A stretch of DNA of 64,000 nucleotides, from assembly GCA_013360285.1 (NCBI GenBank), contig JABWCM010000001.1:11328-75327 (forward strand), in the 5' to 3' direction. Under the pieces are notes generated by a model. The model searched no databases. It saw nothing but the letters and a program-made list of their open reading frames with translations, and was not told the origin of the DNA. Source of the DNA: Myxococcales bacterium. Lineage in GTDB: Bacteria; Myxococcota_A; UBA9042; JABWCM01. Of this stretch, positions 1 through 64,000 are shown in pieces (the first letter of the stretch is position 1; the number at the start of each line of letters is the position of its first letter). The translations under genes and the position numbers were made by a program.

Positions 1-9374: not shown

Positions 9375-9950
9375 TGATGAAATAATTTATTTCGACCGTG
9401 AAATAATTTATTTCGACCGTGAAATAATTTATTTAGCATCAGAAATAATTTATTTAGCATCAGAAATAATTTATTTAGCATCAGAAATAATTTATAATTC
9501 TAAAAAATTATTTATTTATTGTATGAAACAAATTATTTCAATACATAAATAATTTATATTGAGTGTTAAAATATTTATTTTAATGTAAAATAATTATTCT
9601 GGCAATTGAAAAATATTATTTCATGTGCCAGATAAATTATTTTGAGTGTAACGAAAATTATATTTTGAAAAAATAAATTACTTTATGCACGAAATAATTT
9701 ATTTCACATTGAAGATAATTTATTTTATACACGAAATAAATTATTTAGATGAAAAATAAATAATATGATGATCGAAAATAATAATTTGAGATTAAGAATA
9801 AATGATTTTGAATATAAAATAATTTATTTTGATTTGTCAAAAATAATAATTTGTATGGAATAAATTATTTCGACCGTGAAATAAATTATTTCACATGCAA
9901 AAAAAATTATTTCGGTCGTGAAAAAAATTATTTTGAATCACGAATACAGT
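9375..9950. repeat. AT-rich array of ~27 degenerate direct repeats with ~21-bp period; core AAATAATTTATTT (near-palindromic) plus a variable 6-8-bp GC-containing tail
   Basis: Read directly: gaaataatttatttcgaccgt x2, gaaataatttatttagcatca x3, then more than 20 degenerate copies; terminal units again carry cgaccgt/cggtcgt tails. About 20% GC versus about 60% in the flanks. Confidence 0.9.
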
Positions 9951-10942
9951 CTCAATTTTCGCCACAGCGTATTGCGGGCTATACCCAGTTTGTCTGCCGC
10001 CATCGCTTGATTTCCTTGGCACAGATCCATGACACGTAAAATGTGTCGCCGTTCCATTTCCGCCAATGTCCACGTTTCCTGCTGATCGGTTGCCGATAAT
10101 TCTTCGGCACGGAATCGATTTTGATTTTGGCGTAATTCTTCGGGTAAATCCCGTGCTTCGATCCACAATCCGGTGGCCAACGCGGCACCATGACGTACGG
10201 CGTTTTGTAATTCCCGCACATTGCCGGGCCAGGCATAGTTTTGTAATTGTTGTTGTGCTTCGTTGGAAAAATCCTGGGCGACCACGGCTTCTTCCGCAAG
10301 AAAGGTTCGTGCCAACGGCAACACATCTTCTTTCCGGTCCCGAAGCGGCGGCATCGTCAACGTCAACACTTTCAGCCGAAAATACAGATCTTGCCGAAAT
10401 TTTCCTTCCCGGACCAGTTCGGCCAGATCCCGGTGGGTCGCACACACAATCCGCAAATCCACAGCAAATGTTTGGTTTTCGCCAACACGACGGATCTCCC
10501 CGTCCTGTAACGCACGTAATAGTTTGGCTTGTATGGGCAACGCCATTTCCCCAATTTCGTCAAGAAACAACGTGCCGGATGCCGCTTCTTCCATGAGCCC
10601 GCGCCGGCTGGAAGCGGCTCCCGTAAACGCGCCTTTTCCGTGGCCGAACAACTCCGACTCCAGCAGTTCCGTAGGCAATGCGGCAACATTGATCGCGACA
10701 AACGGTTGATTGGCCCGTCGGCTGTTTTGATGGATCAGCCGCGCGATGACTTCTTTTCCGGTTCCGGTTTCTCCATAAATCACCACCGGGGCTAGGCTTA
10801 CAGCAAATCGAGCCGCCCGTTTGCATACTTCCTGCATGACCGGTGACATAGACACTACAAAAGCCGACTTCGTCCATCGCGATACCACCGGTGCCATTCC
10901 ACATACATCACAAGTTGGTTTGTTCTGTTCCATGTGTTCCAT
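9938..10942 (-). CDS. Sigma-54-dependent transcriptional activator (bacterial enhancer-binding protein) consisting only of the AAA+ sigma-54 interaction domain and a C-terminal Fis-type HTH; no N-terminal sensory domain
   Basis: Motifs VVIYGETGTGKEV (Walker A), ESELFGHGKGAFTGA (GAFTGA sigma-54 contact loop), LFLDEIGEM (Walker B), C-terminal HTH ..AADKLGIARNTLWRKLRLYS. Only ~30 aa precede the AAA domain and include CDVCG; an alternative start would be Met31. Confidence 0.85.
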   Translation of the reverse strand: MEHMEQNKPTCDVCGMAPVVSRWTKSAFVVSMSPVMQEVCKRAARFAVSLAPVVIYGETGTGKEVIARLIHQNSRRANQPFVAINVAALPTELLESELFGHGKGAFTGAASSRRGLMEEAASGTLFLDEIGEMALPIQAKLLRALQDGEIRRVGENQTFAVDLRIVCATHRDLAELVREGKFRQDLYFRLKVLTLTMPPLRDRKEDVLPLARTFLAEEAVVAQDFSNEAQQQLQNYAWPGNVRELQNAVRHGAALATGLWIEARDLPEELRQNQNRFRAEELSATDQQETWTLAEMERRHILRVMDLCQGNQAMAADKLGIARNTLWRKLRLYS

Positions 10943-11067
10943 TGTGGAACACCATCATGGAACAGTCAATCGAAATGGTGTTACCAAACCCAAGGGTGGT
11001 GTCGTTTCAACATGGCATTCAAATTGCTTTACCTTTGGAAAACCCGGGGGAAATAAAGGATATGTCT

Positions 11068-11760
11068 ATGATTTCGACCCAAAAAACCATCGCCGAATGG
11101 GTGTTGGACCATTCGGAATGTGCTTCGGTTTTTCAAAGGCACCACATCGATTTTTGCTGCCGTGGGCATCTGACCGTCGATGAAGCCTGTGACCAAAAAG
11201 GATTGAATCCAAAAACCATATTGGAGGACTTAAACCGGGCCATCGCCGAACGGCAGGGCGGCCCATCGGTCGATTACCGCACCCTGAGCACAGTTGCCCT
11301 GATCGCCCATATCATTCAGACACATCATGAATATTTACGAAAAACACTGCCGTTTCTGCGGCCTTTGGCTTCCAAAGTGGCCCGGGTTCATGGCGATACG
11401 AATGCCAACCTGCATGAATTGGAACTCATCGTCTTTGAACTTGTGGAAACCTTACTTCCCCATCTGGATGCTGAAGAACAAGAATTGTTCCCTCTGCTGA
11501 TGACCAAAAACCCGGACAAAAGCCTGGTCGACAGCCAATTTACGCTGATGGCCGAGGATCATTTGTTGGTGGGGGAATTGTTGGCCCGGATGCGTAAAAC
11601 AACCAACCAATTTCGGCTTCCGCAGGCAGCATGTAATAGTTACCGAACCTTGTTTTCCGAACTCGAACAACTGGAAGGCGATATTCTTCGCCATGTGCAC
11701 CTCGAAAATCATGTGCTGATGCCGCGGTTTGTGTCGACAAGTACGCCATTGTCACATTAG
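11068..11760 (+). CDS. ric: Iron-sulfur cluster repair di-iron protein (RIC/YtfE/ScdA family: ScdA_N plus hemerythrin-like domain)
   Basis: AAAGGA RBS 7 nt before ATG 11068 (six-frame ORF 10891..11760 has a spurious N-terminal extension). HHIDFCCRGHLTVDEAC matches the YtfE N-terminal Cys motif. The C-terminal His/Glu-rich hemerythrin-like region is present. Confidence 0.8.
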   Translation: MISTQKTIAEWVLDHSECASVFQRHHIDFCCRGHLTVDEACDQKGLNPKTILEDLNRAIAERQGGPSVDYRTLSTVALIAHIIQTHHEYLRKTLPFLRPLASKVARVHGDTNANLHELELIVFELVETLLPHLDAEEQELFPLLMTKNPDKSLVDSQFTLMAEDHLLVGELLARMRKTTNQFRLPQAACNSYRTLFSELEQLEGDILRHVHLENHVLMPRFVSTSTPLSH

Positions 11761-11771
11761 GAGCTTAAACA

Positions 11772-12347
11772 ATGGAACTCATTGAAGTATTGATGAAGGA
11801 ACACCGGAAAATTGAAAATGTGCTGGATGAATTTCATGTGTGGGTCGACCGCATGATCGAAGAAAATGGGGACGCGCGGGAACAGCTTGGGCGTTTTGTG
11901 AAGTTTATTGTTGAGTTTGCCGACGGTTGGCACCACGGAAAAGAAGAAGACATCCTGTTCAAAACCATGGTGGAACATGGATTTCCTTCGCAGTTTGGTC
12001 CGATCGGTGTCATGATGCAGGAGCACGCTCAAGGCAGGGAATACGTGGCGCAATTACAACGGTTTGTCCAGCAAAACAGCCCGTGGGATGTCTCGGCGAG
12101 ACAACAGGTTGCCAAATTTGCCCTCTCGTATATCGATCTGCTGCGTAATCACATCCAAAAAGAAGATCAGATCTTGTACCCGATGGCTCAGGCACGCCTT
12201 CCTCAGGCCGCGATGGCCTTTATGCAGACACGATTGGAGGTTTTTGAAGGGGGACCCGGCAGAAACGAAGAACGGAATCGGGTTTGGCAACTGGGCCGGG
12301 ACCTAACGGAAAACTCGTGTTGTGGCTGCGGAGCCGAACACGACTAA
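11772..12347 (+). CDS. Hemerythrin HHE cation-binding domain protein
   Basis: 191-aa ORF with dispersed His/Glu ligand pattern (HRKIENVLDE..WHHGKEEDILF..MMQEHAQGREY..HIQKEDQILYP) typical of hemerythrin-like four-helix bundles. Directly follows ric. Confidence 0.7.
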   Translation: MELIEVLMKEHRKIENVLDEFHVWVDRMIEENGDAREQLGRFVKFIVEFADGWHHGKEEDILFKTMVEHGFPSQFGPIGVMMQEHAQGREYVAQLQRFVQQNSPWDVSARQQVAKFALSYIDLLRNHIQKEDQILYPMAQARLPQAAMAFMQTRLEVFEGGPGRNEERNRVWQLGRDLTENSCCGCGAEHD

Positions 12348-12350
12348 CCA

Positions 12351-14594
12351 TCACCACCGGAAAACTTCCAATAAGTCCGAATAATCATCGGTCCAGGGGC
12401 GGAATCTTTCGCGGCTAATCAACGGTGTCCACAAGGCGTTGCCCGCGAGTGCGCCGAAATCTTCGGGAGTGCGGGTCAAGATGGCCCAGCCGGATTTGTA
12501 TTTGGCGAGCCGTAAATCTTCGCTGGTTAACTCCCCAAAATCACGCCGGGCCAATGACACAAGACCCAACTGATAAGATACCGCTGCCAGTACCGGTTCC
12601 AGGTCCAGATACCAATTGGTGGTGTGAAAAGCAATCAACCCATGGGGTTTGAGTTTTCGCAAATACAATTCGATGGCTTCCCGGGTGATCAGATGTACCG
12701 GAATGGCGTCGGATCCGAACGCATCCAGCATGATCAGGTCAAATTGAGCGTCAGGAACGTTTTGCATGGTGATGCGGGCATCACCTGTGACCACGTCGAC
12801 TTTGCCGCGGCTGTCGGTGATGTAGGTAAATAACTTTGGATCCTGGGCGATACGGACCACTGCCGGGTCGAGTTCAAAAAATGTAAAGTGGGTGTTTTCT
12901 GCGGCATAAGTCGCCACCGTGCCGGCGCCTAAACCAACCAATGCCGCGTGTTGAAACTGGGGGCGAGACAACATTTCGGAAAAGATATCGCCGGCGGGGC
13001 CACTCCGAAAATAATAGGTAGTCGGCGCCAAACTCCACGGGGGTTGATCGTATTGCATTCCGTGTAATGTACGACCATGCCACAATTCGTGCCAATGGCC
13101 GCTGCCCGATTTTTTTTGCTGAACTTTGTAAATCCCAAAAAATGTCCGTTCAGCATAAAGTAAAGTACGGTCATCGGCATGATGCACGGAAGGCAACAGC
13201 GGCATAAGCAACTGATCGACGCCGGCAGCAATAGGCGCCAATACAAACAACACCAAACCGGCCAAATATTGAATTCGGCGAGACTGGACCAATCGTCGAT
13301 TGGTCTGGTTGGGGGATTTTTTGGGAAGGCGTAACGCACCTAGGCGCAAACCGCCAAAAAAACAACACAGCGCAATGGCGATGGTATATTCCGTGAGGTT
13401 GACAAAAATCTGCGGCGCAACAACGGTGTTAAAAACACCACCCAATGCTCCGCCGATAGATAAAAACAAATAAAATTCGGTTAGTCGGTCTGCTTTGGGG
13501 CGGCGTGCCCACAATCGACCGTGGCAGGCCATACATCCGGACCACAACAACACCAGGTGCGCGGCGCTGATCCATCCCATGGGACTGGGTGTTTCGGACC
13601 AGATCAACCATCCGACAATCGCCGACAACGGCGCAACCAACATTGCGCTAAATAAACTGACCACTCGGGACACGGCGCTGAAAGCAACAATAAAGGTCAA
13701 AAGATAAATGGCCAGCGGCACGGTCCAAAACATGGGAACAGGTGCGATGTTGGAGGTCAGGTGATGGGTTGTGCCCAGCATGAGTGTCGACGGTACAAAA
13801 GAAAATACCAACCAGGAGAACCGTTGAACCCATCGGTTGGATAGCGTGGGCTCTTCGACAACCGTCGGGGTTTCACCATTGGTTGGCATCACTGTCGCGG
13901 GGTATCGCAGGGCCAATACGCCACAAGTTAACGCCAATATCGCAAACACGAGACCCATCCAGGTCCAGCCGATGGTTTGAGAAGACATGGGCCACAGCGG
14001 TTCGATGACCACCGGGTATCCCACCAGGGCTAAGAGGCTTCCGATATTGCTGGCGATGTAAATACCATATGGATTGCCGGATCCGGGTAGGCGGGAACGG
14101 GCGAACCAGAATTGAAGCAACGGTGACGCCATCGACAGCACAAAAAACGGCAGGCCAATCCCCATCGCCGCAAACTGAATAGTTCGAATCGCCGGTGAAT
14201 CAACTGCATCGGGCAGTGTTTCGGGAAGGCCGATTGGCAGCGTAAGGGCGGCCGCACCCAACAGCAAGATGTACAATCCTAGCTGAATGACCGGCTTGTT
14301 AATCAACGACACCAGATGTGCACACAAATAACCGGCCAGCAACACGGTCTGAAAAAACAGCATACACGAGGTCCACACGGCGGGACCGCCTCCCAGATGC
14401 GGCAAAATCAATTTACCCACCATGGGTTGCGCAACAAATAACAACGATGCGGAGCACAACGTCGCTGCAGCAAAAATCAACCAACCATGTACCGGTGCTT
14501 CAGAGCGTATCGACAATTTCGGATTCGTCCTTAGAGGGTGTTTAGATACCGCTTCGATAAAACAAATCGAAATACCAGCGGTCGCGGATCTCAT
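12351..14594 (-). CDS. Polytopic membrane protein fused to a C-terminal spermidine-synthase-like (aminopropyltransferase/class I MTase fold) domain
   Basis: N-terminal ~480 aa are multi-TM hydrophobic. C-terminal LIMLDAFGSDAIPVHLITREAIELYLRKLKPHGLIAFHT resembles SpeE family. The six-frame ORF extends to 14627 and would overlap the upstream RNB gene by 86 nt; true start is probably internal (Met at 14594 or GTG at 14492). Confidence 0.65.
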   Translation of the reverse strand: MRSATAGISICFIEAVSKHPLRTNPKLSIRSEAPVHGWLIFAAATLCSASLLFVAQPMVGKLILPHLGGGPAVWTSCMLFFQTVLLAGYLCAHLVSLINKPVIQLGLYILLLGAAALTLPIGLPETLPDAVDSPAIRTIQFAAMGIGLPFFVLSMASPLLQFWFARSRLPGSGNPYGIYIASNIGSLLALVGYPVVIEPLWPMSSQTIGWTWMGLVFAILALTCGVLALRYPATVMPTNGETPTVVEEPTLSNRWVQRFSWLVFSFVPSTLMLGTTHHLTSNIAPVPMFWTVPLAIYLLTFIVAFSAVSRVVSLFSAMLVAPLSAIVGWLIWSETPSPMGWISAAHLVLLWSGCMACHGRLWARRPKADRLTEFYLFLSIGGALGGVFNTVVAPQIFVNLTEYTIAIALCCFFGGLRLGALRLPKKSPNQTNRRLVQSRRIQYLAGLVLFVLAPIAAGVDQLLMPLLPSVHHADDRTLLYAERTFFGIYKVQQKKSGSGHWHELWHGRTLHGMQYDQPPWSLAPTTYYFRSGPAGDIFSEMLSRPQFQHAALVGLGAGTVATYAAENTHFTFFELDPAVVRIAQDPKLFTYITDSRGKVDVVTGDARITMQNVPDAQFDLIMLDAFGSDAIPVHLITREAIELYLRKLKPHGLIAFHTTNWYLDLEPVLAAVSYQLGLVSLARRDFGELTSEDLRLAKYKSGWAILTRTPEDFGALAGNALWTPLISRERFRPWTDDYSDLLEVFRW

Positions 14595-16164
14595 TGTGTC
14601 CACGTACCCGTACATCCAACGCGGCACCCACGCGGATTCGTTTTCCTTCGACGAGGCGCATGACAGCCCCTCCTTTGAAAAGTTGTGGGTTGGGTCCCAG
14701 GTCGTCGTGATATATTTTTAGTTCAATCGGCGGGGAATCAAGTTGTAAATATACGCGGTTTGGCCGCAACTCCATGATCGTGCCTTGGCGAATCGGACGA
14801 TGGCTCAGCGGCGTGTTCAAATCGTCGGCAAACAGTCGATCGATGACCAACTTGTTTGCGGCTTTTGTCAACCGGCGTTGGGTTTCTTTGGCGCGGTTGG
14901 CGACATCGATCATTTCTTCAAGCAATTCCTGGGCCACGGATTCGGGCCAGTAGCGGTAACCTACGGATGCCAGCGCCACGGCATGGGTGTGAATTCCAAC
15001 CATCTCCCGCATGGGTGCGGTAAGTCGGGCGTAAAGCGGGGCACCGATTCCACTGTGTCCGCCAGGCGCAGAAGAAAATCCCGATCGGACGTTCGAGACC
15101 ATAGCAGCACGTTCAATAACCCTGCGGATCCGTGAGTCGATTTGTTCGTTTGAAATCTTCTCCAAATAATCCGCCAATGGTTCGCCGCGACTGTCACCGG
15201 GGGTTTTGCGGCGATGCCAACGCCATCGCGAGGGGTCGAGACGATGTTCGGACACGATACCGGCAATCAATCGTTCCAGTTGAGCAAGACGAGCTTCGGG
15301 CGGGTTTGGATGAACACGCCATGCAGCTTGAGCGCCAAGTGCCGCGATATACCGCGCGCCTTCGACGTTACACAACAGGGAGATGTGCTCATTGTACACC
15401 TCCACTTCAAATCGTTGGTCCTTTACCAGGTTAAAACCATAACCGGTTTCCCCAACAGCAACCCGGACGTTGGACCGTTGATAGATCACTACATCGCGTT
15501 GCCGTGCTTCGGCTAATCGAAGGCGTCCTAATTCGCGCAGCAGAACAAGGCTTTCGGTAAATGGTTTGTTGGAGAGATCGCTGATTTGGGGTGTGTCGTA
15601 AAAAATCTGTACCTGTTCAAAGGTCAACGCGGCGTGGCTGAAGATTACTGCGGGGGTAATCGATGTCTTAATGCAGTGTCCCAGGGCGTTGACAACCAAC
15701 GTGAATACAACGGCGCGGCGTTCCACTTGTGGATTGAGCGAGATGATGCCTTCGGACAACTCGCGTGGCAGCATCGGTACCGATAGACCCGGAAGATAAT
15801 AACTGGCACCTCTGTTTTTGGCCTCGCGAAACAACGCCATACCGGGGCGAATGTAATATGACGCGTCGGCGATGGCGTACAACACACGATACCCCCCCTG
15901 AAATCGGTCGATAAACAACGCTTGGTCCAAATCGCGTGAACCTTCCCCGTCGATGGTGGTAAACGGAATCGAACGTAAATCGACCAGTCCGCTTTCGGTT
16001 CGCCCCGCGTCACGGACGATTTGTTCGATTTCCGGCACTACGTCTGGAGGCCAGGCAAGTTCCAGCGCAAACTCGGTTACAATACGCTCCATTTCCTGCG
16101 CAGCGGTCTCCAGTTTATTGGTATTTGTGATCAACGGGTTCATCTCTGACTCCGACTTCGGCAC
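14542..16164 (-). CDS. RNB-domain 3'-5' exoribonuclease (RNase II/R family)
   Basis: Catalytic motif TIDGEGSRDLDQALF (RNase II DxxxxDDA-type Asp cluster) and overall 540-aa length. Confidence 0.8.
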   Translation of the reverse strand: MPKSESEMNPLITNTNKLETAAQEMERIVTEFALELAWPPDVVPEIEQIVRDAGRTESGLVDLRSIPFTTIDGEGSRDLDQALFIDRFQGGYRVLYAIADASYYIRPGMALFREAKNRGASYYLPGLSVPMLPRELSEGIISLNPQVERRAVVFTLVVNALGHCIKTSITPAVIFSHAALTFEQVQIFYDTPQISDLSNKPFTESLVLLRELGRLRLAEARQRDVVIYQRSNVRVAVGETGYGFNLVKDQRFEVEVYNEHISLLCNVEGARYIAALGAQAAWRVHPNPPEARLAQLERLIAGIVSEHRLDPSRWRWHRRKTPGDSRGEPLADYLEKISNEQIDSRIRRVIERAAMVSNVRSGFSSAPGGHSGIGAPLYARLTAPMREMVGIHTHAVALASVGYRYWPESVAQELLEEMIDVANRAKETQRRLTKAANKLVIDRLFADDLNTPLSHRPIRQGTIMELRPNRVYLQLDSPPIELKIYHDDLGPNPQLFKGGAVMRLVEGKRIRVGAALDVRVRGHNEIRDRWYFDLFYRSGI

Positions 16165-16324
16165 GTCCTATTTGGCACGGCGTCGGTTGTAGCAGAGAAC
16201 TGAGTTTCCGTCGATAGGTTTGGGTTCGTTATCTGAGTGAAATGCCCCCTTGATTTCGGTTTGAGTTGCCTGATAGGTTCGTCGCTGAACAGGTTGATCG
16301 GTGCTAAACCAGATAACTTAATAA

Positions 16325-17448
<1,124 letters not shown>

Positions 17449-17449
<1 letters not shown>

Positions 17450-18294
17450 TGGCGAATGTCACTGTGTTGTCTCAGCATGTCTGTTTTGGGGGGCGGCAGT
17501 TGTTTGTGGGTCACGAGTCGTTTTCGTGTAATGCTCCGATGCGGTTTTCGATATATTTGCCGCCGGCATCCGACCTGGGACGGGTGCCGGCGGTGATGTG
17601 TTTGGCGGGGTTGACCTGTACCGAAGAGACGTTTGCGACCAAAGCCGGTGCCCAACGATGGGCGGCAGAATGTGGATTGGCGTTGATTATGCCGGATACC
17701 TCTCCACGAGGCCTCAATTTGCCGGGAGACAGTGACCATTGGGATTTTGGAGTGGGTGCCGGTTTTTACGTAGATGCTACCGAGCCGCCGTGGTCGCAAC
17801 ATTATCGCATGTATCGATATGTGACCCAGGAACTGGTCGATTTGGTCGCCGCGGAATTTCCAATTCGTAAAGAAAAGTTAGGAATTTTGGGGCATTCAAT
17901 GGGAGGCCACGGCGCGTTGGTTTGTGGGCTTCGGAATCCCGACGTGTTTCAGTCGATTTCGGCGTTTGCACCGGTTGTGGCTCCGATGGTTTGTCCGTGG
18001 GGGCAAAAAGCATTTTCCCATTATCTGGGAAAGGAACGAGAAAGTTGGCGGCATTGGGATGCTTGCGAACTGGTGCGATCGGGAATTTCCACAAATGCGG
18101 AAATCTTGGTGGATGTCGGACTTGCGGACAAGTTTTTGACGACTCAGTTGATGCCGGAAAAATTGGAAGAGGTATGCGCCCGGTCTGGACAATCACTGAA
18201 GCTGAGACGGCATGCGGGTTATGACCACAGCTATTATTTTATTACGACCTTTGTTGAGGATCACCTTCGACATCACGCCAGATATTTAACTTAA
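17449..18294 (+). CDS. fghA: S-formylglutathione hydrolase (esterase D family)
   Basis: Serine-hydrolase nucleophile motif GHSMGGHGAL and full-length similarity to FrmB/YeiG. Operon partner of frmA. Confidence 0.9.
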
Positions 18295-18668
18295 GCAGAT
18301 TGTGTAGGGGAATGAAGCGCGATCCGGTTTCCTTCGCTGTCTGCAACAATGGCGCGAAATCCGTGGGGTCCGATTTGGTGAACCGGTGTCAGAACACGAC
18401 CGCCGTGGGCGATGGCGGCTTCGACGGCTTCGTTCAACCGTCCGTCCGCATTGAGATAGATAAGCGGACCTGTCATGGATGGTGCATTGCCATCGGTCGA
18501 TATGTAAATACATCCAGCCACATCTTGAGAAGAGTGCGGAAATACTCCCATAGAGAATTCGCCTTCACCGAATTTTTCTACTGTTTGCCCCAGTACCGCC
18601 GAATAAAACCGCAAAGCACGGTCCAGGTCGAGGACGGGAATGTCGATCCAAACAATCTGATGACTCAT
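18291..18668 (-). CDS. VOC (glyoxalase/bleomycin-resistance/dioxygenase) family protein
   Basis: 125 aa, MSHQIVWIDIPVLDLDRALRFY.. beta-alpha-beta-beta-beta module typical of VOC proteins. Confidence 0.65.
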   Translation of the reverse strand: MSHQIVWIDIPVLDLDRALRFYSAVLGQTVEKFGEGEFSMGVFPHSSQDVAGCIYISTDGNAPSMTGPLIYLNADGRLNEAVEAAIAHGGRVLTPVHQIGPHGFRAIVADSEGNRIALHSPTQSA

Positions 18669-19046
18669 TGTTGTTGCTCCAAGTTTGTCTGGTCCATTGG
18701 GTCACTTCAGCCATTGAAGTCCCACCGGTGAAGTGATCAACTTGAGACGTATTTCTGCCAAGACTGCCCACACCGGTCGAAAATACGATTCCTGACACGA
18801 ACTTACCGAGCGCTCGTCGACGTGTCAATCCAAGAAGAACAATCCGGTTGAACGGAAACGGTTGACTGGACTCATGCCTGCGATCATAATCGGCACATCG
18901 AAATGAGAACTCTGCTGCCGGTAATCCGGAAGTAGGTTCATGCGACCAGTCGAATGGCGGTTTACTGATGTCGTGATGGCAAGAACACGTGTTTCGGACA
19001 CGGCGTTGTGGCATTCACGTTATGTCGCTTCAATGGGAAGGACCTA

Positions 19047-22000
19047 TGGCCAACGTTCATAAGCGATTCGCGGCCTTTGTTTCACTCTGGGTCGGTGTTT
19101 TTGTCTTTGGGGTGTCGTCTCTGGCTTACGCCGTATGTTTGACACCTCCGGGCAATATTGGAGGTGAGCCGGTCACCAACATTGTCGACGTTCAATGTTC
19201 GATCTTGATGAATCTGTGGTCGTTGGGTGGCCAGGTATCGCCGGTACCGACCTGTATTACGACCCCGGGATCGCCGTCGATTATTGCCGATCACAATTGC
19301 GACGGCGTGATCAACGTCGGCGATACGCTGTTGGCGATTAATTTTGCGTTAAGCATTATTTTGGAACCGATTATCGACGCCAACGGCAATCAATGTGTCG
19401 ATGCGTGCGAAGCCGATTCCGATGGCGACGGAACGACCGATTTATTGGATTGTGCGCCCAATAATCCCGACATTTCGGCGGCAAGTGAAGAGTTGTGTAA
19501 CGGTTGGGACGACAACTGTAATGGAATCGTCGACGATGCCGTTTTGCCTTCTGTTGCGGCGTCCTGCAGTGACAACACGGTCTGTACCGGCATCGAGACC
19601 TGCGGGGCACTTTTGCCGAATCTCGGTATCGTGATTACCGAAATCATGGTTCAACCGACAAAGGTGCCCGAAGCGGTCGGTGAATGGTTTGAGATCTACA
19701 ATGGCGGCACGACGGCGATCAACATTACCGGATGGACTATTTCCAATGCGTTGGGACAAACCCACACGATTGTTCCCGGTGGATCGTTGTTTGTACCGCC
19801 GGCGGGTTATTTGGTTTTAGGCGCCAACGCCAACTTCGCTCAAAACGGCGGCGCGCGGGTTGCTTATGCATATTTGGGGTTGACCCTAGATAATGGTGGC
19901 GGCTCGTTGGTGCTCAAAAACAAAGATGGTGTGGAAATGGATCGGGTGGATTACGGAGCCGCCAAAGGAATCGGTGTGGTTCCGGGAGCGTCGTTGTCGT
20001 TACTCCGCCCGGATTTGAACAATAATGTAGCTTCGTCCTGGACGAAATCGACTTTGCCGTTTGGTGCCGGGGACTTGGGAACACCGTGGTCACCCAATAT
20101 AGATGTCATGCCGTCGTTTTGCCAAGCGGGTAGTCCATTGAATTGTGTCGATGGCAACGGCTGTACCGACGATAGCTGTGATCCCGTGGGTGGTTGTGTT
20201 TATGTGGCCAATACCGCGGTGTGCGACGATGGCAATGCCTGCACAACTACGGATGGGTGTATCAATGGTGTTTGTGTGGGTGGCCCGGCACTTAATTGTG
20301 ATGATGCCAACGGTTGTACCGATGACTCCTGTGATTCGGCAACCGGTTGCGTAAACGTCGACAACACTGCGGCATGCGACGACGGCACGGCATGTACCGA
20401 CGGCGATGTGTGTCAAGACGGCGCTTGTGTATCCGGGCCGTTGCTCGACTGCGATGACGCCAATCCGTGTACTGACGATAGCTGTGATGCCGCCCAGGGA
20501 TGTGTGAACGCACCCAATACGGTTATTTGCGATGACGGCAATGCCTGTACAACTGCGGATGGGTGTATCAATGGTGTTTGTGTGGGTGGCCCGGCACTGG
20601 ATTGTGATGACGCCAACGGTTGTACCGATGATTCCTGTGATTTGGCAACAGGATGTGTAAACGTCAACAACACGGCTGTATGTGACGATGGCACAGGATG
20701 TACTGCCGGCGATGTATGCCAGGATGGTGACTGTGTTTCCGGACCGTTGCTCGATTGCGATGACGCCAACCCGTGCACCAACGATGGCTGCGATGCCGCC
20801 TTGGGATGTGTTCATACGCCCAACACGAATGCCTGCGACGACGGCAACACCTGCACAACCACCGATGGTTGTAGCAACAACGTTTGTGTGGGGGGGCCTC
20901 CACTCGATTGTGATGACGCCAACAGTTGTACCGATGATTCCTGTGATTCGACAACTGGATGTATCCAAACACCCAACCTTGCCGCCTGCGATGACGGGAA
21001 TCAGTGTACCGTGGGAGATGTCTGTGGAGGCGGTATCTGTCATTCGGGCTCCCCCCTCAATTGTAATGACGGCGATGAATGTACTGTCGACAGTTGTTTG
21101 CCCGAGTCCGGGTGTTTGTTTGTTCCGGCGCCCGGTTGTGAACTGGAGGGCAACGCCATTTGTTTGATTTCCGGACCTGCGGGAACCAAAGTGCTTTGTC
21201 CACTGAAGTTATCGCGAGCGACGATGGCCATGCCGCCGGCCACCAGTGTTCAGTTTCGGCTTGTATGGGATACAACGGCGGTCAATCCGCTTGGATTAAC
21301 CGACACGATCTGCACCGGTCCTGGGGGCACACCGCCCTGTTCGTCGGTGGGTATCCCCCCGGCTACTTTGGATCCAACCGGGCATTCGGTATTTCCCATT
21401 CCTGAAGATTTTGCCGCAGCCAATGGTGGATCGATCGTGTTTGTATTGCCGTTAAGTGAACCGACCACGCCTATCACCACGGCATATCAGTTTGTTGGGT
21501 CACCGGTGGGTAATCCGGAATTTCTGACTTTTGAAATCGAAAGCCTGGTCGATATTCCCGCATCGGCGCCCCTTGCAGTCGAAGTGTTTGATATTATAGG
21601 GGCGACCGCCACCGTAGCCCCGATGGTCGGCGGAATGCAAAACGGTGTCATGGTGATGGAACTGGTCAATTGTTCGCTGGATCCGTCTGTGTGTACCGAT
21701 GGCAGTATTTGTACTACCGACGGCTGTGATCCGGCGACGCACCAGTGTGTGTGGGTAGATGCTTTGGCCTGTAACGACGGGGATATGTGTAACGGCATCG
21801 AAAGTTGTGATCCAACCAATGGTTGCGAGCCCGGGAACACCCCCGATTGTGATGATGGGGTCGAATGCACTCAGGACACGTGTGATCCGGCTGTTGGATG
21901 CAAAAACGTAAACAACGACGCCGGTTGCGACGACGGCAAAAACTGCACCTTGGATGTATGTGACCCGGTTGAGGGATGTCAAAACCCCGTTGACGTGTCG

Positions 22001-25000
22001 TTATGTAATGACAACATCCCGTGTACCGAAGAAAGTTGTGATGCCGGTGGTCATTGTGTCCACACACCGATAGACGGCAATTGTGACGACGGCGCAGCAT
22101 GTACGACAGATGTTTGTGATCCCCAACTGGGTTGTCAATATACTTCCGACGTGTCTATTTGTACGGCCGACGACAATGCATGTACGGAAACCGTTTGTGT
22201 GCCGGTTCTGGGGTGCACAAACACACCTTCTCCCGGATGTCTGCCGGATGGTGCGGTATGTGCACTGAGTGGCACGGCAGGTCAAGAAGTGTCGTGTGTT
22301 ATTCGAGTAGCTCGTGCGACAATCGGCACACCGCTGCCGGCGGCGTTGCAGTGGGTTCTCACCTACGATGTGTCGTTGTTTTCACCTACCGCGTTTGAAG
22401 ACACCGTTTGTACAGGTCCAGGGGGAAGTGCACCTTGTGCGCCGGCGTTTGTGCCGCCTGCCGCGTTGTTTCCGTCCGGCCATACACTGGCGACGTTGCC
22501 GTCGGTGTCCCAATGGAACGGTTCGGGTCATGTTGTTGCCTATCATCCGACGGAGCCCACCTCGGTGCTGACGGAAGCAGTTCTGCAAGCGTCATCCATC
22601 GTGGGTGATCCGGCGATCGTGGTGCTCAAAGGTGTCCTGACGGTAGATATACCCGCCGAAACACCGATGTGGATCAACGCCGTCAATATTATCGGCGCAA
22701 GCGTCCAGGTCACTCCATTGTATGGGCAGGTCCAGGATGGGTTGATCGTATTGTCGGTTCCGGATTGCACGTCCTCGCCCGCGGTTTGTGAAGACGGCGA
22801 CCCCTGCACCGTGGACACCTGTTTTGAAGGAACTTGCACATATCAACCACAGCCGTGCAGTGACTCCGACGCATGTAACGGCACCGAAACTTGTTTGCCG
22901 TTGGTCGGTTGTCAGCTCGCCACCCCTCCTCAATGTGACGACGGTCAGAATTGTACTACCGATGGGTGCGATCCTGCCTTGGGGTGTGTTTATGCAGCCG
23001 ACGTGACCCAATGCGACGACTCCATTGCCTGCACAACAGATCAATGTCTACCGGTTTCCGGGTGTGTTCATATACCCGACGCCGGCGGTTGTAACGACGG
23101 GAACTTCTGCACTCTGGATCAATGTGATCCCGGTTTGGGTTGTACTCACACACCCGATGACAACGCCTGTGACGACGGGCAACTTTGTTCCACCGCGGTG
23201 TGCGATGTGCAGGCGGGGTGTGTTTTTGACACCGACGATGCAGCGTGTACGGATGACGGCGACCCTTGTACGACGTCCATGTGTGTTATCGGGGCTGGAT
23301 GCACCCATGTGCCGACCGAGACGTGTCCCACGTTGACATCATTATGCCTTTTGAGTGGAAACAGCGGCGATACAGTGGTCTGTACGTTACGACTTGCGAA
23401 AGGGACCGAGTTGACACCCAATCCGGCTTCGTTACAAGTTACGCTCACTTATGATGAGACCAAAGCCCAACCGACCGGCGTTTCGGACCAGGTATGTCCA
23501 GACCCGATGGGCCCATGTATGAGCCAATCGATCCCTCCCGGAGCGTTGTGGCCATCCGGACACACCGTTACACCCGCCCCGTTTCTATTTTCCAATTGGG
23601 GCGGGCAAGGGTCGTTGTTTTTCTATCATGCCGGGGATCCAGCCGCTCACTTAACGAGTGCATGGGAAAACGGTGACGGATTTGTAGGGGACACCCAACT
23701 TGTTGAACTGTCCTTTTTGCTGCTCGACGACGTAGCGCCGGAGTCGCCGATTGTTGTCGATGCGGGATCGATTATCGGCAGTACGGCGACCGTGGAAACG
23801 ATGATCGGCGCGGTGAAATCGGGTGTCATGGTGGTGTCGCTGGTGGATTGTACCACCGCACCAGGCGTTTGCGACGATGGGGATGCCTGTACGGTGGATT
23901 CATGTGATCCCGTCAGCAAGTCATGTGTGTATTCGACGCTCAATTGCAGCGATGGAGACGCCTGTAACGGCACGGAATCGTGTGTTTTCTGGAAAGGTTG
24001 TGTCCAAACACCGCCGCTCCAATGCGATGACGGCGTTGGCTGTACCCTGGATGTTTGTGACCCGGCAATCGGATGTTTGTTTACCCCCGTTGATGTCGAT
24101 TGCGATGATTCGATTGCCTGTACAAACGATGTCTGTGATCCCACCGTGGGGTGTATTTATACCGCCATGTCGGCGGATTGCGACGACAACGTGTCGTGTA
24201 CCATCGACACGTGTGTATTGGGTCTGGGTTGTCAATCTTTACCCGATGATTCATTTTGCGAAGATGGTGCGTCCTGTACGGCAGACACCTGTCATACCGT
24301 GTTGGGGTGTCAAACGAGTATCGATGACCTAGGTTGTGACGACTTCAACCCGTGCACGATCGACGCCTGTGTCCCAACACTCGGTTGTACCCATACTTTG
24401 ATTCAATCCATGGAATGTTTGCCGCCGGGCGCGTTGTGTGCGTTAAGCGGCGGCGCCGGGCAGGTCGTGACCTGTCCATTGCGGTTGGCGCGGGCCAATC
24501 CGGTCGCTCCGGGGGCGGCCGCGTTGCAGTTGAAGATCAGTTATGACCCTGTTGCATTGTCAATAGACGGTCTGGTTGATTCCCAATGTTTTGGACCGGG
24601 TGGGCCGTGTATGGATGTGGCTGTTCCGCCGGCGATGTTGTCTCCAACGGGGCATCAGGTAGCTCTGGCACCGAACACACCCGCGGCGTGGAACGGGTTG
24701 GGGACTGTATTTGTGTTCAACCCGGCCGATCCGACCGTTACGATTACCGAAGCGGCGGTAGACGCGGGAGCCGTGGCAGGCGATGCGTTGTTCGCCGAAT
24801 TGGTGTTCACGTTGCAGCAAACCATTGGTGCGGATAATCCGGCGATTGTCTGGCCGGAACAAATTCTTGGCAGCACGGCAATGGTGTCGCCGCTTGGTGG
24901 CAGCGTTGTTTCCGGTGTGATGATTACAAGTGTGGTGGGATGTCTCGACAACACCGAATGCGATGACGGAAACGCGTGCACGATAGATACTTGTACTACC

Positions 25001-25720
25001 GGAGTCTGTGAGTTTGAGTCTGGACCTGTGTGCAGTGATGGTGACCCTTGTAATGGGACCGAAAGTTGTGATCCGTGGACCGGTGGTTGTGTTTCCGGTG
25101 ACGTACCCGATTGTGACGATACGAACGATTGTACTACCGACGGTTGCGATGCCGGCGGATGTTTCCACGCGCCTCTGCTGACATCAGAATGTTTGCCGGA
25201 CGGGGCGTTGTGTGGCGCAGCCGGCCTTTCTGGTGAAGTGTTCACCTGCGAATTCCATGTGGTACGCGAATCGGCTTTGGTGCCGCCGGCCGCGGCTTTG
25301 GAAAGTACATTCAGCATGGATAACTCGGCTTTCAAGGTCACCAACTTTGTGGACACGGTTTGTTTTGGTGCGGGTGGGCAACCGCCCTGTTCCGACGTCT
25401 CGGTACCGCCCAATCTGTTGTTTCCGACGGGGCATTCGGTTGTTATTGTGCCGGAAAATCTCGCAATGTGGGCCGATGGTGGTTCGATTTTCTTGTTCAA
25501 TCTGAATGATCCAACGGTAGTGCTGACCCAAGCGGAAGCCGCCGCTGGGGCATCCAACGAATCTTTGGTTCTGAAAGTGGAAATAACGTTACAAAAAGAC
25601 ATCAGTGAGACCGAGCCTGCCTATCTGTGGGTAGGAGACATCAGCGGAGCAACGGTCGACGTACAGGAATTGGAAGGCCAATTGTTACAAGGAATTGTGG
25701 TGTTATCCGAAAAACCATAG
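19047..25720 (+). CDS. Giant (2224 aa) secreted multidomain protein: signal peptide, dockerin-like Ca-binding module, lamin-tail domain (LTD), more than 30 Cys-rich CxxDxNxCTxDxC repeats in five blocks, each block followed by a repeated ~250-aa Ig-like module
   Basis: GGAAGGA RBS before ATG 19047 (six-frame ORF starts 18989). Signal peptide MANVHKRFAAFVSLWVGVFVFGVSSLAYA. LTD ITEIMVQP..EWFEIYNGG..ITGWTISN..GGSLFVPPAGYLVLG. Repeats of CDDGNACTTxDGCxNGVCVGGPxLxCDDANxCTDDSCD. Five paralogous modules each start C(A/L)(L/I)SG.xG..V.C.L.(L/V)(A/S)R(A/E). Confidence 0.85.
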
Positions 25721-25727
25721 GAGGTAA

Positions 25728-27188
25728 GTGATGAAGAGAGCGCTTTGGGGTGTATTGTGGGTGCTGTTGTTGCCGGCGTCGGTCGCCTGGGCGGTACCGA
25801 ATGAAATAACCTATTCGGGAAGACTGGAGGCATCCAACGGCTTGCCCTATGATGGGGAAGTCGCGGCGATGGCTCATGTTTACGATACATTGTCCGGCGG
25901 TACGCCGTTGTTTAGCCAAGATATGGGCGACGTGATCGTGGAGTCGGGGTTGTTTCGAATCACGTTGTCGGGGGCGACGCTTCAAAGTGTCATTCAAACC
26001 CACGATAATTTGTGGATCGAGTTTGAATTGGATGGCGAAACGATGGCGCCGCGGCAACGGCTTACCAGCGTTCCGTATGCCTCCATTTCCGGGGACACAA
26101 AACGTGTGGGCGGTGTTTTGGCGGGTGAGTTTGTCAAAAAGAGTGATCCCATTACGGAAACGGCTCTTCCGACCAATTCTTTGGATCGGGTCTCAAACGG
26201 CGCGATGTCGAACGAGTTCAAAAACGTGACCGCGGCGTATGTGGGCACGTTCAAAAACATCATGGATGCTCCGGATCCGGCTGCGACGTTGACGTTTAAC
26301 ACCGCGGAAACCGGCGATAGTTATATTACTTCGTTGACGGTTTACACCCAGTATTCATTGACGTTTGGCAGCTTTATTCAGATGGTGCTGACCCCGCCTG
26401 CTTCGTCGGGATTGGGTGCCATTACTTTGGTCAACGATTCGGCCAAAATCAACCCCGGCAGTTATGCTCAATCGTGGACCCCGGGCAATACGCCGGCATT
26501 GACTGCGCTATTGGGGAAAAAGTTGTCGGGAGTCTGGACGTTGTCGATTATCGATACCACCGATGATGCCGCTCCGGGCACGTCGGTTGGTAAATTAGAG
26601 GGATTTTCGCTTAATTACGACGTGGTCCGCTCCGACCATATCGGTCTTTCCGGCAAACTGGACGTATCCGGTGATCTGACGGTTGGCGGCCACGGAACGT
26701 TTGGCGGCAACCTGGTCGTGGGTGGAAATCTGACAACCATGGGCACTGCCATGGCCAAACCCATCATGTTTGATGGCTGGTGTGTTTCCCATGGCGGCAG
26801 CGACGGTGTTTTGATTCCTTATTGCCTTGATGGAAAAGCGGGGGATCCGCCTGCGGGTTGGTTCAGCGTGGATGCCGCTTTGGGTGAAGTGACGGTATTA
26901 CAAAAGGGGTGGTACACCATTACTTGGTATACCTGGAATCGAAACAATTGTGGAACACGGCATGATGCGTATCTTCAGGTCAACGGAAACACGTTGAGAG
27001 GAAGCGAAACCCGGGTGCCGGCAAACCTGGAAAACATGGCCCGGCTTGAAGGTACATTGTTGCTCAACGCCAACGACAAAGTCCGGGTAATGGCCCGTTC
27101 CAATTGCAGTTCTACGGAGCCCCATCGCAGTTTTTACGCGGGGCCGACCTGGAGCCATTTCAACATCAAACACGCGGGAACCCCATAA
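25728..27188 (+). CDS. Secreted fibrous-protein family member A: signal peptide, conserved ~125-aa N-terminal domain, variable C-terminal region
   Basis: Signal peptide MMKRALWGVLWVLLLPASVAWA. N-domain VPNEITYSGRLEASNGLPYDGEV..PRQRLTSVPYA shared with 27771, 30899(-) and 59502. Begins 8 nt after the giant gene's stop. Confidence 0.8.
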   Translation: MMKRALWGVLWVLLLPASVAWAVPNEITYSGRLEASNGLPYDGEVAAMAHVYDTLSGGTPLFSQDMGDVIVESGLFRITLSGATLQSVIQTHDNLWIEFELDGETMAPRQRLTSVPYASISGDTKRVGGVLAGEFVKKSDPITETALPTNSLDRVSNGAMSNEFKNVTAAYVGTFKNIMDAPDPAATLTFNTAETGDSYITSLTVYTQYSLTFGSFIQMVLTPPASSGLGAITLVNDSAKINPGSYAQSWTPGNTPALTALLGKKLSGVWTLSIIDTTDDAAPGTSVGKLEGFSLNYDVVRSDHIGLSGKLDVSGDLTVGGHGTFGGNLVVGGNLTTMGTAMAKPIMFDGWCVSHGGSDGVLIPYCLDGKAGDPPAGWFSVDAALGEVTVLQKGWYTITWYTWNRNNCGTRHDAYLQVNGNTLRGSETRVPANLENMARLEGTLLLNANDKVRVMARSNCSSTEPHRSFYAGPTWSHFNIKHAGTP

Positions 27189-27204
27189 GCGGAGGAGGAA
27201 TCAT

Positions 27205-27744
27205 ATGAAGATCAGTTCAAAATCGGGGCGCCGTTTTGCTCGATCCCTGCTTTTTTGTTTGTCGGTGGCGTTGCTTACGGCTGCGTCTTCGTCGTCGGTT
27301 TCCGCGCAGTGTTTGACACCACGGGGTGATCTCAACGGTGACGGCACCACCAATGTCGTGGACCTGCAATGCGGGATTTACGCCGTACTGAATGGGCTCA
27401 ACAACATTGTTTCACCGCCCGCGTGTTTGGCGTATCCGCTGGTCGCAGTCGACATCGATTGCAGCAACAACCTGGATGTGTCGGATTTGTTGGTGTTGAT
27501 TTATCACGCCGTACAATTGCCGTTGGACCCGTCGTTGGATGCGGATGGGGATTCGTGTCCGGATGCGTGTGAAATCCCGGATACACTGGATTCGGGTATT
27601 GGTTCTTTTGCGGGGCAATCCCAGAATTCAAAGTTTAAGTTAACAGCAATTGCGTCGGGATCGGAAAGCAGCGGAAGTTCCGCGAATTCCAATTTTACGT
27701 TGCGACCACAGGCGATTGGCATTGAGCCGGCCACAGGCGAATAG
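27205..27744 (+). CDS. Small secreted protein consisting essentially of the dockerin-like CLTPxGDxNGDGxxNVVDxQC module plus a Ser-rich tail
   Basis: GGAGGAGG RBS. Signal peptide. QCLTPRGDLNGDGTTNVVDLQCGIYAVLNGL..CSNNLDVSDLLVLIYHAVQLPLDPSLDADGDSCPDACE parallels the N-terminus of the 19047 giant and the C-terminus of the 32107 giant. Confidence 0.7.
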   Translation: MKISSKSGRRFARSLLFCLSVALLTAASSSSVSAQCLTPRGDLNGDGTTNVVDLQCGIYAVLNGLNNIVSPPACLAYPLVAVDIDCSNNLDVSDLLVLIYHAVQLPLDPSLDADGDSCPDACEIPDTLDSGIGSFAGQSQNSKFKLTAIASGSESSGSSANSNFTLRPQAIGIEPATGE

Positions 27745-27770
27745 CACATGTTGTCCGAGGAGAAACTGCG

Positions 27771-29228
27771 ATGAAACGATTCATGATGATTTGGGCGGCC
27801 ACGACGTGCGGGCTGCTGGCCATTTCTTCCGCTTTTGCGGTACCCATGACGGTAACTTATTCCGGGCGGCTTGAGGCACAAAACGGGATGCCGTATGACG
27901 GCGAAGTGGATGTGATAACAAGTTTATGGAACGCGGCTACGGGTGGAACGAATCTGCTGGAACAGGATTTTGGGACCATTGTAGTGGAAAGTGGTTTGCT
28001 GCGGATTGCACTCAATGATGCCGCTTTGTCCAACGTGATCAAAACGAATGATGACGTGTGGATTCAGTTTACGTTGGACGGAGAACCGATGATGCCGCGG
28101 CAGATGTTGACTTCGGTACCGTATGCCATCAAAGCCGATGACGCATTGTCTTTAGGTGGCGTGTTGGCGGGTAATTTTGTAAAAAAGACCGACAAAGTTG
28201 CCAACGCGGCGTTACCGACCAACGGTTTGGCCTGGGTTTCCAACGGCGGTATGTCGAACGAGTTTGCCGATGTGAAATCGAGCTGGACTGGGCCGGTACA
28301 AAACGTCACGGATTATCCTGGGTTGGGCGCGCAGGCGACGGTGACGGCTGCTGAAGGGTCCAACAGTTATATGACGGATCTCACGATTTACACCCAATTT
28401 ACGTTGACGTTGAACAGTTTTGTCGAAGTGATTTTGGTGCCGCCGGCGGGGACCGGTGTGGGTGCAATTACGGTATATAACAACGCAAGTGGTAAGTTAA
28501 ATGCGGGCATTTATGCCGACACCTGGACCCCGGGGAACCTCCCGGCGTTGGGCGCGTTGCTCACCAAAAACGTTGCCGGTACGTGGACGTTAACCATTAC
28601 CGATACCACCCAAGATGCGGCTCCCGGCACGGTGGTTGGAGTCTTGCAGAAATTTGACGTCGAATACGACGCGGTTCGGTCCAACCATATCAAGATCAAC
28701 GGTAAATTGGACGTGGCCGGAGATATTCAGGCGACCGGCATGGTCAAAGCGACTGGATTTCAGGGCGATGGTTCGTTGCTCAAAGGGATTACCCCGATTA
28801 TCGGGGTCACGGTATTTGAATCGGCGACTCGAAAGTCGCTTGGCGGTGCGGCGAGCATCGTCATGGAATCATTTACCGTCAACAAAAAATCTCCAACCAG
28901 CATTTTGTTGATCGAAGGCTCTATTTCCGGTCATACCAATGCCAGCGGATCGATGCAGCAAGGATGGAAATTGGGTTCCGGGACCGAAGTATTGGGTCAA
29001 GGACTCCAGTATACGGCGGACCCACATGCGAAAACCTTTCCCACGAGAGCGGTGATCACGGGTCATACCACCACCGGACCCCAAACGATGGTATTCCGAT
29101 ACTTCTGCCCCAACAACGATACCGGAAACCGCCCGTTTGCGATCTACAATCCGAACAGTTCCGACGATGGTCGTTTGGGCCAAACCCGGTCGATTTATAC
29201 CGTGTGGGAAATCGAACCCAATTTCTAA
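27771..29228 (+). CDS. Secreted fibrous-protein family member B (close paralogue of A over the full length)
   Basis: GAGGAG RBS. Signal peptide MKRFMMIWAATTCGLLAISSAFA. N-domain VPMTVTYSGRLEAQNGMPYDGEV..PRQMLTSVPYA. Confidence 0.8.
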   Translation: MKRFMMIWAATTCGLLAISSAFAVPMTVTYSGRLEAQNGMPYDGEVDVITSLWNAATGGTNLLEQDFGTIVVESGLLRIALNDAALSNVIKTNDDVWIQFTLDGEPMMPRQMLTSVPYAIKADDALSLGGVLAGNFVKKTDKVANAALPTNGLAWVSNGGMSNEFADVKSSWTGPVQNVTDYPGLGAQATVTAAEGSNSYMTDLTIYTQFTLTLNSFVEVILVPPAGTGVGAITVYNNASGKLNAGIYADTWTPGNLPALGALLTKNVAGTWTLTITDTTQDAAPGTVVGVLQKFDVEYDAVRSNHIKINGKLDVAGDIQATGMVKATGFQGDGSLLKGITPIIGVTVFESATRKSLGGAASIVMESFTVNKKSPTSILLIEGSISGHTNASGSMQQGWKLGSGTEVLGQGLQYTADPHAKTFPTRAVITGHTTTGPQTMVFRYFCPNNDTGNRPFAIYNPNSSDDGRLGQTRSIYTVWEIEPNF

Positions 29229-29530
29229 ATCGATTTTAGTTCGTAAAACACCGCTGTTTGCCCGACCCACTTTTTTTGACTCCTATATCCTCCAACGAAT
29301 ATCTATTCCACGTCTGTGATCTCCCATCCCCCGAATAGGATCACACTGTGATCACATGGTTTGATTCCGGTGATCACTCCGTCAAGTTTCCTGCGGTCGT
29401 CCCCTATCATCAATAGAACCACAACCATTTCCCCCGTTGTGGTCAAAACAAATTCCATCCGCTTGCCGAAAAAACTTGGCACTCACTTTGCTTTGTACCT
29501 TCTCGCGGCAACGTTGTGGAGGTCCCGGGT

Positions 29531-30058
29531 ATGTTGGCAGAACCCATTCATTACGATTTGCGCCCCGTCGAACCCGGGGACGACTTGTTTTTATTTACGT
29601 TATTCGCGTTAACTTATCAGCCGAATTACAAACTCCAATTGTGGAACATCGATGCACAACGGGCGTTTCTCTATCAACAATTTCTTGACCAAGAAGCCTC
29701 GTTTCGGGCGACTTATCCAACCGCCGTTGAGTATGTGATCGAACATAAGCGGAAGTGGGTGGGGCGATTGATCATTCGGCGCACTGACTTTGAAATACGG
29801 GTAGTGGATCTTGTTTTGTTACCCGAATTTCAACATACCGACCTTCGAGAAACCGTGCTCCAAGACATTTTACACAACAGTGAACGGATGCGTTTGCCGG
29901 TACGGCTCCATGCCGAAGCCGACAACCCCCTGAAACAGCTTGCCGACCATCTCGGATTTACGGAACTGGAAAAACATGGTCCGTATTGGTTTATGGAATG
30001 GCGTTTCCCCCAAAACAAGGGTTCAGAATATGCAACGACTTCCGTATCTGGCGTTTGA
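29531..30058 (+). CDS. Hypothetical protein, weak GNAT-acetyltransferase-like features
   Basis: GGAGG RBS 8 nt before ATG 29531 (six-frame ORF from GTG 29516). Beta/alpha composition; ..VDLVLLPEFQHTDL.. loosely resembles a GNAT motif A. Weak call. Confidence 0.35.
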   Translation: MLAEPIHYDLRPVEPGDDLFLFTLFALTYQPNYKLQLWNIDAQRAFLYQQFLDQEASFRATYPTAVEYVIEHKRKWVGRLIIRRTDFEIRVVDLVLLPEFQHTDLRETVLQDILHNSERMRLPVRLHAEADNPLKQLADHLGFTELEKHGPYWFMEWRFPQNKGSEYATTSVSGV

Positions 30059-30349
30059 GACTCAGACGGGCACTGTATTTGCGGGTCGAACGGTCAACGA
30101 CACCCAGATTTCACTCCGCCTTGTTCGAACCCACGACTTGGGGTGTCGCCCGTCGTTAAATGGCAACATACCCTGTTATTGGCTGTTATTTGAATCGGAA
30201 GACCACACCGACCATCGTGCTGGCCCCCATGTCTTACGGCACCACGCCTTGGGGGAACTGCTGCTCGAACTTGTTCCGGTCGGGCATTCCAGTGGGCGAA
30301 TGCTGTTGCAGGCGTTGTTTGACTGAATGTGGTCGTACCGCTCGACAAC

Positions 30350-30877
30350 TCATTTGGGTATGAATACGACCCGCCGAAATATGGCGATGATGGCTCCGCA
30401 TAAACCCAACACCGCCAACGCGGAGCCGGGTAGGGCAATCCATGCCAACGAATCTTTTGCCAAGTCGGTACTCCCCAGCCCCGGTGCCCGAAACGCTGCC
30501 GCCAGCCAAAATACGGAATACAGCAACGCGCCGGCGCCGAACGCGGTAGCCGACCACCGTTCCAGGCGCCGTGGCGTTCCCAACAAAAACAACACCACCG
30601 TCGTTGCCAATGCCGAAGTCCCAATTGCACCGGCGTGTAAGTGAGCACGTTTGACATAACTCCACGATTTGCCCACAACGCCCTCCATTTTTGCGACATC
30701 TCCTTGATACACGGTGTCCAATACTGCTTTTCCGGAGTCGGTGAGTGCTGCTTTCATGGAATCTTCGGCCGCACCAAAAACGACTCCGATTCCAAACCCA
30801 AACAAAATGGTAAACAACGCGAGCAAAATGCCGGGAGCAAAGGGTTTTAATGCCGTACCATTGGGGTTTATCATCAT
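30350..30877 (-). CDS. Hypothetical integral membrane protein (about 4 TM helices, Gly/Ala-rich)
   Basis: Hydrophobic segments ILLALFTILFGFGIGVVFGAA, IGTSALATTVVLFLLG, LLYSVFWLAAAF, LAVLGLCGAIIAIF. Sits downstream, same strand, of family member C. Overlapping six-frame ORFs (30234..30941, 30094..30699) have junk composition. Confidence 0.5.
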   Translation of the reverse strand: MMINPNGTALKPFAPGILLALFTILFGFGIGVVFGAAEDSMKAALTDSGKAVLDTVYQGDVAKMEGVVGKSWSYVKRAHLHAGAIGTSALATTVVLFLLGTPRRLERWSATAFGAGALLYSVFWLAAAFRAPGLGSTDLAKDSLAWIALPGSALAVLGLCGAIIAIFRRVVFIPK

Positions 30878-30898
30878 CCGGTTCCTTCTTTTGGTAAG

Positions 30899-31979
30899 TT
30901 AGTCGATGTCGGTACAAACCAACTTGATGGCTTGAATACAATTTCCGGAAACAAACGAGAAGGTTCCCGTCGACCCGTCAAAACTCGTCAATCCACCCGA
31001 GCAACCTGCCGGTCCCGCTTGAATGTCGACAACATCGTGGAATTTGTGGGGATAGGAATCCGATCCGGTATAAAGATTGACGGCTGCCACAAACCTTCGC
31101 CCGGTCCAATGGGCTTCGTTGTTGGTGCGCAGCACGCAGTCATATACCCCGTGTGGAAGACCACCGATTCGAGCGTTATCAAAAATCGTCCGTAAACTAT
31201 AACTTCCGTCGGTTGACGTGTTCCAAATCGTGGTTTTCGGGTTGCCGCCCATGGGCCCCTGAGGTCCTTGCGGTCCCGTCGCTCCGGTGGCCCCAGTGAG
31301 TCCGGTTGGTCCGGTTGGTCCGGTTGGTCCGGTTGGCCCTGCCGGTCCCTGCGGCCCGGTCGCCCCAATCGGTCCTTGTGGTCCCGTCGCTCCGACTGCT
31401 CCCGTTGCTCCCGTTGCTCCCGCGGGTCCTGTAGGTCCGGCTGGTCCCTGCGGCCCGACCAGGCCGGAAGGAGATCCGACCCAGTTTCCGGACGCATCAA
31501 TCACCGCGATCTCGCCTACCTGGATCGCTCCAACGCTGATATTTCCGTTTGCGTCTTGTTGGACAAAACCATCGGGTCCAATCCCTCCAAGTTGATCACT
31601 ATTGCGCGCCAACACCGCAAAGGGTACCGACAACACTTGTTGTCGTGGCCCCAACACTTCGCCGGCAATGGTAAATTGCAGATACAGTTGGTCGGATGAC
31701 CACAGCGTGGTTTCCAGACCATCGGGGTCCACCGCACCCAGAACGACATCAAATCGTCCCTGGTTTACTTCCACCGTGCCGAGATTTTCACTCCAGGCGG
31801 CATTTCCGCCGGTTGGAACAACATATAGCTCCACTACAGCGCTGACGTTTCCGTCAAACGCCATGTTGTTGACGGTGCGTAATTCTCCAACATAAGACAA
31901 CGTGACCGGCGCTGCCGTTGCCGAGACCACCACCAAACAACTTCCCAACAAAATCAATGTTCGGATTAACCCGTTCATG
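30899..31979 (-). CDS. Secreted fibrous-protein family member C: conserved N-domain, about 30 collagen-like GXY triplets, unique C-terminal domain
   Basis: GGAAGGAG RBS before ATG 31979 (MNGLIRTL..; six-frame ORF extends to 32008). N-domain [65 protein letters not shown].. triplets. Lies directly downstream of the 3.3k-aa giant gene. Confidence 0.8.
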
Positions 31980-32106
31980 TTCCGGCTCCTTCCAAAGGGC
32001 ATCGCCACGGGCCAAGGTTGATCCTTTTCCCAAAAACGTTACGCCGTCTGTTCTGAACCTTACGGTACTTCCGTTGGGACCGGTGTGTCAATCGGCAACG
32101 ACGGGG

Positions 32107-35100
32107 TTACAATTCGCAACTATCGGGGCATTTGTTGGCGTTGGCGTCGATGAGTGGATTGAGCGGTGCTCCCAGCGCCAAAGAAATGATTAAGTTAACA
32201 TCTACAATCGTGACCGAACTATCACAGTCCACGTTGGCGTATTTGGGGTTTCCGGCTTTGAGACAACCCGGCGGCGGACCGCTTTGGTTATCCAACACCC
32301 ACAACGACGTCAAAATACCGCACTGGGTATCCGATACGTTGATGAAGTTGTCGCCGTTGACGTCGCCGACAAGTTCAAGGCTGCATACTTGGCACGGGCC
32401 GCAGTCCGCCGAACAGGTTGCACAGGACTCATCAAGAGTGCATACGCCGTTGCCGCAGCACCCGCCGCCGCAGGCTTCCGAAGCGATATCGGCGCATTCG
32501 TCGTCCCACGCCAACAGGCAACAGGCGGGGTCAAAACCACAAACGCAGGTTTGAACTCCGGGATCGTTACATCCCGGAAGCAGCCCGCCTTCACAGCAGT
32601 TCGACTCACAGGGTACGGCCTGTCCCGGATCGTGGGGGTTGGTTTTTTCCAGCCACTCACAAATGTTGTTGGAACCATCGTGATCGGGATCAAACACCGC
32701 GTCATTTTGATGTGGGTCCAGGCCAAAAATCACTTCCCAAGCGTCGTTCATCCCGTCGCCGTCATGGTCGTACGGAATCGTTAAGATACCGCTTTGGACC
32801 GACGCGCCGTTTGAATCTTGAACCACAACCCGGGTGGTTACCGATTGGGTTTGGCTGCCTTTTGCCACAAAAACGCCGTTGGTATTGACCGTCGCCCAAT
32901 TCGGGTTGAGCACGGACCAACTGTAAGGGGGCTCCCCGCCAAATGCCTCAAAATCCACCGTATCGCCGGCGACAACGATTTGATTTGCAATCGGAGCTAC
33001 GACCAGAGGAATATTTTCCAGTCCCGCTTTTGGATACACAAATGCCAGTGTTGTGCCCACTTGGGCGTTTTGGTCGGTGACCGTCACTTCGACCCACCCC
33101 AAACTCACGCCCGTTAACTTACCCTGACCGTCTATCGTAGCGACGGCGTTATCGCTGGTGGCCCACACCAGGGGTGCAACCGAAGCCCCAACGGCGAATT
33201 GAATGGTTTCCCCCACCATGACGATGGGTAAAGTGGGGGTCAATACAATCGTATAAGGGTCGACTTTCAGCGGGTTGGTGCCGTCCAAAAACTCATTGAG
33301 ATTCACAAAAATGTCATTATCCGGGTTCCCCTGCGGATCATCGACTCCCCACGCCAACTCCCAAATATCCGCCATATCATCATTGTCGGTGTCGTTGGCT
33401 TGCTGCATCGGGCTTGTTCCGTCGAGCCATTCCACAATACTTTTGATGTTGTCAAAATCCGGGTTCCCCAAAGCGTCATCAACCTGCCAATTCAAATCGG
33501 GTGCAAACGCCCGTTCCCAGTAGTTGGGCATTCCATCGCCGTCCATGTCCCCATATTGGGTGTTGGCAACATCCGGGTTGGCCCCGCTGGTCATTTCCAA
33601 CAAATCCGGTTTGTCGTCCTGGTCCGGGTCATTGCCGGCGTTGGCCACCAGTGGGTTTCTCCCCATCACCCGTTCGTACCGATCCGGCAACCCATCTTGG
33701 TCGGTATCGGTCAGTAGATCGGTGTGGGTCAAGGGCAACAACCCCGACAAAAATTCCAACGTGTTGGGAATCGCATCCAAATCCGGATCGGCTGTCGCAT
33801 CGGCGGTATTCCAGTCCGTTCCGTAAGCCGCCTCCCACCGTGTAGGCAGCCCGTCACCGTCCCCATCCAACAACGCCGAGTTGGGAACATAAGGGGACGT
33901 TCCATTTAAATACTCAATTCCCGTCGGCATCAAATCCAAATCGGGGTCGGTCCAGAAATCGGCGATCAAGGGGTGCAGCCCCACCGCCTGTTCGTACATA
34001 TCCGGCATTCCATCGTTATCCTGGTCGGTCAAAGTAAGGTTGTCGACCGTCGGGGGCGTGGTGTTTTCGTGCTCCACGAGGTTGGGTAATCCGTCCCCAT
34101 CGGGATCGTCTGATGCATCAAACACAAACGGATCCGTCCCTTGTAACGCTTCCCACGCAGTAAACATAAAGTCCCCGTCGTGGTCGGTTTTGCGGTCATC
34201 CACAAACGGCAACGTTCCAAGCTCCATTTCTTTTAAGTTCGACAACCCATCCCCATCCGGGTCGGCCAACGAATCATCCACCAATGGGTCCAACCCCACG
34301 TTGACCTCGTAACCATCTTCCAGTTGGTCCCCATCGGTGTCGGGATGTAACGGGTCGGTATTGAGTTGATATTCTTTGTCATTTTTTAATCCATCGCCAT
34401 CGGGATCGTCCGCACCATTGGCAATCGTGGGATCAAATCCATAATCGAGTTCCCAATGATCCCCTAAGCCGTCCTGATCGTAATCCCACGGCACCGTAAT
34501 CACCCCACTGAGGGCCGCATTGTTCAGCGCATCCAAAACAATGACGATCGACGTTTGATTCACCGTCGGGAAACCGGTGGCCGTAAACAACCCGTCGTCA
34601 TCGATCCATCCCGCGTTGTCGTTGGTCACAATCCAAAAGTAGGGTGTGATTCCTCCGGTGGCCGCCAACTGGAGTGTTCCTCCGGTGACCACCTTGTGGG
34701 GGCCCGGAGGTGTGATGGCCATTGCTACAATCGGTTCGGCTTTGGCCATCACCACCGTCGATGGTGCACTTTCCCCCAACGCCGAAAAAGCGGTCACTTT
34801 GTACCAATAAGGTGTATCCAGTTCCACCTGGAAATCCTTAAACAGCGTGGTTTCCAAGCCGACTACGCTCCACGGAATATACGGCCCTTCTTCGGCAGTT
34901 GCGCGGTAGATTTTATACCCTTCCAGTCCTCGTTCCTGATTGGGTAACCAGGCCACCACGGTGTAATCCGGTGTTCCCGAGGCCTGAACACCCGTCGGCG
35001 CATCGATGGTTGCCAACCCCGGCAAAATCCGAATCGTGCCGTCCTCTTGTCCTAAGACCAAATCGTAAGTCCCATCTCCGTCCCAATCGAGATGCATGGG

Positions 35101-38100
35101 AACCGTACGGCCGGTGCTGTCGGTTTCAATGACCTGGATTGGATTATACGAAAACAGCCCGGAAATCGCCGCGGTCCACAACAACACCTGCCCGGTACCA
35201 TTGCCCGAAATCAAATCGCGGCTTCCTTTGCCGTCCAAATCATAACTAAACCACGGTGTTGCTTCCTGCCCAGCATCCAACGGCGCCGTGTTGTTGGAGC
35301 CGGTCATCAACGTTGGGCCGGAAAGAACCGGGGCGTTGTCGGTGCCGACGTTGAGGAAGAGTTCAAAATGACCATCGGCACGCCCCACCATCCAGTCCCG
35401 ATTGCCGTCCCCATTCCAATCGACCACGACGGGACGTGCGGGTACCGGACGAACCAAATCGATCAAGGTGTTGCCGGGTCCAGGAACCTGAACGTAGGTG
35501 GGGGCTTGGTCAAATTGGGGTTGGGTTGGTGAGCCGGTGTTCATATAAAACCGGAATCTCCCACTGCTTTCTTGGGCAGCCAGATCCAACAGGCGATCCC
35601 CGTTCCAGTCCACCAGAATGGGGTCGGTGGGTGCGCCCAACAGAATGGGTTGGCCAGTTGTTTCAATGGCGACGGGTGTTTCCCAAACGGGGTTTGCCTG
35701 ATCCCCAACGTTGTGGGTTATCCACAATCCGCCTGTTCCATCGCCCAAAACGAGATCCATGTCGCCGTCGAGATTCCAATCCACGGCATCTACGGAAATC
35801 GGTCCCACGAGCCCCGTCAGGATCCCGATGTCGGCCAGGGTTGGTTCCCCATACGCCACCGGCGTGGAATGGGGATTCGGCGAAACCTCGATTTCCACAG
35901 GTGATTCCGCAAGCTCCATTCCCACGGCTCGCGCGGTTCCATAACCGGTTGCCCACACCGTCACAAAATGGGGCCGCGCAACCGTATCCACCGCGGCGAG
36001 TGCTTGCACCGGTCCCACAAACCGCCCTGGATACCCCCATGTCCCGTCGGCATACACGTTGGCTCCACCCACCAGGCTGTCCACCCGCAACGTCGGGTTA
36101 AACACAAAGGGGTCGGTATTGTTTTTGTACTCATCGCCGGTCGTCAACGTGTCCCCATCGGGATCCCCCAACGCATCCAAAGGATTTTTCGGGTTGAGTC
36201 CATTTGCCGTTTCCCACGAGTCTTTGAGTCCATCGTTATCAAAATCAAGCGGAACCGTGATCAACCCGCTTGTTAACTTACCTCCGCCGGCGTTTGTGGC
36301 CGTCACGGTGGTGGTCGTTGCCGTTGTTGACGAAACGGCAGTAAACAAACCGTTGTTGTCGACGATACCGACCGCCGGTTCGGATGACGACCACGATACC
36401 GGCACAAAATTCCCAATGATTCCAAATTGAAGGTTGTCTCCCGCCACCACGAGTTGTGGGCCCTCCGGAGTGATCGCCAGGGGAGGGACACTCACCGGTT
36501 TGACCACAAACTTAGCTGCGAGATTCCCTGATTTACCGTCGGCGTTGGTGACGACCACCGAATATTGTCCCGGCGGCACACCTTCCAGGTCGACCGTCGT
36601 GGTCAACGAGGTTCCGGTGGTGACCGTATTGGGGGCGGCGACGGTCATCGACGTTCCCACAAACGACAACGTTGCATCGGGAAAAAGGTGGGTTCCGCTC
36701 ACCGTCAAGGCGACCTCCGTTCCTGTTTCTGAACTCAGCGGTGTCATGGAGACCAACACCGGCGGGCCGTTGTCGGTATTGTTGCTTATGACCGACGGAT
36801 TTCCCCCAGCGTCGATGGTTTTCATTGCAAAATACAACACGTTTCCCCCCGGCAAACCGCCGGCCATCCAGGTTTGGGTATCTCCGGCCGCCACGGGTGT
36901 CGGGGGATCGCCAACGGGGATCGCCGTTCCAAACGTCGCCTGAGTAATGGGGCTCGTGGAATACCGGATGTCGTAAGCGTCTGCCGTGCCGGTAAATCCA
37001 TTGTCGCCGGGTGCCGTCCAGGTTAACAAAACCGTGCCGATCCCCACGCCGATGACCTGGAGGTCCCCAATCGGTCCTGGAGCGATCAAGTCGCTCGAAA
37101 TGGTTTTCCAGGGGTTAAACAACACCAAGTTGGTGACGGCGTCGCCGGTTCCTCCTGGATTGGTTGTATGGGTGGGGCCGGTAGACGATCCCCACCAGTT
37201 CTGCGTCGCATCCACCACCAGGGCACCCAGATTTTGTACCCCAAAGCTGGTGTTGCCCACCAATTGGGATTCGTGGATCTGCGGTGCCCCTCCTTGAACC
37301 AACATCCCCACCGTATTGTTTTGCAGGGTACAACCCGTTACAACGGCATTGCCCGCGGTCACCCGAATCCCGGCACCGCCGTTTGAAAAAACGCACCCGT
37401 TGATCGTGGGTGCGGCATTAACAAGCGTGACCGCCCCATACAAGCCGGTGCCCAACGGCCCATTGGTTCCAAAATATTGCCCTTGGGTTTGTCCTCCATA
37501 ACGGAAGGTGGACGCGGTAAAACTCGACGTGTCGGACGCCAGGTTCAACAACACAAATCCACCATAATTTCCGCCGGTTGGGATCGTCGTGGGGCCGTTG
37601 TTTTCGGTGTCGCCACCGACTGTGTCATCGGCCAATGACGTAAACAGGGCTCCGTTGGCGATCACTTTGCCCGTAAGCGCAGCGTTGGTATCGTGTCCGA
37701 CGACGATATAAGTTCCATTGGCCCCACTGGTGCTGGCTGCCGGTCCAAATTTCACGATGGTGCCGGGGCTAAACTCCAACGTCGGCATGGGGTTTCCTGC
37801 GACGGTTGTGATGGTTCCGGGTTCGAGCACGTAGGTAAATCCCGCCGGCAACCCCCCCCAGATGCCGCTTTGGTTCATGGTTCCTCCACGGACAAAAATC
37901 GCATTGTGGTGGGCCGGCGAACTGTTGGCGATCCAAGTGTTGTTGGCGCCCGGTGCGGTGAGTCCGGCGATGGAGTTGGGGGTCAGGCTAATGGGATAGT
38001 TGGCGTTCCCCAAAAAGAACGATCCGGTAATGGAGGCATTGTTGGCATAAACCCCATGCCCTTTGTTGCCATTGATGGTGCAGTTGGACACGGTGAGTGG

Positions 38101-41100
38101 GCCACTTCCCGCGTCGTAAACCCCGTGCCCTTGCCCATCAAGAAGGGAACAATTTTGGATCGTCGGCGCGCCGGTGTGGACATAAATTGCCGCGGTTCCG
38201 CATCCTTGGAAGGTGCTGTTGGTCACTTTGGCGTTGACGCCCGCCAGGGTAACGCACCCATAAACTGAACCGGCTCCGAGCGGTGCGTTGGTACCAAAGT
38301 ATTGCCCCTGGGTTTGCCCGCCATACTTCAGGGTGCAGCCTTCGATGGTGGATGAATCATCGGCGGTTTCCATCAACAAAATGCCGCCATAGGATCCGGC
38401 AGCGGGAGCGGTCGGGCCGTTGCCCGTGGTATCACCGGCAATTGAATCGTCGGTGGAGACGGTAAAGATAGCCCCCGTTGCGACCAATTTCCCCGACAAC
38501 GCGGCGTTGCTCGCATGTCCTAGTGCCAAATAGGTTCCGTTGGCCCCGCTGGTACTGGCGGCAAGACCAAATTTCACCACCGCGCCCGATCCAATGGCCA
38601 AAGTCGGCATTGGATTTCCTTGCACCCAAACAATCGTACCATCTTGAATATAATAGGAAAAACTTGGAATGTGGGGCCACAAGCCGGAAGCGGAAATCGT
38701 TCCCCCACGAATCTCAATGGCGTTGCGATCTGCGGGAATGGTTCGCGGTACAAACGTATTCCCCGATAGGGGAGAAACGATTCCGGACACCGAGTTGGCC
38801 ATGACCGACACGGGATAAGATGTGTTGCCGGAGAACAAAGTGCCCAATACCACGGCTTCGTTTGCATAAAGCCCATAAACGGCATTGTTTTGGAGTTGGC
38901 TGCCGATGACGGTGACCGGACCCGGCCCGGAGTCGTAAATCGCCGTCCCTTTTCCGCCGTAGACAGAAAGCCCGTCGAGAACCGGTTTTCCCGAATGAAT
39001 TCGTACACCAAACTGGTCGCAATTTTCAAAGGTGCTGTTGGTAATCGACATCGCTGGGCCGTCGATTGTGACACATCCATATAAGTTACCGGCTCCGAGG
39101 GGTCCGTTGGTACCAAAATATTGCCCTTGCGTTACCCCGCCGTGCCGAAACAAACAATTGCTGATCGACGAAGTGGCCGCCGCTTGGTTCGTTAGGATGA
39201 TTCCCCCATACAGCCCGGCGTTTAACGTCTTTTGACCATCCCCCAAGGTGTCGCCGGCATACGCATCGTCGTCGAGAGCCGTAAAGATGGCTCCATCGGC
39301 TACAAGCCGTCCTTTTTTGGATGTGTCACCCGTTGTGCCAATCATCAAGTAGGTTCCGTTGGCCCCCGACGTGCTTGCGTGGGGTCCGAACTTCACAACG
39401 GCGTTGTCTTCGATGGACAACGTGGGGACGATGGTACCCTGAACACTGACGATGTTTCCTGGTTCGATCACATAGGCCAATGGCGAGATGTCGGGCCAGA
39501 CATCGTTTTTGGAAATCACCCCTGCGCGGGCTACCAAGGCGTTGTGGTGAACCGGAGAGGTGTTGGGAACAAATACGTTGCCGGAAGCGGGTGCCGCGAC
39601 ACCTCCGATGGATGCCGCAGTCAACGAAACGGGATACAACGCATTTTTTGCAAAGGTGGTACCCGTAATAGTGGCGTTGTTGCCAAACACGCCGTATCCC
39701 GCAGTGTTGGTCACCGAACAATCGGACATCAGAAGTGGTCCCGTGCCTTCGTCGAGGATGCCGTATACGGTGTTGTTGTGGATGGTGGTGTTTTCGACCT
39801 TGACCGAGCCCGACGTAGCGATTCGAATCGCTGCATAGTGAGCGTTTTCGATTTCACAATTGGAAATCGTGGGGCTGGCGCCGGTAATCGTGATATTGCC
39901 GTACAACAGTCCGGCACCAAGAGGACCGTTTGTTCCAAAATACTGACCTTGACTGGCGCCGCCATATCGGATTGTACAGTCGGTCAACGAGGAATCGTCG
40001 GCTGCGGTATCGAAAAAAACGATTCCACCGTAACTTCCGTTCGCCACCGTCGTGGGTCCGTCACCCAAGAGGTCTCCTCCATGTTGATCGTCGGCCAAAG
40101 CCGTAAAAACAGCTCCGGTGGCGATCAACCTACCGGCCAGCGCCGCGTTGGACGCATGGCCTACTACAAGATAGGTTCCGTTGGCGCCCGAAGTGCCAAC
40201 CGACGGGCCAAACTTAACAATTGCCCCTTCGCCGATGGTCAACGTGGGTAAAGGATTTCCCTGAATGCTGACGATGTCGCCGCCGCGAATCGTATAAACA
40301 AACCCCGGGACCGCCGACCAGACACCCGTGTTTGTGATCACGCCGGCGCGTACTTCGATGCCGTTGTAATGGCCAACGGTTTTTTTGGCGACAAAAGTAT
40401 TGTTGTTGGCGGGGTTGACCAAGCCGGCTACGGAATTGGGGTCGATCGAGATCGGGTAATGATTGCCGGACTGAAAAGACGTTCCCGAAGCGAGGACCGG
40501 ATCGGCAAATACCCCGATGCCGCCGTTGTTTTGAATCACACAATCGGTCAAGGTGACCGTGCCGCTGCCGTCTTCGTAAACGCCGGCTCCGGTGCTGTTC
40601 TGAACGGTACAGTTTGTTAAGTGAGTATCGCCGCTGGTGTGGATACGCACGCCGAATTGGTCATTGGATTCAATCGTGGTGTCGCTGAGTGTGATATTGG
40701 CTGCCGAGATCGTAACCCCACCGTACAAACTACCGGACCCAAGTGGTCCGTTGCTGCCAAAATAATTTCCTTGTACGGCGCCGCCGTACCGGACCGTACA
40801 CCCGTCCAGAGTGCTCGAATCGAGTGCATAGTTGAGAAAAACAATGCTGTTCCATAAACCGGCGACAACGGTTGTGGCGCCGTCGCCGTTGGTATCGCCG
40901 CCAATGGTGTCGTCCAAAGAAGACGTAAAAACGGTGTTGTAAGCCAACAACCCGCCTTGTGCATCGGCGTTGGAAGCAGAACCCACCTGGATATACGAAC
41001 CCGAATTGTTGCCGGTTCCGGCTTGGTTGTCGATTTTGACGGTGGCTCCGGGACCGATGGTTAATACTGGAACAGCCGGGGCGGCAATGACAATACCCGG

Positions 41101-41916
41101 GTTGGCAAGGGAATAACTCATGCCGGCTCCCAACGACGGCCATGTGCCGGAATGCTGCAACGTGGTGCCTCCCAGAATACGGATCGCGTTCCATTTGGAC
41201 GGGAGCGTGTTAAGCAAAAACGCTGTGCCGCCCGCCAAAGCTGCGACCGCGTTGGGATGGGTTTGAATATGCCAACTGCCGTTGAGACCTACGGTATTGC
41301 CCGTCCAAAGCGGAATGGAAGCGGCATCCAGGATGTCTACACCGATGGCCTGACTTTGGCGAAACGTTGAATTGGAGACCACGGGTGAGGCGTTCTGAAT
41401 CCGCAGGTTACGGTTGGTGCACAACTCTACAGTGGTGTTGGAAATGCCGACTCCCGGTGCACCGACAATGTCGATTCCGATTATGGCTTTTTTGATTTGT
41501 GTATGCGTAATCGACACATTGGTCGCTTTGGCGGTGAGAATCAGCCCTGTCCAACTTCCGGCCGTGCCGCTTTCGGCATCCAACAAAACCGGCGACGGTC
41601 CTTGCCCGGAAACAACAAGGGTTCCCGTGGTACCGGCACCCACCGTGATGGAAGCGTTGGGAGCAAATAGGACTTTGACGCCCGGTTGAATCGTCAATGA
41701 GTATCCTTGGTCGATAATCAGTTTGGTTTGCAGCACATATTCGGTATCAGCCTGAAACGGCGCCGACGGCCCCCAAATCGTATTTTGGCCAAGTGTTGTA
41801 TAATTGATGAGCGTAAGCGCAAACGCAGGAGCCGGAATGGCCGCGGACAACACAAAAAACAAAAGCAATTGGCGAATACGCCGACGTAACAAGGACGGAT
41901 TGGCAACTTTTGGCAT
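32107..41916 (-). CDS. Giant (about 3270 aa) surface/secreted multidomain protein: signal peptide, four tandem ~340-aa right-handed beta-helix modules, Ig-like/FN3-like domains, FG-GAP/VCBS-like repeats, TSP3-like Asp-rich Ca-binding repeats, C-terminal Cys-rich region and dockerin-like module
   Basis: Preferred start ATG at 41916 (MPKVANPSLLRRRIRQLLLFFVLSAAIPAPAFA). Beta-helix repeats (..GAVFTALADDQHGGD..IRYGG..QGQYFGTNGPLGAG..) recur four times. FG-GAP-like VDWNGDGNRDWMVG, HLDWDGDGTYDLVLG. TSP3-like DPDGDGL.N..E. C-terminal CLKAGNPKYANVDCDSSVTIVDVNLIISLALGAPLNPLIDANANKCPDSCEL. Confidence 0.85.
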   Translation of the reverse strand: MPKVANPSLLRRRIRQLLLFFVLSAAIPAPAFALTLINYTTLGQNTIWGPSAPFQADTEYVLQTKLIIDQGYSLTIQPGVKVLFAPNASITVGAGTTGTLVVSGQGPSPVLLDAESGTAGSWTGLILTAKATNVSITHTQIKKAIIGIDIVGAPGVGISNTTVELCTNRNLRIQNASPVVSNSTFRQSQAIGVDILDAASIPLWTGNTVGLNGSWHIQTHPNAVAALAGGTAFLLNTLPSKWNAIRILGGTTLQHSGTWPSLGAGMSYSLANPGIVIAAPAVPVLTIGPGATVKIDNQAGTGNNSGSYIQVGSASNADAQGGLLAYNTVFTSSLDDTIGGDTNGDGATTVVAGLWNSIVFLNYALDSSTLDGCTVRYGGAVQGNYFGSNGPLGSGSLYGGVTISAANITLSDTTIESNDQFGVRIHTSGDTHLTNCTVQNSTGAGVYEDGSGTVTLTDCVIQNNGGIGVFADPVLASGTSFQSGNHYPISIDPNSVAGLVNPANNNTFVAKKTVGHYNGIEVRAGVITNTGVWSAVPGFVYTIRGGDIVSIQGNPLPTLTIGEGAIVKFGPSVGTSGANGTYLVVGHASNAALAGRLIATGAVFTALADDQHGGDLLGDGPTTVANGSYGGIVFFDTAADDSSLTDCTIRYGGASQGQYFGTNGPLGAGLLYGNITITGASPTISNCEIENAHYAAIRIATSGSVKVENTTIHNNTVYGILDEGTGPLLMSDCSVTNTAGYGVFGNNATITGTTFAKNALYPVSLTAASIGGVAAPASGNVFVPNTSPVHHNALVARAGVISKNDVWPDISPLAYVIEPGNIVSVQGTIVPTLSIEDNAVVKFGPHASTSGANGTYLMIGTTGDTSKKGRLVADGAIFTALDDDAYAGDTLGDGQKTLNAGLYGGIILTNQAAATSSISNCLFRHGGVTQGQYFGTNGPLGAGNLYGCVTIDGPAMSITNSTFENCDQFGVRIHSGKPVLDGLSVYGGKGTAIYDSGPGPVTVIGSQLQNNAVYGLYANEAVVLGTLFSGNTSYPVSVMANSVSGIVSPLSGNTFVPRTIPADRNAIEIRGGTISASGLWPHIPSFSYYIQDGTIVWVQGNPMPTLAIGSGAVVKFGLAASTSGANGTYLALGHASNAALSGKLVATGAIFTVSTDDSIAGDTTGNGPTAPAAGSYGGILLMETADDSSTIEGCTLKYGGQTQGQYFGTNAPLGAGSVYGCVTLAGVNAKVTNSTFQGCGTAAIYVHTGAPTIQNCSLLDGQGHGVYDAGSGPLTVSNCTINGNKGHGVYANNASITGSFFLGNANYPISLTPNSIAGLTAPGANNTWIANSSPAHHNAIFVRGGTMNQSGIWGGLPAGFTYVLEPGTITTVAGNPMPTLEFSPGTIVKFGPAASTSGANGTYIVVGHDTNAALTGKVIANGALFTSLADDTVGGDTENNGPTTIPTGGNYGGFVLLNLASDTSSFTASTFRYGGQTQGQYFGTNGPLGTGLYGAVTLVNAAPTINGCVFSNGGAGIRVTAGNAVVTGCTLQNNTVGMLVQGGAPQIHESQLVGNTSFGVQNLGALVVDATQNWWGSSTGPTHTTNPGGTGDAVTNLVLFNPWKTISSDLIAPGPIGDLQVIGVGIGTVLLTWTAPGDNGFTGTADAYDIRYSTSPITQATFGTAIPVGDPPTPVAAGDTQTWMAGGLPGGNVLYFAMKTIDAGGNPSVISNNTDNGPPVLVSMTPLSSETGTEVALTVSGTHLFPDATLSFVGTSMTVAAPNTVTTGTSLTTTVDLEGVPPGQYSVVVTNADGKSGNLAAKFVVKPVSVPPLAITPEGPQLVVAGDNLQFGIIGNFVPVSWSSSEPAVGIVDNNGLFTAVSSTTATTTTVTATNAGGGKLTSGLITVPLDFDNDGLKDSWETANGLNPKNPLDALGDPDGDTLTTGDEYKNNTDPFVFNPTLRVDSLVGGANVYADGTWGYPGRFVGPVQALAAVDTVARPHFVTVWATGYGTARAVGMELAESPVEIEVSPNPHSTPVAYGEPTLADIGILTGLVGPISVDAVDWNLDGDMDLVLGDGTGGLWITHNVGDQANPVWETPVAIETTGQPILLGAPTDPILVDWNGDRLLDLAAQESSGRFRFYMNTGSPTQPQFDQAPTYVQVPGPGNTLIDLVRPVPARPVVVDWNGDGNRDWMVGRADGHFELFLNVGTDNAPVLSGPTLMTGSNNTAPLDAGQEATPWFSYDLDGKGSRDLISGNGTGQVLLWTAAISGLFSYNPIQVIETDSTGRTVPMHLDWDGDGTYDLVLGQEDGTIRILPGLATIDAPTGVQASGTPDYTVVAWLPNQERGLEGYKIYRATAEEGPYIPWSVVGLETTLFKDFQVELDTPYWYKVTAFSALGESAPSTVVMAKAEPIVAMAITPPGPHKVVTGGTLQLAATGGITPYFWIVTNDNAGWIDDDGLFTATGFPTVNQTSIVIVLDALNNAALSGVITVPWDYDQDGLGDHWELDYGFDPTIANGADDPDGDGLKNDKEYQLNTDPLHPDTDGDQLEDGYEVNVGLDPLVDDSLADPDGDGLSNLKEMELGTLPFVDDRKTDHDGDFMFTAWEALQGTDPFVFDASDDPDGDGLPNLVEHENTTPPTVDNLTLTDQDNDGMPDMYEQAVGLHPLIADFWTDPDLDLMPTGIEYLNGTSPYVPNSALLDGDGDGLPTRWEAAYGTDWNTADATADPDLDAIPNTLEFLSGLLPLTHTDLLTDTDQDGLPDRYERVMGRNPLVANAGNDPDQDDKPDLLEMTSGANPDVANTQYGDMDGDGMPNYWERAFAPDLNWQVDDALGNPDFDNIKSIVEWLDGTSPMQQANDTDNDDMADIWELAWGVDDPQGNPDNDIFVNLNEFLDGTNPLKVDPYTIVLTPTLPIVMVGETIQFAVGASVAPLVWATSDNAVATIDGQGKLTGVSLGWVEVTVTDQNAQVGTTLAFVYPKAGLENIPLVVAPIANQIVVAGDTVDFEAFGGEPPYSWSVLNPNWATVNTNGVFVAKGSQTQSVTTRVVVQDSNGASVQSGILTIPYDHDGDGMNDAWEVIFGLDPHQNDAVFDPDHDGSNNICEWLEKTNPHDPGQAVPCESNCCEGGLLPGCNDPGVQTCVCGFDPACCLLAWDDECADIASEACGGGCCGNGVCTLDESCATCSADCGPCQVCSLELVGDVNGDNFINVSDTQCGILTSLWVLDNQSGPPPGCLKAGNPKYANVDCDSSVTIVDVNLIISLALGAPLNPLIDANANKCPDSCEL

Positions 41917-42582
41917 AACAATTCCCGCGTTTGTGGATTGGTTGAAGAGGATCAGCAACAACAATAAAATAATGAGGTACTGTTGGGGCCGAGATTCACT
42001 GATCCACACGATATCAAACTCCTGCGTGGCGCCATAGTGGCAAGTCACCACGACGGCGATGGTTTGGGTTACAACGATCAAGTCAGTCGACACGGATACG
42101 ATGAGGAGGTGACATCGTGTGATCGTGTCGACAGGCGGCGTCGACATGGGCGGCATATGTCATCAACATATCCCTGATGCCACTGAAACACTGTCGAACG
42201 TCACTTAACAGCCTCGTGACACGGCTTGATGGCCTCGTTGAGACCGTGATCGAACCAAACGGAGGTCAGTAGAACACGACCGTAGGTGGCAACGTGGCCT
42301 GCGGTATACCACTTCATGACCAACCGTGGCTTCTTCAACGTGTCGACAAGTCGTTTTTGGGATGGAACGGAGGTGTATGAATGACCACGGTTTGGGTTTA
42401 AGTGACCTATCCCTGGTGTTCAAATGGTGTGGGTAGTGCGTCGATGCCGTGTCGCGAAGCAATGCACCCAGGTGCGGAGGTGGTTATTTCGCCTGCCACC
42501 GTCTTGGGAACGAAGCCACTCATCATCGCTTGCCCTGCGGCGACACGTCATGGCATACACTGCTGCGGTTTCGAAACGAAGG

Positions 42583-45500
42583 ATAAGTATGAAATTGAAA
42601 TCTTCTCCCAAAAGCCCTGCAGCGTCACAATCCATTTCTCCGCGGTCTGTTGACCCACGGGTCCATTATGTAGTGGCGGCGACTGCGGCGTTGATGCAGC
42701 GGCCGCTGATGGATGACGCGGTGTGTGGATGCGCTGCGGCGATTTTAAAACAAATTCCGGACATACAAAGCTCCGAATCCGCCATCAAAAGCGCCTGGCA
42801 GTCCGTTTATGACAACGGCTGGCTGTTTTTGGAAAACAAACAACCGCGGAAATTTCGTTTTGTGGACACCTGGCGAACCACAGCGGTATGGAATGCGGCT
42901 CGTGCGGGGCTGCTCAAAGCTGTGGGGGAAGAAATCATGGTGGGTCCAAACGCCTACAATCAAAAAAACATGGCCGCCCACCGTTTGTATGATCCCACAG
43001 GCGATATGGAGCGAAGGGGGCTTTATTACCTTTTTGTTGGGGAATTGAAGTTGCTTACCCAGGTCGAGGAATTATGGCTGTCGGGTTCGATTCGTCATCA
43101 GGAGGCCTATAAACAAAGTTTTGCCCATAGGCTGCTCGCCGACCCGTTTTCCGAACAGATTATTCGTTGGTTGCCGCCCCATATCGAAAGTTGGTTTGCC
43201 GATTGGTGGATTGCCTGGGTTCGTTCCGGGCATATTTTGCCGGACCGCATGAACGACTACTTCCGCAGCCGGGCGCAAGAAGAAACGGCGCCGGAGTCGG
43301 TACGGCTGTGTGCGGCATGGATCTCATTTTGGTTGGGCAAGTGGGCGGATGCCAAACGGTTTGCTGCGGGTCTTCCGACTCAAGACGCAAAAATGATGCC
43401 GGCAATGTGTTCCGCTGCCCGCGGCGACCTTGTGGCTATTGCCGAGTTTGAAGAACAAATCGCGTCGCTAAAAGCCTCAAACAAAAAAGCCGTGGTGCTG
43501 TTGCCCGAAATTGTGGCTTTATACGGGTTTACGTTGATTCGTCGTCGTCAACCCAATGATTTGGTCGTTGCCGAAAAATTGATTGCAGACGCGGCAAAAA
43601 AATGGAAGTCGTCGGTATTGGTTCAGTCACTCAAGGTGCTGTTGTCGGTATTGACGGGGGCGGGTTGGGACGAGCTACGGGGCACGCCGGGTGTTGGATC
43701 GTCGGCTCTTTCGCGTTTGGTGGCGCACTTGGTTGATTTTATTGTGACGGATGGGCGCAGCCAATACCAGGCTGGGGAAATCGACTTCGCGACCAAACAA
43801 GTCGATCAGCGTTATTTTCGATGGATTTACGCCAATCTGTTGGCGATAAAACTGCGACTGGAACCCAAAGCGGGTTCGTTGGCTGGGCAGGTGGACCGGT
43901 ATTATGCAGATTTGGAAATCGAGCAATGGTTATGTGATAGGGTCGAAAGTCGACCGATCTGGGAACAGCAGTTGGATACCCTGGAGGCGTTATTGACCAC
44001 CGCGGTCGCTGAGGAAACGAACCGACAGGCACGGATTGCGTGGGTAGCCCAGTACACCGCAGACGGTTGGGTAGTGGGTGCGGTGGAGCAGAAACGTTTG
44101 CTCAAAGGGGACGGGTGGACCAAAGGAACCCAGGTCAGTTTATCGCGGTTAAAAGGGACCACGTCTGCGCCCCCGGAATCGTTGACCGACCAAGACAAAA
44201 TGGTGTGTGCGTTGATCCAGCAGCCATATTGGGGTGGCCCGTGTTTTCTGGATAGTGCCGAGGTATTCAAAGCGTTGATCGGCCACCCCGCGGTGTTCGT
44301 CGGGTCTACCTCCCACGATCCCGTTGAAGTCACCCGGGGGGAAGTGTCTTTGTCCATCACAAAAAAGAAGTCCGGATATCAGGTTCAACTGATTCCTTCG
44401 TTTCCGCCTCACGAAACAACGTTGGTCGTAGCCGAGGACCGGCGGCTTATCTTGTATGAATTGGACGAGCGGAAAGCGCGGGCGGCCGCTTTTTTAGGTA
44501 AGGGTTTGGCGGTTCCCGCCGAAGCCGAAACACGGATCAAAAGTTTGCTTCCGCGGCTTGCGGAATTGGGTACGGTTCATTCCGCCGTAGACGGCACAGG
44601 GACCGACTACGCCACCGTGATTGGCGATCCCCGACCCCGAGTGTTGTTGGTTCCCAGGGGAGCGGGATTGGTGGTCGATTTACGTGTCCGGCCATTGGGG
44701 GAAGGTACACCCGCGTTTATTCCCGGCCATGGCGGCAAAACCGTGATGTTGGATGTTTCCGGGGAGCGGAAAATGTGCACCCGCACGCTGAAGCAGGAAG
44801 TCGAGTTGGCAAAAGCGGTTGTCGAAGCCTGTTCCACTTTGGTTTCGCCTGATCCCAACGACGATGGGTGGACGTGGGAACTTACCGATCCCGTTGCTGC
44901 TTTGGAATTGTTGTCGGAATTGGGTCAACTGAAAGAATCCGTTGTGTTGGAGTGGGCGGAAGGCAAAAAGTTGACGCCACCGACGGAGGTATCCACGCGG
45001 TCGTTACATATCAACATCCGTACGAAATCCGATTATTTTGCTGCGTCGGCAAACGTTGTACTCGATGACGGCGCTCTGTTGGACTTTGGTGCACTCATTG
45101 AAGCGTATCGAAACCGCGGTCAGGGGCGGTTTGTGGTCATGGACAACGACCGGGTGATCGCGTTGTCCGAACAGTTACGCCGGACTTTGGAGGATTTGGA
45201 TACGCTGTGGGAAAAAACGAGCGGTGGGTATCGGTTTTCTCCGGTCCAGGCTTTGGCGTTACAACCGCTTCTGGAACAAATCGACCATGTCGATGCGGAT
45301 TCGTCGTGGAAAAAGTGGCTTGACCGGTTGACGGAATCCGAGCAGTTGTCTCCAGAGGTCCCCCCCCCCTTTCGGGACATTTTGCGGTCCTATCAAATAG
45401 ATGGATTTCAATGGTTGGCGCGGTTGGCTTATGCGCAGATGGGTGCCTGTTTGGCTGACGACATGGGGCTGGGCAAAACCATTCAGGTGTTGGCTTTGTT

Positions 45501-46752
45501 AACTTACCGAATGAAGCTGGGACCGGCGTTGGTCGCTGCGCCGACGTCGGTATGTATGAACTGGACCGACGAAACCCGTAAGTTTGCGCCGGACCTTCGC
45601 CCGTTGCTTTTTGGGGCGGGGGATCGGGCTCAAATGATCCGGGATGCAGGGCCGGGTGATTTGATCGTGGTCTCTTATGGGCTTCTGTTAAGTGAGTCCG
45701 AATTGTTGGCAAGTCGGCGGTTTTCAACGATTGTCTTGGACGAAGCGCAGTGGATCAAAAACGCGGTTGCAAAACGAACGCAAGCGGCGATGGCGTTACA
45801 AGGCGATTTTCGTGTCATTACCACCGGCACGCCGGTTGAAAATCACCTGGGTGAATTGTGGAATCTGTTTCGGTTTATCAATCCGGGGCTGTTGGGGTCG
45901 TGGAAAAAATTCAGCACGCGGTTTGCGGTTCCCATCGAACGGAATAACGACAAAACAGCACGGCGAAAACTCAAAACCTTACTCGGCCCGTTTATCCTTC
46001 GGCGGACAAAAGGCCAGGTGTTACAGGAATTGCCGTCGCGAACCGAGATCACGATTCAGGTTGTACCGACTGCGGAAGAAACCGCGTTTTATGAAGCTTT
46101 ACGCATACGGGCGGTTTCGGCGTTGCAGAAAAATGAGGGTGCACCGCCGGGCCAGAAACAAATCCAAGTGCTTGCGGAGTTGATGCGGTTACGCCGGGCA
46201 TGTTGTAATCCAAAACTGGTTGTGCCGGATGTTTCCATTTCCAGCAGCAAGTTGCAGATATTTTTGGATCTCGTCACCGAATTGTTGGAAGGTTCCCACC
46301 GGGCGCTGGTATTTAGCCAATTTGTGGATCATTTGGCGTTGGCAAAGGAGGCGCTGGATAGCCAGGGGGTGAAATATCAATATTTGGATGGTTCTACTCC
46401 GGCTCCGGACCGGCGGACAAGGGTCGAGGCGTTTCAACGCGGCGAAGGGGATTTGTTTTTGATAAGCCTCAAAGCGGGTGGGGTAGGACTCAATCTAACC
46501 GGTGCGGACTATGTGATCCATTTGGACCCCTGGTGGAATCCCGCAGTGGAAGACCAGGCCAGCGATCGGGCGCATCGGTTGGGACAGACCCGCCCGGTCA
46601 CGATTTATCGATTGGTGATGCAGGATACGGTCGAAAGCCGCATCGTGGATCTTCACCGCAGAAAACGGGATTTGGCGACCAGTTTATTGGAGGGAACGGA
46701 AAATGTCGGAAAACTGCAATACGAAGATCTCATCGCCTTGCTTCGGGACTAA
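42583..46752 (+). CDS. SNF2-family DNA-dependent ATPase/helicase (RapA/HepA-like) with a long N-terminal region
   Basis: AAGGA RBS before ATG 42583 (six-frame ORF 42424). Helicase motifs LADDMGLGKTIQVLAL (I), VLDEAQWIKN (II), helicase-C region LISLKAGGVGLNLTGADYVIHLDPWWNPAVEDQASDRAHRLGQTRPV (IV-VI). Confidence 0.85.
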   Translation: MSMKLKSSPKSPAASQSISPRSVDPRVHYVVAATAALMQRPLMDDAVCGCAAAILKQIPDIQSSESAIKSAWQSVYDNGWLFLENKQPRKFRFVDTWRTTAVWNAARAGLLKAVGEEIMVGPNAYNQKNMAAHRLYDPTGDMERRGLYYLFVGELKLLTQVEELWLSGSIRHQEAYKQSFAHRLLADPFSEQIIRWLPPHIESWFADWWIAWVRSGHILPDRMNDYFRSRAQEETAPESVRLCAAWISFWLGKWADAKRFAAGLPTQDAKMMPAMCSAARGDLVAIAEFEEQIASLKASNKKAVVLLPEIVALYGFTLIRRRQPNDLVVAEKLIADAAKKWKSSVLVQSLKVLLSVLTGAGWDELRGTPGVGSSALSRLVAHLVDFIVTDGRSQYQAGEIDFATKQVDQRYFRWIYANLLAIKLRLEPKAGSLAGQVDRYYADLEIEQWLCDRVESRPIWEQQLDTLEALLTTAVAEETNRQARIAWVAQYTADGWVVGAVEQKRLLKGDGWTKGTQVSLSRLKGTTSAPPESLTDQDKMVCALIQQPYWGGPCFLDSAEVFKALIGHPAVFVGSTSHDPVEVTRGEVSLSITKKKSGYQVQLIPSFPPHETTLVVAEDRRLILYELDERKARAAAFLGKGLAVPAEAETRIKSLLPRLAELGTVHSAVDGTGTDYATVIGDPRPRVLLVPRGAGLVVDLRVRPLGEGTPAFIPGHGGKTVMLDVSGERKMCTRTLKQEVELAKAVVEACSTLVSPDPNDDGWTWELTDPVAALELLSELGQLKESVVLEWAEGKKLTPPTEVSTRSLHINIRTKSDYFAASANVVLDDGALLDFGALIEAYRNRGQGRFVVMDNDRVIALSEQLRRTLEDLDTLWEKTSGGYRFSPVQALALQPLLEQIDHVDADSSWKKWLDRLTESEQLSPEVPPPFRDILRSYQIDGFQWLARLAYAQMGACLADDMGLGKTIQVLALLTYRMKLGPALVAAPTSVCMNWTDETRKFAPDLRPLLFGAGDRAQMIRDAGPGDLIVVSYGLLLSESELLASRRFSTIVLDEAQWIKNAVAKRTQAAMALQGDFRVITTGTPVENHLGELWNLFRFINPGLLGSWKKFSTRFAVPIERNNDKTARRKLKTLLGPFILRRTKGQVLQELPSRTEITIQVVPTAEETAFYEALRIRAVSALQKNEGAPPGQKQIQVLAELMRLRRACCNPKLVVPDVSISSSKLQIFLDLVTELLEGSHRALVFSQFVDHLALAKEALDSQGVKYQYLDGSTPAPDRRTRVEAFQRGEGDLFLISLKAGGVGLNLTGADYVIHLDPWWNPAVEDQASDRAHRLGQTRPVTIYRLVMQDTVESRIVDLHRRKRDLATSLLEGTENVGKLQYEDLIALLRD

Positions 46753-46761
46753 TTGACCTCT

Positions 46762-46913
46762 GAGTTTGTGAAAAAATAGCTGAACGAACTTGGATGGATG
46801 CTTTTGTCCCCGCTGCCCAGAAAAAAACCTGCGCCATATTGCCGATATGACTCGGTTTTTTTCCGTGCATCGGGACCAAAATCCTCGCGTCCAAGTCCGT
46901 CCCCATATTTTTT
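46762..46913. repeat. 152-bp element bounded by a perfect 17-bp terminal inverted repeat (GAGTTTGTGAAAAAATA ... TATTTTTTCACAAACTC); MITE-like
   Basis: Inverted repeats read directly at 46762-46778 and 46897-46913, in the 175-bp gap between convergent genes (SNF2 + and hypothetical -). Confidence 0.45.
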
Positions 46914-46927
46914 CACAAACTCTTGGT

Positions 46928-47437
46928 TCAAGGAAAATCGAGCGGTAGGGTGACTGCCACAGTGGTGTGTGGCGCAACAATTTTGAGTCCAATCGGCAAC
47001 AATCTCAAACAATTGGCTACGTCGGGACGGGAGTCGGTATCGCGAAGTTCGCTGATTCCGCGGGCGATTTCCAGTCCGGCCGCATTAAACGTCATGTTGA
47101 TCGAATAATGTGACTGGGCAGGCTCGGGTGTCTGCTCCACAATCGGCGTCCAACATTTGGGGATAAACAAACTGGTTTTGGCCTCTGCCAGTGCCGCGAT
47201 GATTTGTTTCTCGGCAACCACATAAACATCCTGCGGAGGATTGGTTGGTTCCTGTTGCCGAGTCGGGGCGTCTGTCTGCGGCACTTCCGGTTCGACCGCC
47301 GCCTCTGATTGGCGTTGTCCTGGCTGTGGGGGCGTTTCTATCGGAGCCGAACGTTCACTTAAGCCGAGAAACAATCCGATCGCGATAAAGATACTGCCAA
47401 GTAGAATGGAGCCGGGTATTAGCAGGGGGGACTTCAT
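46928..47437 (-). CDS. Hypothetical membrane-anchored protein, Pro/Gln/Glu-rich middle region
   Basis: N-terminal TM/signal MKSPLLIPGSILLGSIFIAIGLFLGL followed by low-complexity linker. Coding confidence moderate. Confidence 0.4.
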   Translation of the reverse strand: MKSPLLIPGSILLGSIFIAIGLFLGLSERSAPIETPPQPGQRQSEAAVEPEVPQTDAPTRQQEPTNPPQDVYVVAEKQIIAALAEAKTSLFIPKCWTPIVEQTPEPAQSHYSINMTFNAAGLEIARGISELRDTDSRPDVANCLRLLPIGLKIVAPHTTVAVTLPLDFP

Positions 47438-47449
47438 TAAAGACAGCGT

Positions 47450-48381
47450 TTAGTTGGTCACGAATGCACTGACGTAGCCGTATTCGTTGGAGTTCCAGTT
47501 TGGTGCGTTTGTGGCGCTGCTCTGGCCGCACATGCCGACCATGTACGTTCCGGCAGCAAGGTTGTTAATGATTCCGTTGATTCCAAACGTAATCCGGGTG
47601 TTTTGCGGAACTCGATTTCCCAAAATACCGCCGCCGATGCTTTGAATCGTGCTGCCCGGTGCGGTGGATTGATAACATATCCACAAATTGAGTTCCGCAG
47701 CACCTCCGGCCGCAGTTGAGCCCAGCGCTTTGTTTGCGATCACGATAATCTTTTGGCCGGCGGTGATGGAGACCGTCGGGGTTACCGAGATAAAGTCGAT
47801 CGACGGGGAGGCGTTACTCGGCACAGGATTTTTGCCGTAGCCGCTTGAAAATGCGGTTGCAACGATTCCGGACGGGCCTTGGGGTCCCTCGGGTCCGGTC
47901 GCGCCCGTGGCGCCGGTTGCCCCGGTTGCGCCGGTTGCCCCGGTATCGCCTTTGACACCTTGTGGTCCCATTGGTCCCATTGGTCCCATTGGTCCTTGTG
48001 GTCCGACAGGACCTGTGGGGCCTTGTAGTCCCTGCGGTCCCTGCGGTCCGGTGGGTCCCTGTATGCCCATCGTCACCGACATCGACGTGGTATAACGGGC
48101 TGATGGCGCGGTCTGGACAATCAACGAGTACGTGCCGGGGTCGGTCGTCGGCAGGTCGGCAATAATCATGGACGAATCAAAGGTGTCGAGCACCATCGTT
48201 GCACCGCCAAACAACACCGCCAAAGCACCACCGAAGTTGTTTCCGAAGATGATCAACTGACCGTTTGATAGGTCCACTTCCGCAGATGTAATCACCGGAG
48301 GGGGAGTGGCCGCAAAAGCCGCCGTAGTACTCAAAATAAGTGACGTAAAGATACCGCAAATCAATAATCTGACATTTTTCA
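47450..48381 (-). CDS. BclA-like collagen-like protein: signal peptide, IPT/TIG-like Ig domain, about 27 GXY triplets, C-terminal C1q/TNF-like jelly-roll domain
   Basis: RBS AGGAAAAAG before ATG 48381 ([24 protein letters not shown]; six-frame ORF starts 48451). [68 protein letters not shown]-terminal ~140-aa beta-rich domain ending ..[12 protein letters not shown]. Confidence 0.8.
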
Positions 48382-48647
48382 TGGCTTTTTCCTTTGGCAA
48401 AACGAACAACCGAGGGTGGATTGCGAATTGTCGGACCACGCGCGGGTTCAACTGGATTGGTCGTATCGCACTGGCGATCCAGATGCAACCGCGGAATTGT
48501 CATCGGTTCATTATTAACAAGAGGGTGTTTGGGAAAAAATTGCCGGTGAGCGAAACAGTGGTCGTAACGAGTCGGCCGGCCGACCGAGGCACGGCCGACG
48601 TAGTAGGCCAGTGTTTCGAGTAACGTAATTTTTTACCCAAACACCTT

Positions 48648-50216
48648 CTAAATTACCGCGTTTCGATAGAGGCTCGGAAATCGGGCAAGAAACGCAATGA
48701 CCAACGCCATTTCGCGGCTGTCGACACATTCACCGATTTTGTGGGTATTTTGTTCGACACCCGGTCCGATGCCGAACATCGCGGGATGTTTGAAGTCTCC
48801 TGCGACAACCCACCGTTTTTGTTCGGTATACGGAATCGACTCATCGTTTTTCGGAACCGGGAATCCCACGCCGTCGGTGGAAAAAATCCACCGTGCGACC
48901 CGCGGATTTTGTTTGAGGCGTCCTGGTCCACCGTCTACGTTCACCTGGGGAGAACACACTTCGCGATAACACCGTTCGGCAACGGTGATCGCAGGATGTT
49001 CCGCAGGGGTCAGCCAGCCCGGATAAATCTGGGCATTTCCCGGTTTGTAGTTTTTCCATGTCGGTTCTGTGTACAGGGGCACCGAAATGTTGACGGTAAG
49101 CCCGGCTTCGCGAGCTGTTTTGACGGCCGCCAACCGTTCCACGTCGGAGACCGCTTGCTCGGGGCTTTCGCCAACGGTCAATCGCCGGTCAAACCGAAAT
49201 ACAAACCGGTCGGGAACCGCACAATCGCTGGGTGAATCCAACCAACACATACTTGCTGTGCGGGTTCCATGGCCCAAAAACGGGTCATCCAGAAATCCGT
49301 CCCGCCGATTGTACGCATCGGCTGCCTCTTTGAGAATCGCACCGCCATATTCCAATGGATTCAACCCTTCCCATGGCATGGACCCGTGGCAACTGCGCCC
49401 GATGATTTCCACCTCGATTTGCATCCGCCCCCGTTGCCCACGATAAATTCCCACGGCGCCGCCCTGAGAATCGCCGGTTCCTTCGGTCAGAATCACCACA
49501 TCCGGTACGCGGTTTTTGCCGTTTTGTGGAATATCCTTCTGCATCAGGTACATCGGGCCGCCGCCGTCATTGTCCTCTTCAGCCACCGTGGCATAACATC
49601 GTAATATCACCCCTTTCAACGCGCCCAGAGGGCGTAAAGCAAGAGCAACCTTGGTTGCGAGTACTTCACAAACCACGCCGCTTAACTGATCCGCAGCCCC
49701 ACGACCGAATACCAGATGGTGCCGCTCGCCATCGGGCGGAATGACCCCCAACTCGTTTTCCAGAAACCCCCAGTTGACTTTTTCGGGATTGACCATTCCA
49801 TCATAAGCGTCGATTCCGCCGCCGATTTTCTCCAACCAGCGGGGGCGAAGCGCTTTGACCGTATCTGTGTGGCCGTCGAGATAAATCACCGTTTTTTGTT
49901 CGGCCGGCACCCCATCATCGGGATCCTCTACCTGCCACCATAGGTTGCCGAATTCATCAAAACCGACGTCGGATTCGGAATCGACAGCGCCTAGTTCCAG
50001 AATCCGCCGGCGCATCAGCTCGAGTCGTGGACCCTCATGATTGGACAACCCACACAACGGGTCACCACCCTGGTCTACTGATTTGTCGACATAATCGGCA
50101 GGAATGCGGATTACCGCTTTCAGCAGGTCCACCGCTAGAGGAAGGTATTCTTGGGCCAACTCGGCTGCTTTTTGTGAAAGGAGATCGGGCGAAACGCTCA
50201 TGGGAAACCACTCCAA
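48648..50216 (-). CDS. M20/M25/M40-family metallopeptidase/amidohydrolase-like protein (YgeY-like neighbour of ygeW)
   Basis: VIYLDGHTDTV (HxDxV metal motif) and GRGAADQLSG (degenerate GRG(A/S)xD.KG). 522 aa. Adjacent to a YgeW-family gene, as in E. coli ygeW-ygeY. Confidence 0.55.
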   Translation of the reverse strand: MEWFPMSVSPDLLSQKAAELAQEYLPLAVDLLKAVIRIPADYVDKSVDQGGDPLCGLSNHEGPRLELMRRRILELGAVDSESDVGFDEFGNLWWQVEDPDDGVPAEQKTVIYLDGHTDTVKALRPRWLEKIGGGIDAYDGMVNPEKVNWGFLENELGVIPPDGERHHLVFGRGAADQLSGVVCEVLATKVALALRPLGALKGVILRCYATVAEEDNDGGGPMYLMQKDIPQNGKNRVPDVVILTEGTGDSQGGAVGIYRGQRGRMQIEVEIIGRSCHGSMPWEGLNPLEYGGAILKEAADAYNRRDGFLDDPFLGHGTRTASMCWLDSPSDCAVPDRFVFRFDRRLTVGESPEQAVSDVERLAAVKTAREAGLTVNISVPLYTEPTWKNYKPGNAQIYPGWLTPAEHPAITVAERCYREVCSPQVNVDGGPGRLKQNPRVARWIFSTDGVGFPVPKNDESIPYTEQKRWVVAGDFKHPAMFGIGPGVEQNTHKIGECVDSREMALVIAFLARFPSLYRNAVI

Positions 50217-50225
50217 AATGGTAAA

Positions 50226-51380
50226 TTAACGCAAAAACGATGCAAGTTTGGCTTTGAGGTCCGGCTGTTTGGCTCCGGCAAGAAGTGCCATGATCACATA
50301 GACTTTTTTGTTGGCTTCGCGGGATACGTCGACACGGAATCGATCGTAAACCGTACGCGCCACTTCCGCGCCTAAATCCGCCGGCAGACAATGCATGTAT
50401 TGAGCGTTGCCTCCTTCGGTCAAGGCGTGGCGGCGTTCGTCATAGATCCAATCGGTAAACGACCGGTTTCGTTCCAAAGCCGCCTTTTCGATCCGTTTCA
50501 TTGCCGCATCATCACGTTGTTCGGCCGCCGTGACCCGTTCCAACATCAAATCATAGGGTCCCCAGCTCTTTGGATATACGATGTCGGCATCGACAACGGC
50601 TTCGTCCATGTCATGGGTAACGGTAAAGGAGCCGCCGGTGCGTTCGGAATTGGCTTTGGCAATCTCCATGGTACTGGGAATCAACCCGTAGCCTTCGGGA
50701 TAGGCCAATCGTAAATGAACACCATAGCGGCTCAACAGGGTGATCAAGCCCTGTGGCACACTCAGGGGCTTTGCATAACTTGGCGAATAAGCCCAACTGA
50801 CAGTCATCGTCAGTCCACGCAGGTCTCCAAACCGCTCACGAAGCCACAGTAGGTCAGACATGGACTGCGTTGGGTGATCGACATCACATTGCAGATTGAC
50901 CATGGGCACTTCGCGCTTCACCCCGATAGCTGCGAGGTAATCATCGATCCCTTTTTTGGCCTCCCGCATAAACGTGTTGCCTTTTCCAAGGATCAAATCG
51001 TGGCGGATCCCCATTGCATGGCTGTTCATACCCAGCATACACCCGGTTTCTTCCGGTGTTTCACCGTGCGCGACCTGGGTGGCCGACCCATCGACAATAA
51101 AGGGATGTGCTCCCAATCTTGCCGAAGCACCGGCCCAACTGGAGCGGGTTCGTGTCGAATTATCAAAAAACAAAGCGGTATTGAGCTGGTGTGGAAACAA
51201 CGGGACCGCCACTCCGGCGCGATCAAACGATTCAAAGGCTTCAGCGAGCCGGGCGAGCGCTTCGATTTGGGTGTCGGAAAAATCAGAGGTCAACAACATA
51301 CTTTGGCCGACGAGTTGGGAAAGACCATCGGCGTCCAATTTTTCCCACTTGGAATGGGCCACTTCCAGAAAGTTCATCAC
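50226..51380 (-). CDS. ygeW: YgeW-family (knotted) carbamoyltransferase, OTCase/ATCase fold
   Basis: STRTR carbamoyl-phosphate motif (FDNSTRTRSSW), HCLP motif (MHCLPADLG). Long stretches match E. coli YgeW (..VNLQCDVDHPTQSMSDLLWLRERFG..WAYSPSYAKPLSVPQGLI..DADIVYPKSWGPY..). Confidence 0.85.
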   Translation of the reverse strand: MMNFLEVAHSKWEKLDADGLSQLVGQSMLLTSDFSDTQIEALARLAEAFESFDRAGVAVPLFPHQLNTALFFDNSTRTRSSWAGASARLGAHPFIVDGSATQVAHGETPEETGCMLGMNSHAMGIRHDLILGKGNTFMREAKKGIDDYLAAIGVKREVPMVNLQCDVDHPTQSMSDLLWLRERFGDLRGLTMTVSWAYSPSYAKPLSVPQGLITLLSRYGVHLRLAYPEGYGLIPSTMEIAKANSERTGGSFTVTHDMDEAVVDADIVYPKSWGPYDLMLERVTAAEQRDDAAMKRIEKAALERNRSFTDWIYDERRHALTEGGNAQYMHCLPADLGAEVARTVYDRFRVDVSREANKKVYVIMALLAGAKQPDLKAKLASFLR

Positions 51381-51605
51381 ACATTACTCCGGCGTTGTCG
51401 GTTCCCGATTGAAGCGCAAATGGTTCGCAAACCAGGAACACAGATGATGGCCGGGCCTTATGGCACGGGTTTTAACGCCGCGCAAGATCATTTATGTGGA
51501 AGTGAGCATCCGTGTCGGATAGTTGGCGAATCTCCTTGCAACGACGGGTTGGGTGCGATACGAAACCGACCAATGGTTACGACATCAACAACGGAGCAAC
51601 AAAAC

Positions 51606-52391
51606 ATGAAACACGACAGTGCCGCGTTGTTTGAACGTACAGCGGTACATGATGTCGCAGTCGACATACCGTTGAAACAAAGTGAGATGGTTCGTATCGA
51701 CGCAACGCTGGCTATGATCCCCAAAGATGTCATTTCGGTACTGGATGTGGGGTGTGGACCAGGTAAATTAATGGCGCGAATCGATCGACCCGTGGTAATG
51801 GGCACCGATCTCGGGCGGGTAGGGCTCAAACGGGCGACAAAGCCAGTGGTTCGTTCGTCGATCACCCGACTTCCATTTGCCGACCACTCCGTCGATTTGG
51901 TGTTGTGCGCCGAAGTGTTGGAACACCTGCCCGTCGAGTTGGTTGCCCCCGCCTGTGCCGAATTGGTTCGGGTGGCCAAACGATATGTGTTGATTACGGT
52001 GCCGTATCGCGAAAACCTGTTGGAGTCATCCAGTCAGTGTCCGGTTTGCCGCCACGTGTTTCATCTCCACGGCCACCAACAATCGATGGACGTTGCTAAA
52101 CTGGCGCCACATTTTCCGGAGGTTGGTAAGATCACGGTGGAGTTGGTATGGAAGGTGCGCCCGTGGTCGCCGTTATTGCTTAAGTTACGAACGTTTAGTT
52201 TTGGGCTGTGGAAATATAGCCCTCATGCGCTGTGCCCGGCTTGCGGCAACAACCGGTTTGAAAATCAGGAGACCCACCTTATGTACCGCCTGTTTTCCGG
52301 AATCAACCAACTGTTGCGCCCTGTTCGTTCCCACCCCCATTGGTTGTTGTTTCGTTACGAAACGGCAGAGCCGACAGCACCAAAACCGTGA
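51606..52391 (+). CDS. Class I SAM-dependent methyltransferase
   Basis: Motif I VLDVGCGPGKL, post-I acidic (GTDLG), motif II/III LVLCAEVLEHLP. Start ATG 51606 (MKHDSAALF). The six-frame ORF 50874..52391 has a 240-aa N-terminal extension antisense to ygeW, judged spurious. The 3' end overlaps the convergent SSS gene by ~89 nt. Confidence 0.7.
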   Translation: MKHDSAALFERTAVHDVAVDIPLKQSEMVRIDATLAMIPKDVISVLDVGCGPGKLMARIDRPVVMGTDLGRVGLKRATKPVVRSSITRLPFADHSVDLVLCAEVLEHLPVELVAPACAELVRVAKRYVLITVPYRENLLESSSQCPVCRHVFHLHGHQQSMDVAKLAPHFPEVGKITVELVWKVRPWSPLLLKLRTFSFGLWKYSPHALCPACGNNRFENQETHLMYRLFSGINQLLRPVRSHPHWLLFRYETAEPTAPKP

Positions 52392-54021
52392 CACATCCGG
52401 TCACGTTGTACCACAGAAATCCGACGTCGGTGAAAAAAAACATCAACAAAACAACCAGTTCCGACACAATTGCCGCGAAAAACACCGGGGTTGCACGCGC
52501 TGTTCGCACAAAAAATCCGGCCAGAAACATGCCCAACACCGTGCCATAAAATAAGCTGCCTAAAATGTTGACCGCTTGAATCAGGTTGTCGAGCAGAGAA
52601 GCAAATGACGCAAAAGCAATGGCCAACACACCAAACAGAATCGTGAACCCCTTGGAAACCACAAGATAATGGTGATTGGTTGCCGTCGTGTTCCAGGAAC
52701 GGCGGTAAAAATCAACCGTCATACAAGCCCCGAGCGCGCTCAACTCACCGGCAACCGACGACATCGCGGCGCACAAAATCACCGCCACCAATAAACCGAC
52801 AAGTCCAATGGGAACCCAAGCCAACACGAAGGTCAAAAAGATATAATCCGAATCCTTTGTTTCCGCTCCAGGAATCGCTTCGGCAATCACCTTTTTGGCT
52901 GTTTCCCGTACGGATTTACTTTCGGCGAAAAGCCGTACCATTTCCTGTTGTGCCACAGATGTTTGTGCCGATCCGCTGTCTGCTTCATTTAGATAACGGA
53001 TGGTCCAGTCCCGTTTTTCGGAAAAGATCCGCTCATGGTCGGTAAGCAGTTGTTCGTATCGGGCAGCATGTTCGGTTTGCGCCACCCGTTTCTCGGTGGC
53101 TTGGTCGAAAAAAAGCGGCGGAGCAACAAACTGATAAAATACAAATACCAACACTCCGACCAAGAGGATCAAAAACTGCATCGGCACCTTCAAAATACCA
53201 TTAAACAACAGACCCAATCGGCTTTCCGCAATCGATTTTCCGGAAAGATACCGTTGGACCTGCGAATGATCGGTACCGAAATAAGCCATGGCCACAAACA
53301 ATCCGCCGGTAATACCCGACCAGAATGTATACCGGGACTCGAGATTCAATCCGAAGTCGATCGCATTTAACTTACCATGTACCGCAGCAACACGCAGCGC
53401 ATCGGTGATGGAGACATCATTGGGTAAATTGGAGAGCACGAGAATCAACGCAAGCACCATTCCCAACAACATCACCACCATCTGATGTTTCTGGGTTTGG
53501 CTCACCGCTTTGGTGCCGCCGGAAACGGTGTACACAATCACCAGGCTACCCATAGCCAATATGGTCCAGCGCAGTGGCCAGTCCAATATCGCCGACAAAA
53601 TGATGGCTGGGGCATACAACGTGATTCCCGCGGCCAAACCTCGTTGCACCAAAAACAACAAAGCTGCAAGTTGGCGGTTTTTTTTGTCAAACCGGCGTTC
53701 GAGGTATTCATAGGCGGTGAGCACTCTCAACTGAAAATACCGGGGTACAATCAACGCTGAAAGCAAGACCATCGCGATTGGGAGACCGAGATAAAACTGT
53801 ACGAATCGGAGTCCATCTTCATAACCCTGGCCGGGAGTGGACAAAAAGGTGATCGCGCTGGCTTGAGTCGCCATTACCGACAATCCCACCGTTGTCCACG
53901 ACAGGTCATTGTCTCCGCGCAAATACCCTTCCATGGTGCGCACACCGCGAGTGCGCCAGGCGCCATACGCCACAATCAACACGATGGTGCCAATGGTGAC
54001 CAGCCAATCAATGGCAGTCAT
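52303..54021 (-). CDS. Sodium:solute symporter family (SSF/SSS) transporter
   Basis: 572 aa, 13-14 TM segments, N-terminus MTAIDWLVTIGTIVLIVAYGAWRTRGV..GYLRGDNDLSWTTVGLSVMATQASAITFLSTPGQGY typical of SSS proteins. Start overlaps the stop of the small subunit gene (ATGA). Confidence 0.85.
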   Translation of the reverse strand: MTAIDWLVTIGTIVLIVAYGAWRTRGVRTMEGYLRGDNDLSWTTVGLSVMATQASAITFLSTPGQGYEDGLRFVQFYLGLPIAMVLLSALIVPRYFQLRVLTAYEYLERRFDKKNRQLAALLFLVQRGLAAGITLYAPAIILSAILDWPLRWTILAMGSLVIVYTVSGGTKAVSQTQKHQMVVMLLGMVLALILVLSNLPNDVSITDALRVAAVHGKLNAIDFGLNLESRYTFWSGITGGLFVAMAYFGTDHSQVQRYLSGKSIAESRLGLLFNGILKVPMQFLILLVGVLVFVFYQFVAPPLFFDQATEKRVAQTEHAARYEQLLTDHERIFSEKRDWTIRYLNEADSGSAQTSVAQQEMVRLFAESKSVRETAKKVIAEAIPGAETKDSDYIFLTFVLAWVPIGLVGLLVAVILCAAMSSVAGELSALGACMTVDFYRRSWNTTATNHHYLVVSKGFTILFGVLAIAFASFASLLDNLIQAVNILGSLFYGTVLGMFLAGFFVRTARATPVFFAAIVSELVVLLMFFFTDVGFLWYNVTGCVTVLVLSALPFRNETTTNGGGNEQGATVG

Positions 54022-54212
54022 ACAAACACCTTCCCGAGTACGACGAACAGGATTATTTCAACGACCAACACCCCGATAACGACTCCATAGATTTTTTTCC
54101 AACTGCCCAATATCGGCGGTTGTTCATTCAGGTCGGCACGGTGTTCGTGGTCACCTGTTGGTAAATTAGCGTTTGCCATAATGCACCACGTTGGAAAAGA
54201 GTCGGTAAGCAC
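54018..54212 (-). CDS. Small single-TM membrane protein; putative SSS-transporter small subunit (DUF4212-like)
   Basis: C-terminal TM helix KIYGVVIGVLVVEIILFVVLGKVFV, translationally coupled to the symporter gene. Start may be the internal Met at 54179 (MANANLPTG..). Confidence 0.5.
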   Translation of the reverse strand: MLTDSFPTWCIMANANLPTGDHEHRADLNEQPPILGSWKKIYGVVIGVLVVEIILFVVLGKVFV

Positions 54213-56658
54213 CGGGAACGCCCGCCGGCAACTGCCGGAAAAAAGCCAACCCGGTATAAATGATGTGGCCCTTTCCGTAGGGGGCCACCACTAGGCTTCC
54301 TTGCAGAGATTTTTCACCGGGATCGTTCATTTCCAAAACCGGAACAAATTCGGGCCCCCAACTTTCGGCAAAATAAAGACCCCGCTCCTGTACCCAGCCC
54401 TCGAAGTCCGCCGGGCCGATGGGATTGGGACCGCGCACAATCGGATGATTCGGATCTAAAAATGAGATCGGAGACCGTTCATCCGTAACCCGTTCTCGGC
54501 CGATATTCAGTGTAAACGGAGCGATGGGACAAATCAGGTCACTGCGAGGGGTCTTGGTATTGTATTGAACGACAAGCGTCCCACCTTTGTGAACAAACTC
54601 CAACAAATGGGGCTGCCAACTTTTGATTCGCGGCGTGGAGCTGTAAACCCGCACTCCCGTGATGATCGTATCGAAACGCGATAACGACGACCCCAAAATC
54701 TGTGCGTCACCTAGGGTTTCGACATCAAATCCCACCTGACGTAAACTATCTGCGACTTTGTCTCCGGGGCCTTCGATATAGCCGACACGCGCAGTTGGCT
54801 TTTTAAGATCGACGACACGGATCAATTGTTCTGCCGGCATGTGCAGGACCATCGGAGACAAATGTTTGTGGTCGATGGTCTGGCGTGAGCCCGAATAGGT
54901 CTTTCCCTGAAACTCAATGACTCCCGTAAGTTTGCCGGCGGTCAGGTCGGGAGCGGTTGCCGTAACCATCACTACCACACTTTGTTCTTCGCCGGCGGCG
55001 GTGATGTCAAAATCCATTGAAGGTGGTTTGATTTGCAACCCGTCCGGACCCGACAATCTGACCGTGCCTTTGGCGTTGGCGCTTGCGGCACGTAATCGCA
55101 GCCTTACGGGGGTGGGTATTTTATGCGGCACAGCGATTGCCGATTGTTCAAATGTGATGCTGACAGGCGGAGTGACCACAAACGGCCGCCGGCGTTCGCC
55201 ATCGACGGCATCGACCCACTTGTAAGATAACGGCAACTGCCATTCAAAGGGTTTCCCGCCGATATTCACCGAAAACGTGACCGGTAGCGGAATAGGACCG
55301 ATCGCATCGCCAATGGCGGACAGTTCGGTGACGGTGTGCTGATAAGGCGATGAGGGTTCTTTAAGCCAATAAGGTGTTGTCCAGGCCTCGGACTCTTTCA
55401 ATAGGAGCGACCCATTCAAAATCGCAGGTTTTTGTGGTGTAACCTCCATTTCGGAGGCCAATTCGGCTCCATCCGGAAGGGTCACCGAACGCAGTATCAC
55501 ATCGGCAAGAGCCCGCGCATACACTTCCACCCGGACCGGAACAGTTGAACCAGGGGAAGCTTCGTCTATGGTTGCATTGGCTTCCAGGTGTAATCCCGCC
55601 GCAGAAGCGACCAGGGTTTGGATGTCGCGGATTTTGCTGTCCCGCAGTGCACTTTTTGGCAAAGATTCCAAAACCGCAAGGATCTGGATCAACTTTGGAA
55701 TGACTCGATGAGGATGATGGATGTCCAATTCGGCGGCGGCTTCACCCACGAGTTGGGTCACCGATTCGCCACCCGCCTGCCTTTTCCAGGAAAAATCCAA
55801 ACCCGCAAATGGATCGCGGTGATTGGGATTGTCTTCTTTGGGATCCGAGCCGGCAAGATGGGTAAAATATTCGGCGACCGGTCCCCGTTCTTCCGCGGCG
55901 CCAAAACCTTGGCTTTTGTGCATCGACCGGCTTTTTCCGGCAACTTCGCCCATCAAAAGCCCCAACAGAGGATTATATTTTCCGACGTCTAATGTAAGAT
56001 AACCAGACGTGTCGCTTTCCGGAGTCAGATTCCAGTGAGACACATTGTGCAAAAGTCGTTTACTTTTCCATGGTGTGACCAACGCCAACTGCTCTGGATA
56101 GGCCTCCGGATCGGCCGCTTTGATAAATGCTTCCGCCGCCAAAACAGCCGAGGCCGTATGATGTCCATGGGTTGGGCGGCCCCCCGTTTCAAATCGGGTG
56201 ATGATCACATCCGGTTGAAATTTGCGGATCACCCACACCAAGTCGCCCAACACTTGCTCTTTACCCCACAATCGTAATGATTCTTCGGTGGTTTTGGAGT
56301 ATCCGAAGTCGATGGCGCGGGTAAAAAATTGCTCTGCACCGTCGAGTCTCCTGGCGGCCAACAACTCGTGGGTTCGAATGATACCCAGCAATTCCGCTTG
56401 TTCGGTGCCGATGAGATTTTGGCCGCCGTCTCCTCTGGTTAACGAAACATAAGCTGTTCTTAACTTCAGTTCATTGGCAAGATAAGATAACAGCCGAGTA
56501 TTTTCGTCGTCGGGATGCGCCGCCACGTATAGCACGCTTCCGGCAATAGCCAACTTATCGATTCCAAGGGCGATTTCCGACGCGGGTTTGGCCACGACCG
56601 CCGGAGCTATCCATATACCAGCCATAAATACCAACAACCATGTTCGAAAAACCATCAT
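54166..56658 (-). CDS. Secreted 830-aa multidomain protein with N-terminal PIG-L/LmbE-family (GlcNAc-type) deacetylase domain
   Basis: Signal peptide MMVFRTWLLVFMAGIWIAPAVVA. PIG-L motif VLYVAAHPDDENTRLLSYL..VSLTRGDGGQN and downstream HHTASAVLAAEAF. ~550 additional C-terminal residues of unknown function. Confidence 0.7.
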   Translation of the reverse strand: MMVFRTWLLVFMAGIWIAPAVVAKPASEIALGIDKLAIAGSVLYVAAHPDDENTRLLSYLANELKLRTAYVSLTRGDGGQNLIGTEQAELLGIIRTHELLAARRLDGAEQFFTRAIDFGYSKTTEESLRLWGKEQVLGDLVWVIRKFQPDVIITRFETGGRPTHGHHTASAVLAAEAFIKAADPEAYPEQLALVTPWKSKRLLHNVSHWNLTPESDTSGYLTLDVGKYNPLLGLLMGEVAGKSRSMHKSQGFGAAEERGPVAEYFTHLAGSDPKEDNPNHRDPFAGLDFSWKRQAGGESVTQLVGEAAAELDIHHPHRVIPKLIQILAVLESLPKSALRDSKIRDIQTLVASAAGLHLEANATIDEASPGSTVPVRVEVYARALADVILRSVTLPDGAELASEMEVTPQKPAILNGSLLLKESEAWTTPYWLKEPSSPYQHTVTELSAIGDAIGPIPLPVTFSVNIGGKPFEWQLPLSYKWVDAVDGERRRPFVVTPPVSITFEQSAIAVPHKIPTPVRLRLRAASANAKGTVRLSGPDGLQIKPPSMDFDITAAGEEQSVVVMVTATAPDLTAGKLTGVIEFQGKTYSGSRQTIDHKHLSPMVLHMPAEQLIRVVDLKKPTARVGYIEGPGDKVADSLRQVGFDVETLGDAQILGSSLSRFDTIITGVRVYSSTPRIKSWQPHLLEFVHKGGTLVVQYNTKTPRSDLICPIAPFTLNIGRERVTDERSPISFLDPNHPIVRGPNPIGPADFEGWVQERGLYFAESWGPEFVPVLEMNDPGEKSLQGSLVVAPYGKGHIIYTGLAFFRQLPAGVPGAYRLFSNVVHYGKR

Positions 56659-56868
56659 CGTAAACTGACTCCTTATCCGCCTAGCAGGTTAGTCCACAAA
56701 CTCAAAAGAGATGTGGGCGAGTTGTTTTCAACCAATCCTGGACCGATGTCCATCCCGGAATCGGTAGTGCGGCGAAATTTTTGTGCTAAAAACAGACATC
56801 TTGTGAAAAGGCGGGGGCAACGTGATAGGTATTGGGGGTAATCAAGCGGGGGCATAACGTTAAATGAG

Positions 56869-58512
56869 ATGGGTGTGTTCTTGATGAAAGACCGGAAAGT
56901 TCGACATTTTGCCGCGGATTATTGTAACAACGATACCCGTGTTGAAGGCATATTTCCTCACCATTTTCTCGATGAACGTTCGATCGCACATCGGTTGCAG
57001 ATTGCGGCGACGAAAACAAGTTGTGCCGCCGTAGTGGCAACTTTGCGTGACGCCACACCAAATCCTTCGGAAACCACGCGGCGCCATTTGGAGTGGCTTG
57101 AGCAAGGAAATACGGTCGCCGTAGTGGCTGGGCAACAGGTCGGATTGTTTTTGGGACCCGCGTTTGCGTTTTATAAAGCTGCCGGCGTGATTCGCACAGC
57201 ACAGCAGATTCACAAACAGTTTGGAGTGCGTGCGGTGCCGATCTTCTGGCTTCAAAACGAAGATCACGACATCGAAGAAATCCGGTCGGCTACCATTCCG
57301 ACTCGCGACGGTCTGGTCGTAACGTCGTTGTCGGCCTCCACTCACCGTCCAAAAACGTCGATTCGTGACGAACTTCTGGGGCCGGAGATCACCAGTGCAC
57401 TCGGCACGGTTGCCGAAGCGTTGGCGGGTCGGGCAAAAGCCGCCGAAGTGATGGATTGGTTGGGGCGTCACTATCGTCCTGATGCCACCTACAGCGAAGC
57501 TTTTGCCGGCGCGCTGGGTGAATGGTTTGCCGACGAAGGGTTGTTGTTTGTGGATGCACGGCATCCCCAGTTTGCTGCGGCATCGCGGGATTTGATGAAA
57601 CAAGCTTTGGTACAAACCGAAACCATTTCCGCCGCGTTGGCCGAACAAAATGAACGATTGATGTCATTAGGTTACTCACCAACGGTTTATGTACGACCCC
57701 GGTCTCCGTTGCTGTTTGTGCATCCCGACGGTGCGAATGGGCCGAGGTATCGCCTCGAAGCCAACGACAATGACGCCTACACCGTGGTCGGTTATCCCGA
57801 ACATCGAACCATGACAACAGGGCAATTGGAGGCCTTAATCGATGCTGATCCACGTGCGGTATCGACTTCGGCTTTGTTGCGGCCAGTGATTCAAGATTCC
57901 TTGCTGCCGACGGCCGTGATGTTGGGGGGGCCATCGGAGTTGGCGTATCTGGCACAATGTGTTCCGCTGTATTCGTTGTTCCGCCAAACGTTGCCGGTGA
58001 TATGTCCACGGCCCAGTTTTTGTATTTTGCTGCCACGTACATGGTCCTTGATGCGTCGAATTGGGTTGGACTCCATCGATTTATCACTGCCGTGGGATCA
58101 ACTGGTCGCCCGACATTTGGCACAAACGGAGGGGGGGATTCCGACGCCCGACGTGGTTTCCGAACTGTTGACGACGTCGCTTGGAGACGTCATTCAACAA
58201 TTGCATTTGGCCAGTGTGCCGATGGGGTCGATGATGGAATCAGCGCTCAGAAAAACCGAGAATACGTTGAATTTTGCTGTGCGCCGCTTCGGTGAGCATT
58301 ATCGGAAAACCTATTTCATTCGCGACAAAGAAAGTGCCGAACGTTGGGCCAAATTAAAAGCGGAAATCCGCCCCGGCAACATTCCCCAGGAACGGGTGGT
58401 CAGCGTTGTGGCCTATGCTGCGGCGGTGGGGATGAACACGTTTAAACACAAAGTACTGGAGCATACGGTGCCGTTTACCTATGGAACGAAGGAGATTTTG
58501 TGGCAAACCTGA
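56869..58512 (+). CDS. bshC: Bacillithiol biosynthesis cysteine-adding enzyme BshC
   Basis: AVVAGQQVGLFLGPAFAFYKAAGVIRTAQQIHKQFGVRAVPIFWLQNEDHDIEEI parallels B. subtilis BshC (AVVGGQQAGLLTGPLYTIHKI..VPVIPIFWVAGEDHDLDEI). Also LRPVIQDSLLPTAVMLGGPSELAYL versus [25 protein letters not shown]. 547 aa. Confidence 0.85.
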   Translation: MGVFLMKDRKVRHFAADYCNNDTRVEGIFPHHFLDERSIAHRLQIAATKTSCAAVVATLRDATPNPSETTRRHLEWLEQGNTVAVVAGQQVGLFLGPAFAFYKAAGVIRTAQQIHKQFGVRAVPIFWLQNEDHDIEEIRSATIPTRDGLVVTSLSASTHRPKTSIRDELLGPEITSALGTVAEALAGRAKAAEVMDWLGRHYRPDATYSEAFAGALGEWFADEGLLFVDARHPQFAAASRDLMKQALVQTETISAALAEQNERLMSLGYSPTVYVRPRSPLLFVHPDGANGPRYRLEANDNDAYTVVGYPEHRTMTTGQLEALIDADPRAVSTSALLRPVIQDSLLPTAVMLGGPSELAYLAQCVPLYSLFRQTLPVICPRPSFCILLPRTWSLMRRIGLDSIDLSLPWDQLVARHLAQTEGGIPTPDVVSELLTTSLGDVIQQLHLASVPMGSMMESALRKTENTLNFAVRRFGEHYRKTYFIRDKESAERWAKLKAEIRPGNIPQERVVSVVAYAAAVGMNTFKHKVLEHTVPFTYGTKEILWQT

Positions 58513-59384
58513 CCGAACTTTCGACAGAAACACTGGACCTAGTGGCTTTTGGTCCTCATCCCGATGATGTGGAGCTGTTTTGTGGGGGGGTGATGCTGGC
58601 GATGGCCGACCGCGGATATCGTACGGGGATTGTCGACCTAACATGGGGTGAAAGGGCGTCTCAAGGTACGAAAGAGACCCGTATTGGCGAATGTGAATTG
58701 GCGAGCGGGTTGATGAAACTCCACTGTCGCACCAATTTGGAACTGCCGGATACGTTATTGCCGCCATTGGCCTGGGCAGTGGGTGCGTATGGGGGAGAAA
58801 ACCTGTCGAAGCCTACCGATGCCGGTTGTTTTCCGACTGGGATACCTCAAGAGGTTGAAGCCGCACTGGCAAAACTCGTCACGGTCATTCGCGGACTGAG
58901 GCCCCGTGTTGTGGTGATTCCACCCAGCAAAGAGCGGCATCCCGATCATGTGGCGGCACATTATTTGATCACCCAGGCGTTATTTTATGCTCAGCTTCGG
59001 AATTTCCCTCATGCCGAGTCCCTACCGCCGTTTCAACCGGACCAGATGTTGGTATATCCCATGCGAGTCGAACTCACACCATCGTTTATAGTCGATACAT
59101 CCCACGTGGTGGAGCGTAAACGTGAGTTGGTTCACTGTTATCGCAGCCAGGTGACCAGGCAGGTGACCGATGGGTCAAATACGGAAATTTCCGGAACACT
59201 ATTGAGTTCTTCGTTGGCCATGTCGGTATTGGAAACCCGCGACAAAATGGCAGGCGCCAGAATCGGAACCGCCGCCGGAGAGCCTTATATCAGCGTCAAC
59301 ACCTTGGGCTTAATCGATCCCCTTGATCATTTTCGCAGAAATCCATTCCATCGCCCCCATCTTTTTGCCGCCGTCGAATTCTAA
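58500..59384 (+). CDS. bshB1: Bacillithiol biosynthesis deacetylase BshB1 (PIG-L/LmbE family)
   Basis: LVAFGPHPDDVELFCGGVMLAMADRGYRTGIVDLTWGE matches BshB1 N-terminal metal-binding HxDD motif region. 13-nt overlap with bshC. Confidence 0.8.
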   Translation: MANLTELSTETLDLVAFGPHPDDVELFCGGVMLAMADRGYRTGIVDLTWGERASQGTKETRIGECELASGLMKLHCRTNLELPDTLLPPLAWAVGAYGGENLSKPTDAGCFPTGIPQEVEAALAKLVTVIRGLRPRVVVIPPSKERHPDHVAAHYLITQALFYAQLRNFPHAESLPPFQPDQMLVYPMRVELTPSFIVDTSHVVERKRELVHCYRSQVTRQVTDGSNTEISGTLLSSSLAMSVLETRDKMAGARIGTAAGEPYISVNTLGLIDPLDHFRRNPFHRPHLFAAVEF

Positions 59385-59501
59385 ATACCATTACCGTTGT
59401 CGCCGACAATCCTATAGAATGGGGCACAGCGATAAACGAAGGTTCGGCACGGGCGAAGGGGTTCTTCTGCCCGGCTGTTTTGAACAACACGGAGGTGGTT
59501 T

Positions 59502-60941
59502 ATGGACACAAAACGACGAATGTTGGCTGTGGTTATCATTGGGTTGTTGCTGTTTTCATCGATGGCCGCGGCAGTACCTATGGAAGTGGGATATGTTGCG
59601 GAATTGCGGTCTCCAAATGGATTGCCGTTTAGCGGCACCATGGACGTGACGGTGGCATTGTATCCCGATGCGATGTCGGGGGTGCCCAATTGGGGACCTC
59701 ATACCTTTGATGACCTGGATATCGAAGGCGGAAGGCTGGAGTTTGTGTTGGGGCAGGGGGGATCGGCTCCAGTGGACTCAATGGACCTATCGACAACAGA
59801 GTTGTGGCTTGAAATTCAAGTCGGTGATGATGTGCTGACACCGCGGCAGAAAATCGTAGCCGTGCCATATACGGTGTTGGCCTCCGATGCCGAAAGATTA
59901 GGTGGGTTGGACGCAGCGGAATATTTGATTCCATCTGATCTGCCGGGTTTGGGGGTCTTGTTTTCGACATCGGTGGCGCAGGTGGCATTTAGCGGAGCCT
60001 ACGGGGATTTGACCGGAAAACCTGCGTTGGCAACGGTTGCAACCAGCGGGAATTATAATGATCTGTCCAACAAACCGGCGTTGGCAACGGTTGCAACCAG
60101 CGGGAATTATAATGATCTGTCCAACAAACCGGCGTTGGCAGCCGTTGCAACCAGTGGGAATTATAACGATCTGTCCAACAAGCCGGACTTGAGCCAATAT
60201 CTGACGACATCGGGTTCGCCGGCAGCAACTTCGATTGCCACGACCACGCTGAACCTACCGAAAAGCGGCAGTACGGTAAGTTTTGGTTATTGCGGCGGTT
60301 TGCCCACGGGCTGGTCGGGATCGACAGGCGGCTCCACCGATGGTTTCTGCATGAAAAACGGCACACCTGGCGGAGACGCCGAGACGTTGTTTTTGATGAG
60401 TTACGACAATGGCGATACCAACGAGAGTGTATACATCGGCGGCGGGGCGATGTGTTGTGGCCCCAGTTGGCAAGGATTTCGTATATTTGGCAACGGCACC
60501 GCGTTGTTGTCGGGGAGTTTGTCGACAAATCAGGGCGCGTTGTTCAGCGATATGGCGGAAAACGTGCCGGTGGTGGAAAAAGTCGAACCAGGTGATGTGG
60601 TCCGAATCGAACGGGTCGATCAAAAAAACTTCAACAATTCAAGATTTTCCAAAACAACCAGGGCTTACGACAAAACAGCGTTTGGGGTGGTTTCCGACAC
60701 GTTTGGATTGGCCATGGGACCCACACAAAATCGGTCGCCGGTGGCGTTGGCGGGTATCGTCAAAGTGAAAGTAGATCCACGCCAGGGCAAAATTGAACCC
60801 GGAGACCTGCTGACAAGCTCACCTACTCCAGGCCATGCGATGAAGGCAACACAAGACATACCGGGAACAGTGTTTGGAAAAGCAATGGAAGGTGCCGAAG
60901 GGAATCCGCAAGTGATTTTGATGCTCGTGATGCATCGATAA
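59502..60941 (+). CDS. Secreted fibrous-protein family member D: conserved N-domain followed by three tandem phage-tail-fibre-type repeats (SGNYNDLSNKPALATVAT) and a distinct C-terminal domain
   Basis: Signal peptide MLAVVIIGLLLFSSMAAA. N-domain VPMEVGYVAELRSPNGLPFSGTM..PRQKIVAVPYT. DNA-level 54-bp tandem repeat x3 at about 60040-60200 encoding YNDLSNKP-type repeats. Confidence 0.8.
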   Translation: MDTKRRMLAVVIIGLLLFSSMAAAVPMEVGYVAELRSPNGLPFSGTMDVTVALYPDAMSGVPNWGPHTFDDLDIEGGRLEFVLGQGGSAPVDSMDLSTTELWLEIQVGDDVLTPRQKIVAVPYTVLASDAERLGGLDAAEYLIPSDLPGLGVLFSTSVAQVAFSGAYGDLTGKPALATVATSGNYNDLSNKPALATVATSGNYNDLSNKPALAAVATSGNYNDLSNKPDLSQYLTTSGSPAATSIATTTLNLPKSGSTVSFGYCGGLPTGWSGSTGGSTDGFCMKNGTPGGDAETLFLMSYDNGDTNESVYIGGGAMCCGPSWQGFRIFGNGTALLSGSLSTNQGALFSDMAENVPVVEKVEPGDVVRIERVDQKNFNNSRFSKTTRAYDKTAFGVVSDTFGLAMGPTQNRSPVALAGIVKVKVDPRQGKIEPGDLLTSSPTPGHAMKATQDIPGTVFGKAMEGAEGNPQVILMLVMHR

Positions 60942-60944
60942 AGA

Positions 60945-61580
60945 CTAATCCGGGCTGAGGATGGCACGAATCAGTTTGTCATCACCGGGGCGGATTGTAA
61001 GCAATGCCGCCTCGGTTTTGTCGATCAACTCCTGGACTTTGGGAATCATCTGGCGGCCCTTCAAGATATGTAACTCCACCGCACTGGCGGCAGCACTTCG
61101 TGCTTTGCCGGCATCTCTTAATTCATTGTTGGTGGCTTCAAAAGCGGCAATGGAAACGACGAGTCCGGGATGGTTCAATACCTTGGCTCGTTCGATCAAC
61201 GAATCGCCGAACTTGGTTGCTTCGTCGGGGCCCAACTTTCGTGCATCGGCTGCCTTCGTGGTTCCAAACAAAGACCGGTAAGGATCTTGGTCGGCCTTTT
61301 TGCCGGAAACGTGATAGGATTCGGACGAAACGACACCGACGTCTTCGTCCCAGTATACATCGGTGATTTTCACACCGGCTCGTTCCTGATTGAGGGTTCG
61401 GCGTAACTGACGTCGTTCATCCAGATAGGTCGTAAACTCTATTTCCATTTGTTCCCAGGGTGGAATCAGGGGAAGGATATCGGGAATCCGTTTGGAGGCT
61501 TTGATGAGATTTGCGGTGACATTGCCGCAATATTCGTCCAGTGCATCAACGCCTAAATTGGCTGGAAGTGTATAACCCAT
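60945..61580 (-). CDS. Hypothetical protein (211 aa), unknown function
   Basis: Uninterrupted ORF with balanced composition and charged helical segments. Convergent with the 59502 gene (3-nt spacing). Confidence 0.45.
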   Translation of the reverse strand: MGYTLPANLGVDALDEYCGNVTANLIKASKRIPDILPLIPPWEQMEIEFTTYLDERRQLRRTLNQERAGVKITDVYWDEDVGVVSSESYHVSGKKADQDPYRSLFGTTKAADARKLGPDEATKFGDSLIERAKVLNHPGLVVSIAAFEATNNELRDAGKARSAAASAVELHILKGRQMIPKVQELIDKTEAALLTIRPGDDKLIRAILSPD

Positions 61581-61734
61581 GTGATGTCTCCTTATTGTGT
61601 ATCATCGCTGTAACTGATGATGATGCCACGTTACCATAGTTAATCGGGCGACCAAACCTTTTTCATGTGCCCGTCAGAAAAAAAGAGAAAGCGGTTTCTT
61701 TACCATGCCTACAAAATGGCAACTTCGACCGAGA

Positions 61735-61952
61735 AATCGAACGGCAGCCTATGCCCTAAGCTTTCCGACAAGTCGGAACGGTTAGGGCAGCCTATGCCCT
61801 AAGCCTTAAGACAAGTCGGAACGGTTAGGGCAGCCTATGCCCTAAGCTTTCCGACAAGTCGGAACGGTTAGGGCAGCCTATGCCCTAAGCTTTACGGCAA
61901 GCCGGAACGGTTAGGGCAGCCTATGCCCTAAGCTTTCCGACAAGTCGAAACC
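61735..61952. repeat. Tandem array of five 43-bp direct repeats (plus one truncated copy); each contains an 8-bp-stem hairpin TTAGGGCA-gccta-TGCCCTAA
   Basis: Read directly: cggaacggttagggcagcctatgccctaagctttccgacaagt at 61774, 61817, 61860, 61903 with point variants, partial copies at both ends. No spacers between units. Confidence 0.85.
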
Positions 61953-62061
61953 CCAACAACACTTTTTTGAGTGGTATGGCGCAAAGATGGAAAGAGTTAT
62001 ATACTTGGAATTGTATTTGGGGAAATAAAACCAGACTAAAAAGATTCTCTGTGGGAAAATA

Positions 62062-62814
62062 ATGCAATATACAAGTCTGTACTGTCTAAAATCGGGAATT
62101 GTGGACATCATGTTGAAATATCCACAATGGGGAGTCCGAAAAGTGTGGGCACTGCTAAGGCAGCCGGCATACGGAATGCGGGTGAGCACCAGAAGGGTAT
62201 GGAAGTTGATGCGGGATCTGAGACAGGCTTTTCGTAATGATAACTCGGAGTCAAACCAAGCATCGAAAAGAGTAGTGGTCGACGATTCGAACCAACGGTG
62301 GGCGACCGACTTTACGAAAGTGTGGACCAAAGAAGATGGCCAGGTAACGATTGTCCCAACCATCGATTGTGGATGCAGAACATTGATGGCCGTGGAAGTA
62401 GTCAAAAGCCAAACGTCCGAATCGATTTTGGCGTCGGTAGATGCCGCATTGAAAAAAGAATTTGGCGATACAACCAACTTAAGACAGGCACTGGAACTGA
62501 GAACCGACCAAGGATCGCAGTATGTAAGCCAAACCTGTAAAGATTGGGCAGAAAAATGGAACCTGAACCATACGTTGGCAAAAAAAGGCACACCAACCGA
62601 AAATGCTGTAGTGGAACGTGTGATAAGAACCATGAAAGAAGAATGTATCTGGCCCAGAGACTGGAACAATGTCGAGGAGCTAAGGCAAGCACTCAACAAA
62701 TGGCATCAGGAATACAATGAAATACGTCCACATCAGGCACTTAATTGGAGCACCCCGAAACAACGCCGGGAAGAAAACCTGGCCAGAGCGCAAGGAGGGC
62801 ACAAAAAGATTTAA
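62062..62814 (+). mobile_element. IS3-family OrfB-type DDE transposase/integrase catalytic core (rve) without an orfA; probable IS remnant
   Basis: HTH_21-like N-terminus (..GVRKVWALLRQPAYGMRVSTRRVWKLMRDL), DDE residues in WATDFT, RTDQGSQY, TPTENAVVERV. Only ~110 bp upstream, too short for an OrfA. No terminal inverted repeats identified. Confidence 0.7.
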
Positions 62815-62860
62815 CTAACCGCCAAAGAGTGCTATCAGAGCAGAAAAGAGGAAACACTAC

Positions 62861-63810
62861 AGGCATGCGTTTCCTCATCGGCTAAAGTAGGCGTTAATCA
62901 ACTGCGACGTCCCCGGCAGTTGCGGTTGGCATGCGTTTCCTCATCGGCTAAAGTCCCAGCGCCACCGGAGTGCCTACCATGCAGTTGCGGTTGGCATGCG
63001 TTTCCTCATCGGCTAAAGTTCAAGGCCAACTGCACGGCAGCCTGGAAGAGTTGCGGTTGGCATGCGTTTCCTCATCGGCTAAAGTTAGACTAGGCGACAT
63101 TCGATCCGAACACTCGTTGCGGTTGGCATGCGTTTCCTCATCGGCTAAAGTTGCAACGACGCTGGATGCGACACCGGATTTGTTGCGGTTGGCATGCGTT
63201 TCCTCATCGGCTAAAGTGGATCAGCATTCGGGTTGCCGCGGCCATCAGTTGCGGTTGGCATGCGTTTCCTCATCGGCTAAAGTTGATGTGCGGCGTTCCC
63301 GCCACCCAAATCAGTTGCGGTTGGCATGCGTTTCCTCATCGGCTAAAGTACACCATTCAGGCGTGAACTCGATCCCCTTGTTGCGGTTGGCATGCGTTTC
63401 CTCATCGGCTAAAGTCGTGTTACGGTGGTGCGGCCTACGCCCTGCGTTGCGGTTGGCATGCGTTTCCTCATCGGCTAAAGTCTTGCCCCTGGCCGTCCGT
63501 CGGCTCTTCGGTTGCGGTTGGCATGCGTTTCCTCATCGGCTAAAGTTTTCGTGGCCGTCGAATGGTCACGGGCCGTGTTGCGGTTGGCATGCGTTTCCTC
63601 ATCGGCTAAAGTATGACCACGCTCCGTAGGTGGCAGACCGAGGTTGCGGTTGGCATGCGTTTCCTCATCGGCTAAAGTACACTATCGCTTTTCGGCTTCA
63701 ACCGCGCGGTTGCGGTTGGCATGCGTTTCCTCATCGGCTAAAGTATGGAAGCACGGAACCCCAGTGTTCCAGCAGTTGCGGTTGGCATGCGTTTCCTCAT
63801 CGGCTAAAGT
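62861..63810. CRISPR. CRISPR array: 14 full 36-bp repeats GTTGCGGTTGGCATGCGTTTCCTCATCGGCTAAAGT plus one 5'-truncated/degenerate repeat at the IS-proximal end; 14 unique 29-30-bp spacers; no cas genes in the window
   Basis: Exact repeat copies at about 66-bp period from 62919 to 63810. Spacers are unique and about 60% GC. The degenerate copy at 62861-62888 suggests the trailer end faces the transposase. AT-rich leader-like sequence lies at 63861-64000. Confidence 0.92.
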
Positions 63811-63814
63811 CCAT

Positions 63815-63860
63815 GTCCCAGAACTTGTGAGAATAACACGGGTTCTGGGACATTTTTTTT
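63815..63860 (+). terminator. Hairpin (GTCCCAGAAC .. GTTCTGGGAC, 10-bp stem) followed by a T8 run immediately after the last CRISPR repeat; candidate intrinsic terminator or leader-proximal structure
   Basis: Inverted repeat and T-tract read directly at 63815-63860. Confidence 0.4.
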
Positions 63861-64000
63861 ACAAAAACCGACCATTTTCATATCACAACAATACCAATTG
63901 CTCCGGTTTTTTCGGGCTTTCTTTCTTCTTTTTGCCGTTGAACATCAACGACATTTCATATTGTTTGTCGGTGAAAAAAAGAATATGGACCTTTCCTCGA

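What the first reader, a model, noticed from the sequence alone, without database searches (positions are those of the whole stretch)
62062..64000. Orphan CRISPR array (36-bp repeats, 30-bp spacers) abutting a solo IS3-type OrfB; cas genes absent from 60 kb on one side
The repeat/spacer geometry of 36/30 and the weak internal palindrome of the repeat fit type II (tracrRNA-dependent) arrays best, but also some type III and V systems. The IS-proximal repeat is truncated and degenerate, consistent with the trailer end. The far side (63861-64000) is AT-rich and leader-like, preceded by a hairpin plus T8. Either the cas operon lies just beyond the window's right edge, or the IS insertion deleted or separated it, leaving an orphan array. 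Spacers are about 60% GC, matching high-GC mobile elements of the host clade. The six-frame ORF 62970..63629 across the repeats is an artefact.
Basis: partly seen in the sequence, partly recalled or inferred. Interest (0 to 1): 0.6.

Follow-up and report, generated by a model that had tools for sequence, protein, structure and literature searches.

The report
Type II-C Cas9 array, not orphan
The repeat array is real, but it is the ordinary CRISPR array of a complete Cas9 (type II-C) immune system whose genes begin at the very edge of the window, so it is not orphan; the one oddity is that the transposase remnant beside it is old and conserved.

Summary
There are 14 identical 36-nt repeats, a 27-nt truncated copy and 14 spacers of 29-30 nt at 62862-63810, directly after a solo IS3-type orfB (62062-62814).

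The "orphan" reading is wrong. Window 63883-63999 on the minus strand already encodes the last 38 residues of Cas2. A public contig with flanks 100% identical to the window continues into cas2-cas1-cas9 (1028 aa, RuvC+HNH), followed by a divergently oriented tracrRNA with a roughly 30-bp anti-repeat. GenBank already annotates these genes, as NUN12038-12041 in a "Myxococcales bacterium" MAG.

The layout matches Neisseria-style type II-C. The array and tracrRNA are read on the plus strand and converge on the cas operon. Every full repeat carries a promoter-like TTGGCA-17-TAAAGT. A hairpin plus T-run closes the array just before cas2.

No protospacers were found, so there is no PAM.

One unexpected point concerns the truncated orfB. 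The same orfB and the same IS-end/truncated-repeat junction occur in a second species (Cas9 79% identical). There orfB shows purifying selection (pN 0.25 against pS 0.75). It is therefore an old, retained remnant, not a recent hit that removed the cas genes.

Overall this is an ordinary new member of a known kind.

The parts
62062..62814 (+). Solo orfB of an IS3-family element (250 aa; GenBank calls it from the internal Met as 234 aa). It has no orfA and no left inverted repeat.
   Evidence: Pfam rve, rve_3 and HTH_21. NCBIfam IS3 transposase, profile positions 135-368 of 369 only. No orfA remnant and no left IR. A second species carries it at the same position with pN 0.25 against pS 0.75. 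NUN12038.1.
62815..62861 (+). 3' non-coding end of the IS remnant, ending ...GGAAACACTACA.
   Evidence: The terminal 12 nt are identical in all three lineages, while the rest of this segment has diverged between species. The terminal CA is typical of IS3-family ends (general knowledge).
62862..62888 (+). Truncated first repeat: the 3' 27 nt of 36, identical to the consensus. It keeps the -10-like TAAAGT but has lost the -35-like TTGGCA.
   Evidence: The same junction occurs in species 2 (L015). Only 8 nt of the repeat are kept in strain L014.
62889..63810 (+). CRISPR array body: 14 spacers (29-30 nt) each followed by a full 36-nt repeat. The crRNA sense is the plus strand.
   Evidence: for the array. 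The strand follows from the tracrRNA strand and from the terminators.
62926..62954 (+). First of 14 identical repeat-embedded promoter-like sites, TTGGCA-17 nt-TAAAGT. The -10-like hexamer is the last 6 nt of the repeat.
   Evidence: 14 of the 16 promoter-like sites in 61500-64000 are these, against 2.5 expected in shuffles. This is a consensus match only; there are no RNA data.
63811..63860 (+). Intrinsic-terminator-like hairpin (17 bp) plus T-run, directly after the last repeat. It is the probable end of array transcripts and occupies most of the putative leader (63811-63882).
   Evidence: A compensatory change in species 2 keeps the stem (CCCAGAAC..GTTCTGGG becomes CCCAAAAC..GTTTTGGG). Similar hairpins lie between cas2 and the array in L008, L009, L010 and L022.
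63883..64000 (-). 3' end of cas2: the last 38 codons plus the stop codon. The gene runs on beyond the window, followed by cas1, cas9 and the tracrRNA.
   Evidence: The translation RGKVHILFFTDKQYEMSLMFNGKKKKESPKKPEQLVLL* equals the C-terminus of the 113-aa Cas2 of L001. The L001 flanks match the window with 0 mismatches over 1036 + 191 nt.

Best explanation
The array is the CRISPR array of a complete type II-C CRISPR-Cas9 locus that the window edge cuts through. Read along the window's plus strand, the order is: IS3 orfB remnant; truncated repeat; 14 spacer-repeat units; terminator hairpin; then, on the minus strand, cas2, cas1 and cas9; then a tracrRNA gene on the plus strand, diverging from cas9.

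Proposed working:
- crRNAs are made on the plus strand, most likely from a promoter inside each repeat and possibly also by read-through from orfB. Transcription stops at the hairpin before cas2.
- The 5' part of each repeat pairs with the tracrRNA anti-repeat. Cas9 (RuvC+HNH) binds this dual RNA and cuts matching DNA next to a PAM that is not yet known.
- Cas1-Cas2 add new spacers, by analogy at the cas2-proximal end.
- The orfB remnant is an old fixture at the trailer end. It did not remove the cas genes.

Shown here: the array, the cas genes, the anti-repeat complementarity, the terminators, and conservation across lineages. Inferred: the transcription start sites, the end at which spacers are acquired, and activity.
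For: Continuation of the locus: a look-up of the window's OrfB returns a 15-kb contig (L001) with flanks identical to the window. It continues into cas2, cas1 and a 1028-aa cas9.

The window itself encodes the Cas2 C-terminus.

Cas proteins: Cas9 matches TIGR01865 at 592.9 bits over its full length, with HNH_4 and RuvC_III. Cas1 matches the type II model cas1_NMENI at 242 bits. Cas2 matches TIGR01573. No csn2 or cas4 appears among the called genes.

tracrRNA: L001 5508-5613 (+) carries GTTTTAGCCGATGAGGAAACGCACGCCATTGG, which pairs with the repeat at -49 kcal/mol. A CCGTT/AACGG hairpin follows, then an 11-bp terminator plus T8. The anti-repeat and first hairpin are identical in the second species, and the terminator stem there carries two compensatory double changes.

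Relatives: loci with Cas9 at 40-44% identity (L008-L013, L022) share the cas9-cas1-cas2-array order, the 36/30 geometry, the repeat orientation and related repeats (30/36 and 28/36 identical). In the loci where the region upstream of cas9 was read (L008, L009, L010), they also share an anti-repeat there.

Selection: cas genes between the two species give dN/dS 0.03-0.08 (dS saturated). The IS-proximal spacer differs between lineages, so the system has been maintained.

Public annotation: GenBank already names the genes Cas2, type II Cas1 and Cas9.

Precedent: N. meningitidis and C. jejuni type II-C arrays are transcribed opposite to the cas operon from promoters inside the repeats (PMC5965381, PMC3737331, PMC12477760).
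Against: There are no RNA data, so the repeat promoters, the tracrRNA ends and the plus-strand sense of the array rest on sequence signals alone. The repeat -10 lacks the TG extension that is present in two relatives, L012 and L013, and that I recall from memory for Neisseria. No clear promoter was found for the tracrRNA. No protospacer was found for any spacer. All 14 were tried against GenBank phages and plasmids. Eight were tried as exact 24-mers against IMG/VR. All 14 were also compared with the window and with the 15-kb contig L007. Activity and PAM are therefore unsupported. The continuation beyond 64000 comes from a separate short-read assembly in which the array is collapsed to one spacer. 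The GenBank accessions are consecutive, which agrees with this continuation.
Confidence: 0.9

Rival explanations
1. It is a truly orphan array: an IS3 insertion deleted the cas operon or moved it away, and the repeats persist without effector genes.
For: No Cas family is listed among the hits for 35 ORFs in the 62 kb to the left. A transposase fragment abuts a truncated repeat.
Against: The cas2 3' end lies inside the window, 72 nt from the last repeat. Intact cas2-cas1-cas9 and a tracrRNA follow. The IS remnant is at the cas-distal end. The same arrangement is stable in a second species.
Confidence: 0.01
2. The locus is type II-C but decaying: the IS event disabled the array, and the system is no longer used.
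For: The first repeat is truncated and has lost its -35-like hexamer. No spacer has a known target. Between close strains, orfB shows about 5.5 non-synonymous and 0.5 synonymous differences.
Against: All 14 full repeats are identical. Cas9, Cas1 and Cas2 are full-length and match their family models. The RuvC-I, HNH and RuvC-III motifs are legible in the Cas9 translation (residues assigned by eye). The cas genes show strong purifying selection between species. The repeat and anti-repeat are identical across species, while the IS-proximal spacer differs in each of the three lineages. This indicates turnover after the IS event.
Confidence: 0.07
3. The array is transcribed on the minus strand, in the same direction as cas9-cas1-cas2, from a leader promoter between cas2 and the array, as in type II-A systems.
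For: Chylinski et al. (PMC3737331) took co-directional transcription as the default assumption. The cas2-proximal side is where a leader is expected.
Against: The tracrRNA candidate has its terminator on the plus strand. Its anti-repeat can therefore pair only with plus-strand repeat RNA. The hairpin plus T-run after the array is on the plus strand and has no T-run on the minus strand. All repeat-embedded promoter-like sites are on the plus strand. In L008, L010 and L022 the hairpin between cas2 and the array likewise has its T-rich tail on the array-sense strand.
Confidence: 0.04

Closest known systems
Neisseria meningitidis type II-C CRISPR-Cas9 (the Nme1Cas9 locus)
   Same: It has the minimal cas9-cas1-cas2 set and 36-nt repeats with 30-nt spacers. 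The array and tracrRNA are read opposite to the cas operon. A promoter element sits at the 3' end of every repeat, so crRNAs start inside spacers (PMC5965381, PMC3737331, PMC12477760). Compact Cas9s of roughly 1,050-1,150 aa are the best matches among solved structures.
   Different: The Cas9 is only distantly related: E-values of 1e-75 to 1e-53 to the best solved chains, and 44% identity to its nearest homologue listed in the database search outside its own clade. The repeat shares about 16/36 positions with the Nme repeat, which I recalled from memory. The repeat promoter-like site here is a -35/-10 pair (TTGGCA-17-TAAAGT), not an extended -10. The PAM is unknown. An IS3 orfB remnant caps the cas-distal end.
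Type II-C loci of Alphaproteobacteria and metagenomes with Cas9 40-44% identical (L008, L009, L010, L012, L022, and L013 = Pelagibius sp. CAU 1746)
   Same: The gene order is the same, with the array downstream of cas2 in the same orientation and 36/30 geometry. The repeats are related: L022 30/36, L008 28/36, L013 22/36 identical. In L008, L009 and L010 an anti-repeat lies upstream of cas9, followed by a shared TAACAAG motif (CCGTTAACAAG in L008). A hairpin lies between cas2 and the array in L008, L009, L010 and L022.
   Different: None of them has an rve/orfB gene at the array end. L012 and L013 have a TGnTAnnnT extended -10 at the repeat end, where this repeat has GGCTAAAGT.
IS3-family insertion sequences
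   Same: orfB has the rve DDE core. The motifs WATDFT, TDQGSQY and NAVVERVIRTMKEE are kept, and the 3' end terminates in CA.
   Different: There is no orfA, no frameshift site and no left inverted repeat. The ORF is 40-50 aa shorter than typical OrfB homologues of 290-300 aa. It sits at a fixed chromosomal position in two species and has evolved like a host gene.

Membership tests
Type II-C CRISPR-Cas | The signature gene cas9, with RuvC and HNH nuclease domains, lies next to the array. | tested here: met
   TIGR01865 at 592.9 bits (cut-off 100) over residues 4-1015; HNH_4 and RuvC_III. The gene lies about 1.3 kb from the last repeat on contig L001, whose flanks are identical to the window.
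Type II-C CRISPR-Cas | cas1 and cas2 are the only adaptation genes; there is no csn2 (II-A) and no cas4 (II-B). | tested here: met
   Cas1 matches the type II model cas1_NMENI at 242 bits, and Cas2 matches TIGR01573. The other called genes on the 15-kb contig carry unrelated Pfam families.
Type II-C CRISPR-Cas | A tracrRNA gene with an anti-repeat complementary to the repeat, followed by hairpins and a terminator. | tested here: met
   L001 5508-5613 (+): duplex with the repeat at -49 kcal/mol, then a hairpin and an 11-bp terminator plus T8. It is conserved in species 2, with compensatory changes in the terminator stem. This is in silico only. No Rfam family matches.
Type II-C CRISPR-Cas | RNA-guided, PAM-dependent DNA cleavage. 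| not testable with these tools
   No protospacer was found for any spacer, so not even a PAM can be inferred.
Neisseria/Campylobacter-style array expression (array antisense to cas, repeat-embedded promoters) | The crRNA sense strand is opposite to the cas operon. | tested here: met
   This is inferred from the strand of the tracrRNA terminator and anti-repeat, and from the plus-strand terminator after the array. There are no RNA data.
Neisseria/Campylobacter-style array expression (array antisense to cas, repeat-embedded promoters) | A functional promoter at the 3' end of each repeat, with 5'-triphosphate crRNA starts inside the spacers. | tested here: inconclusive
   Every full repeat has TTGGCA-17-TAAAGT (9 of 12 consensus positions). 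This is a consensus match only. The host's promoter preferences are unknown and no dRNA-seq is available.
Orphan CRISPR array | No cas genes in the neighbourhood of the array. | tested here: not met
   The cas2 stop codon lies 72 nt from the last repeat, and cas1 and cas9 follow.
Intact IS3-family insertion sequence | A DDE (rve) transposase. | tested here: met
   rve, rve_3 and HTH_21. NF033516 at 166.9 bits against a cut-off of 160.
Intact IS3-family insertion sequence | An orfA with a programmed -1 frameshift into orfB. | tested here: not met
   Profile positions 1-134 are absent. The three frames upstream of orfB hold no orfA-like ORF; the space is taken by a 43-bp tandem repeat.
Intact IS3-family insertion sequence | Two terminal inverted repeats (TG...CA) flanked by a target duplication. 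| tested here: not met
   The right end terminates in CA at 62861. No matching left inverted repeat exists within 61400-62900.

The most novel reading that the evidence does not exclude
The 5'-truncated IS3 orfB may be more than debris. It could be a domesticated DDE protein kept by selection at the cas-distal end of this type II-C array, together with its conserved IS terminus and the truncated repeat. It might then have a role tied to the array, for example driving or regulating transcription into the array, or acting on the array end. The evidence shows only long-term retention with purifying selection in two species. It shows no link to CRISPR function.
Probability: 0.08. Interest if true: 0.55.

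Novelty: new member of a known kind. Interest (0 to 1): 0.2.

Why it matters
The main value is as a correction. An apparently orphan array is an artefact of where the window ends, and the locus is a standard type II-C Cas9 system that GenBank already annotates.

Two smaller points may interest specialists:
- This compact Cas9 (1028 aa) is only about 44% identical to its nearest homologue listed in the database search outside its own small clade. A full guide-RNA pair can be predicted from sequence, so it is a ready candidate for PAM and activity profiling.
- A transposase remnant and its junction with a truncated repeat have been kept, with the ORF under purifying selection, since before two species diverged. 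That is an unusual fate for IS debris next to a CRISPR array.

Tried and rejected
- Searching one genome per species (GTDB representatives) with the Cas9 protein and with 27 nt of the repeat found nothing. The source species is therefore not in that set, and I could not name the organism beyond the GenBank label 'Myxococcales bacterium'.
- The exact repeat is absent from the JGI metagenome contigs. A degenerate repeat pattern found only more distant type II-C arrays.
- Spacer targets: none in the window or the 15-kb contig L007 at up to 8 mismatches, apart from one 8-mismatch chance hit. None in GenBank phages or plasmids for all 14 spacers. None in IMG/VR for exact 24-mers of spacers 5 and 8-14. 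No PAM could be derived.
- Rfam: no family at gathering threshold in the window. Only sub-threshold hits to terminator hairpins at relaxed thresholds.
- I wanted to test which array end varies between samples by looking up Cas2-bearing contigs.
- Zhang et al. 2013 (PMC3694421), the primary source for Neisseria array polarity, is not held. The statement that spacers are acquired at the cas-proximal end rests on PMC3737331, PMC12477760 and my recollection.
- Considered and rejected: type III, V or VI assignment (Cas9, a type II Cas1 and a tracrRNA are present); a CRISPR-associated transposon (only a lone IS3-type orfB, no TnsB/TnsC/TniQ-like genes); and the ORF 62970-63629 as a gene (it is a repeat-period artefact).
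Full report
**1. The observation**

The sequence at 62862-63810 is a textbook CRISPR array. An exhaustive scan finds 14 exact copies of GTTGCGGTTGGCATGCGTTTCCTCATCGGCTAAAGT (36 nt). They are spaced 65-66 nt apart and separate 14 unique spacers, 12 of 30 nt and 2 of 29 nt. The repeat finder and Tandem Repeats Finder report the same array.

A fifteenth copy at 62862-62888 keeps only the last 27 nt of the repeat, and these match the consensus perfectly. The missing 9 nt are replaced by ...GGAAACACTACA, the end of the non-coding tail that follows orfB (62062-62814). So this copy is cut short, not degenerate.

OrfB is an IS3-family transposase fragment. It has the rve, rve_3 and HTH_21 domains. Its NCBIfam match (NF033516, 166.9 bits) covers only profile positions 135-368 of 369.

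No orfA remnant and no left inverted repeat exist upstream. The space there is taken by a 43-bp tandem repeat.

The spacers average 61% GC, against 54% for the window.

**2. The array is not orphan**

I looked up contigs that encode exactly the window's OrfB. This returned a 15-kb contig (L001, shown in full as L007) whose flanks match the window with no mismatch over 1036 + 191 nt. Its array is collapsed to one spacer, as short-read assemblies often do.

The contig runs on past window position 64000 into cas2 (113 aa), cas1 (303 aa) and cas9 (1028 aa). All three are on the minus strand.

The window itself already holds the end of cas2. Positions 63883-63999 (minus strand) translate to RGKVHILFFTDKQYEMSLMFNGKKKKESPKKPEQLVLL*, which is the C-terminus of that Cas2. 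Only 72 nt (63811-63882) separate the last repeat from the cas2 stop codon.

The Cas proteins match their family models:
- Cas9 matches TIGR01865 over its full length (592.9 bits) with HNH_4 and RuvC_III.
- Cas1 matches the type II model cas1_NMENI (242 bits).
- Cas2 matches TIGR01573.

No csn2 or cas4 is present among the called genes. This gene set defines subtype II-C.

GenBank already annotates the run as consecutive proteins of a 'Myxococcales bacterium' MAG, on a contig of 101,778 bp:
- NUN12037, hypothetical protein;
- NUN12038, IS3 transposase;
- NUN12039, Cas2;
- NUN12040, type II Cas1;
- NUN12041, Cas9.

To the left of the array, 35 ORFs were scanned against PADLOC and Pfam. No Cas family appears among the listed hits.

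**3. The tracrRNA and the direction of the array**

About 66 nt upstream of the cas9 start codon, on the plus strand, L001 5508-5613 reads GTTTTAGCCGATGAGGAAACGCACGCCATTGG. A CCGTT-AACAAG-AACGG hairpin follows, then an 11-bp GC-rich hairpin with T8.

The first segment pairs with the repeat over about 30 bp with one A-C mismatch (-49 kcal/mol). The repeat alone is essentially unstructured (-3.2 kcal/mol), as expected for type II.

This RNA ends at a plus-strand terminator, so the crRNA it pairs with must also be plus-strand. The array is therefore read from the orfB side towards cas2, converging on the cas operon.

Three further signals agree with this direction:
- A 17-bp hairpin plus T-run starts directly after the last repeat on the plus strand.
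- Each of the 14 full repeats carries TTGGCA-17 nt-TAAAGT on the plus strand, with the -10-like hexamer as the last six bases of the repeat. These make up 14 of the 16 promoter-like sites in 61500-64000, against 2.5 expected in shuffles.
- orfB is co-directional and has no terminator before the array, so read-through is possible.

This is the arrangement described for N. meningitidis and C. jejuni type II-C. There the array is transcribed opposite to the cas operon from promoters embedded in the repeats (PMC5965381, PMC3737331, PMC12477760).

The start sites here are inferred, not shown. The truncated first repeat has lost the -35-like hexamer.

**4. Relatives**

In the database search the nearest listed Cas9 outside this clade is only 44% identical. 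Even so, loci with such Cas9s share the anatomy. These are L008, L009, L010, L012, L013 (Pelagibius sp. CAU 1746) and L022.

Shared features:
- the order cas9-cas1-cas2-array;
- 36-nt repeats and 30-nt spacers;
- the same repeat orientation relative to cas2;
- related repeats (L022 30/36, L008 28/36, L013 22/36 identical);
- in L008, L009 and L010, where that region was read, an anti-repeat upstream of cas9 followed by a TAACAAG motif;
- in L008, L009, L010 and L022, a hairpin between the array and cas2, which in L008, L010 and L022 has a T-rich tail on the array-sense strand.

In L010, L013 and L022 the mutated terminal repeat sits at the cas-distal end. Chylinski et al. remark that degenerate-repeat polarity is opposite to the transcription direction in Neisseria and Campylobacter (PMC3737331). 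Together these place the trailer at the orfB side and the acquisition end next to cas2.

I could not test polarity directly.

**5. The orfB remnant is old**

Searching OrfB homologues returned two other short versions. Their contigs are the same locus in other lineages.

L014 is a close strain (Cas9 96% identical, Cas1 and Cas2 100%, OrfB 98%). L015 and L016 are a second species. Identities to this genome there are:
- Cas9 79%;
- Cas1 88%;
- Cas2 85%;
- BshC 59%;
- SSF transporter 86%;
- OrfB 62%.

The second species keeps the synteny SSF, PIG-L, BshC, PIG-L, 470-aa protein, orfB, array, cas2, cas1, cas9.

It also has the same 5'-truncated orfB (253 aa). It has the same terminal GGAAACACTACA joined to the same 27-nt truncated repeat, and an identical 36-nt repeat. 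The adjacent spacer is different. The truncation therefore predates the split of the two species.

Between the species, orfB has pN 0.249 against pS 0.746, with synonymous sites saturated. A Fisher test on differing against unchanged sites gives p = 7e-31. These values resemble those of the neighbouring host genes BshC (0.26/0.67) and PIG-L (0.25/0.68). The three DDE motifs are kept.

An unconstrained 250-codon frame would not stay open at this divergence: (61/64)^250 is about 6e-6. OrfB has therefore been under purifying selection. Nothing links that selection to CRISPR function, and the more distant type II-C relatives lack any orfB at the array end.

In strain L014 the truncated repeat is only 8 nt long and the adjacent spacer differs again. 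Between the two close strains, orfB shows about 5.5 non-synonymous and 0.5 synonymous differences, too few to interpret.

**6. What could not be shown**

No spacer has a detectable target. The window and the 15-kb contig L007 were searched at up to 8 mismatches. All 14 spacers were searched against GenBank phages and plasmids. Exact 24-mers of eight spacers were searched against IMG/VR. The PAM and the prey therefore remain unknown.

The repeat and this Cas9 are absent from the species-representative genomes and from the JGI metagenome contigs. Rfam has no family for the repeat or the tracrRNA.

**7. Verdict**

'Orphan' is refuted, and 'cas operon just beyond the edge' is confirmed.

The thing itself is an ordinary, apparently intact type II-C CRISPR-Cas9 locus with Neisseria-like organisation. 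It is a new and fairly divergent member of a known kind, and a public record already annotates it automatically. The only unexpected element is the long-conserved, selected orfB remnant at the trailer end, which I rate as a curiosity.

Interest is 0.2. Confidence that this is the array of a complete type II-C locus is 0.9. Confidence in the specific transcription and acquisition polarity is about 0.6.

Noticed in passing
window 62062-62888; L015 10001-10837; L016 217-978; L014 175-982: The solo orfB and its junction with the truncated repeat are conserved in a second species (OrfB 62% identical, Cas9 79%, same synteny). OrfB there shows pN 0.25 against pS 0.75 and keeps its DDE motifs, so it is a selected remnant rather than fresh IS debris. 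Strain L014 keeps only 8 nt of the truncated repeat.
   Followed up: yes
window 61743-61951: There is a 43-bp tandem repeat of 4.9 copies just upstream of orfB. Each unit folds as a hairpin with arms of about 18 bp (TGCCCTAAGCTTTCCGAC/GTCGGAACGGTTAGGGCA). It occurs nowhere else in the window. It is present in strain L014 and in contigs L001-L004 and L006, and absent from the second species (L015). Its function is unknown.
   Followed up: partly
window 60945-61580 (-): A 211-aa ORF lies between the conserved 479-aa gene and the tandem repeat. It has no Pfam, PADLOC or PHROG match, and GenBank calls it a hypothetical protein (NUN12037.1). It is absent from the syntenic region of the second species, so it is a lineage-specific insertion beside the CRISPR locus.
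   Followed up: partly
window 59502-60941 (+), repeats at 60018-60186: A 479-aa protein contains three in-frame 54-bp repeats (motif ...SGNYNDLSNKPALA...). It has no Pfam hit and only weak matches to PHROG families of unknown function. It is conserved (80% identical) at the same position in the second species.
   Followed up: partly
window 42424-46752 (+): A 1442-aa SNF2-family helicase matches PADLOC DpdE models strongly (E 5e-188) and also ZorD and DrmD models. The three adjacent ORFs that were scanned show no defence-family match. It may be a lone SNF2 helicase rather than part of a Dpd, Zorya or DISARM system.
   Followed up: partly
window 193-2328 (+), 18989-25720 (+), 32107-42156 (-): The window encodes an AAA ATPase with weak IetA-like PADLOC hits and two giant ORFs of 2243 and 3349 aa. 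Across the window's ORFs, Pfam reports Dicty_CTDC, beta-helix, collagen, LTD and TSP3 repeats; I did not establish which ORFs carry them. A bacillithiol gene, bshC (56869-58512), is also present in this MAG labelled 'Myxococcales'.
   Followed up: no
L001 5705-5890 (+), beyond the window: A 61-aa ORF lies just downstream of the predicted tracrRNA terminator. It has no family match and may not be a gene.
   Followed up: partly
The large protein search with Cas9 listed nothing between 100% and 44% identity. Yet a 79%-identical Cas9 exists on contigs L015 and L016. The apparent isolation of this Cas9 in that search is therefore partly a gap in the database or index.
   Followed up: no
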